Assembly: GCA_036172245.1 (NCBI GenBank)
Contig: JAYWIR010000001.1
Location: forward strand, 2,418,001 to 2,482,000
Source of the DNA: Raillietiella orientalis
Lineage: Eukaryota
Length of the DNA: 64,000 nucleotides
Reading direction: 5' to 3'
This document shows positions 1 through 64,000 of this stretch, piece after piece (positions within the stretch are counted from its first letter, which is position 1; each line of letters starts with the position of its first letter). Below the pieces are notes generated by a model that was not told the origin of the DNA, searched no databases, and was given only the letters and a program-made list of their open reading frames with translations. The translations under genes and the position numbers were made by a program.

Positions 1-87
1 AAAAACAATAACTCTACACGGTTTCCTTAAAAGAAGTCTGTTCCCTCGGCAGCAGCATCCTTCCATGACAACGAATCAAGCTAGAAG

Positions 88-170
88 GAGACAGATATAT
101 CCTTATAGAGACAGATATTCTTTAGATAGACAGATATTCCTTAGATGGAAAGATATTTCTTATAAAGACT
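88..170. repeat. Short degenerate tandem repeat (~19-20 bp unit, AGACAGATATTCCTTAGAT-like, ~4 copies)
   Basis: Repeated agacagatat...ttagat units are directly visible. Confidence 0.6.
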
Positions 171-1849
171 ATCCTTCGTGCGAAATATTCATTGTTTCTT
201 CTCATTTAGATGTGCACCACCAAATACAGTATCTGCAGATCACAGAAACAGATATCGAAACGTGAAGTTTCCTGCAATCACAATGCTCTGTTTCTTCATA
301 TCGGAAGCATATGGGCTCCCGGATGAAAAGCGATTCCTTGTTTTTCCTACTTTCAAACATGACATCACCATGAAAAGCATAGTGCTAATGCCTGCTTTTG
401 AAGGAGCACATCCTTGTGTCCAGTAGCATTTCTTTCATCCATCGAATTCTGATTTCTGGTCTAGACCGACGTACAGTGGGTGGACAAAACAGCAGCTTCA
501 CCGAAACGGAAGCAGTGCACTAGAGTTTTCAAACACAGAGGTTTGTTGCTCGGTTTTGTAGCATCCGCAAATCTTGAATATCGTTTATAAATTATCATCG
601 TTTCTTAGCAAGAAAGAGGAATGCATTCCTATTAACCACAAAGATTAGCGAACAGCTTCCATGCCCTGGCTGCTAATTCAACACAAGCACCTCACTGAAG
701 TCGTACACGGAGCGCAAGCTTGTCTGTCGGTGCTTTCCTTATTTTCATCCTCTGAAAACAACATGAACCAACTTCCAGCGTGGTCTTAAACAGAGGTCCT
801 GATTGGAAGAGATCCTCTTGTCAACAACCACCATGTTTTGTTACTGCACCAACAGCGTATAGAATTCTGGCATTGTATTTCTAGATACATCGATTCTACT
901 GCACACTTGTTAAAGGGAATCCAATAGTCTGGAACGTTAAGGCCATGACTGAAATCTGTGGCGCACTTAATGGCATTCTTTTCACTTTGGCGCGAATCTG
1001 ATGAAAGGTAAAGAAGCTCCTGGTGCACGCTCCGAACGAATTTCTTTTCAATGAGTGCTGCAATTGAAATAGGAATGGGGGAGGGGGGAGTGCGTATCCA
1101 ACGTGAAGATTTGGAGCAAATCAGAGTGTTTGGAATTTTTTTCTGGCTTTTGCGAGCATGCTTGAAAACGTAGATGAGGATAAGTTAGGACAAGATTGGA
1201 CTTAAACCACACTTCCAAGTGCCACATGCATCCTCGGATAGAACGTTCGTGGAAAGAACGACGCTTCTAACAGCGGTAGCAGTTGAGGTCACATTCAGTG
1301 CATGGAATGGAAGATGCCATGTAGGTGGCTACCTCCTTCCGGTCAGCCCGCATCCGTCTCCTGCCGAGATGCAAGTGCCATCAACAACCAATGTCCGATC
1401 ACCTTCGGGAGTCGTGGCGCTTGCGAAACTGCAGGTCATACCGTTGGACTGTCGCGGGCACAGGTGAGCTTTATACCGTTGATGATTGGGGCCGCTGCCA
1501 TGGAAGTCTTGCTCAGTACGAGAAAAGATTGCAGGTTGGGACATTTTGTACCCGCCTTCTCGGTCAAACGGTCAGCGGAGAGAAGTCTCCATCTTCCGCA
1601 GGTGTGCCCGAATGTGCCTCCCAGGAAGAGTGCGTCCTCGTCGAGAGCAGCGGTACCTTCGCACCCTCAGGCGTCGTACGGGCAGGTCAGGCGTGCTAGG
1701 GCGTTTCTTTCTTTCGTCCTTCCAGGATACCCCATAGCTCCAACTAGCGAAAACCCGGTGTCCCTTTGGGCAGCGCGCAGAACGTCCTCACGAAGCAACT
1801 CAGCCCATGGACGCGTGCGCGTTTCCTCCAGAGCAATCCGGCGCGCCAT

Positions 1850-2750
1850 CGAGCATCTTGTGTGGCGAACAAGGTGTAGAATTGTGCATGCGTGCAACCG
1901 GGGTGCGTTACTTAGAGGAGCAGCTGCCACACTGTGGTGCATCGACGCTAAGTCCTTCTGGTCGAGGATTTGTGAGAAAACTTCCGGTCATGCGCTCAAG
2001 GCAGGTTGCACTCAGGTGGTGCTGCTCCTGAAAGGAACCTCAACATGCACAAGGAACAGGATGTCATCTGTTCTCTGCGCGGACCTGGATTTGGGCTGCA
2101 GAAGAAAGCCACAAGCTCTTGACTTTAGGGTGAGAAAAGTCCAGAAGGACCCAGAGGTCAGAGAGCGAAGCAGTGATCCCTCTCACATGCATCAGAAGAC
2201 GACATATTCAAAAACCAGGTGCGGGAAGGCTTTCCCTTCACCGCACTGGGAGGAATCTGGAGCATTGCTGACCTCCTGTCCCGTAGTGAAGCCATGTGTT
2301 GCACGGAAGGGTCCAACGCAGAAGTGACAACGTTCTGTCTTGCCATTCTAGAGAAAGTGTGAAGCTGTCCAAAAACACCACGGGCGGATCATCACTTGAT
2401 CCAAGGGGACTCCCGGGAGAATGGCGGGGGTCGAAGACTCACCTCGCCGGTTTCCAGTAGTGTATTTTCTTTTTCTCCCTGCAATTTCTCAAAGTCGTCT
2501 CCAGCTCAGGGTTCCGGCTGGCTGCCGTCGCGGTTCTCGCGTTGCTCAAGCAGCTGACCATCTGCTAAAGGCGATGTCTCAACCGTGTCAGTGGCAACAA
2601 ACAGGGAAGAACGCTGGTCTCTCGGAGTTGAAACCCAATGCAGAGGCTCCAGAAGGAGTGGTAGGAAATCCCTTCCTGCCACTCCCTTATTCCAGGCACA
2701 AAGATCATTTCTTTCTTCATTTTTTTTTTTATTTTTACTCCTCACCATGC
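1850..2750 (-). mobile_element. Degenerate non-LTR (L1-like) retrotransposon ORF2 C-terminal remnant
   Basis: Minus-strand translation near 2200-2350 gives QCGEGKAFPHLVFEY, resembling the C-terminal CxxC...HLxxxC knuckle of L1-type ORF2. Heavily frameshifted. Confidence 0.35.
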
Positions 2751-4789
2751 GTTCTGGGGGAACGTTTAAAGCCCCTCAAGGTGCCCTCTAAGAGCAGCAG
2801 TGGTGCAAACAACCCCTGCCGCTCAGTCCTTGGAGAACATCCAACACCAGCAACAGGCGAGGGAACAATTCCAACGTCCCTCACTGGGAAAAGTTCGAGG
2901 ATACTAATTTTACGGAAACGGGGTTTCGGTGCACCGGATACCCTGGGAACCCCGGTGCAGCAAGAGTGCTACCTTGCGTTGGAAAAAAAGGGCGTTTCCG
3001 AAACTCTCATCAGGGGGCGCGAACTGCTGATTTTCTGTGGAGAAACTCGGGATTCTTCCCATCGAAGCAGTCCATTGGCTTCGGAACGCAAGCGCCGACA
3101 CCGTCCGCCAGCTCTCATGCTGCCTAGCTGCGGAGGAGTTTGGCTATTCCCTCAGTCGGGCAGGAGAACTCCCGTCTCGCCAATTGGCAGCTGTCGCCGC
3201 GTTTCTCTCGAAAGCTGCAATAAGGGACGCCACGTTCATCTGAGTTCGTCCGAACGCGCGAAACCTCTAGTGGAGATGCCCCATCTGTCCCATGTCCCAA
3301 TACATTCTTCGACGGGAAAACAAAGCAGCGGAAACTTTATTCTTTCAAGCAAGGCTCCGTCGGTTAGGCCGAAGAGCAGAGCAGCGAAGCAGCAGCCTCC
3401 GTAGGAACCTGCTGATCCTCCTCCTGGAGGTAGTCATCCGGGACGCCAGGGAGCTGTAACGGAGAACCTGGCCGTCGCCCGCGCCGCTGCAGTCTTCCAC
3501 GCTGGCCTACGAGTCGGAGCGGCTGCGGACCGCCGTCCCGCGGCCGCTGTTCTCTGCAGCCAAAGTGCCACGGTCTCCGCCGTCAAAGCCGCCCAACAGG
3601 TATTTTTGGGTAGACGGCAAATATCGTGGCTGCCCTGCACCTGCCGTCAGAGGAACATCGTTTGAATGACCGGGAAATGCATTAGGCCCCAATTCGGCGC
3701 AGGAACACCATCGTTACTCTTGTCGAGTCCCACCTGGGGTCCACACACGGTTGTTCACAATGAAAGCAATCGGGAATGAGGAACGGAAGGCTGATGCCCG
3801 ACGGGAAAGGGAGCGCTGTTCACTGATCCTAGTGCGCCGCCACTTCCAGCTGCCACCATGCTTCTGAGGGCGCCGACACTTCATGCTGCACTCACGGATC
3901 CGCAATCTGTTGCGAATTTGACTGCCGCGCTGCTGTCCGAGTGGGGCTCTCGTCGCCGCTCAACAAAGATTCGGAGGTGGAGAACGTAGTTCAGGGCTCG
4001 TGAAGTGAAACCTCCCATGGCTGCTGCTTTTCCCAGGCGCCTCCGTCTCAGGGAAACCCGCTGGCGGGCGACTCCATCGCCTCCGGAATCGTCACAATGT
4101 GTCGCCACAATTGCAGGAGTCAAGAAACGCCTCCAGGGCTGCAAGACAAGCAAGTTGGTGAACAGCGACACTCGCTGTATTCGGGTAAAGGAACTCTTTT
4201 GATGGAATGACCTACAGGGCGTGCTTTCCAAAGAACTCGTTATCCTTTGTGCATGAACACACTTCTGTGTCCCCCTCGGAGTAAGAACAGGATATTCTAC
4301 TGTTTCTGCGCCAGGGTCTCCAGAGCACCAGCGACCACGGTATAAACTTGACTTCCGAGGGAATTGTACCCCCAACCACTTAAACTTCGGGAAGATGAGA
4401 TCAATCCTGCCTGCTGTGCCCTTCGGGAACTTTGGCGGAGGCTGGGCTCAGCGCTTTTTTACACTCAAGAAACTGTTTAGGACTTGCTGTAGCGATTCTT
4501 TGACAGAGGCAAAGTCACGACAGACGTCGTGATTGCGAGGAAGAGCGGCATCCGTGCCATCATCACAGCCTCCATTTGTTAAGGTTCCGGACGAGCGGAG
4601 GATGCTCATGTATCTCAGCCGTCTACATGAGGATGGCTACTTGGTGAGAACTGCCACCAGTCTCGAATCGTCGTTCAGGGCCTCCGGAGGATCCATGTTT
4701 ACGTCTCTCTTGGAACGAGAAAGAGACAAAGAACCACCGAAGCTCTTCTTCCTAAACGTTTTCGTAGCGCGGAGCTCCTTTTAGAAGGT

Positions 4790-7200
4790 GAGTCCACACC
4801 AGTGCCTTCTGGCTCTTCCAAATGGCTGGACCTTTATTCGCTCTCCTTGTTTGCCAGTAAAGGCTGACATCGAACCACTCGAGTAGCCACAAGCGGCCAC
4901 TTTGCATGGCTTACGGCAGATCCCAGTTGTCGCGTTGTCCATAGTTTGCACGGAAAATTCTAGAGACCTCATCCTGTCCCACCGTCTCCTATTGAGCAGC
5001 ACAACTGTACGACGACAAAGTATTTTTTTCTGCAGCTGCTCGAATATCCATCATCCAAGTCTCTTCCATCCGATAGCAATCCTGCTGTAAAACACCTTTG
5101 AAAGGAGCACTTCATCCCAGAAGTCTAGCTCTACTGACACGGGTGTGTTTTGCAGCGTCTGGATTGTGAACCGCAGTAAGAGATGATCCGACAAGGTGGT
5201 CCGCGTGGTCGGAATCATGTCGAACGCCTTCCCTCTTTGGACTGGCCAAAGAGGGGAAGACGTTAGGGAACTTAAAGATTTTAAGTTTTCTGAGAATATT
5301 GTTGCGAAAAAGGGTATGAAAAATTCATTAATCTCGCTGGATGAGAAGATTTTGCTGAGGAAAACGTCCAAAAAAAAAAAAAAAAAACGTCCATTATTGA
5401 GACTGTTTTTCCTTGTTGCGGAACACATGATCTGCGGGTTCGTGGCCCCCTGTGTACCATCTCTCGGAACGGATATTTTCGAATCTCTCGAGCAGCTGCT
5501 GCCAATGAGTCCTTCTTCCTCGGGCATCCTTGGACTGGATGATGTTCTCCGAGATATTGAAATCACCCTTCACAGCGGCGATATCCCTGGGTGCGACTGC
5601 TGCGCAGGTAAGCACCGGTGTTCCTTTATGCGTGGTCTGCACACTTTTACCAGAAAAAGGTGGACGCTTTCGATCTCGTGACGCATATGAAGGGTTTTTT
5701 TGCAGGCTTCTTAGTTCCCGTGATCTATCTCCTTTTGTTCTTGTTCTACAACCTGTTGTTGATCGAGCAATTTTCATGTTTCTGGTTGTCAACAGAAAAA
5801 ATTTATCTGGAGGGCTTGCTCTTTTGCGCTCTTGTTTAGGAGACCAGTTCCTTCCTCCTTCCTATCCCCCTCCTCCCCCAGAAGATGTGTGTTCTACCCC
5901 TACGCCTCCTTAGGAATCCATGTAATTTGTACCGTCTGTGATAAGATGACCTTGGTATTGAGCTCTGTTTGTCCTTTCTTGCTCACTACCTCCCCGCATT
6001 TGATCTCCACTTCCGGGATCTCCAGCTGGAGGCAATACTGAACAAAGTTCACACAAGATATTCGCCTGTTTCTTGCTGTATGTGTGCAATCGAACTTCCA
6101 CTTTCTTTTGTTCCATCTGTTGTTTTTATTCCTTTGTTTTTTCTGGTTTCTGGCTAAACGTGGGCTTCCTGGCTATGCTCTGGAACTCCGAGGATTGTTG
6201 TGTCTCCTGTCTGTGCTTACTTTCACACTTCTTTCTGTTGGCTTCCAAGAAACTGGCTGCTGTGGTAGCTGCTATCCCCTACGGAGAGAACTCAAGCTCT
6301 GAGTTCTCAGCACTTTTTTCTTCTGAGTTCTCCCTGCTGGATTCTTATGAGCTTAAAAGGGAAATCCTGCATCTCCCACCAAGTGCTCTTGTTGGTCAGA
6401 TCAGTAGCATGCTTCCCTGGAAAAGGCCTTGAGTCGGTGTCCCAAACTCTGGCAACCAATGCACAGCACTGGTTGCTGTCAGTAGCTTCTCAATACTCCT
6501 GGGACTGCTTGTGGATGTTTGCCATTCCTGGAACTTAGCATGCTCATCCATTTTTATTAGGACCACACCTTTTCCCCCAAACACCTCGTGCATATGCTTT
6601 CCACATGTTTCACTCCAGGAGATTTCATCCTTTTGGTGTGGATGCTGTTCTTAGTGATGTATGTTGTTGTGATGGAGGAATTGCCAATCCTAACACCAGA
6701 CGCAGCAGAAGATGGTTCGATGTGATGAGCTGCAGAACTGAAAGCATTGATCAGCTAGCTGTGTGGGTCATAAATGCACCGGCGCACGAAATCCGAGATT
6801 GAATCCTATCAAAGTCGCATTCCTATAGAACTCTCGAGGTTGCTGATCCTTAGTGTGTGTGCGATCTTGGAAGTCGCCACCTTGATCTCAGAGCTTAAGT
6901 CAGAATTATCCAATTGGGAACTGCAAACGAGCACGGCTGAAAACTACACCCGACTGTTGTCTTCTTTCACTTTCTCCTTCATCCTTGTTCAGCTAATGGT
7001 CGAGAGATTGCAATCTAGTTCAGATGCAAGTTTACATATTTATTCGTCGACACAATCGATCAGTGGTCTCTCATGTCTGCTTGCTAATCTTCTTGCGCGA
7101 ATTTTGGTGCTGTCTCCTTGGACGCAGATCACGAATTGCAGCTTAATCAGAATACTGTTCTTTTGAGATGAACCTAAGCTAACCTTAACCTAATTTGAGC
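4790..7200 (-). mobile_element. Degenerate LINE 5' half: ORF1-like region plus APE endonuclease
   Basis: Frameshifted APE start (NMKIA.IN) near 5780 and APE terminal motif TLSDHLLLRF near 5170-5200. Upstream is a coiled-coil-like ORF1 remnant (LRISNLE near 6830). Confidence 0.5.
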
Positions 7201-8975
7201 TGACAAGAAGGAGATAAGGTGTGTAAAGCAGACAAAAGATCTCATAATGAATTACAGCTTTGATCAGACTACTTTTCTTTTGAGAGGCTCCGCTTTAGTG
7301 TCAGTCTAGAATTTCAACGTGCGCAATGAAACGCACGTGCACTTGTGCAGCAGACCCTTCAGTTGATTCGATGCTACTTGTCAGCATCACACTCATGAGT
7401 AGGCCACATTCGATATGACCGTTTGCGGTCCTCCTCGTTCGGGCGTTTTTGAATGGTCTTCCTAATCCTAGCTTCAACATATCAGAAAGGTCATCACTCT
7501 GGGATTTCATGGAGAAGTTCGTTGGGAGCCAACACTACCGATTTGTGCTGATCTCAGTCAACCTTGGCTGTAATCGCTGGAGTCATCCCTTTCTAAGAAG
7601 CCTCAATGCACCAAGGGCTTACAAACAGTGACAACTGGGACCAGATTAAGTTAAAGCTGTCCAGACAACAGGACCACCGCAATAAGAGTCAAGAGAGAAA
7701 AAGCTGTTTTGCACCCAGGCATCTTCCGCCATGGGCCCACACGGCTGCCTCAACCTCCCTCCGGAAACATAAACGTTTCTTCTCCCGCAGAAAACAACTA
7801 CAACAACAACATGGTCGCGGTTGACACAAGCTTGCTGGCAGACTCGTTTGCAGACACTGTCCTTGAGCATTGGGCATGGGATGCAGTATTCAAGAGCCGG
7901 GTATTCCATAGCGGTGGAACCGAAGAGTAGCCTCGAAACGATCGGCATGTTGTGGATGGGGAGAATGGAGGACTTAGTTCACTAGTTCACTAGTCACTAA
8001 GTTCATTAGTTCACTTCTTTCTGGTGGACGTGTTAGGACCACACCGAGGGGAAAACCGGCGTGCAGAGGCAGTACAGAGCCCTTTTGTGCTGAGAGGCCA
8101 CAACGAAGGACATCATGGGTGAACTTAGCGCTTTGAACATCATCTCCCATCGTGCCGATGCCCGAAGCAGTGTCGGCAACTGTCCGAAAAGTTCGTACTG
8201 CTGTGGTTATCTGCTTGTCACAAGCCGATCAATTACTTCCTGTACAGCCAAGAACTCGTAACTGCATCCAGGAATTGCCGACATGCAGACCACCCCATGG
8301 TGCGGTCCGCCCTGGAAACCGCAAACTGTCGGAAACAAACAGCCACAGGGGCAGTACTACAAACCATGCGCTCGCATGGTTCTCAATCCTTCTCAGCCAT
8401 CAGCAAATCGTCGAAACGATCTTGTGGGAAACCACCGTCCGCTATGTCGACAGTTGGGACAGGCTGAAGGACACGGTCCACGTGTTCTGCAATCTGCGGT
8501 TTGGATGCAGGAAGATGAAGCAAGAAATGCTTCTAGAGCTCAGCATCAAAGATCGCTCTCTTTCGAGATACTAGGAATAGTACAAGAGGTGGTAGGTCTT
8601 CCGCAACGTAAAAATGAAATGGGTATTCAGGAAAAGAAGAATATCGTTACCGATATATTGGAATAGATTTCGGACAGAAGATTCGGCGCATGACGCAACA
8701 AATAACGGAGACGTTTCAAAGTCATCACGCCACCTTCTTCCGACCTTAAGATCTGTGTCCGGTGGTGCAGCAAGCCATCCTGCAACACCTGCTGTGAAAA
8801 ATGAAGCGTACACAAAAAGAACTAAGCGCAGGCATATATGTCGAGGAATTCAAGGAAAAGTTAGCAGAACTGCCCAAAGACTGCTATCCCTCACTACCAG
8901 AGGCAGCTACATGCCTACTTTTGCACATTTCACGAAGCGACCGCTAAAATTCGAGGGAAAAAAAAGATTCCGTGG

Positions 8976-9136
8976 TCAGCTCAGCAAGTGGCGCTTTGCC
9001 TGTTGAGGAAATAAGGAGGAGAAACAGCTGGTTCGGTAAGTTGTGGTTGGTGGTCCAAGTGTCGAAATAAGACGGCACCTATCTCGCACTACTTGGAGCA
9101 GCTGCACGCCTACCTCATCCGTTACACGAGTCAATC
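8976..9136 (+). repeat. ~160 bp dispersed direct repeat, copy 1 (copy 2 at 12069-12229)
   Basis: tcagctcagcaagtggcgct...tgttgaggaaataagg...ttacacgagtcaatc occurs twice with scattered substitutions. Confidence 0.9.
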
Positions 9137-10029
9137 GGTGGGGGACCTCACCGGTCTGCACACCAATAACGCGGCAGTTTCGATCAGAAAGGATGGAGTT
9201 GAACCAGTGGTCCAAACAGAGAGACTGTAAGTGTTGATTTTATTCATAAATAAATACCCCACCGTACCCGGGTAATAATGCAACAGGAAAACTAGGCTAA
9301 TCTTTTAAACACTTCTTAAAATCTGTGGTTACAGTTCTTGCAAGTGTTTAATGAATTTACCCCACCGCTTTTCGAACCTGAAGAAATCGAGGAAAATGGA
9401 AGAACTTGTTGGTGGCAATCTCGAAAGACAGGCGATGGTCAGTTCGAGGGAAGAGATTCCGGAACCTTTGCTCGTTGACCGGAACGACCGTTGTCCGGAC
9501 CTCGGATCACGGCGGCTCGTTTCTACTGTAGGTTCAGCCGAAGTCGGCGCGAGAAGTTCTGTAGCGGCACGATGAGATGAAGACGCGAATGCCCTCCACG
9601 AAGAACGGAAGCTGTATGTAGGCGGATCCTTTTCTTCTCCTTTCTTCGACCTGGTTCGAGAAGAAAGGAAACCATGGAAATGCTCGTGCATACCTGACTC
9701 CATTCCGAAGGAGAAGCCAAGAAAAAAATTCCGCAAGTCGGAATGCAATCGCAAGGGGGTAACAGCAGAGGCTCTCAGGGCCACAACGCCGCGCTCGGAA
9801 ATTCCAGAAGGACTGGCGGCGGTTGGAAGACCGCAGGAGAGCCCAGCTGTGACTGGGAGCTCACGGACGCTAGGAGGGCGAACACGGGAATACTGAAGCC
9901 ACAAGGGTTCTTAGAGGTGCTCAAGCCAAGTGCCTGGGGTCACTTTCCGATGGGTCAGCACGGGAAGAAAATCCCGGCTCGTGCGGCACAGGTCAGCTCT
10001 GTAGAAGCCATGTATTTCTCCTCTTTCAG

Positions 10030-11462
10030 AGTAAGGGGATCGCCTGGGTCAAGCTGGACGGCCGCCAGGACCGAGCCAACATGTTCCAGTGGTTTTGCAA
10101 GCTGGCAGAGAGGCACTTCGAAAAGGTAGGAGCACCAGCCAGCTTTCCTGGCTTTCGCGAAACGGCGATAAGAGCACTTTCCATATGCGCGCTCACTGTC
10201 TCCTCTTCCTCGCTCGAAGGCCACTTGAAGCCGCCTTCGACGCCCTTCCGCCCGCTTTGGACCGACCTTAGCTCGCTGGCCTTCTTGCAGAAGCCGCAGT
10301 TCAAGAAGCGCAACAACGTGTCCGGCTCCAGGAACTGCAAACGCCTTCTGCCCCCGCAGGCACCTCTGCAGGGCGCACTTGAGCTCCCTTTGAGGAGAAC
10401 TAGTGTCCTAGTGAGGTCCTTATTTCTTCGGTACCTGCGAGCAGTGCCGCTCGGCTTTCCAGAGCATCCTGCAGGCCGCGACGGAGAACGAGACGGATGA
10501 TTGGCTGGAGAGAGTGCGGAAGCTGATCGGTCAGCTGTTCGAGCAAAGGACGAAACCGCCCGACTCGAGGTTAGTCTCTTGCATCTGCTTCCGGAGTCTC
10601 ATGCTTTGGTGACGCAGGACGAAGCCAGACGACAGCGAAATGCTCAACGGATACGCATGCTTCGAGGACCTTCGGAAGACTGTCCAGCCGTTCATGGAAG
10701 TTCCCGTGCGCCCTTGCGCCGCGGAGCAACTCGGAAAAGAGGTAAAGAGGTAGGGTCGGTTGGGATGTCGGAGAGGTGAGCGGCTGCAGGTACAGAGTCT
10801 CGCCATCGGCCCAACGGCGGAGGACAATTGACCCAGTCACACGCACCGCACATTAACCTTTCACCTTTCAGAGGCCCTGCGTGCTGACCCAGGCCTGCCT
10901 CATCGACAACTGCCTGCGAAGGTAAGCCGACTCTTTCGCGCGCCGTTTTACCTCAACGCCGCGCTCGTCTCTTGTGTCCGTTTCCAGAATCGAAGATATC
11001 ACGAAAGTCTTCGGGGATGTTGGAGAGAGGTTGAGGAAGCAAGACGTGCAAGGAAGGTAGGACTGGAGCGCAGGAACCGGGACCATGCGAGTGGCTCCCC
11101 CTGTTCTCTTACAGGTTCCTTACGGAAGAAACTTCGGGATCGCCGCACGATTATTTCGCGTTCCCTGCGGAGAGCTGCAAGGCGGACGAGAAGCAGGTGC
11201 GACCCTCTTCGCGTCGCCAAGAAGTGCCTTCCGGATTTCTCGCTTTTCTCTTCGTTTCAGCTTCCTTTCGAAGTCGGGTTGTTGCAGCGGAGGGAGGAAG
11301 AGGAAGGCTGCGAGTAAGCAGAAAGCTTGCGCTTGGGCGTGCATGCACTACCACCTCCCGCACGTGCGTTCCAGGCTCGGCCTGAAGGACTTCCTCGCAT
11401 CCCTGGCGGACCACATCGACAGCATTCAGTCCAGCATCGGCGAGGAGCGGTCGGCGTGCTGA
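10030..11462 (+). CDS. Multi-exon protein-coding gene of unknown function (5' end unresolved)
   Basis: Proposed exons 10030-10125, 10291-10410, 10463-10569, 10618-10741, 10872-10921, 10988-11056, 11115-11196, 11261-11313 and 11375-11462. GT-AG introns of 48-165 nt join them with consistent phases into one stop-free frame ending LGLKDFLASLADHIDSIQSSIGEERSAC*. An extra 3' exon ending at 11703 is possible. Confidence 0.65.
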
Positions 11463-12068
11463 GTGCAGCGTGGACCACTCCAAGAGGCGCCTCTACAATA
11501 CACGTCCTTCCCTTCCACGCGAGGTTTTTTTTTCTGTTGCTGTTCGCCTCTTTTGTCCGCCTCGGTCATCCCCTAACCCAACGCGAGATTCTGTTAGAGA
11601 AGGCGGAGAAGCAGGAAAGAGCGAACATGCACACCGAACAAAGCGGAAGCAGGTTCACAAAGACGCATGCATGCTGATGGCTAAAAGAGTGGCCCTGAAC
11701 TGAGAAGAAATAGAGCAGCCGCCTCTTCTTGCATCATTCAAGAAAGAAACGATGCGCATTAAGGTGTCCGTGCTCTTCTGGATGTGGAATCGAAAGCACC
11801 AGTTGGCAATTGCAGCATGGCTTGATGTAAAGGACGACTTTGGGAACATCCAGGTTCACGGCAAGGAGCTGCCACGAACCCTTCGCATGAAACAGAGGCT
11901 GTCTGTCGTTGCGAGGCGGGCTGTCAGAAATCTCTGTCTGTATGGGCGAATTCGGGCAGCGCGGAAGAAGGCGCAATTTTCGGATCGAGATGGCTGCGCC
12001 ATAAGGTTGATGAATTCCCGTCGCCGGTGTCAGGTTTGCACTGGTACCGTCGGGTTCGCAGCTCGCAA

Positions 12069-12229
12069 TCAGCTCAGCAAGTGGCGCTCTGCCTGTTGAG
12101 GAAATAAGGAGGGGGAACAGCTGGTTCGGTGGGTTGTGGTTGGTGGTCCAAGTGTCTCAATGAGACGGCACCTATCTCGCACTACCAGAAGCAGCTGCAC
12201 GCCTACCTCGTATATTACACGAGTCAATC
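12069..12229 (+). repeat. ~160 bp dispersed direct repeat, copy 2
   Basis: Direct match to 8976-9136. Confidence 0.9.
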
Positions 12230-12329
12230 AAGATTCGAAAAGGAAAGCACTTGCAGTGATTTCACGGTGAAACAAGATGCGGTCTTTTCCAAAAGCTGGC
12301 ACCCTCAAAAAATTCACGCAATGGCAGTC

Positions 12330-12720
12330 CTATCTATTTCTAGAATCGATGCTAAATGATCTGACAAAAATTTGGGCCAACCTTCTGAAGAAGGTCATAC
12401 CTTCGTCGATTTCTGCAACCCTGACAATTTGCTGGCCAGTGAACCTGAAATGGTGAGATCGCTCGACCACATGTTTTTCGATGAGCACCTGCATTGCCGA
12501 GCAAAGAGAAGATTGCCATCCGAAGTTTCCGGCCTTTACAGGTTGGAGTACCAGCTGCTCCCATCTGGTGAGGGACCTTCAATGAACGTCTGGAGGATGC
12601 CAGCGGGCTGGCTTAGCCATCCGGAGGCGGCGGAGCACCTCCGCGGCTTCGTCATCTGCGAGCTCGCTTCCCATTTGCTTGCGTTCCAGGCCTTGGCCTT
12701 TATTCCTTGGAACAAACATT
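12330..12720 (+). mobile_element. L1/Tx1-like LINE fragment (distal APE region)
   Basis: ORF 12372-12749 has RSLDHMFFD (APE xxLDxxF motif) followed by the W-R motif typical after the APE domain. Confidence 0.45.
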
Positions 12721-12759
12721 GGAGCAAACACTTGGAACAAACATTTTAGAAATCTCTAG

Positions 12760-14280
12760 CTGGACCAGAAGCCATCCAGCCACGCGCATATAAACAATAG
12801 AGAACCTGTCGGGTCACTGGTTCTCAGACCGGTACGGTCCACCACGACAGCAGAGGGGCAGGAGACAAAACAAAAGGAAAAACAATAGAGAAACATCTGG
12901 AAGCTACGGCAAGGAATCACAGTCTGCTGGGGTGCCGTTACATCCATTCTAGGATGCTGGCAAGCTCTTTCTGAATGTGCGGGGCCAGGCGGGGCCATGT
13001 TGTCGCCACCCTCATGAATTCGGCGGCGCATTGGACGGCACCCTCATCGCGGGGTCCTCCCTCTGCCTTGGTCCATGCGGCGACGATTCCGCGTCAGGAA
13101 CCGCACAGGACTGCTAACGAGGTCGCAGGCCGGAGGGCGTCGGAAACGAAGAAGGCTTAATTGCGTCTCTGGGGTTGCCACAGGGAATTCCGAAGGGTTC
13201 CAAAGGGGCCGTAGAGCAACACAATCCATTAGCAGGTGGAGGAGGGACTCACGCTCCCCACACCTCATACAATTGGGGTCGACCTTTTCCTGTGTCCAGT
13301 GATACCGGCGGGCATTGCACGGAAGTCTTCAGTGCAGCAGCATCAGCGCCGACTCCTGCCACTTCAATGGGAGGGTACGATGGTCCATCAGCACCGAGGG
13401 CCACTTCAGATGTTTTGGCGGAACATCCAGCAGCTCACCCCAGTGCACAAGTCCAACAGGGTCGCAATCGGGGCCGCAGTATTGCAGAGTCTGCTCGTTT
13501 TCCATTCCCCGATCCTCCTCTCCGTACCGGAGATTTCGGTAATAACTCACCATGCCGCCGTGATACTGCTTCCCAGGCGCTCCATGAGGGAAGACAGCAC
13601 TGCAACGAGGAGAGTTCTCCCTGCCCAGCTTTTTTGGGGTTCTTCAGGACCTTCCGGATCGTGAGGAAGTCGTTGCGCGCAAACAGGTATCTTCGTCCTT
13701 GTTCGGCGTGTCGCTCGTTGCTCCTCGCCCACGTATAAACGGTTTCCTGCAAGCAGGCAGCTACGTTCAAGAGGCAAGAGGACGTTGTTGCTCATCATAT
13801 CGGTCACTCTCCGCAGCTGCAAACCGCTGTGTCCGACTTGGCGGCAACGACGGAGCGCAAAGAAGGACAACAGTCTCAACTTGCCGGTGGCCTGCTTGAC
13901 AAGGAGTGCAGGAGCGCACCAGGTGGTGCTCCAACACTTCGCCACTAGAGCAAGTAACCGGAACTGGAGGTAGAGCTCCAGCCGCTTCACCGTCAAGAGG
14001 TCGAGATCGCCGTCCTGACGCAGAGCACACAAGTCTTCAAGTCCGACTCGGGACCTCGTCGGAGAAGATCGGTCCGAGAATTCTGCTCCCGGATCTGCTT
14101 ATACCAACTTCCGAGAGACTTCGGAGAAGGCGTGGAGAACAGCAGGGCGTTTCTGTAGCCCGAGCTTTCTGGAGACGAGCGGAAGTCAGTCTCCTGGCCG
14201 AGTACAAGGCAAAGGCTGAACGCGAGGTCTGGCAGTCTGGGGCGCCTTCCCTGCTCGACGGTCATGACAGAGAATGTTAG
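12760..14280 (-). mobile_element. L1/Tx1-like LINE fragment, post-RT region to C-terminal zinc knuckle
   Basis: CALRQDGDLDLL (post-RT GGLG-type motif) and RCGERESLLHLLMDC. Homologous to 14800-15170 and 23430-23800. Confidence 0.75.
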
Positions 14281-14379
14281 GCCCCCGGCGCATTTATCAT
14301 CCGGATGTGCAGGGGCATTTATTATAAAGAATTTTTTACAAAAATTCTCTAATGAAGTCTATGAATTAGTATCAGGAAG

Positions 14380-14600
14380 ACGGAGTGAAGATCTTTCTAT
14401 GAGCTTCCTTGCCGGAGTGTGCTGACGTGATAAGCGAGGAAGTTCCCGCACGTCTCGACGAGCCCTTCACGGTGGAAGAAGTTACTTCGGCCATCACGGG
14501 GCTCAAGAGACGAAAGGCACTAGGCAAAAAACGGGTTGCCCACGAAGTTTTTCCAGTGCTTTGAGGTGGATCTCGTTCCTCTAGTGCTACGAATCTCGTC
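14380..14600 (+). mobile_element. L1/Tx1-like LINE fragment (RT N-terminal region)
   Basis: Encodes LDEPFTVEEVTSAITGLKRRKALG, matching LDEPFTTGEIISAIFKLKRQKAPG in ORF 25021-25464. Confidence 0.75.
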
Positions 14601-14616
14601 GCCGATGAAGTTTTAA

Positions 14617-15751
14617 CCCGGTCACGCCGGGATGTTTATTAAATACAACAAGTTTGAAGGGATATGTATTCCTTCAAGAAACAAGAAACCCCAATACAAA
14701 AAGTTCAACCAGGATGACCGGCTTCGGAAAAGAAAGCAACAGAGGGAGGGGACTCAAAATAAATCAAAACAGTAGAAAGGCTAGGGACAGAAAAAAAGAG
14801 TGGGAGGGTACGGTAAGGAATCACTGTTGCTGCTGGGGCCATATCATCCTTCTCAGGATGCCGGCAAGCTCTTCTTGCATTCGCAGATCCAGGTGGGACC
14901 ATGGAGACGCCCTCTTCAGGAATTGGGCGGCACCCTGGATGGCATCCTTATTGCGTGGTCCTCCCATAGCCGTGCTCAATGCGGCGACGATCCCGCGAAG
15001 GCAGCACAAGGCTGCTATCGAGACCGCTGGTCGAAGGGCGTCGGCAACGAAGAGGGCTTTCCATGCATCCCTGGGGTTGCCGCAGGGGATTCCGATGGCC
15101 GCGGCAAAGCGGAACCAAAGGGGCTGAAGGGCAACACAATCCACTAGGAGGTGGGGGAGGGACTCGGACCCTCCCGTTGCCCCAAAGGGCGATACGGAGG
15201 AAGTCCTTCGTCCGCTTTTTGATCCTCTCTGTGGAGGGGACAAACAAAAGGCAGGGAACGGAGGAGAGGAGCCGCAAACGTGTTCCAAACTGCGGCCCGT
15301 TCTGGCAGGAAAAACCTGCCGCCTCGGAATGGGCAGATCGCTGTGTCTACTTTTTGGAGGCAGCCGGACCACGCTTCCGCAGGGGAATAGTCCCCCAACG
15401 GTACACCAAGGTACTTGAAGTACCTCACCGTGGGGATCCCCCACTCTGCTGCCCTGCCCATGCCGCACCAACTGGCATTACGGACGACTTCGCCCTGTTC
15501 ACCGTAAGTCTGGTTCCCCGATTCAGCAGGTCGAAGAACTCCTCGACCGCCGAAGCCGGGGTGGACATAGGGAGCAGCAGCAGAAGGTCGTCCGCGTACG
15601 CTGAAACCGCCAGCGTACCGGTGCAGTCGTGCGGCAGGTGCGCCAGAGTTTCCCTGTACGCCCTCAGTACCAACTCGAAGTAGGTACTGAAAAGCAACGG
15701 GTTTAAACTGTCGCCCTGCCGGATGTCCCTGCATACGGGAATACCGTACAC
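14617..15751 (-). mobile_element. L1/Tx1-like LINE 3' part: RT core, internal deletion, zinc knuckle, 3' UTR
   Basis: IRQGDSLNPLLF, AYADDL, FKYLGVPL and ESLPHLLVDC motifs. Ends with AATAAA plus a short hairpin. Confidence 0.9.
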
Positions 15752-16012
15752 ATGCCAAGCTCCTGTCCGGTAATGCCGGCAGTGGCAGCCTATGGCGACG
15801 ACCTGCCTCTCCTACTACCCATGTCCACCCCGGAGTCCAACCTCGAGGATTTCTTTGAGCTGATTCGTCGGGAAACGGGCATGAGCGTTAACAGGAGCAA
15901 GAGTGTAGTCGTTCTTGTATGTGCATCGTGGGCGGGGCAGTCCGACTGGATCCACCTGGGGATTCCGACGGCCAGGTGCTTCAAGTACCTTGACGTCCCG
16001 CTTGGTTCATGA
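15752..16012 (+). mobile_element. L1/Tx1-like RT fragment
   Basis: AYGDDLPLLLP...VNRSKS...FKYLDVPLG, paralogous to the adjacent minus-strand RT. Confidence 0.85.
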
Positions 16013-16949
16013 AGTTCAAGCCTTGAATCCTAAGAGGGGTCTCAATCTCTGCGTACTTACAGATTTTGGTTTCTCGTGCACGCTGTAGCGATGACACAAT
16101 TTTCAAATGAAACCACAACGTCGATTATAACTGCTGTGGACGCATTTTGCAGAAATCTGTCGGAACAAGAAGTGGAGTTTAGCACATTAAGCCGGCTATC
16201 CTTTTGGGCAACGGGTCATCGGGGGGTGAGGATCTTATATGGTGTCTCAACAGCCAAGTCATGTCTATGGGTGATCATTATTCCAAGATGAACTGGACAA
16301 TGATACAAAACATGGGCCAGTGTTTCTTTTACACAGCCGCATTTTTGGCATTGCTCAAAGTCCCCAGACGTTTTTCGATTACGTTAAGGAATAAATGGTT
16401 CAAGCGGCCACGGTGTATAAAGCGACAGTCTGCAAAGCGAAACCCATCACATGTAGGTAGGAATGACATGGAGGCTTTGTGAAGAGCTACATATCCTATT
16501 CTCCTACCTTGGTCTGGTGTCGCTATAAGTGATAAGCGATTTTGCTCCCGAAAGTAAGCACGTACCTTTCGTACTACTTGTCGACGTTGCAGAAACGAAA
16601 GGATTTGGGGGTTTTCATGCTCAGGGAATGGAGAGCATCACATTATTATCATCAAAGTTCCACATTATGGGAAGACGCTTCGCTGCTTCCCGTAATGAGC
16701 ACCACATTTGTGCGGGGATCAACATTTGGGCGGTCTAAAGGGGACGAAGAGCATCCTTTGAGGTACCGCATAAAGTGGAGTAAGTCTCGTGAGACAGGAG
16801 TCTTTCTACTTACAGCATCAGAAAGTCCGAAGGCAACAGCATTCACATGAGGATCGGGACACGTTAATAGCTTAAACGCAGTCAGCAATCAATGTTTGTG
16901 CTCCGTGAACTAGGAGCACTATCCCAAGCACTATTTCATCACGAACACT

Positions 16950-19900
16950 TCCTTATAGGTATCCGTTAGATGATCATTGGGTAAGGTTAAGAATAATTGT
17001 TTGAACTATTAAGTATTATTTTGTCAATCTTGGCCCACGACGATAGGGGTATAGTACGAAGAAGTAAGTCATGTACCGAGTATTGCAAGAAAAAGTATTT
17101 AATTGCGTCTAGTTTCTGCCACGGGGCTAAGGGGAAGTATGCAATATCTTGAAATGTGCAATGAACGTATCTACGTTTGCGTTATACATGAGAGGATCCA
17201 AAACAATTTCTTTTTAGGTAGTGGTACGTATCTTGAAGGGAAAGAGACGGAATTGGTACACCATTTACAGATGGCGGCAATTTCGCACTTGTGGAGGGGA
17301 GGCTACGTAGTCACACGGCCGCATTTATTGGAATCGACTTCTAATTTCGCAGCTCGGGTTGTATCTGAAAATGTGGTGATGGCAGGTTGTAGCTTATCTA
17401 TCGTGCTAGCTATAAGCGCAACATCATCTACATAAGCAAGTGAAATTTTGGAGGATTGGTGGTGTTTCAGGATTTTGATGAAGGATTCTAACGCGATGTC
17501 AAGTAACAGGCTACTTAGAGGCAACCTTGGTGCACTACGGAACGAATTGGTATTAGATTCGTAAGTCCATCCTAGGTCCCTATTGTTGTAGATCCCGAAT
17601 ACATTTCTGATATTATTCCATAATACTGATTACCAGCTCCTAGTAGGGTCAACTTGTCTAGACTGTGATAGTGGGGGATGGACGAAAACGAGTCTTCAAA
17701 GTCTACCTCCCAATGGCAACGTCTTGGTGGTGTAGCCGGAAAAGTTCAAGTACACTAATCAGGACAAAGTTTTTCTTCGACACACCATCATAAGTGATAA
17801 TCCTCCTTTTGATGGTGTTCAAGGATTCCCTTGTTGAGGATCCACGAGAGCAACCTGCTTGCTAGGATTTTGCACAATAGTTTGCCAATAGTGCTGGAGA
17901 TCGCAAAGGGGCGAAATTGTGCGACGTCTCTAGAGTCAATTGCTCCAGATTTAGGACTTGGAACTGTACGTGATATTTTCCAGTCGTTAGGACCTACAAG
18001 TGATGGACACACGTCGTACAGCGCTACAAGACAAGTTCCGTCTGGGTCTGCTTTCAGCAGGGAGTACTGGATTCCGTCATTTCCTGGGGCAGTGTCTTGA
18101 GAGTTCCGTAACGCAAACAGAACTTCTTGAGGAGTAATCTTTGAACAATTTACTCCCGAAGAAGCTGGGGTTAAAGGGCTTGACTTAAGTATCTTCGTGC
18201 CAATAGCCTTTGCTGAGAACTGTTCACTAGAAATGGTTTCAAGTATCGATCGAGAGCCGTTGAATTGGATCGGATTGGGTTGAAATGCGAATGGCTCGTT
18301 TTGGTTGCGTCGATGCAGGCTTTGAAGTAGTTTTGTTGAGGTTAAACGAGAGGCATTGGAGAAGGCAGTGGGTCTTGTATAGGGGTTTGAGGGGCTCATT
18401 TGGAATATCAAAGTTATTTGACACCCGGGTGCATCGGGGCGTTTATTTTAATAACGAACATGTGTGGAGCCATAGGCCCTACAACGTCCGAAAGAGTTCG
18501 GAACTTGCCGAGTCACCGGCATGCAGGCCGGAATATCGAAGTTATCGTATTCATAACTTAGTTGAGGATGGCGATGGTTCGTTACCAAGTGTCGTTAGAA
18601 GTCGCTTTTGTGAGAAGAGTTGTGATTTACGGGGATACAAGATGCAGGTTCGCTGGTTGTGTACAAAGTTTGCAGGGGAGTTGGATGTATCAGTGGTGTG
18701 TACTGTTGTAAGGCTTGGAGGGAGATGAGTATGATGGTGCTATTGAAAGTACTGGTCCTGTTGGGACACAAGCTGTTGTGAGCAAGGACTTCGTTGCTCC
18801 TAAGTTTGCAGTCGTGAGGGGTTCGGCTGTCGCTATCGCCTCGAGACGGCTGAATGTGAGTACTAGAAGAGGAGCGCAGGGCAGAATTGTTTTCTTACGT
18901 AGACTTTGCAGGAGCATATGCCATCGAGTAGGATTTTGTAATCCGCACATGGAGGGGAAAGTGTCCATACAGTTGGGAATGTTACATTGAAAGGTAAGGG
19001 ATATAAGGGGTACCGTGGGGGGTTCAGAGCTAGCGAGGTGTTTGAAGCATGGTGATGTGTGGGATAGGAGACATCAGAGTCGCATTTCCTACATAGTAAC
19101 CTATGCTTGTGGAAAGGAAGCTTGTGTGCTGTGTTTAAGGGGCGTTTAAGAGAGAGAAGTCTGTTGCTTGCATGGAGAGTTTGCGTTCGCCAGGAACGGG
19201 ATGGCAGTATGCAGCATAGCGTACGAGGTACGGGAAATGGAACCAGAAGGACGTTAGGTGTAAGGGATACATCACTGCTTGCAATGGGCAGAAATAGAAG
19301 GTTCATGATTGGAGAGGTAGTAGGACGGGTGGTGGTGGGTGGGGAGGTAGGATAGGTAGCAAGGGTACGATTGTAACTAAACATTCTCGATAAGATTGAC
19401 AGTCTAGGTGTTAATGGATTAGGATGATATTTTGGAGATTTTTGCACTGTCGAGATGTAGGGGACGAGGAAGCGGAAATCTTTGGTGGCTACATAGTAAA
19501 AGGTGGGACGGTTGAAACCAAAGGAAACAACCAAATTGTTTCCGAACTTTCAAGGAAAAAGAAAGTTCGGAAACAATTTGGTTAGTGTGCGGAACTATGT
19601 ACGGTGGGTAGTGAGCTCTGCACAGAGGAAGTTTCGCGTGATATTTCGACCGAAGAGGGAATCTTTCCAAGCGAATGGAGGAGGTACTTCCAGTTAATAA
19701 GGGGGAAGATGGTGGTATAAGAGAGGAGGGCGGTGAGGACGCATTAGGGGCCAGTATTCTCGTGTGTATGACGCGAGTGATTTTTGACATCAGCAAATGT
19801 CGGTGATGAAGAGGACAGGGTAGATATTAATCGAGGCAAAGCTAGTGATGATTGGGCATTATAATGACCTTCTAACGGGAGAGTGGAGAAGGCAAGGCAT

Positions 19901-20560
19901 TAGCGAATGACAGGATTTCAGGAGGCAAAAGTTTGAACACGTTTTGAGTTGTTGGAAAATAGAAATTGCATCTCGCAGTGCAGGCGAAACCTCAGAATGT
20001 GGTTTAGGCATCAAGGTGCTGTCAGATGGAAGTTGAGGGCTTTCTTTGGGCAATGATTGGAACAAGTGTGAAATTTTGAGTCGGGTTCTTCGTGAAAAAT
20101 TTCGTATGTTGACGGTTTCTGAGTTCTTAATGTCCCGTGCGTTCTCCGGTTGTGGGCTGAGCGGTGTCTTTTACGGTCAAAACTGGATGCACAAAACAAG
20201 CAAGGGTATTTAAGTTGTTTGAGGGGGGGGGAGGAAGTTCAACAGTTCGAATAGAGTGCGTACATTTGAGAGGCAGGGGAATAGTCGAACAGGTCACAAA
20301 GGCCAAAAGAGAGTTGGGTAGTGTCGCTATGTGTACGTGTAAGATGGTGTTTTAGGTTACGGAAAAGATTTTGCCTTTCTTGGGCTGAGGATGAGAATTT
20401 GCAGCTGGGAATAAGGCATGGGCAAGAAAGGGGAAGGAAAAATGCACAAATATAAACCACGGTCGGAGTCTAGAAATGCGGGTTCCAAAAATTTGCTTCC
20501 CAGCTTCCATTGTTTCAATGAGTTATAGCGCGTACAACACCAGGGCAGTGGGGAATTCTC
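16950..20560 (-). mobile_element. Decayed RLE-type (R2/NeSL/Utopia-like) non-LTR retrotransposon with multiple N-terminal zinc fingers
   Basis: RT motifs DTAPGNDGIQY, FRPFAISSTIGKLLCKILASRL, PLSSLLLDIALE and LAYVDDVALIA. N-terminal Cys/His fingers include FCASSFDRKRHRSAHNRRTH and NLKHHLTRTH. No APE domain; no restriction-like endonuclease recognised at the 3' end. Many frameshifts. Confidence 0.8.
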
Positions 20561-20653
20561 CACAAATATGTTTGTCTGTTCTTGTCTCGGTTCATTTTTA
20601 AGTATAAAGTTTCTTCATTCTTCAGCGCGCAGCATTTTATAATCGAAAGTATA

Positions 20654-20899
20654 GGCACGACCGAGAGCGCCATGGCCGCAGCACGAAAATTGCCTGGGTA
20701 CTAGGGCACGGCACGCGAGTCCTCCCGCAGGTACAGGCACGACCGAGAGCGCCATGGCCGCAGCACGAAAATTGCCTGGGTACTAGGGCACGGCACGCGA
20801 GTCCTCCAGCAGGTACAGGCACGACCGAGAGCGCCATGGCCGCAGCACGAAAATTGCCTGGGTACTAGGGTACGGCACGCGAGTCCTCCCGCAGGTACA
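20654..20899. repeat. Three near-identical 82-bp GC-rich tandem repeats
   Basis: Unit ggcacgaccgagagcgccatggccgcagc...cctcccgcaggtaca starts at 20654, 20736 and 20818, with only 1-2 differences between copies. Confidence 0.97.
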
Positions 20900-21559
20900 A
20901 GCGTGACTGCGAGCGCTGCAGTGCGGGTACGGCCGCAACTTCACGTGGGTAGCGCACGGTACAGGTTCGGCGCAGGCGCGCCACGCGGTCGCGCCGCCAT
21001 CTTGAAAATTGGGAGTTTCACGGAACAGTTCTGTTGAACCACCAATTCAGGGTTAAAACACATTCAGAAAGGCAGATAGATTGCTGATTGTATCCTGTAT
21101 TGACGGTTCCTATTTAAAGTCAACTTCCAGAAGTGTAATCAACTAGTGTCATGCCATTGCAACCATTGTGGACACAGACACGTTGCAACAACCATTTTGC
21201 AGTGGACATAATGTTGAGAAGAGTTCGAGGAATAAGTGGTTAATTCATTCAAGCTATTAAGATTTAGGGCAACGTGGCAGAAAGTCTTACCCGCTCCAAC
21301 CAACAGTTTTCTAATTAAACTATAGCGACTGCAGACGGCCAAAGGAGAATCCTGGAATTTACCACAATAACCACTGTATAATCGCCATTCTGCGTATACA
21401 AGTAAAGCACATCTACGGGGTACACTGTACGTAAAATGACCGAGGCGGCTACAAAAAATTTCACGAAAGTCTCTTTAAATGTCACTCACGGGAACGTCGC
21501 AGACACACTTTTGGGCTTGCAGGCTGACGCTGGCCAACCTGCCGCGCTCACCGGCTGTG

Positions 21560-21945
21560 GCGGACGACCTGCTTCTTTTCTTGCCCAGGTCGACCTCTGC
21601 GGGCTCGTTCGAAGAATTATTCGAGTTGATCTGTCGATGACCGGATGTGAGTGTTAACAGGAGTAAGAGCGTGGCCGTCGCGGTAGGAGCGACGTGGGAG
21701 AAGAGGTCCGACTGCACCCGGCTGTAATTCCCCACGGGCAGGTACTTAAAGTACCTTAGCGTGCTGTTGGCGACTTCTGTGCTGCAGATGTGTAGTCGGA
21801 CTGCCCCCGGAAGGCAGAGCGTGCTCTTAATGCGTTACTCGGTGGCAAGTTTGTCTTGCCAGATCCCTCGAGCCTTCATGTGAAACAACTTCGTTGCTGC
21901 CTTCTCCGCCCCTTGTTTTTTGTTTGCCTGCCTCATCCGGTCAGG
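21560..21945 (+). mobile_element. L1/Tx1-like RT fragment
   Basis: Translates to SFEELFELI...VSVNRSKSVAVAVGATW...YLKYLSV, homologous to 15752-16012. Confidence 0.75.
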
Positions 21946-22374
21946 GTCCAAGCGCAGCACCTACGCAATGCCCTGCTGGGCGCTGTCGCGATGCAGCAAC
22001 CTTTCATGGCCGCGAAAAAGGCATTGAGGCGTCTGGACTATACCAAGGGGTTCGAGATCTCGGACACCGACATGAAAGCCGGAAACGCAGCTTCCTGCAC
22101 CGCGGCACCCCGCCGGAAGTCTGGACGAAAATCCAAGCGTCTCTGCAGGATCAGCTCCTCCGTCCAAATGGAAGAGCTGGACTCTGGAAACGAGGGAGCC
22201 ACGAGCGTAGGACTTTCCCGCGACTCGCTCGAAATAGTTTCGCGCTCCTACGAGGGGGTGATATAGGGGGTGGAGGCCGTCCAGGTGCTCCAGGTGGCCA
22301 GCGTCCCCGTGGGCATTCCGCCCGCCGTGGAGAAAGCTGGTGCCGCATCGTCAACTTCTCGGCCTTGATGCCCG

Positions 22375-22900
22375 AGATCGCCTCCGTCGTTGTTTGCGGA
22401 TCGCCTTTTGGAACGTCAACGGGCTATGCAATGACGGCAGGAGACTTGACATTGACGCCACGCTCGGGTCCTACGACCTGGTGCTACTGCTGGAGATACA
22501 CGTGATCGTGGCGGATCAAGTCCAAGAGATAGAACGGATCTCGAGATGGCGGCTGATTAGGCGATGCGGCATGTAAAAGTCCTGCGGCGTCGGCTTCTTG
22601 ATTCAGCCGCCCATCGAGGCCAAAACACAAGGCGTTCGGTTTGATGACGCAGGTCGTGTCTGCCAACTGACTCTTAGGTGCCTTGACTCCATCGTCCTGG
22701 TCGTTACCAACCTGTACTCCAAAGACGATGGCAAGCACAGAGTTCTTCCTTGCCATGACACGTGTATGGCTGGATGAAGCGGGAGTGCAGAAAGCGCATC
22801 TAGTAGCAGGCGATTTTAACCTTCGCTTGCTGTCAGGTGCGCTGGATCACGAACGAGACAGTTAATGAGTTGTGCGCGGCGATGCAACGGGCAACTTGTT
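22375..22900 (+). mobile_element. L1/Tx1-like APE endonuclease fragment (start of ORF2)
   Basis: LRIAFWNVNGL, LLLEIH and LVAGDFN APE motifs. Confidence 0.85.
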
Positions 22901-23238
22901 GGTCGAACAACCGGAAATGAAACCCAGCATCCATCATGTCTTTTTTTAGCAGCACCAGCGCTGCAGTGTAGGCAGGCGCGGCTAGGTTCCATCGAGGTGG
23001 TGCGACCATTCCTGGATCGAATTTGAGATTCGTCCGCGCGACAGTGGTTCTCCTTCGGATGCGTGGCATCTTCCAGAAGACTGGGCAACCCTCCTGGGAG
23101 CTACGGAGATCTCCGCGCCTTCATACGAGGTTTCAGACCGCAAGCGCTTTACGACTGGGATCGCTTTAAGCGCTCAGACCAAGACTTTTGTCTGCAGTTC
23201 CCTTTGGATCGCATACCTGCGGGGGTTTAGGGATGCCA

Positions 23239-24870
23239 CCCACTCACGCCGGGACGTTTATTAATAAACTCTCTTATATTGCAGTATGAAGCCCCACTAC
23301 GGCCAACACAAGACTGGATCTGCCAAATTGCCGTTAGGTAGACCGATTGTACTCTTCGGCAGTAGGGAGGGGGATGAAAAACAAGCAAAAAAATAAATAA
23401 AAAAACACTTCGGAAAACCAGAATGGGATTACTGTTTGCTTGTGGAAGTGCCCATTCTTTGCAGGATGCCGTGCAGATCCTTCGACATGTTCCCCTGGTG
23501 GGACCATGTGGTCGCTATCCTCAGTAACCGAACTGCGAATTCAATGGCGTTCCTTCCGTGGCTTCCTCTGTTGGCTCCACTCCACGCTGCCATAATCCCG
23601 CAGACGCAGCAAAATGCTGCCAGCGCTGTTACTGATTCCTGGGCGTATCGCACAAACAGAAACCGAAAAACGTCCCTGGGAGGCTACCAGCTGGGATCCG
23701 GAGGGTCGTTGAAAACTGTTTCCAGAGGGACCGGAAGGCAATGCAGTCCACTAACAGGATGAGGGAGGGATTCCCGTTCCCCGCCCATGGCAAAGTTCGG
23801 GTTCGCCCTCCTTAGCGTCTAGTGGTGGCGGCGCGCGTTGCAGAGAAGACCACAGTGCAACAGAAGAAGCGCCGTTTCCTGCCACTTTAGGGGGAAGATG
23901 CCCGTGTCCTTCTACACTTGGGATCACTTTAGGTCTTCAGATGAGATGCCGAGCAGCTCGCCCCATCGCTGTGGTCCTCGCGGAAGGGCGCTCAAGATCG
24001 TGGCGTCTGCCAGTTGTCTCATGGTCCAACCGCTCATTTTCTCTCTGCCTGTGATCCGGCAGGAGACCTGCCTCCTCAGCACCCGGCTGTTGCCAAGTGC
24101 CTCCCTTAGGAAGGGCATCGCCGTAAAGAAAGGGGTCGTCTCCGCTCACGTGCTCCTCGCAAGACACTCGATATGTTCCGCAGAAAGCAGCGGGCGTAGC
24201 TGCCGACTCGCAAGCGGCTCTATGTTTCACTTCTTGGTTCGTTAGTCTTCATCCACATGCCAAAAGCTTCCTTCAGCCATTCGATAGGATTGGCGGGGCT
24301 ACATACCATCTAAGCATTCTCCTTTGCCAGGGTGATCATGAGTCCGCGGAGGAGACCAGGTCTTCTCATCTTCCTGATAGGGCACAAAAGAGACGTCAGT
24401 CCTTCCTTCCGGATAAACGACGGGCGAGTAGGCGGACCGGAATGCACCATGTGGTCCTTTAGTACTTTGCAGCTATAATCATGGTTCGCCACTGTAGCTG
24501 AGTCTTCATCCATTTTAGCGTCAGAGTGACTAGACCGCCGTCCCGACGCAGAGCGCACAAGTCCATCAGGGGAACTCGGGTCCTCCCGTTGCCCCACCGG
24601 ACGATGCGTAGGAGGTCCTCCGTTTGCTTTTTTACTTCTCTAAGGACAAGACAAACAAAAAGCAGGGGGCAAAAGTTGGGGTCGCTAACGCGTTCTGCAC
24701 TGCGGCCCGTTCCGGCGAGTGGAACTTGCCTTCCAGGAACGGGCCGATCGCCAACTCTACTTTCTGGAGAGGACCTGACCAGAATTCTGACTGACAGAAG
24801 TTGCCCAACGGAACTCCAAGGCACTTCACGTACCTACCCGTTGGGATCCCCCAGTGGATTCAGTCAGGCC
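23239..24870 (-). mobile_element. L1/Tx1-like LINE 3' part (RT thumb to 3' end), rearranged
   Basis: KCLGVPLGNF, WGNGRTRVPLMDLCALRRDGGL and GERESLPH motifs. 3' terminus matches the 14617 copy. Confidence 0.8.
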
Positions 24871-25020
24871 TTTTAACCTTCACTTGCTGTCAGGTGCGCT
24901 GGATCATGAACAAGACAGAGTTAACGAGTTGTGCGCGGCGATGCACATGGGCAACTTGTTGGCCGGGCAGCTGGAGTAATTATAGTGTCGACCATCCTTC
25001 TCAAACGCTCAGCCCACAGT

Positions 25021-25960
25021 CTAGTCAGCAATTTGCCGTCCCTGTTCACGACAGTGATCGTTGCTTAATTGTCTGAGGTCTCCTACCTTAGGAAGAAGCC
25101 TCACCCTGGCTGACCAAAACGAGGCGGGAACATCGCCTTCGTCTCGAATCAGCTTTGTCAACTGCAGCACCAGGGGGGTCAACTTTGCCGCGAAACATTG
25201 GAAAAAGTCCGCGGGCAGGCCTCCCTCTCCTGGCGCCTTCTGTCTCTTCAGCTTAAAGATCGCGGAGATGATTTCACCGGTCGTGAAAGGCTCATCGAGG
25301 CTTTCCCTCTCCTCGTCCCCTATGATGGGGGCTTTATCTGGTAGCAGGAGTCGCGAGGCGCCTCGCTCAGGAGGTGCCCTGGCATAAAGGGAGGAATAAA
25401 ATCTCCTTACGAGGTGCCGTATCGCGGCCGGGGCCGAGTATTCCCTGCTCTGGTCGTCTAGCAAGCTGGGCGGCCAGGATTGACAGGCTTGGTGCTCAGC
25501 CCTGGATCGCTACTCGACCAGATTACGAACGTTGGGGGTCCTCTCTTAGCGTTGGGTGTGGAGATACGCTCTCTCGTTACGGCCCCCTCCTGGGATCCGG
25601 AGGGCAGGCGGTCGAGAGGGAACTGCTCGAAGAACTCGTGGAATGAGTGCTTGAAGAGATCCCAATACAAAAGATTTTGGAGGTGAAGCCTTTTAGGAAT
25701 TGGAGGGGTTGTTCTGCCTTACCTGGTAGGTTCGTGCAGTCCCTCGAGAGGAGATGCTCCCTGGACGAGGTTTCTTGTCGCGCGGCCACATTTCGGAATC
25801 CATCCGAGAATGGTCGGATCAACAGAAGACTCCCTCGTTTCCCGATTCGTGGGCATAGATCGTGATCGAGGAACGTGAGGTCGATACTGTCTTCAATTTC
25901 CGGGAGGTCCTTTAGCAAGCTGAGCACGCGCATCGCTAAGGAGTGGGGACGGCAGGGGAG
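25021..25960 (-). mobile_element. L1/Tx1-like LINE fragment (linker and RT domain 0/1)
   Basis: RRFYSSLY, LDEPFTTGEI, KAPGEGGLPADFF and LLPKVGD motifs. Confidence 0.85.
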
Positions 25961-27589
25961 AGATCACTGATCTCCTGGAGTCGTATACCTAGTGGCATTG
26001 AACGATAATATTTTCTTCTCATGTAGAGTCAACAGCCCGTGCTCATTGGATTTAGACGAGGTGTTGTTTACATGGCAAGGGTTCAGCAAGGTTAACGTCA
26101 TTGCTGCTAAAGCAACCTAAATCCAAAATCTAAAAGTATATAACCAATGCTGCGCTGAAGAGTGCAGGCCTAAAAGTGTGTATCCAACGAATCTACTTAC
26201 GAGATGATTCGTACACTTTTTATTGGAGTCTCAACCTGCGTTCTTGTAACTCAAAAAAGAGTACATCACAGCGCACTGAAATACGCAGAGGTTATCAGCT
26301 TCATTTGGTTCAGCATGGAATGGTTCCGGAAGATAAATAAGATGAGGTGTACAGATCCTTGACGATCATAAATCGTACACAGATGACGGGTGCTTGTGGA
26401 TGTCAGAGGATTCTGCTTGAGAAGAAAACTGTACAGGAGGCCTCGTGCAGAAGAACGGTTCATGAGAGTGGTAATCGGTACGGCGATTTGCAGTTTCAAG
26501 GCTTCGCCTGTTTCAGTCGCAAAGAATGTGCAGCAGTGTTCCCACCCCCATGCAAAGCGCGCATTTTTCAGAAGAGTCGCCTCATGAAGACTTGATGCCG
26601 TACAGTTTCATCGAAAACTCCTGGGTGAAGCCAAATTTCGGCGAACCAAGCATGCCGTTGTGTATGGAAGAGCAAGAAGTATTCAAAATGTCATGGGGAA
26701 ATTCGGCGTATTCCAGCCTACCATGGCGGCTCTCGGTTTGCTTTCCGAAGATCTCTGAGCTTGTTAGCAGCACCGCCAAATCATTGACCAGACAGTGGCG
26801 ACCTGGTGACGTGCCCACAAGGATGCACTGTAGAGGGCATGACTTGTGAATTCGTCTTGAGCTGAAGCAGCCTGACGTTCACGGAAGGAGCAAATGCGTC
26901 GTGTCTTGCAAGGCTCATGCGGAACGGACCCACGAAACAGCAACGAAAGCGTGGAGCCTTTGTACACGGGAAAAAAGCTCCACATTTTTTCCCGTGTACA
27001 GCGGGAACGCTTCACAGAAGTCGGCAGGCTCTTCGAAGCAAATCGGGTCCAGAATCTTGCTGTCTTCTCCCCTGGAGATATGTTTGAGTTGCTTCAGAAA
27101 GTAGAATGTAACTAGCAGGCATTACGCGTTCATTTGGGATTCTGATGGCATCTCGGTTTTGCAGAAGGACAGAAAATCGAGGATCTCACTGCTGCTTCCT
27201 CGAAAATAACACGCAGATTTTTCACACCACATAGGAACTTGTGGTTTATAAATAAACTGATGAGAAGAAAGAATTAAAAATTTAGGATTCCATTCTTAGC
27301 TTTATTTTTGAAGTTGCTCGAATGGATGGTTTTCTAAATCTTCATGGAAAAATGAGAATCAATTTCTTTCATCACTATAAACTTTAATGTCCGTAGTATA
27401 AAAGTCGACTCATGGGGCTCCTAGTGGTTTCGGTCGACTTCTCCGTATTTGAAAGGGTTCCAGAATTTTCCGGAATCACGATAGAAATTTGCGTTTTCTT
27501 CATTTTACAATAAACATGCGTGTCGGCGGTTGCAGTGAGAGCTTCCGAGTTCATTCTGAGCGACCAGTTGCGCACTGTGCTCAGGTGAG

Positions 27590-28039
27590 TCATCAACATT
27601 GGACCTTCTTCACGCCAGGAGGCCTGTCGTTAGGTGCTGTTGCCGCAACGGTGTGCTGCATCCGCGCCATCGACAAGGCCCACCGACAGTTGGAGTCGCA
27701 GGCGATTCGTCGAGAGGCCACCGGAATAGCCGACGACGACATGACGTCGGCTTCCAGGTGGTCTCATCTTCCAGAAGACGCAAGGAAGGAGATCTCCGTC
27801 ATCCAACGCCGGTTCTGAAAAGAAGGAAGGCCAATACCAAAGACCCCTGTCCCCAGCCTTCCCCATATGTTTTTTTTTTAATGTTTTTTATATATTTACT
27901 CGTGGTTCCCTCCCTCCCTTTCCGGACTTTCGGTTTTACCGACTTGCGTGTCGGGGGGCCCTCCCATCGTTTTTCTGTACCCTTTGTCCGGAAACCTTGT
28001 TCGCGGATAGTTTAGTAATAAACGCCCCGGCGCACCCGG
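27590..28039 (+). mobile_element. L1/Tx1-like LINE 3' terminal fragment
   Basis: VAATVCCIRAI...RWSHL...EISVIQR resembles IAALCCLRGI...PWSHL...ELAGILR of the 14617 copy. Same AATAAA-hairpin terminus. Confidence 0.65.
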
Positions 28040-28939
28040 ATGAGGAACATTTGACCAGTGTAAGAAGCTCTTCTTGCCTTCTGCCTAAAAAGCCGAACCG
28101 CCGCTCGATTTTCCGCAGCCGTCTGCTTCTCGTTCCACTAACGACATTCTGATGTTCAAGAGTCCGCAAGTAAAATCAGCTTGTTGTGATTTCAAAGATG
28201 AGCATTTTGTCAGAGCCCTCGACTCACGGAAAAGCTTGTGAAGATATCGAAACTCTCAAAATGCTTCGAAGGCAGCTCCCCTGAGTCGTCAGCCAAAGAT
28301 CAACTGACGAGGGATTTCGAGTCGTCAACCTATTATGCTGCTCAGATGGAATCGGAACGCTTCTTCGAAGTTTTTGTAAAAGATATGGTTCGCCCGGTCT
28401 CAGAGCGAGGTCAGTAGGACAGCGGGATCCAGGTTTTTCTACTTCTCGAACTGGGATTCAGGCTGCGCGCGTCGCACCTTTTTCCTGCTGTAAGGGACGG
28501 GTTTGGTTCTTGCTGCAGGAGGCTCGCATTTTGGAAAATCTGCACATGTCTTTCGGTGCGACGTCAACGGTATGCCCAAATCTTCTCTAGGGTCCAAAAT
28601 TTACCTCCGTGTTTCACGTAAAAATGCTGCCACGCCTTCACTATGCCTCGACGTGTTTTTCTCCCTCTGCAGACTTGAGATCCGCGGATGGAGGCGGCTA
28701 AAGACCGACGGCTGCGTGCATGACGAAGAAACTTGGAGAAACAGGTCCGCTCCCATCGTGCGAGGGGAAATACGAAAAGGGAGGGGAATGTTGCTGCTGC
28801 AGAGAGAGCTCCTGCGGCTGTCGCGTCAGAAGTGAGAGTCTCTCTTTGCACACACGAGAGTCTGCAAGACCAGGCAAATAGCGAGTCCTCTCGTGACTAG
28901 AAAAAGAGCGTGGATTTCCCCATCTAGCATGTGCAACGC

Positions 28940-29640
28940 GCCACGTTTGCCGCTGTTCCCGTTCGAGGCACCATGGAATCGGATTATACTTTGCATATGA
29001 ATCGGAGGAATACTTGTGCTCGTGCTTGCAATGACAAGATGGACTCTTTCTTTGTCGTAAACTTGATGATGTTTGAAGTTTGAAGGTGCAGGGTTGCTGA
29101 ATGTCTAAGGAAACACAAAGCTCGTTCGTGTGAGGAAGATTCTCGAAACTGTTCACAGAATGTGCGCTTTGTTTTTTGGTCAGCTCCGAATCTGGAACCA
29201 CATTACTTGACCGCGCATCCGATGAAAAAGACTCTGCTCTTACGGTTTTCGTCCGCCTGAGAATTATTCTTGAGGCGCTTTTAGTATTCAGTGACAAATG
29301 CTTTGCAGGCTTCAAACACAAACCGTATCAAATGTTGGAAGTGTGCCGTGCACTCTGGTATGCAATAGGTCTCCACAACCCTCTATTATGGTGGACACGA
29401 TGAGCTTATGGGGCTACCGGTAGCGGCAACCAGTGCATTGCAGAGAATAAAAAGGTCCTCCGTTCTACTGCGCAGTGTCTTCAGGGGATGGAAGCTCAGC
29501 AAAGGGGGTCTGACTTAAGAGGAACAAAGAACTGTTCCAACCTCGAGATTGCATGGAAAAGCGTGTCCAAAACGGGGATTCAGGCAAGTTGAAAACTCTT
29601 CTGCAGTCTTCAGCAGCGGACTCTCTTCAGATTACAAGGG
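28940..29640 (+). mobile_element. Possible LTR-retrotransposon (BEL/Pao-like) integrase remnant
   Basis: Degenerate HHG...Y...RK zinc-binding-like region, then VFSDKCFAGF...W...NPLLWW resembling SDN...F...W...PWWGG. Stops present. Confidence 0.35.
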
Positions 29641-31346
29641 GAAAAATGTATGTGTAGCCATCAGAAGCTGGACGTTTAAAATTTAAAGAATGTTTTTTTA
29701 AATTTTTGTGCACGCAATATTGAGTATCCATTTGACATTATAGAAGATTTTATTGTGTAGCAGCCTCAACATACAGAGCATTTTATTATAAGCACGATTT
29801 GCTAGCAGTTTTGAAAGTTTCAATGTCTTAATTACATGAAGTATGAGCTTCCAGACAAAAGGGCTTTTTTTTTATAATTAATAATGAGTAAATAAAGAAT
29901 CGATTGCACTGAATAAATTCTGATAAAAGCCTTTTCGAATTGGGGAATGAATCTGTGGTGGAAAATGACTTAAAAGTGAAGTGCATCAAAGCTTCTGAAT
30001 ACCCTGATTTTCCAACAAGTTTGACCGCAAAGCGCGTCCTTGTTCTCTAGCCAAATCCATCTGCTGCATCATCCGATAAAAAATGAAAATTCATCGCAGA
30101 AAGGCCCGCAGGCCAGAAAATCATCCACTGATTAGGTCGAGGGGCGGACTCCGTCGATTCCCTCGCACTCAGCCATCTCAGCTTCAACCCAAATTGAATT
30201 GGGATTTCCTCATGCACGTCACACGAACACCGACAAAACCGAAAGTGTTTCCATGTCGCTATCCCTGAAAGTGTTTCCTTGATAGAGACATCTTTTTCGA
30301 TAGAACTGATGAATCGAAAAACACAAATAAGTCTAATGCTCATGAGCTCATTTCCCATTCGTGATTTGTCTCTCTCATTCTTCTATGGAATTTTCATCCA
30401 CGTTACTCTTCTGACCACTGTTATTCCTAAGAACTGTGAGAACTAAGAAACAGTTCTTTGCGAATAAAGTTTCCTTATTTGCAGACAACTGTTCCATATT
30501 CCGCGTCAATTTGCAAAGCAACTAAATTTGCAGATACACCAACATCTTGTGCACTTACTGTCCAATAAGGAGTTCTTTATGGAATCAACATCACCTCGGC
30601 TCTTCCTATCTACTTGCATGTTTCTTAGTTTTTTTCTCCCCTTCCTTCCTCATCGATTACATCCTTTAATGTTATTAAGGAATGCCGCAATTTCACTATG
30701 AGCTTTTACCTGTTCTGCTGATTGCTCCTTCACTATCAACGAGCACCCTTTCCTCGTGACAAAGCTGCTTCCTCTATTCATCATTTCATAATATTGCCAT
30801 CTCCATTCCAGCAATCCGCAGAGTCATCATATCCCTCATAATGGCATCATCCCCTTCTTTCTCCAGAGACTATTTATTTATTCCTCATATTGCAAATAGT
30901 CCATAATCAACTTATATATCAAGAGACAAATGCAGGTCTAGCCTTCAAGAGCCCTGTGTGATGTAATTCCCGTACAGCTGCAAGTGGAACAAACTACATA
31001 CAACCTATGGTTTGTAGGGCAGCCGCATGAGTGCGGCTAATGCCACATGATGAGGGATGCCAACAAGGAGAGGCACCAATGATGAGGTGTCCCTGGGTAC
31101 GGAGCGCAGGAGGAGGTGGAAAGAAGAAGGAAGAGCGAGCATGGGAGAATGAGGGAGAATTGAAAAGGGACCTCGGCAGTCGGAAGATTGCTCCTCGACT
31201 GCCGCTTTGTGGAGGATGCGTCTGGTTGCGACGTGTTTTCAAGCAACGCGCCGCCACTTTTCCCGGCTTTTCTCGCCTGACTTCCAGCCTTTTTTGGAGG
31301 AGTGGCCATAGAAGCCTCCGGAATGCACAACGGACTAATGTTGCCC

Positions 31347-31415
31347 GCGGAGGAGGCTTTGTGGTTAAGACTTCCGCGCGTGGCACCATGCGTCGCGGGT
31401 TCGAATACTTCGGCA
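31347..31415 (+). promoter_or_regulatory. tRNA-derived head with RNA Pol III type-2 internal promoter (SINE-like; tRNA-His-like)
   Basis: A-box-like AGGCTTTGTGG at 31354 and B-box GGTTCGAATAC at 31398 lie at +8 and +52 from 31347, which is tRNA geometry. GTGGTTA..ACT..GCG..GTGGC resembles tRNA-His. No intact acceptor stem. Confidence 0.5.
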
Positions 31416-31541
31416 GAAACTCTGATGCCACTGCGTCGTCGAGTTCCGAGTTTCTCCTGCAATGGCGCTGGTTGGCCTAATCATTCGGGCGTGGCACCGG
31501 TGGTGGATTAAGCCGGAGTTCCCTGATTCAGGCCGGAACAA

Positions 31542-32114
31542 TGGGAAATTGACCTTCGGGTCTTCCCAGGAATAAAGAAATAGGGAGTTCCCCCTCCGGT
31601 CGTGCAACGGAGAGCGGACTCCCCTCACCGAAGGGGCCCTCCGGTTTCAAGATGGAGCAGGGGCCCGCACGGGCACCTCACCAGTTGTTCAAAGGAGCGG
31701 ACCCCCCTGTTGGGGGGTCCCTCCGGGTCGTCTCCTCTTCACAGAGTGTGCACAAGGAAGCAAGCGAGAGCGATTCCCTGCGGGAAGCTGCAGCGCCCCT
31801 TCGGGGTTCTCTTCAGAGGAGTGAACAGGAGCGGTTCCCTTGCGAGTTCCCTCCGGAGAAGAAATTCCTACAAGCGGATCCTTTCCGGGTTCCCTTCGGA
31901 GAAGTTGAAATGGAGAGGACCACTACCCTCGCAAGGGGTGTCCCTCCGGAAAGAATAAGGAAGGGGGATTCCCTTCGGGGTTCCCCTTCGGAGACAACCA
32001 GGGTTGGAGGTGCGATCCCCCCCCGTCCGGGGTGGATCCCTCCCCAAGCGTGAGAGGAACGGACTCCGAGCCCTTCCTGGATTCATAGGGCGGACCACCA
32101 TTCCGGGGTGCCCT
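31542..32114 (+). repeat. Array of ~12 related GC-rich hairpins (GGAG-C-GGAY...TCC-CTCC-GG) separated by A-rich spacers
   Basis: Inverted repeats are directly visible, e.g. GGAGCGGACCCCCC-TGTT-GGGGGGTCCCTCC (31694-31724) and GAAGGGGGATTCCC-TTCG-GGGTTCCCCTTC (31960-31989). Confidence 0.85.
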
Positions 32115-32169
32115 CTATGCTGAAGAATTACATGCCCCCTGAGGGTTGCCGTGGGCGGAGATAAAAAAA

Positions 32170-32800
32170 AGGAGGGGGGCTGCGCTAGGAGAGGAAAGAG
32201 AGAGGAAACAATGGGTAAGAGGACTGGAAATGAGAAGGCAGAGCTAAGAAAGACAAGAAGGAATAAGGAGGAGTATGATAGAGATTAATGAAGGAAGAGG
32301 ATGAGCGTAGACGGGCAGAGGCAAACGAGATGGAGAGTCTGAATTAAAGCGATGTTGGAAACGGAGTAAAGTTAGGAGATGGATGAATAAAACAAAGGAA
32401 GGACGAGGAAAACACGTGGAAGGGCATGGAAAGGGCCGAAGGGAGATGTAGAAAACGGAAGGGATGAGGGGGAGTAGGAAAGGAGGACAGTTGCAGAAGC
32501 AGTAAGTGGATTTGAAAGAGAAAATAGAGTAGAGCAAGGAGGGAATTGGGAGAAAAAAACGAACTGGAGATGAATGAATAATCTAGAGGAAGTGATGAGG
32601 AAGATGATGATGATGATGACGAAGACTAGGAAGACGAGAAAAAGGAGATGGAGAAAAAAGAAAAAAGAAATAGCATGAGTTGGAAGGGTGAGGAAAGGTT
32701 GGAGAGAGGTACGGCTAGAAGAGAAAAACTGAAGCAAAAAGTGTGGGCATGAAGGGAAGATAGGAATAAGGAAAAAAATGAGGCCATAGGTGACATGGAA
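32170..32800. repeat. Purine-rich (GA) low-complexity tract
   Basis: Plus strand is almost devoid of C over about 600 bp. Confidence 0.85.
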
Positions 32801-32937
32801 TGAAGGGTATTTCGGGTACGCGAGCCTCTCGTTCTGGAAGAGGAGGAATATGTAACTTCATGAAGGACCACCGACGTCGCAAAGGCAGGAATTCTCCTCA
32901 CGGCTTGAAGTCGCGGCGAGCCACCGCGGGCACGTAC

Positions 32938-33628
32938 CTTCAAGAACCGAAAGGTCTTTGTTTTTTTCGATCCTGTTTGTCCTAGTTCTCTGGCGTTGTA
33001 TCCCCTGAATAGTCAACCCCGCTTCCGCTACTTTGCTTTTCCGGCCAGCCGTCAGGACTGTAGTTTCTCCAAGTCGGTGGCCAATCCGCGTCAAGTCGAC
33101 GGCATGAAGGCTTCCCAGAAACTTTTCGAACTCTCTGAAATCCACGTCCATGTCTTCCTCAACACGCTGCTCCCTCGCTACCTCGTCGGAGAGGAAGCTC
33201 ACGATCAAATTGAGCTCGTCGCTGCCACTCACAAACTGCCTGTGGCCACCTCGCGGTTCCTCGCCACGTAGCGAGAAGGCGACAATTTGAGTCTTCAAAT
33301 CTTCAGAGGTGTCCGAGGAGCGCTTCAACTGTTATGTCCCTGTCTTGCAGAGCGATCTCGAATTACCCCTCACTCTCCTCAAGAGTGCCAGCAGCAACTC
33401 CGGCTCCTCTTGCACCCTGCGAACGAGATCTTTGATCTGGGCGCCACTCAAGTCGCAAACGCAGCGCAGCAGCGTCGACAGGGCTTCCGGTTCCCAAGCC
33501 GACGACAAGCGCGCGCACCGCTGCTCGGTTGCCAGAGCTGTTGCACTGCTCTGCCACTGGTGTTCCAGGGGACGTACTTCGGGAGACGGCCCACAACCGT
33601 CTCCGCATCGGTCCCTTCCAAACTGGCG
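32938..33628 (-). CDS. Putative exons of an unknown gene or pseudogene
   Basis: Frames 33374-33628 (...EPELLLALLRR) and 32938-33328 (LKRSSDTSEDLKTQ...) join in phase across a 45-nt GT-AG intron (33329-33373). Flanking exons are unresolved. Confidence 0.4.
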
Positions 33629-34439
33629 CTGAGACGGAAGCGGAATTGCACCATGCTTACTTTCATCACCCGCCCTTCCTGATCTCACCTATTCCTACTC
33701 CGTGATGCAAAACGGACTGTCCTGGAAAACGCGGGACGCTCGCTACTGGGCGCACACCTCTGCGCACGGCTCGACTGGAGGCGAAGCTGCTGCGGGTGTA
33801 CTGCGCTTCTGTGACCTCCCACCTCCAAATCGCTGTCCATCCACCGGTGCACCGTCATCAGACTTAAAGAGAGACCAAGAGTTTTATGTACATCCGGCCT
33901 TTCATCTTGGCTTTAGATCCTCTGCCGCGTTGTTCTAATCATCCAAGTCTTCTGGCTATCCGGTTCTTGAAACGTTGCGTCCGCTGCAACTTCCGCTCCT
34001 GGTTGCGAACGTCACCTGTCGGAATTTCCTTCTTCCTTGTTACTTAGAACACCTGGATGTTGTCGATCTCCTTGCCTATTGTCCATTGTCTGTGCAGAGC
34101 CATCATTTCGTGAAGATTCCAACGTATCTCTGAGAAATTTCTCTTTCGAATGAAACCAGATAAACTGCAGCGTTTCCATGGTTTCCTTTACCCTCAGAAA
34201 AACTCGAGAACGAATAGATGTGATCCTCGATGCGTTTCTTTCTACCTGCCCCCGCAATGGTGATTTCTCCTGGGCGGTTTTCCGCCGCCACCCTTCCTTC
34301 CCGGCGACAAATGGCGGTTCCATGAAATCTTCTCTGGGCCTGGGATTTGAACATCTCGATGTCTTTCTTTCCAGTTCTGTTCGGTATCAATGTGGCTCTT
34401 CCCATTCATATTTGCAGATTGTGACTAGCATATGACCAT

Positions 34440-34940
34440 GAACACTGATAAGTATACATTCATGCGTCTACGTATACATACATATGTATGTATGTATTTA
34501 AAAAAATGATACTGATAATAATAATGCATTTGTATTCTGAATTAAATATTTCTTTGCAGGGGCCCATATACGGACAGATATAATTGTGCATATATGAATG
34601 TTATGGGCATATCGATATATATACATAGATGCATGTTTTCCTATGTGTATGTATAAGAAGGGGCACAAATATTTTTGTTATAGAAGCCAATATATATGGA
34701 TATCAAGATTCATAGTGAAATGAATGAATATACATGTTCGTTTTTAGATGTATGAATTGATCAAAGTCGGTTTACATATGCGGATGGAAACGTATGTATA
34801 CAGTACTTTGCAAATTGCACGTTTCGATGCGAATATGTATGTGCGTATATCGATATTCACAGTTTGTAATTCAATTGTCTTTTTATTCATGAAGGTATAT
34901 GTATACCTTGCTATGAACATAGCTGCCATGATGAGAAGAT
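34440..34940. repeat. AT-rich TA/TG low-complexity region
   Basis: Many atat/tatg/atac microrepeats, including the palindromic atacatacatatgtatgtat. Confidence 0.6.
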
Positions 34941-35749
34941 ACACTGTCGCGGAAATGTGCATGTCGATTGGAATGTGTGCTGATCGATGCTCCTATCTGT
35001 TTCTCGGCTTCCCATACCTTTTCCATTCCTAGGAGTGAAACGAATGAACACACGCATTTCCGTTGTTTGATGTTTGGCGATGTTTCTCGTTCTGAGTTTG
35101 GATGAGCAGCGGCATGGCTGCCTCTGGCACGCGAGGCGCGCCGCTGCCTCCACGGAGCCACTTTGCAGGTCGCGGCGCTGGTGCTTCCGCGATTGCCATT
35201 GCGGCGCTCTTTGCCGTGTTCGCAGTGTTTTCACTCGTGTTCTACGCGCTCCGGCGGCTCGGAGAGCGTCTGGAGACGCAGACTTCGATTCGGGTAAGAA
35301 GAGGAGGAAGTGCGCAATCCGCTCGTCGCGTACGATCGGAATGAAGAGTACGTCACGAATTGTAGAAAGTGACACAAGTGATACATCGATATGGAGAAGA
35401 CACGGGAGCATTGCAGATAGCTTCGTGCTGGGATGGACGATCAAGAAGACGCTCGAGCAAACAGCGCGGATAGTACGTCCGGAGCAGAGCAGTTGAAGAG
35501 GTCTCGAAAAAGCTGCAGCTGTCTCTCTTTCGGCTGTTGCTGGAAAACAAGAGGTGGCCATGTCAGGCGGAGTACATTGCAAGCTTGTTCGACTTCCGAA
35601 CACAGAACAGGGAGAAGTCGTTCCGGAAGTTAGAAACGAGATAATAGATCTACAGAATACGGAACTGCCTCCAACAACCTTCACCTGTTCAGCCTGGAAG
35701 ATGATAATTAATTATTAGCACGCGCACCCGCTTTAGTGAGGCTGGCAAC

Positions 35750-36200
35750 TAGATGGATTACATACTCTTTGCCTGCGCGCCTACAGGTGGGGCCGCTTTC
35801 GCCAGTAAACGATGCGCCGGTTCCTGGAGCATATAAAATGGGACTGTCTAGGATGCACGGAGGTCTTCTGCGAGAACTACGTCACTTGTAGTGAAACGAA
35901 CTTAAATGCTGAAGTCATCCCCGAGCACAAAGTCAGCATGGCTGGCTCTTCAGTGTTGGAAATGAGACTGCAAAACATTGGCGTTGATCTCGATCGAGAT
36001 TTTGATGGGTTCGACACGATGTTTTGCGGCGGTGGTTTGTGTATGGTTGCCACCAGCCAACGCGAAGCAGATGCTTAAACCAAGTGGGAGATGCAATCTC
36101 GTGGGGAGCAGTCTGCAAGCCTCCTTCTACTTGTCCGGATCACGAGACAAAGTGATGAGGGCTTCTTTCTCATGTTAACCTAAGTTGGGACTGGTGAATC
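35750..36200 (+). mobile_element. Possible LINE APE endonuclease remnant
   Basis: IKWDCLGCTEV (cf. WDILGLSEV) and VVCVWLPP (cf. xxxVYxPP) in shifted frames. Confidence 0.3.
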
Positions 36201-39200
36201 TCCGGACCGGGAGAATGAGAAACCATTGAAGAATGGTTAGTTTGGATGGAAGAGTGATCTCATCAAGGGTACCTCGCTGCGGGGAATTGCATCCTCGATC
36301 TGTTTCCGGCGCGGGACCGTCAAAGCTCACCCGGTGTGGTGCAGTTCCTTGGAATCCTCGAAAGCATTTGAACGAATTTCATGATACCAATTTTTGCTGC
36401 CTTCCTCAAAATACAGCACAAGAAGCACCGTTATTCTGAAAATTGCTAAGAAACAGAAGCTCACAGTGCGCATCAATCTACACAATCCTAAATGAAGTAA
36501 CCTTAGTTATCCCAGCTGCACTGCGAATGAACTGTTCCTTTCTTGCTTGCTGCACGTGTCTTTTGGATGTCTGCGGTTACTGCTTTGAAACCTCCATGGA
36601 AAAGTTCCCGCAGACTCGATAACACCGCCTCGGAATTCTCTTTGTTCTCCACCATTCATCTATTCGCTCTACCCCTCTTGAATTTGCGAGCCCAGCACTG
36701 CCACTTCACATTCTTTACCATCCACAACAGATCGCGATCCGGAGCCAAGCGGAGAACTCATGACGATGCAACACTCCACAAAAGGAATCTCGTTTGCTTC
36801 TGCATCATCTGCGCTTGCGTTGCGAACTGAGTGATGACGTCTTTGTGACACAACTCATCGTCATTCCTGTCGTACTTTCTTTACTCACACAGTCACTGCA
36901 CACTGCCATCGGAGAAACTTTGCTGGGCAGCACTGCAAAAAGTTCGAGGTGCTATTTTCGAAAGAGCACCATTAGAACTGAATCTTCCACTTAGTCTTCC
37001 ATGCAGGGGAAGCGTCGATATCATGCTGACAGAACCTTTGTAAAAAAAAATGGATGGCAACACTGTGCAAGCACCGAGGAACTTTTGGCTTTCATCTGCG
37101 AACCTGAGCAGGTTTTCTAAGTCCATTGCAGAGATTTGAACTGAGGAGCCTTTCGGTTAATCATTCTTTGCTGCCTTTCCTAATGACATGCTCTGCACAA
37201 TTTTCCTCTTCCACGGAAAACATCAATGCAGCTTTTGTGAAACGCCGACACATCGAACTCACCCCCAATCGTTCCAACAACATCCGTTTTCTGAAGTGAA
37301 AATTATGCCTTTTCAGATTTCTGTTTTTCCTGTTGGGCATCAAAGAGTTCCAGCAAACATGGATCGCCAGTTTCCACACGCCCCTCGGATACCACCCACA
37401 AGTGGACCGCTCTGTATTCTTCTGCCTCTGCATTTCAATCCTAGCTTGGATTATTCTCAAGGGTGCTTTGTCTGATCCTCCGTTACATCAAGCACTCTTA
37501 GATAGAAGTAGCAAAGGAATGTTGTTGCTACTTGAAAAGGGTGTGGATGTCATTTTGGGAAACCAAGAGCGTCACAGTCCTTTGTATTCATTTGCCTCCT
37601 GGGAGACTTGTTCGGATTCCATTCAAATCCATGTGCTTACCTTTATCGCTTCTGGATGTAGGTTGTTCCTCAAAGTGAACGTTAGGTAAGTTCGGAATAC
37701 TATGAAGGTGAGTTTCCAATAAAAAAGTTCTCAATAAATTGTTCCCCTTACTTATAGAGACATGTGTTTATTCACCTGTGTACACCATCTGGTTCTTATT
37801 TTATGCTCTCTGTGCTCCTACACCACTTCGGCGATTTTTCATTCCCTATTGGGTCATAGGATAAGAGAAAACTCCACCTTGGGGGGTGGGAATCATCCAC
37901 CTTGCATGGTTTTTTGATGAGATCACATCGTTTGTATGAATAATAAGCCTGATCTGGTTATAGATATATATCACTATTTTGTACATGAGAGAGAGAGAGA
38001 TCTCGTTATCTGTATTCAAGGATGAAAAGGCAGGGTAATTCATCAAAACGAATATTTGCAATTAGAATATGCTCATTTCTCAATGATAAATAATATTCTT
38101 CCCGAATTAATACAATAACTTTTTTCTGTACACCGAGCCCGCAAGTAACATCTATTCTTTTTCCTTGTAGACAGGCATTCGTTAGGGAATGCGAAATGAA
38201 AAATGCAACTGCATAGTAGAAGGCATTTAAAGGATCTTTTCCTCCAATTACTCCTTGATTTTCAGTCCTTGATGTGGGATCCCTGCACAATGGAAGATGC
38301 CTTCTCATAAGACAGTATGTACATCTTCAGCGCCCCGTTTTTCTTTCTCTTCGAGTGATTTGGAAAAACTGCTTGAAAATCACTTTCACGTTGACAGTTC
38401 AAATAATGACAACCATAATTTTAAGAATGTTACATTGTGACATTACAGTACACTGTGACATTGTGACATTTTTATAGTGTGACATTACTACATAGTGACA
38501 TTTTAGTATAGTCTTTTGGAATAGAAACCAGTTGCACTTTTTGCCAAGTTCGTTGGGGTATGTTCAGCTTGGAAATATTGCTATATTCCTGATTCTCTGT
38601 TTCCAACAGCTTCCATTGGAGCTTGGCGTCCAAGAGGAAGTGCACTATGAGATGTTTATTTAGAGCATTTTCTAACCGTCTGATAGCTTGGTGCGCTGAA
38701 CGTTGACCAATTTAATAAGTTTGACCTTCACGAAAATGAAGTCGGAGTACGATCCATAACATGGTGGTCTTTCAAAATAACATTTGTATTTCCAATTTGT
38801 ATAGTACGAATAGTAGTTTTGAAAATCTTTTCACGGAGACAAATGAAAATACAGTCGTGAGCCCTGATGGGCTTAAGCAGCTTTTTTTTTTTGGTGTTTC
38901 TCAGGGCAACGGCGGTAGTGAATAGCCAACACTTACGGGAATGCCTAGCAGGAGGAGTGTCTCCTGACTCTAGGGAAACGTGAAGACTCTGTAAATTTCG
39001 CTGGTTTCGTTCAGTCTTTGCTGCTGAGAGTAAAATGGCCGTCCTGATTGATGAATCCAATGAAAAGAGAGTTAGAAAAAGTTAGAAAAACACCAAAGGG
39101 CTTTTTCAACCCTCACGTTACAAATGAAAGTGAACGCGCGTGGACGCGTGTGCCCTGTGGCGCATGGCATAGCACACACGGGAATGCACGTTTAAAACGA

Positions 39201-40899
39201 CTTGCTATTCGTCATCCACTCTGCACACCATACATTTTCAGACGTGCACCGGGAGTATTATACACATCTTCGAATTGCATCTTACTATATCTCTGTGCTC
39301 TTCCATGGCGACTTGCGTGAAAAGAGGAAAAAGAGTTACCTTTTCTCAAATCACTACGCTTTCCACATATATCAAAGAAATGAGTCTTCCGCTCATGCCA
39401 AGCCACGCCATTTGCATCTCTGCAGCTCATAAATGCACAGGAAATCTTGCATTTCGTTCCCAAGGGTTCCGAAATTTGTTTACGCAAAGCACTTCTGAGT
39501 GAACGGAAATCGGCTGCTGCCTTCTCATGCAGCCCAGTAACCGAAGAATTAGCCTTTGGTGTACTTCAAGATGCTTATGGATGAACAAAGAGTTTTTGGA
39601 CCAACATGAGGTGGATAGGAAGAAACACACAGCAATACCAGCGAAGCTCATTGAGCGTTGCTATTGGTAACTAATTCAGATCTCCTCAGGAAACTCTCTG
39701 AGCAGACTTTCGCTTGCATGCCCATTACAGTGCTTCATTTACATCTGTCACACATGAAGATGATTACGAATGAGGAGATACCGAAAACCGATATTACGTT
39801 ATCCCGCATGTTCCCGAAACCGAATGATGCAAGCCGTCTTCTACTTATCTCGAGATAAAATCGAGGAACCAGCTTCTATTTTGGTGACCTCCGATAGTTT
39901 CCACTTTTCACATTTTCTCCTCACAATATCAGAGATTGTAGACTGCTTACTTAGAATCCGAGCATTTTGGATGCCTTTTCTAAAACTGTGCAGAACCTTT
40001 CACAACTGCGACGGTGAAGAACCGTAGTCCGATAACGCATTCTTTCTTGATCCATCGGCAATTTGTAAAAAAAAACAAATCGCATAATCCGATAACTACT
40101 TTTTTCCAGATAAATTTCTTAGCCTTTGCTTTTCTCTTTCGTTTCTTCCTCGAATCCCAGGATGCATTTTACGCGCCTCCGCAGCAAAGCTCTCATCTCT
40201 TCGTTACCATAGAGCGCTGCTTCCCAAAACGATAATGGGACTCAAGCGGGAAGGAATTTTGAACCATTCGAGGGGACTGTCCGAAGTGAGAGGGTTTTTC
40301 TCCGTGAAGGTGTCAGACTCAACACCACCAGCGACACGCGCTTCGAAGGTGTGCTGTGTAGTGTTGCTAGTGGTCAACCTTCCTGCAGGACTCTCATCTG
40401 CTCTGCTTCTGGAATTGTCGCTTGTTTGGTTTGCTATTCGTTGCCCTGGACATCAGGTTTTGCGTGTGTTCAGTGCTCAGGTGCATCGACGAAATGGATT
40501 TCCAGTTGGTGGACGCGCCAAGTTTCTCATCGCATCGTCGACTCTGGCCATCGGCCATGGTGAGCCCTTTCAGCCGAGTATGGGCGCGTATGAGCTGACT
40601 TCATTTGGGTACCCTCCCTTGGAAAACGCGGATTCAATGCCGATCAAAAGGAATTCGGTACTGAAGCAGAAATAATGGTTGATGGGAGGAGATAAGGAAC
40701 GAGACTTTCGTCATTCAAAAGTTACCTTTTACGAGTTTGTGCATCGATCCTTCCATCCTTAAGGAGCGATTCCTCTTTCGAATAAAGACGCATGAAGAGC
40801 AGCAATGAAGATGCGGGACGAGAGGGGGTGGAAGTGAACTACTCCTGTGGTTTAATTCGAGTGGATGGGTGCATTTGGTATTGACACAGGGGCGAATTC

Positions 40900-41242
40900 A
40901 ACAAAACATATTTAACACTTCTAAAACATTTACTTAAATTTTTTTAGAATTTTTAAATATCATCATAAAATGGAATCTATAATTAATTTCATAGTCTAAC
41001 CCTCAATAAACTCCAAATAAACACCAATCCCAACTTCCAAACTAATAAACCATCCCTTACCCAATTACATCCTTCAATACACGTTAAAATAAAATATATA
41101 GCTCTCAAACTTACTCTCCAAATAAATCCGTAACTGAACACTACTATAAAATAAAATTTTCTTAACCCATTAACGATTCCCTTTACACTATATTCCACTC
41201 ATTCTATTACTCATTAAATTAGCCTATTCCTTTAGGGGGTAC
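40900..41242 (-). pseudogene. Nuclear mitochondrial insertion (NUMT), nad2 3' part-like plus AT-rich flank
   Basis: Abrupt G/T-skewed AT-rich block. With the invertebrate mitochondrial code it reads WVMEWVEYSVKG...LLSVSLWN*, hydrophobic, preceded by a frameshifted VPP at ND2 PPxxxxxxKW spacing. Confidence 0.6.
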
Positions 41243-41749
41243 GGAGAGCAGCGACGTCTTGGAAGGTGTATTGCCTGTCGCTCTGGAGTAGGATTCGAGA
41301 TTTCGATTCCGTGGAAGATGTCGCGAAAGCATTGCCCAAGGCGAGGTAGAGAGATTGATTCAAGCAGAGGGCTGCCGTGACGCCACTCATCTTTGATTGC
41401 GTGGGTGTACCTAAGCATCGGTAGTGCATCGAATGCGTAGCGTTGGGGATCAGCATGGGAAAAAGAGGATGTACCTATTTCTCTTTAAATCGGAGTAGAA
41501 GTAATGGGCAGTGGCCATTTCTGATTCGAGTTCACAGGTTCGGTAGAATCGTTACTTCATGTGTGGCAGAATGAGGTTGGGTTTTATTTGGTAATGGTAC
41601 TGGCGAAGAGATGTTTACGATTCTTCGCGAACAAAGAAATGGGAAGAAGCTTTCTAGACGCAGAACGGTAGAAGGAGCGCCTATCGTCAAGGTGCCCATT
41701 GCGGGATTCGAGCACTAAGTGCCCATCGGGAAGTGGGAAGAAGGAGTAG

Positions 41750-43150
41750 CAGTGATGATTGCCGTCGTGATGGCAAGCTGCGAATTCGAACATCCATCGC
41801 TAAGGGGCAGCCACGTCTTTTGAGGTGCACAACACGCATGCAGAGAAGATGCTGCGTCCTCGTTTCGCGCTTGCATGGACAAAAGTAGCATCACGGTGGC
41901 TTCTTTCGGCTGCGCAAATTGGGGAACACGTAAACCGCAGCCATTCGTCGCAGGAGAAGACAAACCGTGCTCGAACAGCACTCGGAGGTATCCTGGTGTC
42001 TTCCAGAATATTTACTTTGGAAACTGATTGCGACGTACATGCAAGAGGCAGGAAAGGTTTCCTGGCTGCGAGCTGCGATCCGAAGGCCGCTGCCGTGCAC
42101 AGACCTGCAGCGAGATGCGCAAGACAAGCAATGCTGTCCGAGAGATCCTAGGTTGCCGTCGCCATAAACTGAAGCCATAACGCTTCAGATACTTCTGGAC
42201 GGAGGTGTCCGACGCGTTCAGCTACCGAAGACGAGCGCGACGTGCCGTTGGCAGCGGCAGCGAGGCACTGCCGGATTGACCAAGAGGCCTGCCTCATTCG
42301 AACGCACCTCGGACGAACGTAGGGGACACCCTGTTGGAAAAAAAGGGAGACGCTGCTGCAGCTGTCCGATGAAAGGAAGGCTGCCGATTTACCTGGCCTG
42401 CGGTCTGGGATCTGGTCGTTTGCTTCCCAAGTAAGCGCACCAATGAGAGTGAGCTGAGAGCTGATCGAAAGCTGTCTTCTGAAGAAAGACATGTCTCAGC
42501 AGATTCCAAACGCCTTGCTGGATGACTGTCGTTTACTGCCACGCTCACATGCCCTGCTGCAGAAGTACCAATCAAACATTTGCTCTATTTACTATGATGG
42601 AACCTGAAATAGAGGAGGGTCACTCAGTTTGCTGCTCGTTCCATTATTCGCGACCTGCTTCCAGGAGCTCCCATCTGTGCCATGCAAAGTCATTAATTTT
42701 CTTGGAAAACATCCACAGGTTCCTCCTTTCATTCTTCTATTTCACGAAAGCCAGTGACCACCTGAGAAGTTCAATTTCGATTCTCAAGATCAGCATGGCT
42801 TCCTTGAATGCTTGAAACAAATAGACGCCAGATCTCACCATCTGTACAACGCCGTATTTTCTGTTGAAGAGAGCTGGAAGAGGATTGTGTGGAAAAAATT
42901 CGGAAATTTTTGAATATTCAACAGCACTCCCAATGCATGCGATTTTCATGACAAATGGCGATATGATTGAAAATCTGCCTTTCCAGGAAGAAACGCTTTG
43001 TGCAACTGAAAATCGGTATGGACCTCTGGAGGCGGTGTACGGTAATATGATAGTGAAATGCAATCGAGATTTGCAATCGAGACTTTTCCACCATAGGGAA
43101 GAAGATTCGTTGAGCAGGAGCTCGACTCGGCGATCCGCGACCTGGACTGT
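41750..43150 (+). pseudogene. Possible decayed Rep/NS1-like (HUH + SF3 helicase) endogenous viral element
   Basis: Ordered degenerate motifs: EFEHPSLRGSHVF, SIYYDGT*NRG/TQFAARS, FILLFHE, AIFMTN and LQSRLF. Stops and frameshifts make this weak. Confidence 0.3.
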
Positions 43151-43559
43151 CAAACGGTCTAGAGTGCTCAAGGATGCTGTCGGTCAGTTCATAAAGTTGA
43201 CTACAGCAGGCATCCAACTCTTCTCTAGGGTTGACTTCGGCGACGAGACTGGCTATGCTGAGAAAGCACAATCTGGCAACAAACATATTTGGCATTCATC
43301 AGCAAAAACAGATGCGCCACACGGTGAAAGGGATCGTGGACGCATTCCAACGTCTGTATCCCTCCCACTTCCGAGGACGCCGATATTTGTCGACAAAGGA
43401 ACAAGAAGTCTTTCTGTGCATCTCGCAAAGATGACCATCCCCTCAAAAGCAAGCATGTCCATTAAAAGATCCCCACGGACAAAGAGAAGAGTGCGTCCGC
43501 GGGAATGCACAATGATGTGGCGGCAGGCCTTCAGGGTGCGCAGGCCTCGCACTACCAGC

Positions 43560-45130
43560 TACAAATTTTCTTCCTCTTTTCCCTTCCCGTTGACTTCTGA
43601 TCCATCCTTTTCTTCTCCACACCTCCTTCTTCGTCGCTCTCCTTGGAACCGCGCTCCGATGCCTCGTTGTTTCAGTTTCCAGTTCATCCTTTTGTACGTC
43701 CCCTGCCTTCCTTTGCTCTTTCAGCCTCTCTTCTTCCTCCCTTCCTCCCACTTTCATATTCGAACACCTCGCCGGCTTTCCGTTACCAGTTTGCGCAAGT
43801 TCTTTGCCCTATCCTCACTGCATCCTGTTCATCCCAACTCCATCGCTTCCTCCTCTGTTCCAGCCCGGTACACCAAAAGACAATAGGCATGCCTCCTAGA
43901 TTGGTTTATTCCTCTGGAAAGGCCCCTCTTCCGTCCAGAGCGGAATTCTCCTACACTGTCTTCATCCGGCGCCACGCCTCTGATTCCTGGAAGCGAAAAG
44001 ATATTGGCGAGCGCATCCGAATCCCTCGGCTTACCCACACCACCACGAGTGGTGGCTCGGAGCCGTTCTGGTGATCTCCCGAATCCCCGGGAAGGTTGCA
44101 TGACAGGCCCGTGGTGCCCCCCGACACATGTAGCCCGGCTCCTTCCCCTCGTCGTCGTCTCCATCCGGGGAATCCCACCACCTCCTCCTGGTCACCGTCG
44201 ATCTGCAAACAGACACAGGAAAGTCAGATGCCCGCCGACGCCCATGCATCAGGACCCACTTGCTTCCTAAACATCCAGATTGCGGAGGCTGCTCCCACTC
44301 CGCAGATCCATAACGTCTTCGCGGATGCCATTTCGGGCAAGGCTGACGATTAAGGGAGCACTCGAAAGGATCAGACTTGCTTCGAGGATTTCGTCTTCTG
44401 CTGCTGCTGCTCCTTGAATGAAGAGTTTCCTAGGAAACGTGCAAACACAGCATGGTCTCCGTCTGCCGAGTGATACTTTTGCGAGTGCCGCGCTACCCGT
44501 TTTCATGGAGCCTTCTCGGCACTCGGATCTCCATCTTGGATGGAAAAAGAGGAGGGGAGGGGGAGACCGTGATTTTTTGGCATTGAAATTTTCCGAAGAC
44601 GTTTTCCTGTTCTACGCTTCTTTTCGTCATTTCACCAACCTGCTTTGCTCGTTTCTTTCCTCTCGTTGTCTTTCCTCGTTCAACCTGTCACTCTTTCTTT
44701 TTCAAACGACCACCCTTCCTCTCTTTGTCCCCCTCTCCACTTGATTCGTGGTATTCGCTACCTACCTTTCTTTTCTCCCACTCTTCCCTCCAGCTTGGCT
44801 CCTTCTCCTCTTCCTTATCGAAGCAGTTTGTGTCCTCTGTCTTGCTCCCCTCTTTTTCTTCCTCTCAAGCTTTAGGAGCCCCCACCCCGAGAGTTTTCCA
44901 GTTTCCACCTCCGATATTTCTATCCCGCCAATTTCGCAGATGCTCTTCGCACTCACTCCTTTCTGCTCTTCCTGGCGCTCGCTCGATTTTCTTCTAGCGG
45001 CGAGTTCTAATTGTTCGTTTCTTGGCAACGACTCTCTTACACCTCGCCCTACACTTCCGCTCCAGTTGTGCTGATTGTCCTTCTCGCTGGTCATGGCACT
45101 TGTGCATTTCGGATCTCTCTTTTCGTCGTT
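43560..45130. repeat. Pyrimidine-rich (CT) low-complexity tracts (about 43560-43870 and 44600-45130)
   Basis: Visible CT bias on the plus strand. Confidence 0.6.
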
Positions 45131-46431
45131 TGGCTCGCTGTTCTCGGAATCTAGTGACGGCACTGAGTAGGGCTCTCACGGTATCATGTACCCCGATCGC
45201 ACGTGGCCTCCTTGCAATTGTATCTCAGAAAGATAGCTCCTGGAATCAACTCTGTAACGGGCATTATGTGACAGAGTCGACCAGAACTATTTTACTTCAC
45301 ACCAGCTTTGAGAGCCGCAAGGACATTAAGACAAAGTACTTGAAGACCTCTGCGTGTGCAACACTGTCTGATGCGCAACGTCATGACATATGGAAATCGG
45401 GAATTGTTGGAACCCTGGGGCACACAATGCCGCATGCCGTAGGAATCATCGTGAGATTGTGGAGCGCTGCTTGCGCTTCACGAAACGCGTCGCTGCTGAG
45501 ACAACCACTGAGGAGGGTAGCGACCGCCTCGTGAACTCTCTAACAAAGTTGCCCTCAGCAGCGTATGCTCTGAGAATACGTAGTTTCTCAGAGCTTTTCA
45601 GAGTCTTTTCAAATTTCAGAGTCTTTCAAATAGTTTCTTGCAGGATATGCCTGCAAGAAACTATTTTCCTAGGAGATTCTATATGTGCTCATTGGACTAC
45701 AGAAAGCTGCAGCCCCTGACTGTTACGTTTGGGCGCACGCCATCACTTGTGCCTATGTCACTGTGCACAAGGTTCCAGATTGAAATACCATGGGCTTTTA
45801 CAGAATGACCAGCACTCCATGCAAAAGCCCATGATAGTTCCAGCTGGAATCTCGTGCTCTTTCCTTAACCCCCTCCCCCTTCCCTCGAATACTGAAGACC
45901 ATCAAACAGAAGGTTCGTCTGGTTATGCGAGCACTGAAGCCTAGTTCTCAGGTTGCAAGTTCGTCCTCCGGGAACCAGAAGCACTAATGAATGCATTCGT
46001 GACTCTCTGTTGCTTCTGGCACCTTATTTGAGCTTGCCTGTGGAAACATAATGTGTGTTGCATTCCAGAACTTCACAAAAGGATGGACAGAAGGATCTAT
46101 TGAGATCATGCTTCATGAGTTCCATCAGATCCCCACTTGACTAGAGATTCTGTGACATTAGGAGACTGAGCACAGCCCACACTTAAACTGCATAAGCAGT
46201 TTCACAGACTGGGATCTGATGAGATTCAGGTTCCTCTCAGCAGAAACTGTCAGCTACAGGAATTCTCAAGAATGCAGTTGATCCATGGGACTCGCCCTAC
46301 TTGCAATTCAACCTTCGTTTTCCCTAGCAGAACTGGTCTTTGCTGCAAAAGAATGAGTGGAATTTCTGCCACCTGATCAGCTAGAAGGCTTGGCTGCAGT
46401 AGGCAATGAGCATCCAGCAATTTTAGTATAT

Positions 46432-46518
46432 GTACCTGCTTCGGCAGTACATATACTAAAGTTGGAATGATACAGAGAAGATAAGCATGGCCCCTGCGCA
46501 AGAATGACATGAAGCATC
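46432..46518 (+). pseudogene. U6: U6 snRNA pseudogene (retrocopy, 3'-defective)
   Basis: GTACCTGCTTCGGCAGTACATATACTAAAGTTGGAATGATACAGAGAAGATAAGCATGGCCCCTGCGCAAGAATGACA matches metazoan U6, including the ACAGAGA box and AGC triad. It has substitutions, lacks the 3' end and oligo-T, and has no evident upstream promoter. Confidence 0.93.
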
Positions 46519-46974
46519 TGGATCCAACTCACATAGGCCCAACCAATCAGGAATGTGGGGAAGGATGCAGCTTGAAAGTTATCACTGATCTCACCAATGG
46601 AAAGCATGCAGCTGACATCCCCCTCACCAAAACTTTGCAAGGAAGTATTTCCACAGGGCACCAACGGAAATGTCCTGCAACACAGCTAGAATGATGAAAC
46701 CTTTAAGCTAGTGGGTAATCAAGGATAATAATCAATCAAGGGTAATAAAATCGGTAATAATTTGCGCATCAGATATTTACTAATTTGGAAACACATCATG
46801 GGAAAAAAAAACAGTATTTACTGTATTTTAATTTGGACTGTGGCTACTCATGTTTGACATTTTTTGTTTAGAGCAAACCCAACTTTCACAACCTATTGCT
46901 ACCAACTCAATCACAGATTTAGTTCATAGGTAGTATTTATATGCAGATCACTCATTGGAACTTCAAAGGCATAT

Positions 46975-48144
46975 TCAATCTTCAGCATTCATGCCACTTC
47001 CGTATTCCTCAAATGTATCCACACCTCTCCTTGAATAACGATAGTATTTGGCCATCTCTGGGAGAAAATACCAAGCTTGATAATCTTCTCTGTTTGCCAT
47101 TAGTTCTTTAACCTTCTTTTCCAAATTCCTTTTTGTGCAATCAGTGTGTGTAAAATTAAGTGTACTATCTTTTTTTTGGCTTACCGAATCAATATTTTTT
47201 CTCCATGTTCATACCAAAAATGCATGTTTTTCTCATAGACTTGCTGTGGATTTGGTGTAATATATTTTGCAAAAAACCGTGAAATAGGATGCTGCCATGA
47301 ACAAGTAGAAAATTTACAGATAACCAGTATCCAATAGTCTTACTCTGATATATTCCCAATGTTGAGGTTCATACCCTTCTGGAATTTCTGTCAACACAGC
47401 AGGTCCAATAAAGATATTTGCATACAAGCTAATTAAAATCAGTGGTGCAAGACCTATAAAGGCATAAAAATAACACAGATCCTTCATTTTCAGCCAACCG
47501 AATTCACTTGACTTTACTTGCATTACACGAGGTCCATGACTAGAAAACCTCTTTCCTAACAGATGAAAAAAAAAAAAAATGAAGGAAGAAATTAAAAATT
47601 CAGTCTTCATAAGAACCCAAAGCAAATTATAAACATACTTTGGTAATAAAATTCGTTTTCTCAGAAAATATTACTGTTAAAATCTACACAAACCAGTGGT
47701 TTTTAATTGTTACTTCATGCAATTAAAAACCACAAACTAAGTGTTTGAGGTTATGATCCACTGTTCAAAGGAAAGCACGAAACACCATATTGTGATACAC
47801 TATTTAGGTTCCTACTTAAGATTTCTTTCATGTGAATTAAATGACATGTTTACCATGGGATTTGAATGTGTTGCTGAGTTTAACAGCAAATTTCTTAGAT
47901 TAAGGTATGTATTTGAGAAATATTTTGCATAAACTTGCAAATATTAAACGCATACGAGCCATATTTTGGCATACTCGAAACTGTTACTGAAACATAATTC
48001 CAATGTGTACAATGTTTTTATCTTCTAACCATGATCATAAATAGACATACCTTCAAATTGCAATCGTAGCTGTTTCATGTTAGAATAACATACTAGTTTT
48101 GTCAGTTCCTTTGTTCCTTTCATCACTTTACTTAGGCAGGCCAT
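46975..48144 (-). CDS. NDUFB5: NADH:ubiquinone oxidoreductase subunit B5 (SGDH)
   Basis: Spliced protein MACLSKVMKG...[35 protein letters not shown]...YEK...VKELMANREDYQAWY matches the NDUFB5 signature (IG.A.L.EIPEGY.P.HWEY.HPISR). ATG at 48144, TGA at 46975-46977, four exons. Confidence 0.93.
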
Positions 48145-48999
48145 TGTGCAAGTTTCAACAAAGAAGGTCGTAAACACTCAACCTATATAAATAAATCTGC
48201 TGCTTTAAAATAAGTTGATTGTTATTCATTATGATGTGGATCGATATTCCTACTATTCAATGAACTAATTATATAAAGATAAATTAAATTCATTTAAACA
48301 AGTCGTGCACGGCTCGTTCTAACAGTATACATAAATGAGAAACAAAATACAATTGGCTCTAGAACTCAAGAGTACTTGCTCTTTGAAAATTACAAGGTTT
48401 TCCATGAGCATCCCCGAAATAATATTTGCACTATATCAACAGTTAAGGATAGCCAAAGATTTAATCACTATTGGAATGGGTGACTGTTCTAGCCCAATAT
48501 TTGAAGTAACCCTATTGCATAAAGACCAAAATACGGTTTAACTCCGGATGAACAAAAGATGAACAAACATTGCACACAAACGCAATCAATTCTTCACGCA
48601 AAGTATCCTGAAATAAACATGTGCATACTGCACTGGCTTTTCATCTTAATATCTGATATTTAATAGAACCAGTTCTGTGCATACAAACATTGATAACAAA
48701 TTGCCGTAATCCTCTATCTATCAGGGAAGCCCCCTTCGGAGCATTCAAACGGAGCAATGGAACCCAAATCATCCAAACTCTTTTAGCAATAATATTGAAA
48801 TGCCTTCAAATGAAGAATCACAGATAAATAGTACTATACAATAGAAAGCGTACATAACAGAAAACGTCTCTCTTTTGTAATCTTAGATAAACGATTATGA
48901 AACAAGTTATCTTTAAACGTCTTCTGTAGCAATAATCTTTCGTATGATGATTTAAAATTCTAAATCATATCACAAAAGGGATGGAAAACAACACAAATT

Positions 49000-50230
49000 A
49001 ATGCACTTTCTTTATTAATTATGTAAAACAGGAGAATTTAACAGATCTCAGATGTAACTCGACATTATTCTGAAGCACTAAAACTAACTGATGCTGATAA
49101 TGTCTATTTTTGATACAGAATGTTTTCCTCTTTGTTCAGAGATTACTAAATCCATGTGACAATGAAGTCTCTGTATTAGTCTGTATTGATTTATCACTTT
49201 GGCTATTTATCTAATCAATGATTTATATTTGTAGATTTCTCTGATTGATCATTCCTGTTGCTAAATTCTGAATGCATTGCTTTCGAGTTTCCTGGAAAAC
49301 CATTTCAAGCTATTTTCCCAAATTCAGTGTTCGTCTCAAAATGAAAATTTTAGTAACATTGTGTCTGTATCTTGATGCTACCCGTCTAGTGGAAATCTGT
49401 AATTGTTTTTCGATTACCTTCGTTCTTAATCGTAACAAAACTCTAGGTTTTGGTTCTTTTCTTGTATCTGTCTGTGTTTTTACATCAAACATAGAAAATG
49501 ATTTTGTTTTTTGTTTTTGTTCATTTATTCATTCTGCTTGCTTGACCGCCTTTGTTATATCAGTTGCTTCGGCTCACAAACACTGAGCTGGTTGGTTGAT
49601 TCTTTATCGAATTATTGGAATCAATGCAAATACATCAACTTTGAACGCTTTCTTTTCTTTTAATTCCATCGTTTCCAACTAAATGACGTTCTTTGAAGAG
49701 CACAGTTGTATCTTGGAGCTCATTTAATTAAGAACACATTACTCCTGCATCAAAGGAAATATCCAGTGTTTATCCTGCACTTGTTCTACTTACCTACAAC
49801 TTCGAGTATGGTCTTCTTTCACCCTTTTTTGCATATTTAAGATCCCTATTCTGAATTTGGAATTTCTGCCGTATTGCTGAATCTATGCTCGTCCGTGTAT
49901 CTATTCTTCGTGATCCAGTTTTTTTATGTTCACCCCCGTTTCTGGTCTACCTCTTGATGTGTCTTCGCTCTTGCTATTAGATGTTATGTGCAAACTGCTA
50001 TCGTTAAGATCTCTGGTGGAATATTTATGCCAGTTTCGATCTTTTAAATTCAGTCACCTACCGCTTTCTTGGTTAGCTGTGCTGATTGCCATCTTGCATA
50101 TCCCGATATGATGTATTTTCAAGTATCTTTGCGGTTTATTTCTTAGATTTGGCATTTAATATTTCCATCTCTAATCTCGGTTCTGTCTATCTAGAGCTTA
50201 TCTGGATTCTTTAATTGAAATTCTTTCAAT
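49000..50230 (-). mobile_element. Highly degenerate LINE-like remnant
   Basis: A-rich coding-like minus strand with fragmentary APE/RT-like words; no intact motif. Confidence 0.25.
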
Positions 50231-51454
50231 CACCTATGGAAAAATTTTCACAGCACAGCCCTCTACATTTCAGGGTTGTTTTTATGCAGTAGAATCCATC
50301 CTTGAACCTGTGCTACTTTTGATTTTGCTGGTTCCAATTTCAAACAACATTCAATCGTACTGATCCCTAATTTGTTTGCAGTGTGCGTCAGACTCTCATC
50401 TAATGAGGTACTTTGGATACCTCTATCTGAAACACATCTTTCTTTTCGATATTGGAAACTTTCGTCAAAAGGGCTTACAGTAGCTGACAGCATTCTTCAG
50501 AATAGAGGTGTCTCTTGCGAACGAACGTTTCAAAAAGAACAAATCATTGAGTTAATTAATTTTCGTGATGAAAAATGCACTTCGCGTTTGCTGCATTCCT
50601 GACGATTCTTACCCCATACAAACCTAAACAAAACAAGTTCACTAGGCTGAAGACATGAAGCTTTAGATCACAAAGAGGGTCTTCGCGGGTTGTAGGAGGT
50701 CCCTTTTGAGAGCAAATTGTTTCCCCTCCATCTGAGGTGTCTGAGCAGCAGAGTTGACATGCGCGGGAGTATGGGTAGATATGGAATGGAATGATCAACA
50801 AGATTACAGGAATAATCACTAGGGCCATAGGGAGGAAGAAAGGCAAATGAGGGAGGCTGCTACCGACGGTGTCTGACGCGTTTGGGCATTGCCAAAGGCC
50901 ATCATATACATTCAAATCGCCCAGTTAAGTAAAGCAAGTAGCCTCTTTGGTTCGAATACTTCAGTGGGTTCATACTCGAGCAATATAATTAGTTGGCGGT
51001 TCACTTTGTTCGCGAACGATTGAGCTGTTACAACTGCTAGTTGTGTCCGTCCGACACACTTTGACTGGTCATTTCGTTGACTCCTTCTCCTGTCCAATTC
51101 GCTGGTTCAGTTCGGTCCTTCGGCAGCTCCCCGTCCGGTCAGTTCCAATTTTAGTCCATGTACTGCCGAAGAGCTCGGTCGGTTCGTTCGTCCTGTGAGC
51201 TTCTGGCTCCGGGACTTTACAGGGGGATATATTTTGAGGATTTTTTCTAGGTGTTTAAGATGCATGTTTAGCGTTTTTAATATTCAAGAGCTGAGCCATA
51301 CTTAACAGAATGGAATTGATAGCATGTTTTTAATCACTTTTCACATCTGTTAGCAGCATTCGGCTGCAATCTGAGAATTTCCTCTTGAATTTTATCAGTG
51401 AAATTGTTTGCTAGACGAAAAAAGAGGAAATATTTTTAATTTTTCACACAAAAT

Positions 51455-52150
51455 TTGTACGTAGCAAAATTATTTTTTGGGTACCATTTCTTGATCGATG
51501 ACACAAAAAAGGCTAAGTGTCGGTACTGCAGGAACACAATCAATGTAGCTGAAGACAGCGTTGAAAATTTGTCAAGGCACTTGAAAACTGGGCACCCAGC
51601 AGTTTTCCTGAACACAATAATTGTATGCCACCCGGAAAAATGGCTTGTTCATCCAATCCAAGAACGCAGGTTTCTTCTTTTTCTCCAGATGGTTTAGGAC
51701 CTTCTACTATCATCTGATCACCGGACAAAGGAGTCTCAAGAATATTGGGTCTGAAGAATATTTCCTATCTGAGCCTTTTCCCTCCATTACACCAATCCCC
51801 TTCAGACAGGGCTTACCAGGTCAATCGTGTTTATCTTTTAAGGACATTCCTTGTGGAGAAAAAACGGACTCATTGATGAACAGTTTGTAAAAATGATTTG
51901 TATGGAATTTCTATCCATTTTCCGTGGTGGAACATGTTGAAGTTAAAAACTTTGTCCGTTTGCTGAATCCTGGATATCATCTGTCATCTCGGAAAACTAT
52001 TTCAAGCTGTCTTATCCCCAGCTGCATAAAGGATCGAAAATGAAAGTGTGACGAAAATTAAATTCTGTTTCTGCTACTTGCTCGACCGAAGATTGGGTGG
52101 ACCTCTGTAAATTTTCTGGAATTCACTCACTGCTAATCTTCATTTGCTAC
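51455..52150 (+). mobile_element. hAT-superfamily transposase pseudogene (BED zinc finger)
   Basis: KAKCRYCRNTI...ENLSRHLKTGHP (BED finger), then PFSVVEHVEVKNFVRLLNPGYHLSSRKTIS, typical of hAT/ZBED transposases. Frameshifted. Confidence 0.85.
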
Positions 52151-54728
52151 TGCTGTTGTACTTGCATTGAATGTATAGTAACAGCAATAGCAAGTGCATC
52201 GGGGTTTCTAGCTTCTTAATTGCGAAACTCTAAGATTCATGTGGGAAACTTTCACGTTGAATCTCCTGTGATCTTTTCTAAGTGAAGTAATTCACTCCCT
52301 GATCTGGATGAAGGTCATCTTCCAGCTCTCATGAAATGCATTTTCTGTATTCGAAAGAGGAAAGTTTTTTTTTCACTGATCATCATAGCAACGGGAAACA
52401 AGGATCACCTCATGAGTTGATAGCACTCTTGGGCAAGTTCAAGTAGCATTTTCCATCTCTAAATGACAGCTGCAGTTCCATCCCCAGCAAAAAGCTACGC
52501 CTCTTGTGCGTCATTTCCACGCGACACGCGCGCATCTTGATGTTTGTTGAGCAGTCAAAGCTGTGGTTGATGCAAACTGTCCAGATGCAAGCGGTCAGTA
52601 CCTCGCTCGCCTAAGGACTAGTACGCAGCTTCTTTCCAAATGTTTGCGAGGTAAGTGATGGAGCAGGAAGACATCAAGCAGCAGCAAAGGGAGAATCAGA
52701 AATTAGAATGGCATCAGAGACTTTATCGGATGCAAACAGAAGCCAGCAGGAAAAGGAGCACTGAAATGGTGGTAAGATACTGACGAATATTTCCTATCGA
52801 TCAAACTTAGTTTGAGGGGCAGTCCAATCTGCTCTGTTTTTTCTTCTCTCCATATCCATATTGTCCTTCTCTGTTATGAAATGAAACCTGAATTACGGGG
52901 AGAACCGTTTCCGCCACAGAATTTGCTACAGGAAATGCGAACGTGTTTTCTAAAGCGTCTCTGATCATCTGGCACATCAGCGACAGAATTCATCCCTTCG
53001 GATCCATTCAAAAGATCTACGTAGTAACGGCATGTCTTTTGCGTGGTCCCGCTGTTTCACAGTCACTCTTCTTTTCCACGTTATTGCAAATGGCTCTTCT
53101 GTTCTCTAAATCAGTGCTACTGGTCCTATAAATTGCAATGAAATGAATAGCATCTCCCAACTTAAGGAGACGTTACATCAAAACACAAAGGGCTCGCGAA
53201 ACGGGAAGAGCGAATTCCCGATTGGATCCCCCGATTTCGATAGGCGGAGGAGCGTCGTGTTGCCAAGAGACCAGTCCGACTTGATTGAAACTGTGAGTTG
53301 CTTAAGCTGTGCAGCAGCTGTATCATTAGCAAAGAAGCAATAGTGGATCGAAATAGAAAAGAACTGAGACTGCCTCCTCTCTATGCCAACAGCTCACCAA
53401 AATTTACAATTCTCCCAAAATGCCACGAGGGAAACAAAACGTGATCTGGAGGAACTTGATACCTGACAAACAGTTCTGCATCCATGGGGAAGGATTCCAC
53501 ACGAAGATCTGATCCACTGCCCCGATATGGAGATGAACGACGTGCAGTCCATCTGATCCACCAAATTCCAAATGATGTACCTTGTCGTAAATGGCTGCGA
53601 GAAGACAGAAATGTGTAACAGTAGGCGGATGTATCTCTTTTCAAATGTTGTCAAGTCTACTGACTCGGAAGTTTATGAAAGAATAAGTTGCTGCTTCTCT
53701 AGAGAAAATGAGGAAAAATTGAAATCAAGAAAAAAAAAAAAAAAAAAACAGCACGTAAACATAAGGAAGCAACTTTAAAATTAATCTCAGTTTATTTTTT
53801 AGTATAAACAAGTGATCAAATTAAAATGATCATTTACCTCAGAAGACTACGACGTTTGTTCAGAATAAGAATAGATAGGAAAAATACGAAAAATATTTTC
53901 CATTAGTCTTCATAACATTTCGTGTGTCAACTTGAATTTTCAAAGTAAAAGTTCCAAAAAAGTCATGGAATGTTTCTGGTCACCACACCTCTTTGACTCC
54001 TTCTTTGAAGTGAAAATCAAGATATTTGCCCTCCAGTTTAGCAAGGGGAATGTTTCTGATCTATAAGAAGAATGTATATTTACTTCTTGTCAGCAATTGA
54101 GTGTGTCTGTTCCTAGCTTCAGAAGTAATTTCGTAGCTGTGGCAATCACTATTATCAATGGCATCTTCATCTTCTTCAATTATTGTGTTAGAGAGTATAA
54201 TACCAAGCTTTCCGTTCTCTTTCCTTATAATCGCCTATATGAGTCTTTTTTTCCCCCTCCTCGTATAGGTTTCTTCAGCCCCGCTTTGATCGTATGACAA
54301 AAGCGTTGTATTAACATGGCAAGTCTCCAGGGTTAACGGGTATTTCTTTTCTTTTTTTCTTTTTTGTTCTTAAGAAATTTCGATTGAAAATCGGTTAGTC
54401 TTCATCTCCTATTCTTATCTGCTTCACTGACTTTGAGATTTTTAGATTGCGCTTTGCTCATCGTCCTCATCGACGATGACAGCTTTTCCCTGTAAGTGGT
54501 TGAGATGGGGGGTCGCCCTGTAAATGAGTCCTACTCCTTGAGACGCATCCTTCTATGGTTGCTCGGGTCTTGAGATTCGGCAAGTAATGGAGTGTTGAAA
54601 AACAACGAGGGTGGAATTGGGCAAAGTCCCAAGAAGGAGGAACACGTTAGAAAGGATGCTTGAACACATAGCATTCCTGAGAAGTGTATTGGGAACATCC
54701 GAAGGACAAACTTTCAAATCACAGTATG

Positions 54729-54769
54729 AATGAAATAGTGAGGATGGTGGGAATCCTCACTATTTCATT
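54729..54769. other. Perfect 17-bp inverted repeat with 7-nt loop
   Basis: AATGAAATAGTGAGGAT-GGTGGGA-ATCCTCACTATTTCATT. Confidence 0.9.
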
Positions 54770-57700
54770 TGTTTCCGTCCCTTTTTTTCAGCACTATCGT
54801 AATTTACAAACTCGTTTCACGTGCCTTTGACTCCGTTATAAATTGACTTTGTTTTATCTGTTTAAGCTTATTTTTGTTTATTTGGTTTTTAGAGATAATT
54901 ATAGTAATAGTCTCCTTATTCTCATTGTGAATCAGTAATCCAAAATTTCAGAATAAAAAAGGAAAAATAGTAGAAAGATTCTCACACCATGCACTCTACA
55001 GTTTATGGATGTTTGCATTCTCTTATGCACTCGTGCACTCTCTTATTTGTTTTGCTTATATTTACCCCCTTATCATTCTTCTGACCCTTTTCTATGTGCT
55101 CGTGAAGACACTTCAAATGAAAACAGTTGTTTAGTTTGGCAGGCTTTTTCGCTTCTTCAGAGAGAACTCGGCGTCTCATAACGTCTTCTCATTCTTCCTT
55201 CTCAGCAGGCGTGTTTCAAGCATTCATTATTCGGGATAATCGTAAAAAAAAATTTATTTGGTCTCTCATATGCCTCACACCATCGATAAAAGTCTGTCTC
55301 GTTGAGGAATTTGTTAATAGATGACATCTCTCATCCGTTGTACTCATCAGAAATGGCGACCAGTGGCCTGCGAAACTTTGTTGAAATTGGTCTTAATTGG
55401 AGTTCTAATCTTTTTGTTTCCTCTCTTCAATTGTCTTGTTCAATGTTTTGTGACTTTACCTGTTGTTTAAGGAAAGGAACTTTTATCTATTTTCCCTTTC
55501 ATCTCGCGCACTCACTCACAACACGAGAACGATGATAGTTGCAAAGGAGAAAATAGAAGGCATCCATAAAACGCAAGAGGAAAAAACTAATTTTGAAATA
55601 GGCTACTTTAAGTGTAAGAAATGAAATGCCAATTCATTGGAATAAAAACTGTGAGGAGAATCGTGGCAGTGCCCAAGGTGTGGACACATGAAAGCAGTTC
55701 CCAGAGGCATCCACTCTTGCTGCGTGAGATGCAGAATTCGTTGCTTCACCACCCATCATATCGTGTCTGAAATAGTCGTGGTATTTGCAGAGGATCTGCC
55801 TTTGGAAAAAAAGGTGGCGACAGAATGTGAGTTCTTTGTGATGCAAAGCAGGTACAGCATTCCATAGCTAAACATTTGCATCTGGATCACCGTGGCATTT
55901 ACTCTTCCATAATTCGGCGCCTGAAATTCTGTTCGCGACGTATGCTGAGACTGCCAACGAAGTTTGCCACTGATGTATGGTATCATTCAGGTTGAAAACT
56001 CATGTGAGGGAGCGTTTTTATGGATCAAAGATCAAAAAAACGAAATAAAATGAGAACCTGCGAATGCAAATGCTATTTGTACGAGGTAAACATTTGGCTA
56101 GGGATGGAACGGAAGTACTTCCAGGGTCAATGGACACGCCTTTCGTTTTCTTCTCTCTTCCTTTTCTTTTTGCTTCGAGCCTCAAAAACCGAGGATCCAG
56201 CCAACAGCAACATCTACTCGATTCATGCGACCCAGTAAATCAGCAAACGCAGTCGCAACAAGCCCTACATAAAACGATCTACATTACATTCGATGATTAA
56301 GTTGGATCTTGGCTTCTCCTGCATGGAAGACGAAATCACCAGCCTAAAATGAAAATGGATTCGCAGAAAGGTGGATTGATCCCGATGGGACGGATGAAGT
56401 TCCGTTCGTCTTCTAACAAGAACTTTGTTCGTCACTGAATTCTAATTGAAAGCTTGTGGTGCTTAGTAGGCACGCACGTGTGTGCAAGGAAGATCTTTAT
56501 GGTCTGAAATTTCCATGCATTCACTTCACTTTGAAACGATGGTTTCCTCAAAACTAAGAAAGCTTTCGTTTGGTGAAATGATGACCACGCCGATCAGATG
56601 GTATGAAGAGATAAGGCGAACGCGCACACCAAACCGTACACTAATAGCCTGCAGGGAACAAATGACTCCTGGCAACAAAACGTGAAAAAACGTTGCTAAG
56701 GACCACTCGAGCAATTCAACAGATTCCCAATATTCTCACAAGACTGCCAATGAGTTCTGTTTGTGCCCAGGCGATGATCTCCAGAAACGAATGCTGTCAA
56801 CTGTACAGCTGCACCACTTGTTTTTGAACCTGGAGTGCAAAATAGTCACAAGTTCAAGCGCACTTTGGATACAAAACCTTCGCATCACACTTATGGTGTT
56901 CCACCGTTTTTCAAGCACTCGAACACCGCTATGATCTGGAAATCACCCGGGAATACTAAGAAAGCATCATCGCCCGCAAAGACTGAAAACACACGATTGA
57001 TGGGGGCATTGCTTTTAGGCAGGGACAAACTAAACTACGAAACTTTGCGTCACCGAAGGCCGAAGATTCTAGGCGTCCGAATCCTTTTACACTTTTATAC
57101 CGACAACCGAGGGAAACACATTGAACATAGTTTGACAGACAAAAAGCTGCAACACCCGTAAGTGTATGCAAACAAGCGCTGCTATTGCCATGTAAACGAA
57201 TTTCACGGTTATCCCATGGAATCACTACGTATTCGTCCACCAGATACGTGTAATTCCGGTGTTGCCAACATTTGGCAACTCACCCTCCTCGAGGCCACAA
57301 CTCTAACAAATGATGTTCATGCCTTTCAGTACTATTGCACTCACAGAGACAAATTAAGCATGGATTACAACTTCCTGAACCAAATGCACAGAAAAACAAT
57401 TAAAAAAACAAATTTCCACCATTACCTATTTTAGAAAACATTAACGGAATAATGAACCTATATCTTTGGAATCATACCAAGAACCAAGAATTTTTCATGG
57501 TAATATGCATACATGTACAATTTTGGCTAGGTTATGCACACGCAGATCTCGGATACAGTTAATTGCTTCCGATCGATTACCACCCACAAAAACCAATCCT
57601 AAAAACGCCTCTAGTTATTTTCTCAAGTGTTCTAGTTTTATTACTAGCTTGATGCATGCTTTCAGGATAATCCTTTGATCAACAGCCTTGACATGGCGCT

Positions 57701-58152
57701 GGAATCGGTGTATAATCACGAACGAGACTGCTTTATACTCAAACATTTGGTTGTTCTCAATCCCCTTACACTGGAGGGGAATCCCGGGTAAGTCCAGCAA
57801 TATGTACGTTATTATTTGCAAATAGATGCGAAATAATATGCAAACGACGTCAAAAAGTACATGATCCCGGGCCACTACCTGAGCAAGCAAGAGTTACTTC
57901 TCGAAGAACTTTAGATGAGCAAAGTATTATTTCCTCCACTTATTCTTCAAACGGCTATGAGCGAAATCCATTTGGAGGGTTTCTAAAATTCCTAAATCGT
58001 GAAATTAACTAAAACAGAAAATAATCAATGCAAATCTTATAAACAGATATAGTTTATCAACTGAAAGAGGTAGTGCTTGGCTACAAATAAGACCAGATAA
58101 ATAGAATTGCTGACAAATACATCATTTTTTGATTCCAAAAATGTTCCGGGTA

Positions 58153-61100
58153 TCATGAATCAGTGCCGGAGATCAATTCTTTAGAATGGCAGCACTCTGG
58201 GCAAACATAATCATCCTCTTCTCTAAGGTCAATCTTTTGTAAACCTAAGCAAATCAGATGGTACCAGGCCTGACAGCCACCATCACACTGCACCCAATCA
58301 ACTTCTCCTACATGAAAATTGAGGGCAACGAAATATTTTTTTCCTTAACCTACCCATGGGCATTAAGCATACATTTGCCGCGCATCTTTCTTCATCTTCA
58401 ATATCCTCTGCATTCTCTTCTTTGCCCGAAGTTGTATTGACAGACTAAAAACAACGTTGTATACTGTTTGAAAATCAAAACGGTTTACCTCCTTCTTTGG
58501 TTTCTTAGTATCTCCCTTTTTATCCACAAAACGTCGAGCTCCTCTTGACATCCATGGGTAATCTATCTTACGCCGACGTTTTTTCAATTTTTCCACATCA
58601 ATGAGAAGAGGTGACTGTTTTTGTTCTTCAAGCTCCAAGCATTGAAGAAATGCCTGCCAGAGATGCTGTCCTTCTTCCATGGTCACCTCTAGCATATCTT
58701 CTTCTAAAATGAGATTTCTAATTTGCTCTTTTTTTTCGGCTTGAGAAGGTAGAAATATATCAGATTCCCTGGGGATATGCTGCGACTTTCGAGATTGCTT
58801 AGTGCGGAAAGGTACTGCTGAGTATGCATGCTCTGTAGTTCCATCGGGGGCAACAGTTCGCCATACATCGTATTCCACCTACAGCAAAAACCTTGGTAAC
58901 CCACAGTGACATGTAGACATTACCTTAAGAGAATGCTCTGCAGGTTCTCTCTTAAGAAAGCCAATAGCTTTCTCTTGCCACGCTTGTGCTCGATGAACTA
59001 ACAATTGTAAAGCTTCTCCCTCAATAATTTTTACTCGCAGTTCTTGAAGTTCCTTGAGGAGAAGAACCAACTGGGCTAGAGGAGGTCTCTGAGATCGCTG
59101 ACATAGAGGGCAGAGATACTTCAACTGATGTAAATGAACAGTATCTCGTGATTGGAATGGAAAAGGTTCAGGGAGGATGGCACAGGTTGCTACCAAGATA
59201 AAATAAGCCTGCCCTAAATTAGTAGAGTCTCACCATGCATACTGCGTTGGCATAGGCGACAAACCAGTACATGGTCAGAATTTGTTTGTGTACACAGGCA
59301 GTCCCCATACGATGGCTCTTCAAAGGCAGCCAATTCAAGAGCAGCCGTTTTGGTATATGCTTCCACCAAAGTAGTGGGTACCACATTGGGTTTCATGTCA
59401 AGTTCAAGAATTTCACAAAGCTGCTGCAGTGATGCTTTTTCCTCCTGCAGCTTCTTGCGTCGTACTTTCTGTGACAAGGGAATAGCTTCCGAAGAAGGAC
59501 GAGGGCACAAAATCTGAATGCACATTGTATCTGAAACCTAGTGCAAACTGCCAACCTCGATCAGGGTATGCCAGCATCCTTTGCCAATGAATAATTGGGT
59601 CACAGTTTCCTTCCAAGCTCTTGCTTTCTCAACAGAAGCTTGTAGTTTAGTTAAACCCTTCGGTTTAATCAATAATGATAACCCCTTTTGCAAAAGAACC
59701 TCCAATTCTTCCAAAAGAGGTTTACTAGAGGCATGCCAGCAAGAGTCCAGTTTATCTTGCCATTCAATCATTTTCTTTGGCGATTCTTCTAACACTTCAA
59801 AATGGCAAAGTTTGACAGGGACAGTTCTGCTTTCATCGAGCAGACTTTCCACCACTTCTAAGGGCACCTGCTCCCTGAATTGTTGGTGAAAATGAGAATT
59901 ATTTAGGTTATTCATACTTAGACTGCAGCAACTTGCTGACTCTATCTTCCCAATTATCTGCCTGAGTAAGTAACATCTGCAGTTGACTTAGTTGAGGTTC
60001 TGTACAAGGTGAAGGAGGTAAAGCTATACCATCAGCCAACAACTGCCTTAAAGATGCCACTCCAATCATGTAAGGCTTTTTGCTAATCTCTGCAAACTGT
60101 TGCAACCAACAAGACTGTTGAACTTTCTGTGCAAATAATAAATTTATCACAATCATCAGCAAACAAATACCTACTAATTTTAGTGATTGATAGGATGGTA
60201 AGTCAACATCCAAAAGACGCCCAGCATTCAACATATCTTGCAGATTTTGTAAAGATGCATTCTCAGCATTCAGTAATTCTTTAGCTTGCTCCTCAAACTT
60301 CAGAGCACTATTTACTAACTGTTGTACTGCTTCTGCTTCTGCTACATGGCAACATAATTGCTCCATTTCTTGTACAAACTGTTGCAATTCATCAAGAGTT
60401 ATCTGTACTTTGCTAGTTTCAGGTACACCCCTAGTGCGCACACGGGCTTGATGTGCTAATAAATGCTGTGCTACAGCAGAGCACTTCTCTGCCTCTTCTA
60501 GAGCCTGCTCTATTTTATGCACTAGTTTCATGTCAGCTACATGCTGCTGTTCTGCTTCCTCCAGCATCTCTCGGAATATGGATTGGTCTGGCTTTTCCTG
60601 ATTTGTGCTTTGGAGCAATGACCATGCACGCTCATCCCAACTGTGGACAGAATCCATACGCTTTTGTAGCTTATCCAACATTAGCGATAATTCATCCAGA
60701 GTGTAACGATATTTAAGTACATGGGTAGATGCTGCACACTTACATAACAACTCTGGATGCCGCAAGCATACAAGCCTGGTAGTGCATGGGCATGTAAGTG
60801 CTGAAAGAAAGCAGGTGGTTTTGCAGAAGTCACACTGTCTTTCATCATCACTCATGATCTCAAAATTCTGCCGCTCAGAAGATGCTACTCCCCACTTAAG
60901 CAGACTCCGACGCAGATGACGTTCATTTTTCATCATTTGCAACATATCATGCAAAGTAGCTCCTGCCACATCAGCTGACAGTGAATCAGCATTCAAAGCA
61001 ATGTTGCACACCAGTTCATCATGAGAAAACACACAGTAGCGATGCAGCATGGAATAGTGTTCTACTGACACTCGACCCATAACTAGCCAATCAGGAGGAG

Positions 61101-63695
61101 CAAAGTTAACAGCTTCGGCAAAGTTGAAGCCCTGATTGAAACCAGCATGATACGAACGTGGAAATGTGACAATGAATTCACCAGCTTTTTGATCAGCTCG
61201 AAAAATAGGAATGCCATGTTCCATGAGCAAGTTAGGGTTCATGATGGTCACAAGTTGATGCAATAAATCTGGCTGTGAATCAAATAGTTCGGGAGCAATA
61301 GCTCTCATTTGCTCTTCGAAGAGTTCTGCCTTGTTTCCTGGCAGTCCGTACCAGGTTTTGGGTTCCCCCCAATGTAGATAGTTGATACTGTAGCTATAGT
61401 GGTCTTCATTGTGCCAGCAGAAAGTAGCAAAACACATGCCAACATACATCCAGGGCACCATCATGCCAGATATGTCAGATGCAATATGAGATAACACAGA
61501 ACCATTGAGAACAGGAAGATTGTTAAGGTTCCAGGGGCAAGATACATATTCTGCATCAGTAGCATTCAAATTCACAGATTTTGTTGTAGGAAAACCAGAA
61601 CCATGGTCCATAGTATGCAAGTCAGCTCCATATTCTACAGTAACGTCTTCATCAATTACTGATAAAATGCGCCAGTATTCAGCCTCAACAGTCCTTAAGG
61701 GCACCAAATCCACAGGGGAATTAAAGTACTCTGACTTGAACATATCTGCCATTTCACCAAATGACTGTAAAGTATACTCTCTTTGTGCTTGCTCAAAGCC
61801 AAAAGCTTCCAGTGGTTTGATGACTTCCCTAGCAACACATTGAGGACAGCGCCATTCCCCTTTAGGCACTTCACTAAGTGGAGGAACCAAACAGAAAGTA
61901 TGATAGCTGTCATCACAGCCATCACAAAGCAACATGGATTCCTCATCATCACCACGATTACATTGAAGGCAGATATATTTGGCGAGCTGAAGTATCAACT
62001 CATCTAATACCATCATCTCAATGTGCTTACAGGATCTTCTTGGTTTGATTTTAATTGCTTCCTGCATTTCCCTCGAACTGTTCCACCATTTTTGATCTCC
62101 CAATGAGCACGTTTGGCAGTGTGATAACCTGCCATCTTAGGTCCTGCTCCATAAAATCTCAAACGCTTCAATTCCTTATTTCCAGGGATAACCTGTTCCA
62201 CCTTGAGAATGACATTTTCATACCTTACATTGCAGGTCTTTCTGATTTTTACCTCTTGAGCATCAAACATTTCAGCTGAGTGGCGTTTGGAACGCCTTTT
62301 GCAATAATCAGAAGGAGGTTTAATGGCTTGTCGACATGGTATGCTATGAGGAACATAATCCTTGCTACAGTCCTTTTCTACTTTCTCCTCTTTTATCTTA
62401 TGAATCCAAAATTCAATTATGCAGATATTATATGTAGACTTACTAATTTTTCAAGATTTTTTCCTTCCTGAAATACATCAAATGGATATAATATCCTCTC
62501 ATAGTGCATCCTAAGGATGTTTCCTATGTGTTTACTTTGGGGATACCCCATGCGAACAGCAACCTTAGCCCATTTCTTTTCTTTGTTAGTTATCAAAAAT
62601 CCTCCTGCAGAACTGGTGCATAGATTCAAACATTCCAAATAATATGAAATACCTTCTTGCTGAATTTGCTGATGTAATGTATATAAATCAATCACTTTTC
62701 TTTCAATAGTTGGAAGTTTCAAAGAAGAGCCTTGCAATTCCCAAAACCGTGCAATCTTGTCCAAAAAATTCAGTTTGATCCTGGTCAATGCCTACAGAAA
62801 AACAAAATTTAACAGTCAAGTAAAGCACAATTTAACCAATGAGCTAGTAACCTCCAGTTCATTTAGCCTCTGTATTCGAGGAGTAAACTTGAAATTGTCA
62901 ACATCCAAAGCAAATGGAGGTCTCCATTTCTGGAAAAAGTTATCAGTAATTGATACACATGAATATGCAACACATATTCTTTACAGTATTTTGCTTTTCA
63001 TTCAAATTGCTTACTATGGTAGTAACACATATGTTTAACTTTATATGCTAAGTTGTTCCCTTTAAAAAGGGAACAACTCAGCATAGAAGACAAATACAAG
63101 TGATCTAAAATTGATAATCGATTATACAATTCTCATGAAGAAACTCAATTTAAAAGCAACACATTTTAGCAACAATAAATTGTGGATATGATTTGTTGAA
63201 CATGCAGAATAAAAAAGAGCACTCTTGACTTTGGCCATTCATGAATTCATACTACTGCAAATAAAAGGTTTTCGGTTCTTATGGAAGCAGGAAACTTAAT
63301 TAATGTACTTTGCATGTACATGTGAAGTTTATTACTTCCTTTAAGAAGTACATAACACTTGATCACTGACTCATGAGTCACAATATTCCCACAACTCAAG
63401 TAAACTTATGTAAGTGATCCTAGGACCACTTTACTGTATCTGTTACTGGTTGCAGGAGGAATCAAATTAAAATTGCTATCTTCGAGTAAACGAGAAATCG
63501 GTACATGCAAGAACTAAAATAAAGGTTTTCCTAAATGCTAAATACCATTGGTGGGATAATTTTGCAAATTCCAGTATTTTCAGCTACGGGTTTAATTTGT
63601 GCGATGAACTGTAATGGATCTTTAAATTCCTCTTCTGTGGGACGGAAAACAGGGCACTCTGGGGGTGACTTGAAACAGAAATCTGCTGCACTCAT
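58153..63695 (-). CDS. KDM5: Lysine-specific histone H3K4 demethylase KDM5/JARID1 (lid/rbr-2 ortholog), multi-exon
   Basis: Exon 1 (63546-63695) is JmjN ([17 protein letters not shown]). Then ARID (IDLYTLH...KKWAKVA...HYERILYP), PHD1 ([15 protein letters not shown]), JmjC with intact WHNEDH and YHAGFN, C5HC2 finger, PLU-1, PHD2 and terminal PHD3 ([16 protein letters not shown]). TGA at 58153-58155. Confidence 0.97.
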
Positions 63696-64000
63696 TGTTT
63701 CATGACTTCTGGAATATAAGCTGTCAAATAAACATACGCCAACTACTTTTGCAGAAGTGAACTTTTACATACCAGCCTGCTTATACTGATATGCACATAG
63801 ATATTACTGCAACTTCATTTGTGGTTCCACATGAAACATGCGAACGGTGCAGAAGGCTCCCTAAAACATGGCTCTATAACGCCATGTAACGCTAAAATAC
63901 TTTTGCGTTCTTTGCTACTTCTAACAATGTCTCAATACAACATGCGTGATTGCATCAAAAGCTGCTCCACTTCGATGAGTGTGGGATGAAGCATTTGATG

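What the first reader, a model, noticed from the sequence alone, without database searches (positions are those of the whole stretch)
31347..32170. tRNA-headed Pol III-type unit carrying an array of ~12 related hairpins and an A tract: candidate new structured RNA or SINE
Seen: A/B boxes at exact tRNA spacing (31354, 31398). About 130 bp later come ~12 hairpins every ~40-50 nt (e.g. 31542-31568, 31608-31643, 31653-31683, 31694-31724, 31828-31854, 31872-31898, 31912-31947, 31960-31989, 32006-32043, 32087-32114), then ATAAAAAAAA at 32161-32170. The hairpins share an outer GGAG/CTCC (or GAAG/CTTC) stem, often a bulged C, and several cTTCGg loops. Primary sequence diverges while pairing persists, and imperfect pairs are often G-T on the plus strand. 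I see no TTTT (Pol III terminator) inside the unit, although several lie just upstream (31230-31295). Known: cUUCGg is an ultrastable RNA tetraloop, and tRNA head + body + A tail is SINE architecture. Inference: a plus-strand multivalent RNA (protein sponge/scaffold or small-RNA precursor) or a mobile SINE with an unusual body. The link between head and array is by proximity only.
Basis: partly seen in the sequence, partly recalled or inferred. Interest (0 to 1): 0.85.

Follow-up and report, generated by a model that had tools for sequence, protein, structure and literature searches.

The report
Repeat element with hairpin minisatellite body
This stretch is one worn copy of a roughly 0.8-kb repeated DNA element from an arthropod-like animal genome, whose body is a degenerate run of about 43-bp GC-rich palindromic units; it looks like ordinary repeat DNA, not a new structured RNA gene.

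Summary
The hairpins, the shared GGAG...CTCCGG motif, the A8 run and the lack of TTTT are all in the sequence. CCCTCCGG occurs 6 times in the window, 5 of them here. A unit profile finds 8-9 related units about 43 nt apart and none elsewhere in the window.

The proposed interpretation holds up less well:
- **tRNA head:** at noise level.
- **Strand bias:** the ten listed hairpins fold equally well on both strands, -152.4 against -153.9 kcal/mol.
- **Covariation:** the units show none.
- **Whole-array fold:** no better than shuffles.

A public DNA run that also holds a 270-nt contig identical to the window (run X1) piles many 80-95% alike contigs on about 31354-32120 only. These contigs differ in unit number. 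Putting the family's majority letters into five units strengthens all five hairpins, so this copy has decayed from a more palindromic master.

Best reading: a non-autonomous interspersed repeat, SINE-like at most, with an internal minisatellite. No target-site duplication, terminal inverted repeats, RNA data or genome were available to settle how it moves.

The parts
31347..31420 (+). 5' end region of the repeat family, holding the A-box-like motif (31354-31364) and the B-box-like motif (31398-31408). It was proposed as a tRNA head but is not recognisably tRNA.
   Evidence: Sequence. One X1 contig (record 5) matches 31354-31496 and then runs on unlike to the left. ARAGORN finds 0 tRNAs. Rfam gives no tRNA at E <= 10. 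Box pairs are at chance frequency. Relaxed ARAGORN is at noise level. The fold has z = -1.16.
31421..31541 (+). Non-repetitive linker between the head and the array. It is also multi-copy in run X1.
   Evidence: 4-5 contigs with summed depth 28-35 lie at 31426-31481. An 11-nt inverted repeat sits at 31415-31425 / 31445-31455. The fold is no better than shuffles.
31542..31568 (.). Isolated hairpin with a cTTCGg loop, in front of the array.
   Evidence: -12.0 kcal/mol with z = -2.82 on the + strand; -11.1 with z = -2.61 on the - strand.
31578..32121 (.). Degenerate minisatellite of about 12 unit positions, with a period near 43 nt. The unit consensus is roughly GGAG-C-GGAYYCCC / loop / GGGRTYCC-CTCCGG, followed by a purine-rich spacer. 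Each unit is a quasi-palindrome.
   Evidence: Alignments A1 and A2. Motif enrichment. Profile and covariance-model hits lie only here. Hairpin statistics. X1 contigs skip 52, 108, 119, 177 or 221 nt inside 31819-32043, which is unit-number variation.
31610..31648 (+). Unit U2
   Evidence: Covariance model 33.8 bits.
31693..31730 (+). Unit U4, the strongest hairpin (31694-31724).
   Evidence: Covariance model 43.9 bits. -28.2 kcal/mol, z = -4.96 on +; -27.6, z = -5.03 on -.
31827..31861 (+). Unit U6. The hairpin has decayed in this copy.
   Evidence: Covariance model 32.7 bits. -6.6 kcal/mol here. A31845 is G in most X1 contigs (depth 59.5 of 68.1), which gives -13.5.
31870..31904 (+). Unit U7. 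The hairpin has decayed in this copy.
   Evidence: Covariance model 29.0 bits. 84% identical to U6 over 32 nt. The majority letters at 31871 and 31872 restore the outer GGAG.
31911..31953 (+). Unit U8
   Evidence: Covariance model 34.8 bits. -16.5 kcal/mol, z = -2.09.
31961..31995 (+). Unit U9. It is made of two 13-nt half-repeats, GGGGATTCCCTTC and GGGGTTCCCCTTC.
   Evidence: Covariance model 28.4 bits. Direct repeat D2. -20.3 kcal/mol on + against -14.1 on -.
32008..32049 (+). Unit U10
   Evidence: Covariance model 24.1 bits. -22.2 kcal/mol on +, -23.5 on -.
32055..32083 (+). Unit U11, weak and degenerate.
   Evidence: Covariance model 15.5 bits, E = 0.11.
32086..32121 (+). Unit U12, the last unit.
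   Evidence: Covariance model 27.3 bits. An X1 contig (record 8) matches 31967-32118.
32161..32170 (+). ATAAAAAAAA, a short A run at or near the 3' edge of the repeat family.
   Evidence: Sequence. The bin depths fit cover ending near 32120-32170; this boundary is an inference.

Best explanation
31347-32170 is one old, decayed copy of a multi-copy repeat family about 0.8 kb long, in an arthropod-like animal genome that has no annotation.

The element has three parts:
- a unique 5' part of about 190 bp;
- a body that is a degenerate minisatellite of about 12 GC-rich quasi-palindromic units, each about 43 bp;
- a short A run.

The hairpins come from the dyad symmetry of the repeat unit. That symmetry was stronger in the family's master sequence and reads equally on both strands. 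The units had already diverged from one another before the family spread. Later slippage changed the unit number from copy to copy.

The most likely way it spread is as a non-autonomous retroposon of the SINE type. It would be transcribed from the + strand and copied by a LINE reverse transcriptase. That step is inferred, not shown.

My odds: a multi-copy repeat with an internal minisatellite, about 0.8. SINE-type retroposition specifically, about 0.35.
For: Multi-copy family:
- 124 contigs of DNA run X1 were laid on 26000-38000 at 80% likeness or more. By likeness they split 2 / 9 / 39 / 74 into the classes 99+, 95-99, 90-95 and under 90.
- They pile on bins 31213-32415 (summed depth 13-37, up to 14 contigs at one site) and on 27604-28004. 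The other bins are near 0.
- One 270-nt contig is identical to 29071-29340, so the same organism or a very close one is in the run.

Edges:
- Record 5 matches 31354-31496 and runs on unlike beyond 31354.
- The bin means 19.9 and 13.1 fit cover of about 31354 to 32120-32170 (inference).

Age of the array:
- Contigs align over 138-154 nt across three or more distinct units at about 81-89% (records 6-8).
- The units themselves share only 61% mean column identity.

Unit-number variation: joints skip 52-221 nt, and one goes back by a unit (tables 5 and 5c).

A real unit family confined to this locus.

Decay of this copy:
- The majority letters of the X1 contigs strengthen 5 of 5 tested hairpins on both strands.
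- Random sets of the same number of changes reach those energies in 26, 11, 109, 1 and 24 of 1000 trials.

Not coding:
- Unit spacing is not a multiple of 3, and all six frames are open.
- There are no protein relatives.

Points that fit a retroposon:
- An A8 run sits at the 3' edge.
- A/B-like boxes lie 8 and 52 nt from the 5' edge.
- There is no TTTT in 824 nt.
- Decayed reverse-transcriptase fragments lie in the same window.
Against: - No target-site duplication; the best flank repeat is an 8-mer at 31296 / 32267.
- The head is not tRNA-like beyond noise, and box pairs of this quality are at chance frequency.
- At 824 bp it is long for a SINE.
- There is no second copy in the 64-kb window, and no similarity to the reverse-transcriptase-bearing stretches of the window.
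- Copy number, dispersal and the link between head and array rest on one low-coverage run of short contigs. Only 8 of the 140 pieces were listed, and none that bridges head and array was shown.
- A dispersed monomer of an 0.8-kb satellite would give the same picture.
- No RNA data exist here.
Confidence: 0.55

Rival explanations
1. It is a family of minisatellite or satellite DNA, not a transposon. On this reading an 0.8-kb monomer, or a GC-rich palindromic minisatellite with its flank, was spread by segmental duplication or through extrachromosomal circles. This locus would be a solo monomer.
For: - Degenerate tandem units with unit-number variation among copies.
- Dyad symmetry that reads equally on both strands.
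- No target-site duplication and no terminal inverted repeats.
- A head that is not recognisably tRNA.
Against: - There is a single copy in the window, flanked by unrelated sequence.
- The repeated stretch includes about 190 bp of non-tandem 5' sequence and ends at an A run.
- No contig joint listed links the 3' end back to the 5' end (table 5). Only part of the rows were listed.
Confidence: 0.2
2. The locus would be a Pol III gene for a plus-strand multivalent structured RNA, acting as a protein sponge, a scaffold or a small-RNA precursor, with a tRNA-like promoter head.
For: - Local hairpins are denser than in shuffles and than in most real GC-rich windows.
- There is no TTTT in 824 nt (34 of 1000 shuffles).
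- Three cUUCGg loops are present.
- Summed sliding-window energy is somewhat better on the + strand, -198 against -177.
- The two arms of a unit match each other better than arms of other units (25 of 20000 permutations).
Against: - No covariation among units.
- The arm-matching signal is equally strong on the - strand (5 of 20000).
- The ten hairpins fold equally on both strands.
- The whole-array fold has z = -1.18.
- No Rfam family matches.
- The head is at noise level as a tRNA.
- The sequence is multi-copy at 80-95% likeness, and this copy has lost pairs relative to the family majority. A decaying repeat copy would do that; a conserved gene would not.
Confidence: 0.07
3. The array is a cluster of binding sites for a dimeric DNA-binding protein, carried by a repeat. 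The palindromic GGGRNWYYCC-type sites resemble Rel/NF-kappaB sites. On this reading it acts as an enhancer or insulator.
For: GGGRNWYYCC occurs 8 times (both strands) in 31500-32170, against a mean of 1.3 in 500 shuffles, none of which reached 8. The whole window holds 20. The palindromes read alike on both strands. The consensus motif is recalled from memory, not taken from a tool.
Against: - The enrichment follows directly from the repeated unit and G-run/C-run composition.
- Only about 4 distinct sites exist (31583, 31963/31964, 31977), counted on both strands.
- No binding or expression data exist.
- The copy is decaying relative to the family majority.
Confidence: 0.04

Closest known systems
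tRNA-derived SINEs of invertebrates (head, body, tail; Pol III A and B boxes)
   Same: - Multi-copy.
- The 5' edge lies a few bases before an A-box-like motif, with a B-box-like motif 44 nt on.
- A-run at the 3' edge.
- No TTTT inside.
- Non-coding.
   Different: - tRNA detectors do not recognise the head above noise.
- No target-site duplication.
- 824 bp is longer than usual (size range recalled from memory).
- The body is a hairpin minisatellite, not a unique or CORE-type domain.
- No partner LINE tail was identified.
VNTR-composite retrotransposons of hominoids (SVA, LAVA, PVA, FVA)
   Same: - A non-autonomous element with a SINE-like 5' part, a central domain of 30-50-bp GC-rich repeat units, and a 3' A tail.
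- Unit arrays that are ordered, conserved between copies, and remodelled in number at the DNA level. This comes from passages of PMC4432496 read; compare here.
   Different: - Those families are hominoid-specific and built from Alu-like, SINE-R and L1 pieces, none of which is present here.
- Their units are not described as palindromic in the passages I read.
- This is a resemblance in how it works, not membership.
Transposon-borne internal tandem repeats that seed satellites (for example the Tetris foldback element of Drosophila virilis, or SINE-derived satellites in reptiles)
   Same: A mobile or dispersed element that carries an internal array of short tandem units whose number varies. The papers were seen only as search listings and abstract starts: PMC4079207 and PMC10702118.
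   Different: No terminal inverted repeats or foldback ends were found here. No long satellite array of these units lies in the window.
Quasi-palindromes perfected by template switching during replication
   Same: Within units, the arms match their own partner better than arms of other units, on both strands alike. That is what a DNA-level arm-homogenising process would give. PMC8794818 and PMC5453318 were seen only as search listings and abstract starts.
   Different: Selection on hairpins in the master element would give the same pattern.

Membership tests
tRNA-derived SINE | 5' part derived from a tRNA and recognisable by tRNA models | tested here: not met
   ARAGORN at default settings finds 0 tRNAs in the window. 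Rfam gives no tRNA match at E <= 10 in 30800-32700 or 31320-31520. ARAGORN calls 31339-31420 only at 85% of its thresholds, where the window gives 7 calls and 20 block-shuffled windows give a mean of 5.8 (range 1-11).
tRNA-derived SINE | Internal Pol III A and B boxes at tRNA spacing | tested here: inconclusive
   Both boxes are present with 2 mismatches each, 44 nt apart. Pairs of that quality occur 9 times in the window against a mean of 10.6 in shuffles. Their position at the 5' edge of the family is suggestive. The box consensus sequences are recalled from memory.
tRNA-derived SINE | Many copies in the genome | tested here: met
   Up to 14 distinct contigs, 80-95% alike, lie at one site in DNA run X1, while the single-copy flanks are almost uncovered. 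This rests on one run.
tRNA-derived SINE | Copies interspersed, each with its own flanks and target-site duplication | tested here: not met
   This copy has no flanking direct repeat of 9 nt or more. Dispersal of the other copies is not testable, because no genome is held. 67% of what was laid runs on unlike, which fits either differing flanks or divergence.
tRNA-derived SINE | A-rich or simple-repeat 3' tail | tested here: met
   An A8 run lies at 32163-32170, near where cover by family contigs ends. It is short.
tRNA-derived SINE | Pol III transcript from the + strand | not testable with these tools
   No RNA run was listed for this stretch.
Minisatellite / VNTR | Head-to-tail units of about 10-100 bp with recognisable common descent | tested here: met
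   8 units plus 1 weak one are found by nhmmer and by the covariance model, at a spacing of 39-50 nt or multiples of that. U6 and U7 are 84% identical. Tandem Repeats Finder misses the array because the units are only about 61% alike.
Minisatellite / VNTR | Unit number varies between copies or alleles | tested here: met
   Contig joints skip 52, 108, 119, 177 and 221 nt inside the array, and one steps back from 31869 to 31836.
Conserved structured RNA (any Rfam family or a new one) | Match to a curated family, or covariation that supports the helices | tested here: not met
   No Rfam match. 72.5% of cells are paired against 71.7% in shuffles (230 of 500 reach it). The covariation score is 0.175 against 0.156 (136 of 500). 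Slid registers give 69-70%.
Conserved structured RNA (any Rfam family or a new one) | Structure specific to the transcribed strand | tested here: not met
   The ten hairpins sum to -152.4 (+) against -153.9 (-) kcal/mol. Eleven hairpins average -14.52 against -14.47.
VNTR-composite retrotransposon (SVA-like) | Alu-like 5' domain, SINE-R or L1-derived 3' domain, hominoid host | tested here: not met
   The host is arthropod-like: the KDM5 exon is at most 59% identical to decapod and insect proteins. There is no such domain here. Only the GC-rich 30-50-bp VNTR architecture is shared.
DNA transposon / MITE / foldback element | Terminal inverted repeats | tested here: not met
   No inverted repeat joins the two ends of 30900-32600. 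Only internal unit-to-unit pairs were found.

The most novel reading that the evidence does not exclude
The family is a Pol III-type, SINE-like retroposon whose whole body is an ordered array of ten or more different strong hairpins. Those hairpins would be kept paired in the master element by selection, for example for RNA stability, packaging, or recognition by the partner reverse transcriptase. That would make it an invertebrate counterpart of the hominoid VNTR-composite retrotransposons, with palindromic units.

Three observations leave this open:
- The arms match within units.
- The family majority is more palindromic than this copy.
- The 5' edge falls at A/B-like boxes.
Probability: 0.15. 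Interest if true: 0.55.

Novelty: new member of a known kind. Interest (0 to 1): 0.3.

Why it matters
As it stands, this is repeat annotation. It adds an unclassified 0.8-kb interspersed repeat, with a palindromic GC-rich minisatellite body, in a poorly studied arthropod-like genome. It also warns that GC-rich palindromic repeats imitate arrays of RNA hairpins.

It would matter more if the hairpins are kept paired in the active master element. The family could then show how internal VNTR domains serve non-autonomous retroposons, or how replication template switching keeps palindromes perfect.

Tried and rejected
- **Whole genome:** none is held.
- **RNA evidence:** no RNA holder was listed, only one DNA run with a word share of 0.04.
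- **Metagenome scan:** a two-unit pattern gave 4 loci (L001-L004) with GC 0.57-0.70 and no blastn similarity to 31101-32400 at E <= 0.01. These are chance hits.
- **Second copy in the window:** none by blastn.
- **Tandem Repeats Finder:** misses the array.
- **Rfam:** only sub-threshold noise here, such as sR2, sR12, bxd_2 and EBER1.
- **Coding reading:**
  - The 166-aa open frame at 31553-32053 has no relative among 804 word-sharing candidates.
  - Against 1.84 billion representatives it gave only 2 hits, at 1e-5 and 1e-4. Checked for the better one, the match is a repeated 51-aa stretch of a 2224-aa protein at 33% identity, which I judged spurious.
- **Pfam on nearby open frames:** nothing in 21 of the 25 frames tried. 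Only the KDM5 exon and two reverse-transcriptase fragments matched.
- **Target-site duplication and terminal inverted repeats:** none found.
- **Bacterial-type promoter and terminator scan:** uninformative.
- **First arm-swap test:** discounted, because its hairpins were picked and split by their own folds. It was repeated on the 8 aligned units.
- **kappaB-like motif enrichment:** kept only as a low-odds rival, because it follows from the unit consensus.
- **Literature:** searches listed no arthropod SINE with a hairpin-VNTR body. I judged this from listings and abstract starts only.
Full report
**Context**

The window is animal DNA.
- A 742-aa open frame at 59908-62136 (-) is a KDM5 histone demethylase exon. 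It carries JmjC, PLU-1, zf-C5HC2 and PHD domains and scores 688 bits to human KDM5A.
- Its best full-length relatives are decapod, insect and chelicerate proteins at no more than 59% identity. A Priapulus protein has the top bit score.
- So the host is an arthropod-like ecdysozoan with no annotated close relative.
- CpG observed/expected is 0.83 for the whole window.
- The neighbourhood is poor in recognisable genes. 21 of the 25 open frames tried had no Pfam family.
- It does hold decayed retroelement pieces: RVT_1 fragments at 15428-15811 (-) and 17306-17599 (-).

**What is in the sequence**

- A-box-like AGGCTTTGTGG lies at 31354 and B-box-like GGTTCGAATAC at 31398.
- A run of GC-rich hairpins spans 31542-32114.
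- ATAAAAAAAA lies at 32161-32170.
- TTTT is absent from 31347-32170, while T runs lie at 31236-31294.
- The shared motif is far beyond chance. Of 6 CCCTCCGG in 64 kb, 5 are in 31500-32170. Of 8 CCCTTCGG, 4 are there.

Aligning the units gives a consensus close to GGAG-C-GGAYYCCC, a loop, GGGRTYCC-CTCCGG, then a purine-rich spacer.
- A profile HMM and a covariance model built from 8 units find those 8, plus a weak ninth at 32055-32083. The only other hits in the array are two on the minus strand.
- Outside the array, no hit in the window is better than E = 1.4.
- Unit starts are 39-50 nt apart or multiples of that, giving about 12 unit positions.
- So this is a degenerate minisatellite of quasi-palindromic units. 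It is too diverged for Tandem Repeats Finder, at 61% mean column identity.

**Are the hairpins more than chance?** Partly.
- The whole array folds no better than dinucleotide shuffles, with z = -1.18 on + and -0.79 on -.
- The number of local hairpins at or below -12 kcal/mol is 10 on +, against 9.1 +/- 1.3 in 60 shuffles.
- Strong hairpins (at or below -18) number 6, against 3.1 +/- 1.0 with a maximum of 5.
- Summed energy is -198, against -153 +/- 19 with a minimum of -204.
- Compared with 42 real windows of GC 0.52 or more from the same 64 kb, the array ranks at the top together with 14801-15871.
Two are weak, at -6.6 and -6.9 kcal/mol.

**Strand and covariation**

- The ten hairpins sum to -152.4 kcal/mol on + and -153.9 on -. 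Eleven hairpins average -14.52 against -14.47.
- Only U9 (31960-31989) clearly prefers the + strand. U2 and U6 prefer the - strand. The proposed plus-strand G-T bias is therefore not general.
- On the 8-unit MAFFT alignment with a 10-pair consensus helix, 72.5% of cells pair against 71.7% after shuffling partners (230 of 500 shuffles reach it).
- The covariation score is 0.175 against 0.156 (136 of 500). Sliding the partner by 1-2 columns still gives 69-70% pairing.
- So there is no covariation signal, and the G-run/C-run composition pairs in several registers.

A different test does show that the two arms of a unit belong together.
- Joining each 5' half to its own 3' half gives -16.85 kcal/mol on average, against -13.75 for foreign halves (25 of 20000 permutations).
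- The minus strand gives the same result: -16.29 against -13.13 (5 of 20000).
- This dyad symmetry is a property of the DNA duplex, or of either transcript. It is not specific to one RNA strand.

**The head**

- ARAGORN finds no tRNA in the window.
- Rfam reports no tRNA match even at E <= 10 when only 201 nt are searched.
- A/B-box pairs with up to 2 mismatches per box at 30-60 nt spacing occur 9 times in the window, against a mean of 10.6 in 30 block shuffles.
- ARAGORN calls 31339-31420 only when its thresholds are lowered to 85%. At that setting the window gives 7 calls and shuffled windows give a mean of 5.8.
- The fold of 31340-31425 has z = -1.16 and is not a cloverleaf.
- By itself, the head is not evidence of a tRNA origin.

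**The decisive new evidence: it is a multi-copy family**

Only one public run shares words with 31000-32400. It is DNA run X1, with a share of 0.04, and no RNA run was listed. I laid its contigs on 26000-38000 at 80% likeness or more, and 124 contigs were placed.
- 2 were 99% or more alike, 9 were 95-99%, 39 were 90-95%, and 74 were under 90%.
- One 270-nt contig is identical to 29071-29340, so the same organism or a very close one is in the run at low coverage.
- Most of the 12 kb is uncovered.
- Contigs pile on 31213-32415, with bin means 19.9, 36.9 and 13.1 and up to 14 contigs over one site. A separate stretch at 27604-28004 is also covered.
- Record 5 matches 31354-31496 and continues unlike to the left of 31354.
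- Given site depths of about 30 in the linker and 15-60 near 32000-32100, the bin means fit cover from about 31354 to about 32120-32170.
- Records 6-8 align over 138-154 nt across three or more different units at about 81-89%, while units are only about 61% alike to each other. The heterogeneous array therefore existed before the family spread.
- Joints skipping 52, 108, 119, 177 and 221 nt, and one stepping back a unit, show later gain and loss of units.

**This copy has decayed**

Table 3 lists sites where most family contigs carry another letter. I put those majority letters into the five units they fall in (15 sites in all, 13 of them inside the five units).
- Every hairpin became stronger on both strands.
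- On the + strand: U2 -13.9 to -18.3, U6 -6.6 to -13.5, U7 -7.4 to -10.6, U8 -16.5 to -21.1, U12 -12.4 to -16.1.
- Random sets of the same number of changes reach those energies in 26, 11, 109, 1 and 24 of 1000 trials.
- Caveats: the U8 letters come from a single contig, insertions and deletions were ignored, and the variants need not sit in the same copies.
- The master sequence was more palindromic, and this locus is losing pairs. A neutral repeat copy would behave this way; a conserved RNA gene would not.

**What it most likely is**

It is a non-autonomous interspersed repeat with an internal minisatellite. Among the ways it could spread, a SINE-type retroposon fits best.
- The 5' edge of the family falls a few bases before the A-box-like motif.
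- The 3' edge falls at an A run.
- There is no TTTT in 824 nt (34 of 1000 shuffles).
- There are no terminal inverted repeats.
- Reverse-transcriptase-bearing elements are present in the genome.

Against that reading:
- There is no target-site duplication.
- The head is not tRNA-like.
- The element is long for a SINE.
- It has no tail similarity to the retroelement pieces in the window.

A solo monomer of an 0.8-kb satellite is the main rival. A coding reading is excluded by the unit spacing, by open frames on all six frames, and by the lack of protein relatives.

**Comparison with known systems**

- In architecture it works most like the hominoid VNTR-composite retrotransposons. Those have a SINE-like 5' part, ordered arrays of 30-50-bp GC-rich units remodelled at the DNA level, and a poly(A) tail (passages of PMC4432496). 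It shares none of their component sequences and none of their host range.
- Transposon-borne internal repeats that seed satellites are a further parallel. I saw PMC4079207 and PMC10702118 only as listings.
- The arm-matching on both strands is what replication template switching between quasi-palindrome arms would produce. I saw PMC8794818 and PMC5453318 only as listings and abstract starts. No such event is shown here.

**Verdict**

The structured-RNA interpretation is not supported. The mobile-repeat interpretation is supported in its general form. Interest is modest.

Noticed in passing
window 46432-46538 (+): A U6 snRNA match (78.7 bits, full model length). By eye the 3' third departs from what I recall of U6, and no T run follows. 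It may be a U6 pseudogene or retro-copy.
   Followed up: partly
window 15428-15811 (-) and 17306-17599 (-): Two reverse-transcriptase (RVT_1) fragments, each at E about 2e-7. The first carries a YADD motif, and the surrounding frames are broken. These are decayed retroelement copies. The stretch 14801-15871 is also as rich in hairpins as the array.
   Followed up: partly
window 27604-28004: A second, unrelated stretch that is multi-copy in run X1. Several contigs are about 83% alike, and joints skip 84-87 nt. It contains a T10 run at 27872-27881 and a GGTTCCCTCCC motif at 27905. One contig joins 28037 to 31390, but only 20 letters lie on the shorter side, so I treated that as unreliable.
   Followed up: no
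window 31087-31170 and 32171-32800: Purine-rich low-complexity sequence on the + strand flanks the element on both sides. It includes a (TGA)n / GAGGAAGATGAT array at 32586-32619. The element may have inserted into this tract, or the tract may be part of a larger unit.
   Followed up: no
window 59908-62136 (-): A single 742-aa exon of a KDM5 (lid-type) histone demethylase. It is at most 59% identical to any annotated protein listed, which points to a lineage with no annotated close relative.
   Followed up: partly
window 18001-20000: Very high GC skew (0.37) over 2 kb, which marks a G-rich strand-biased tract.
   Followed up: no
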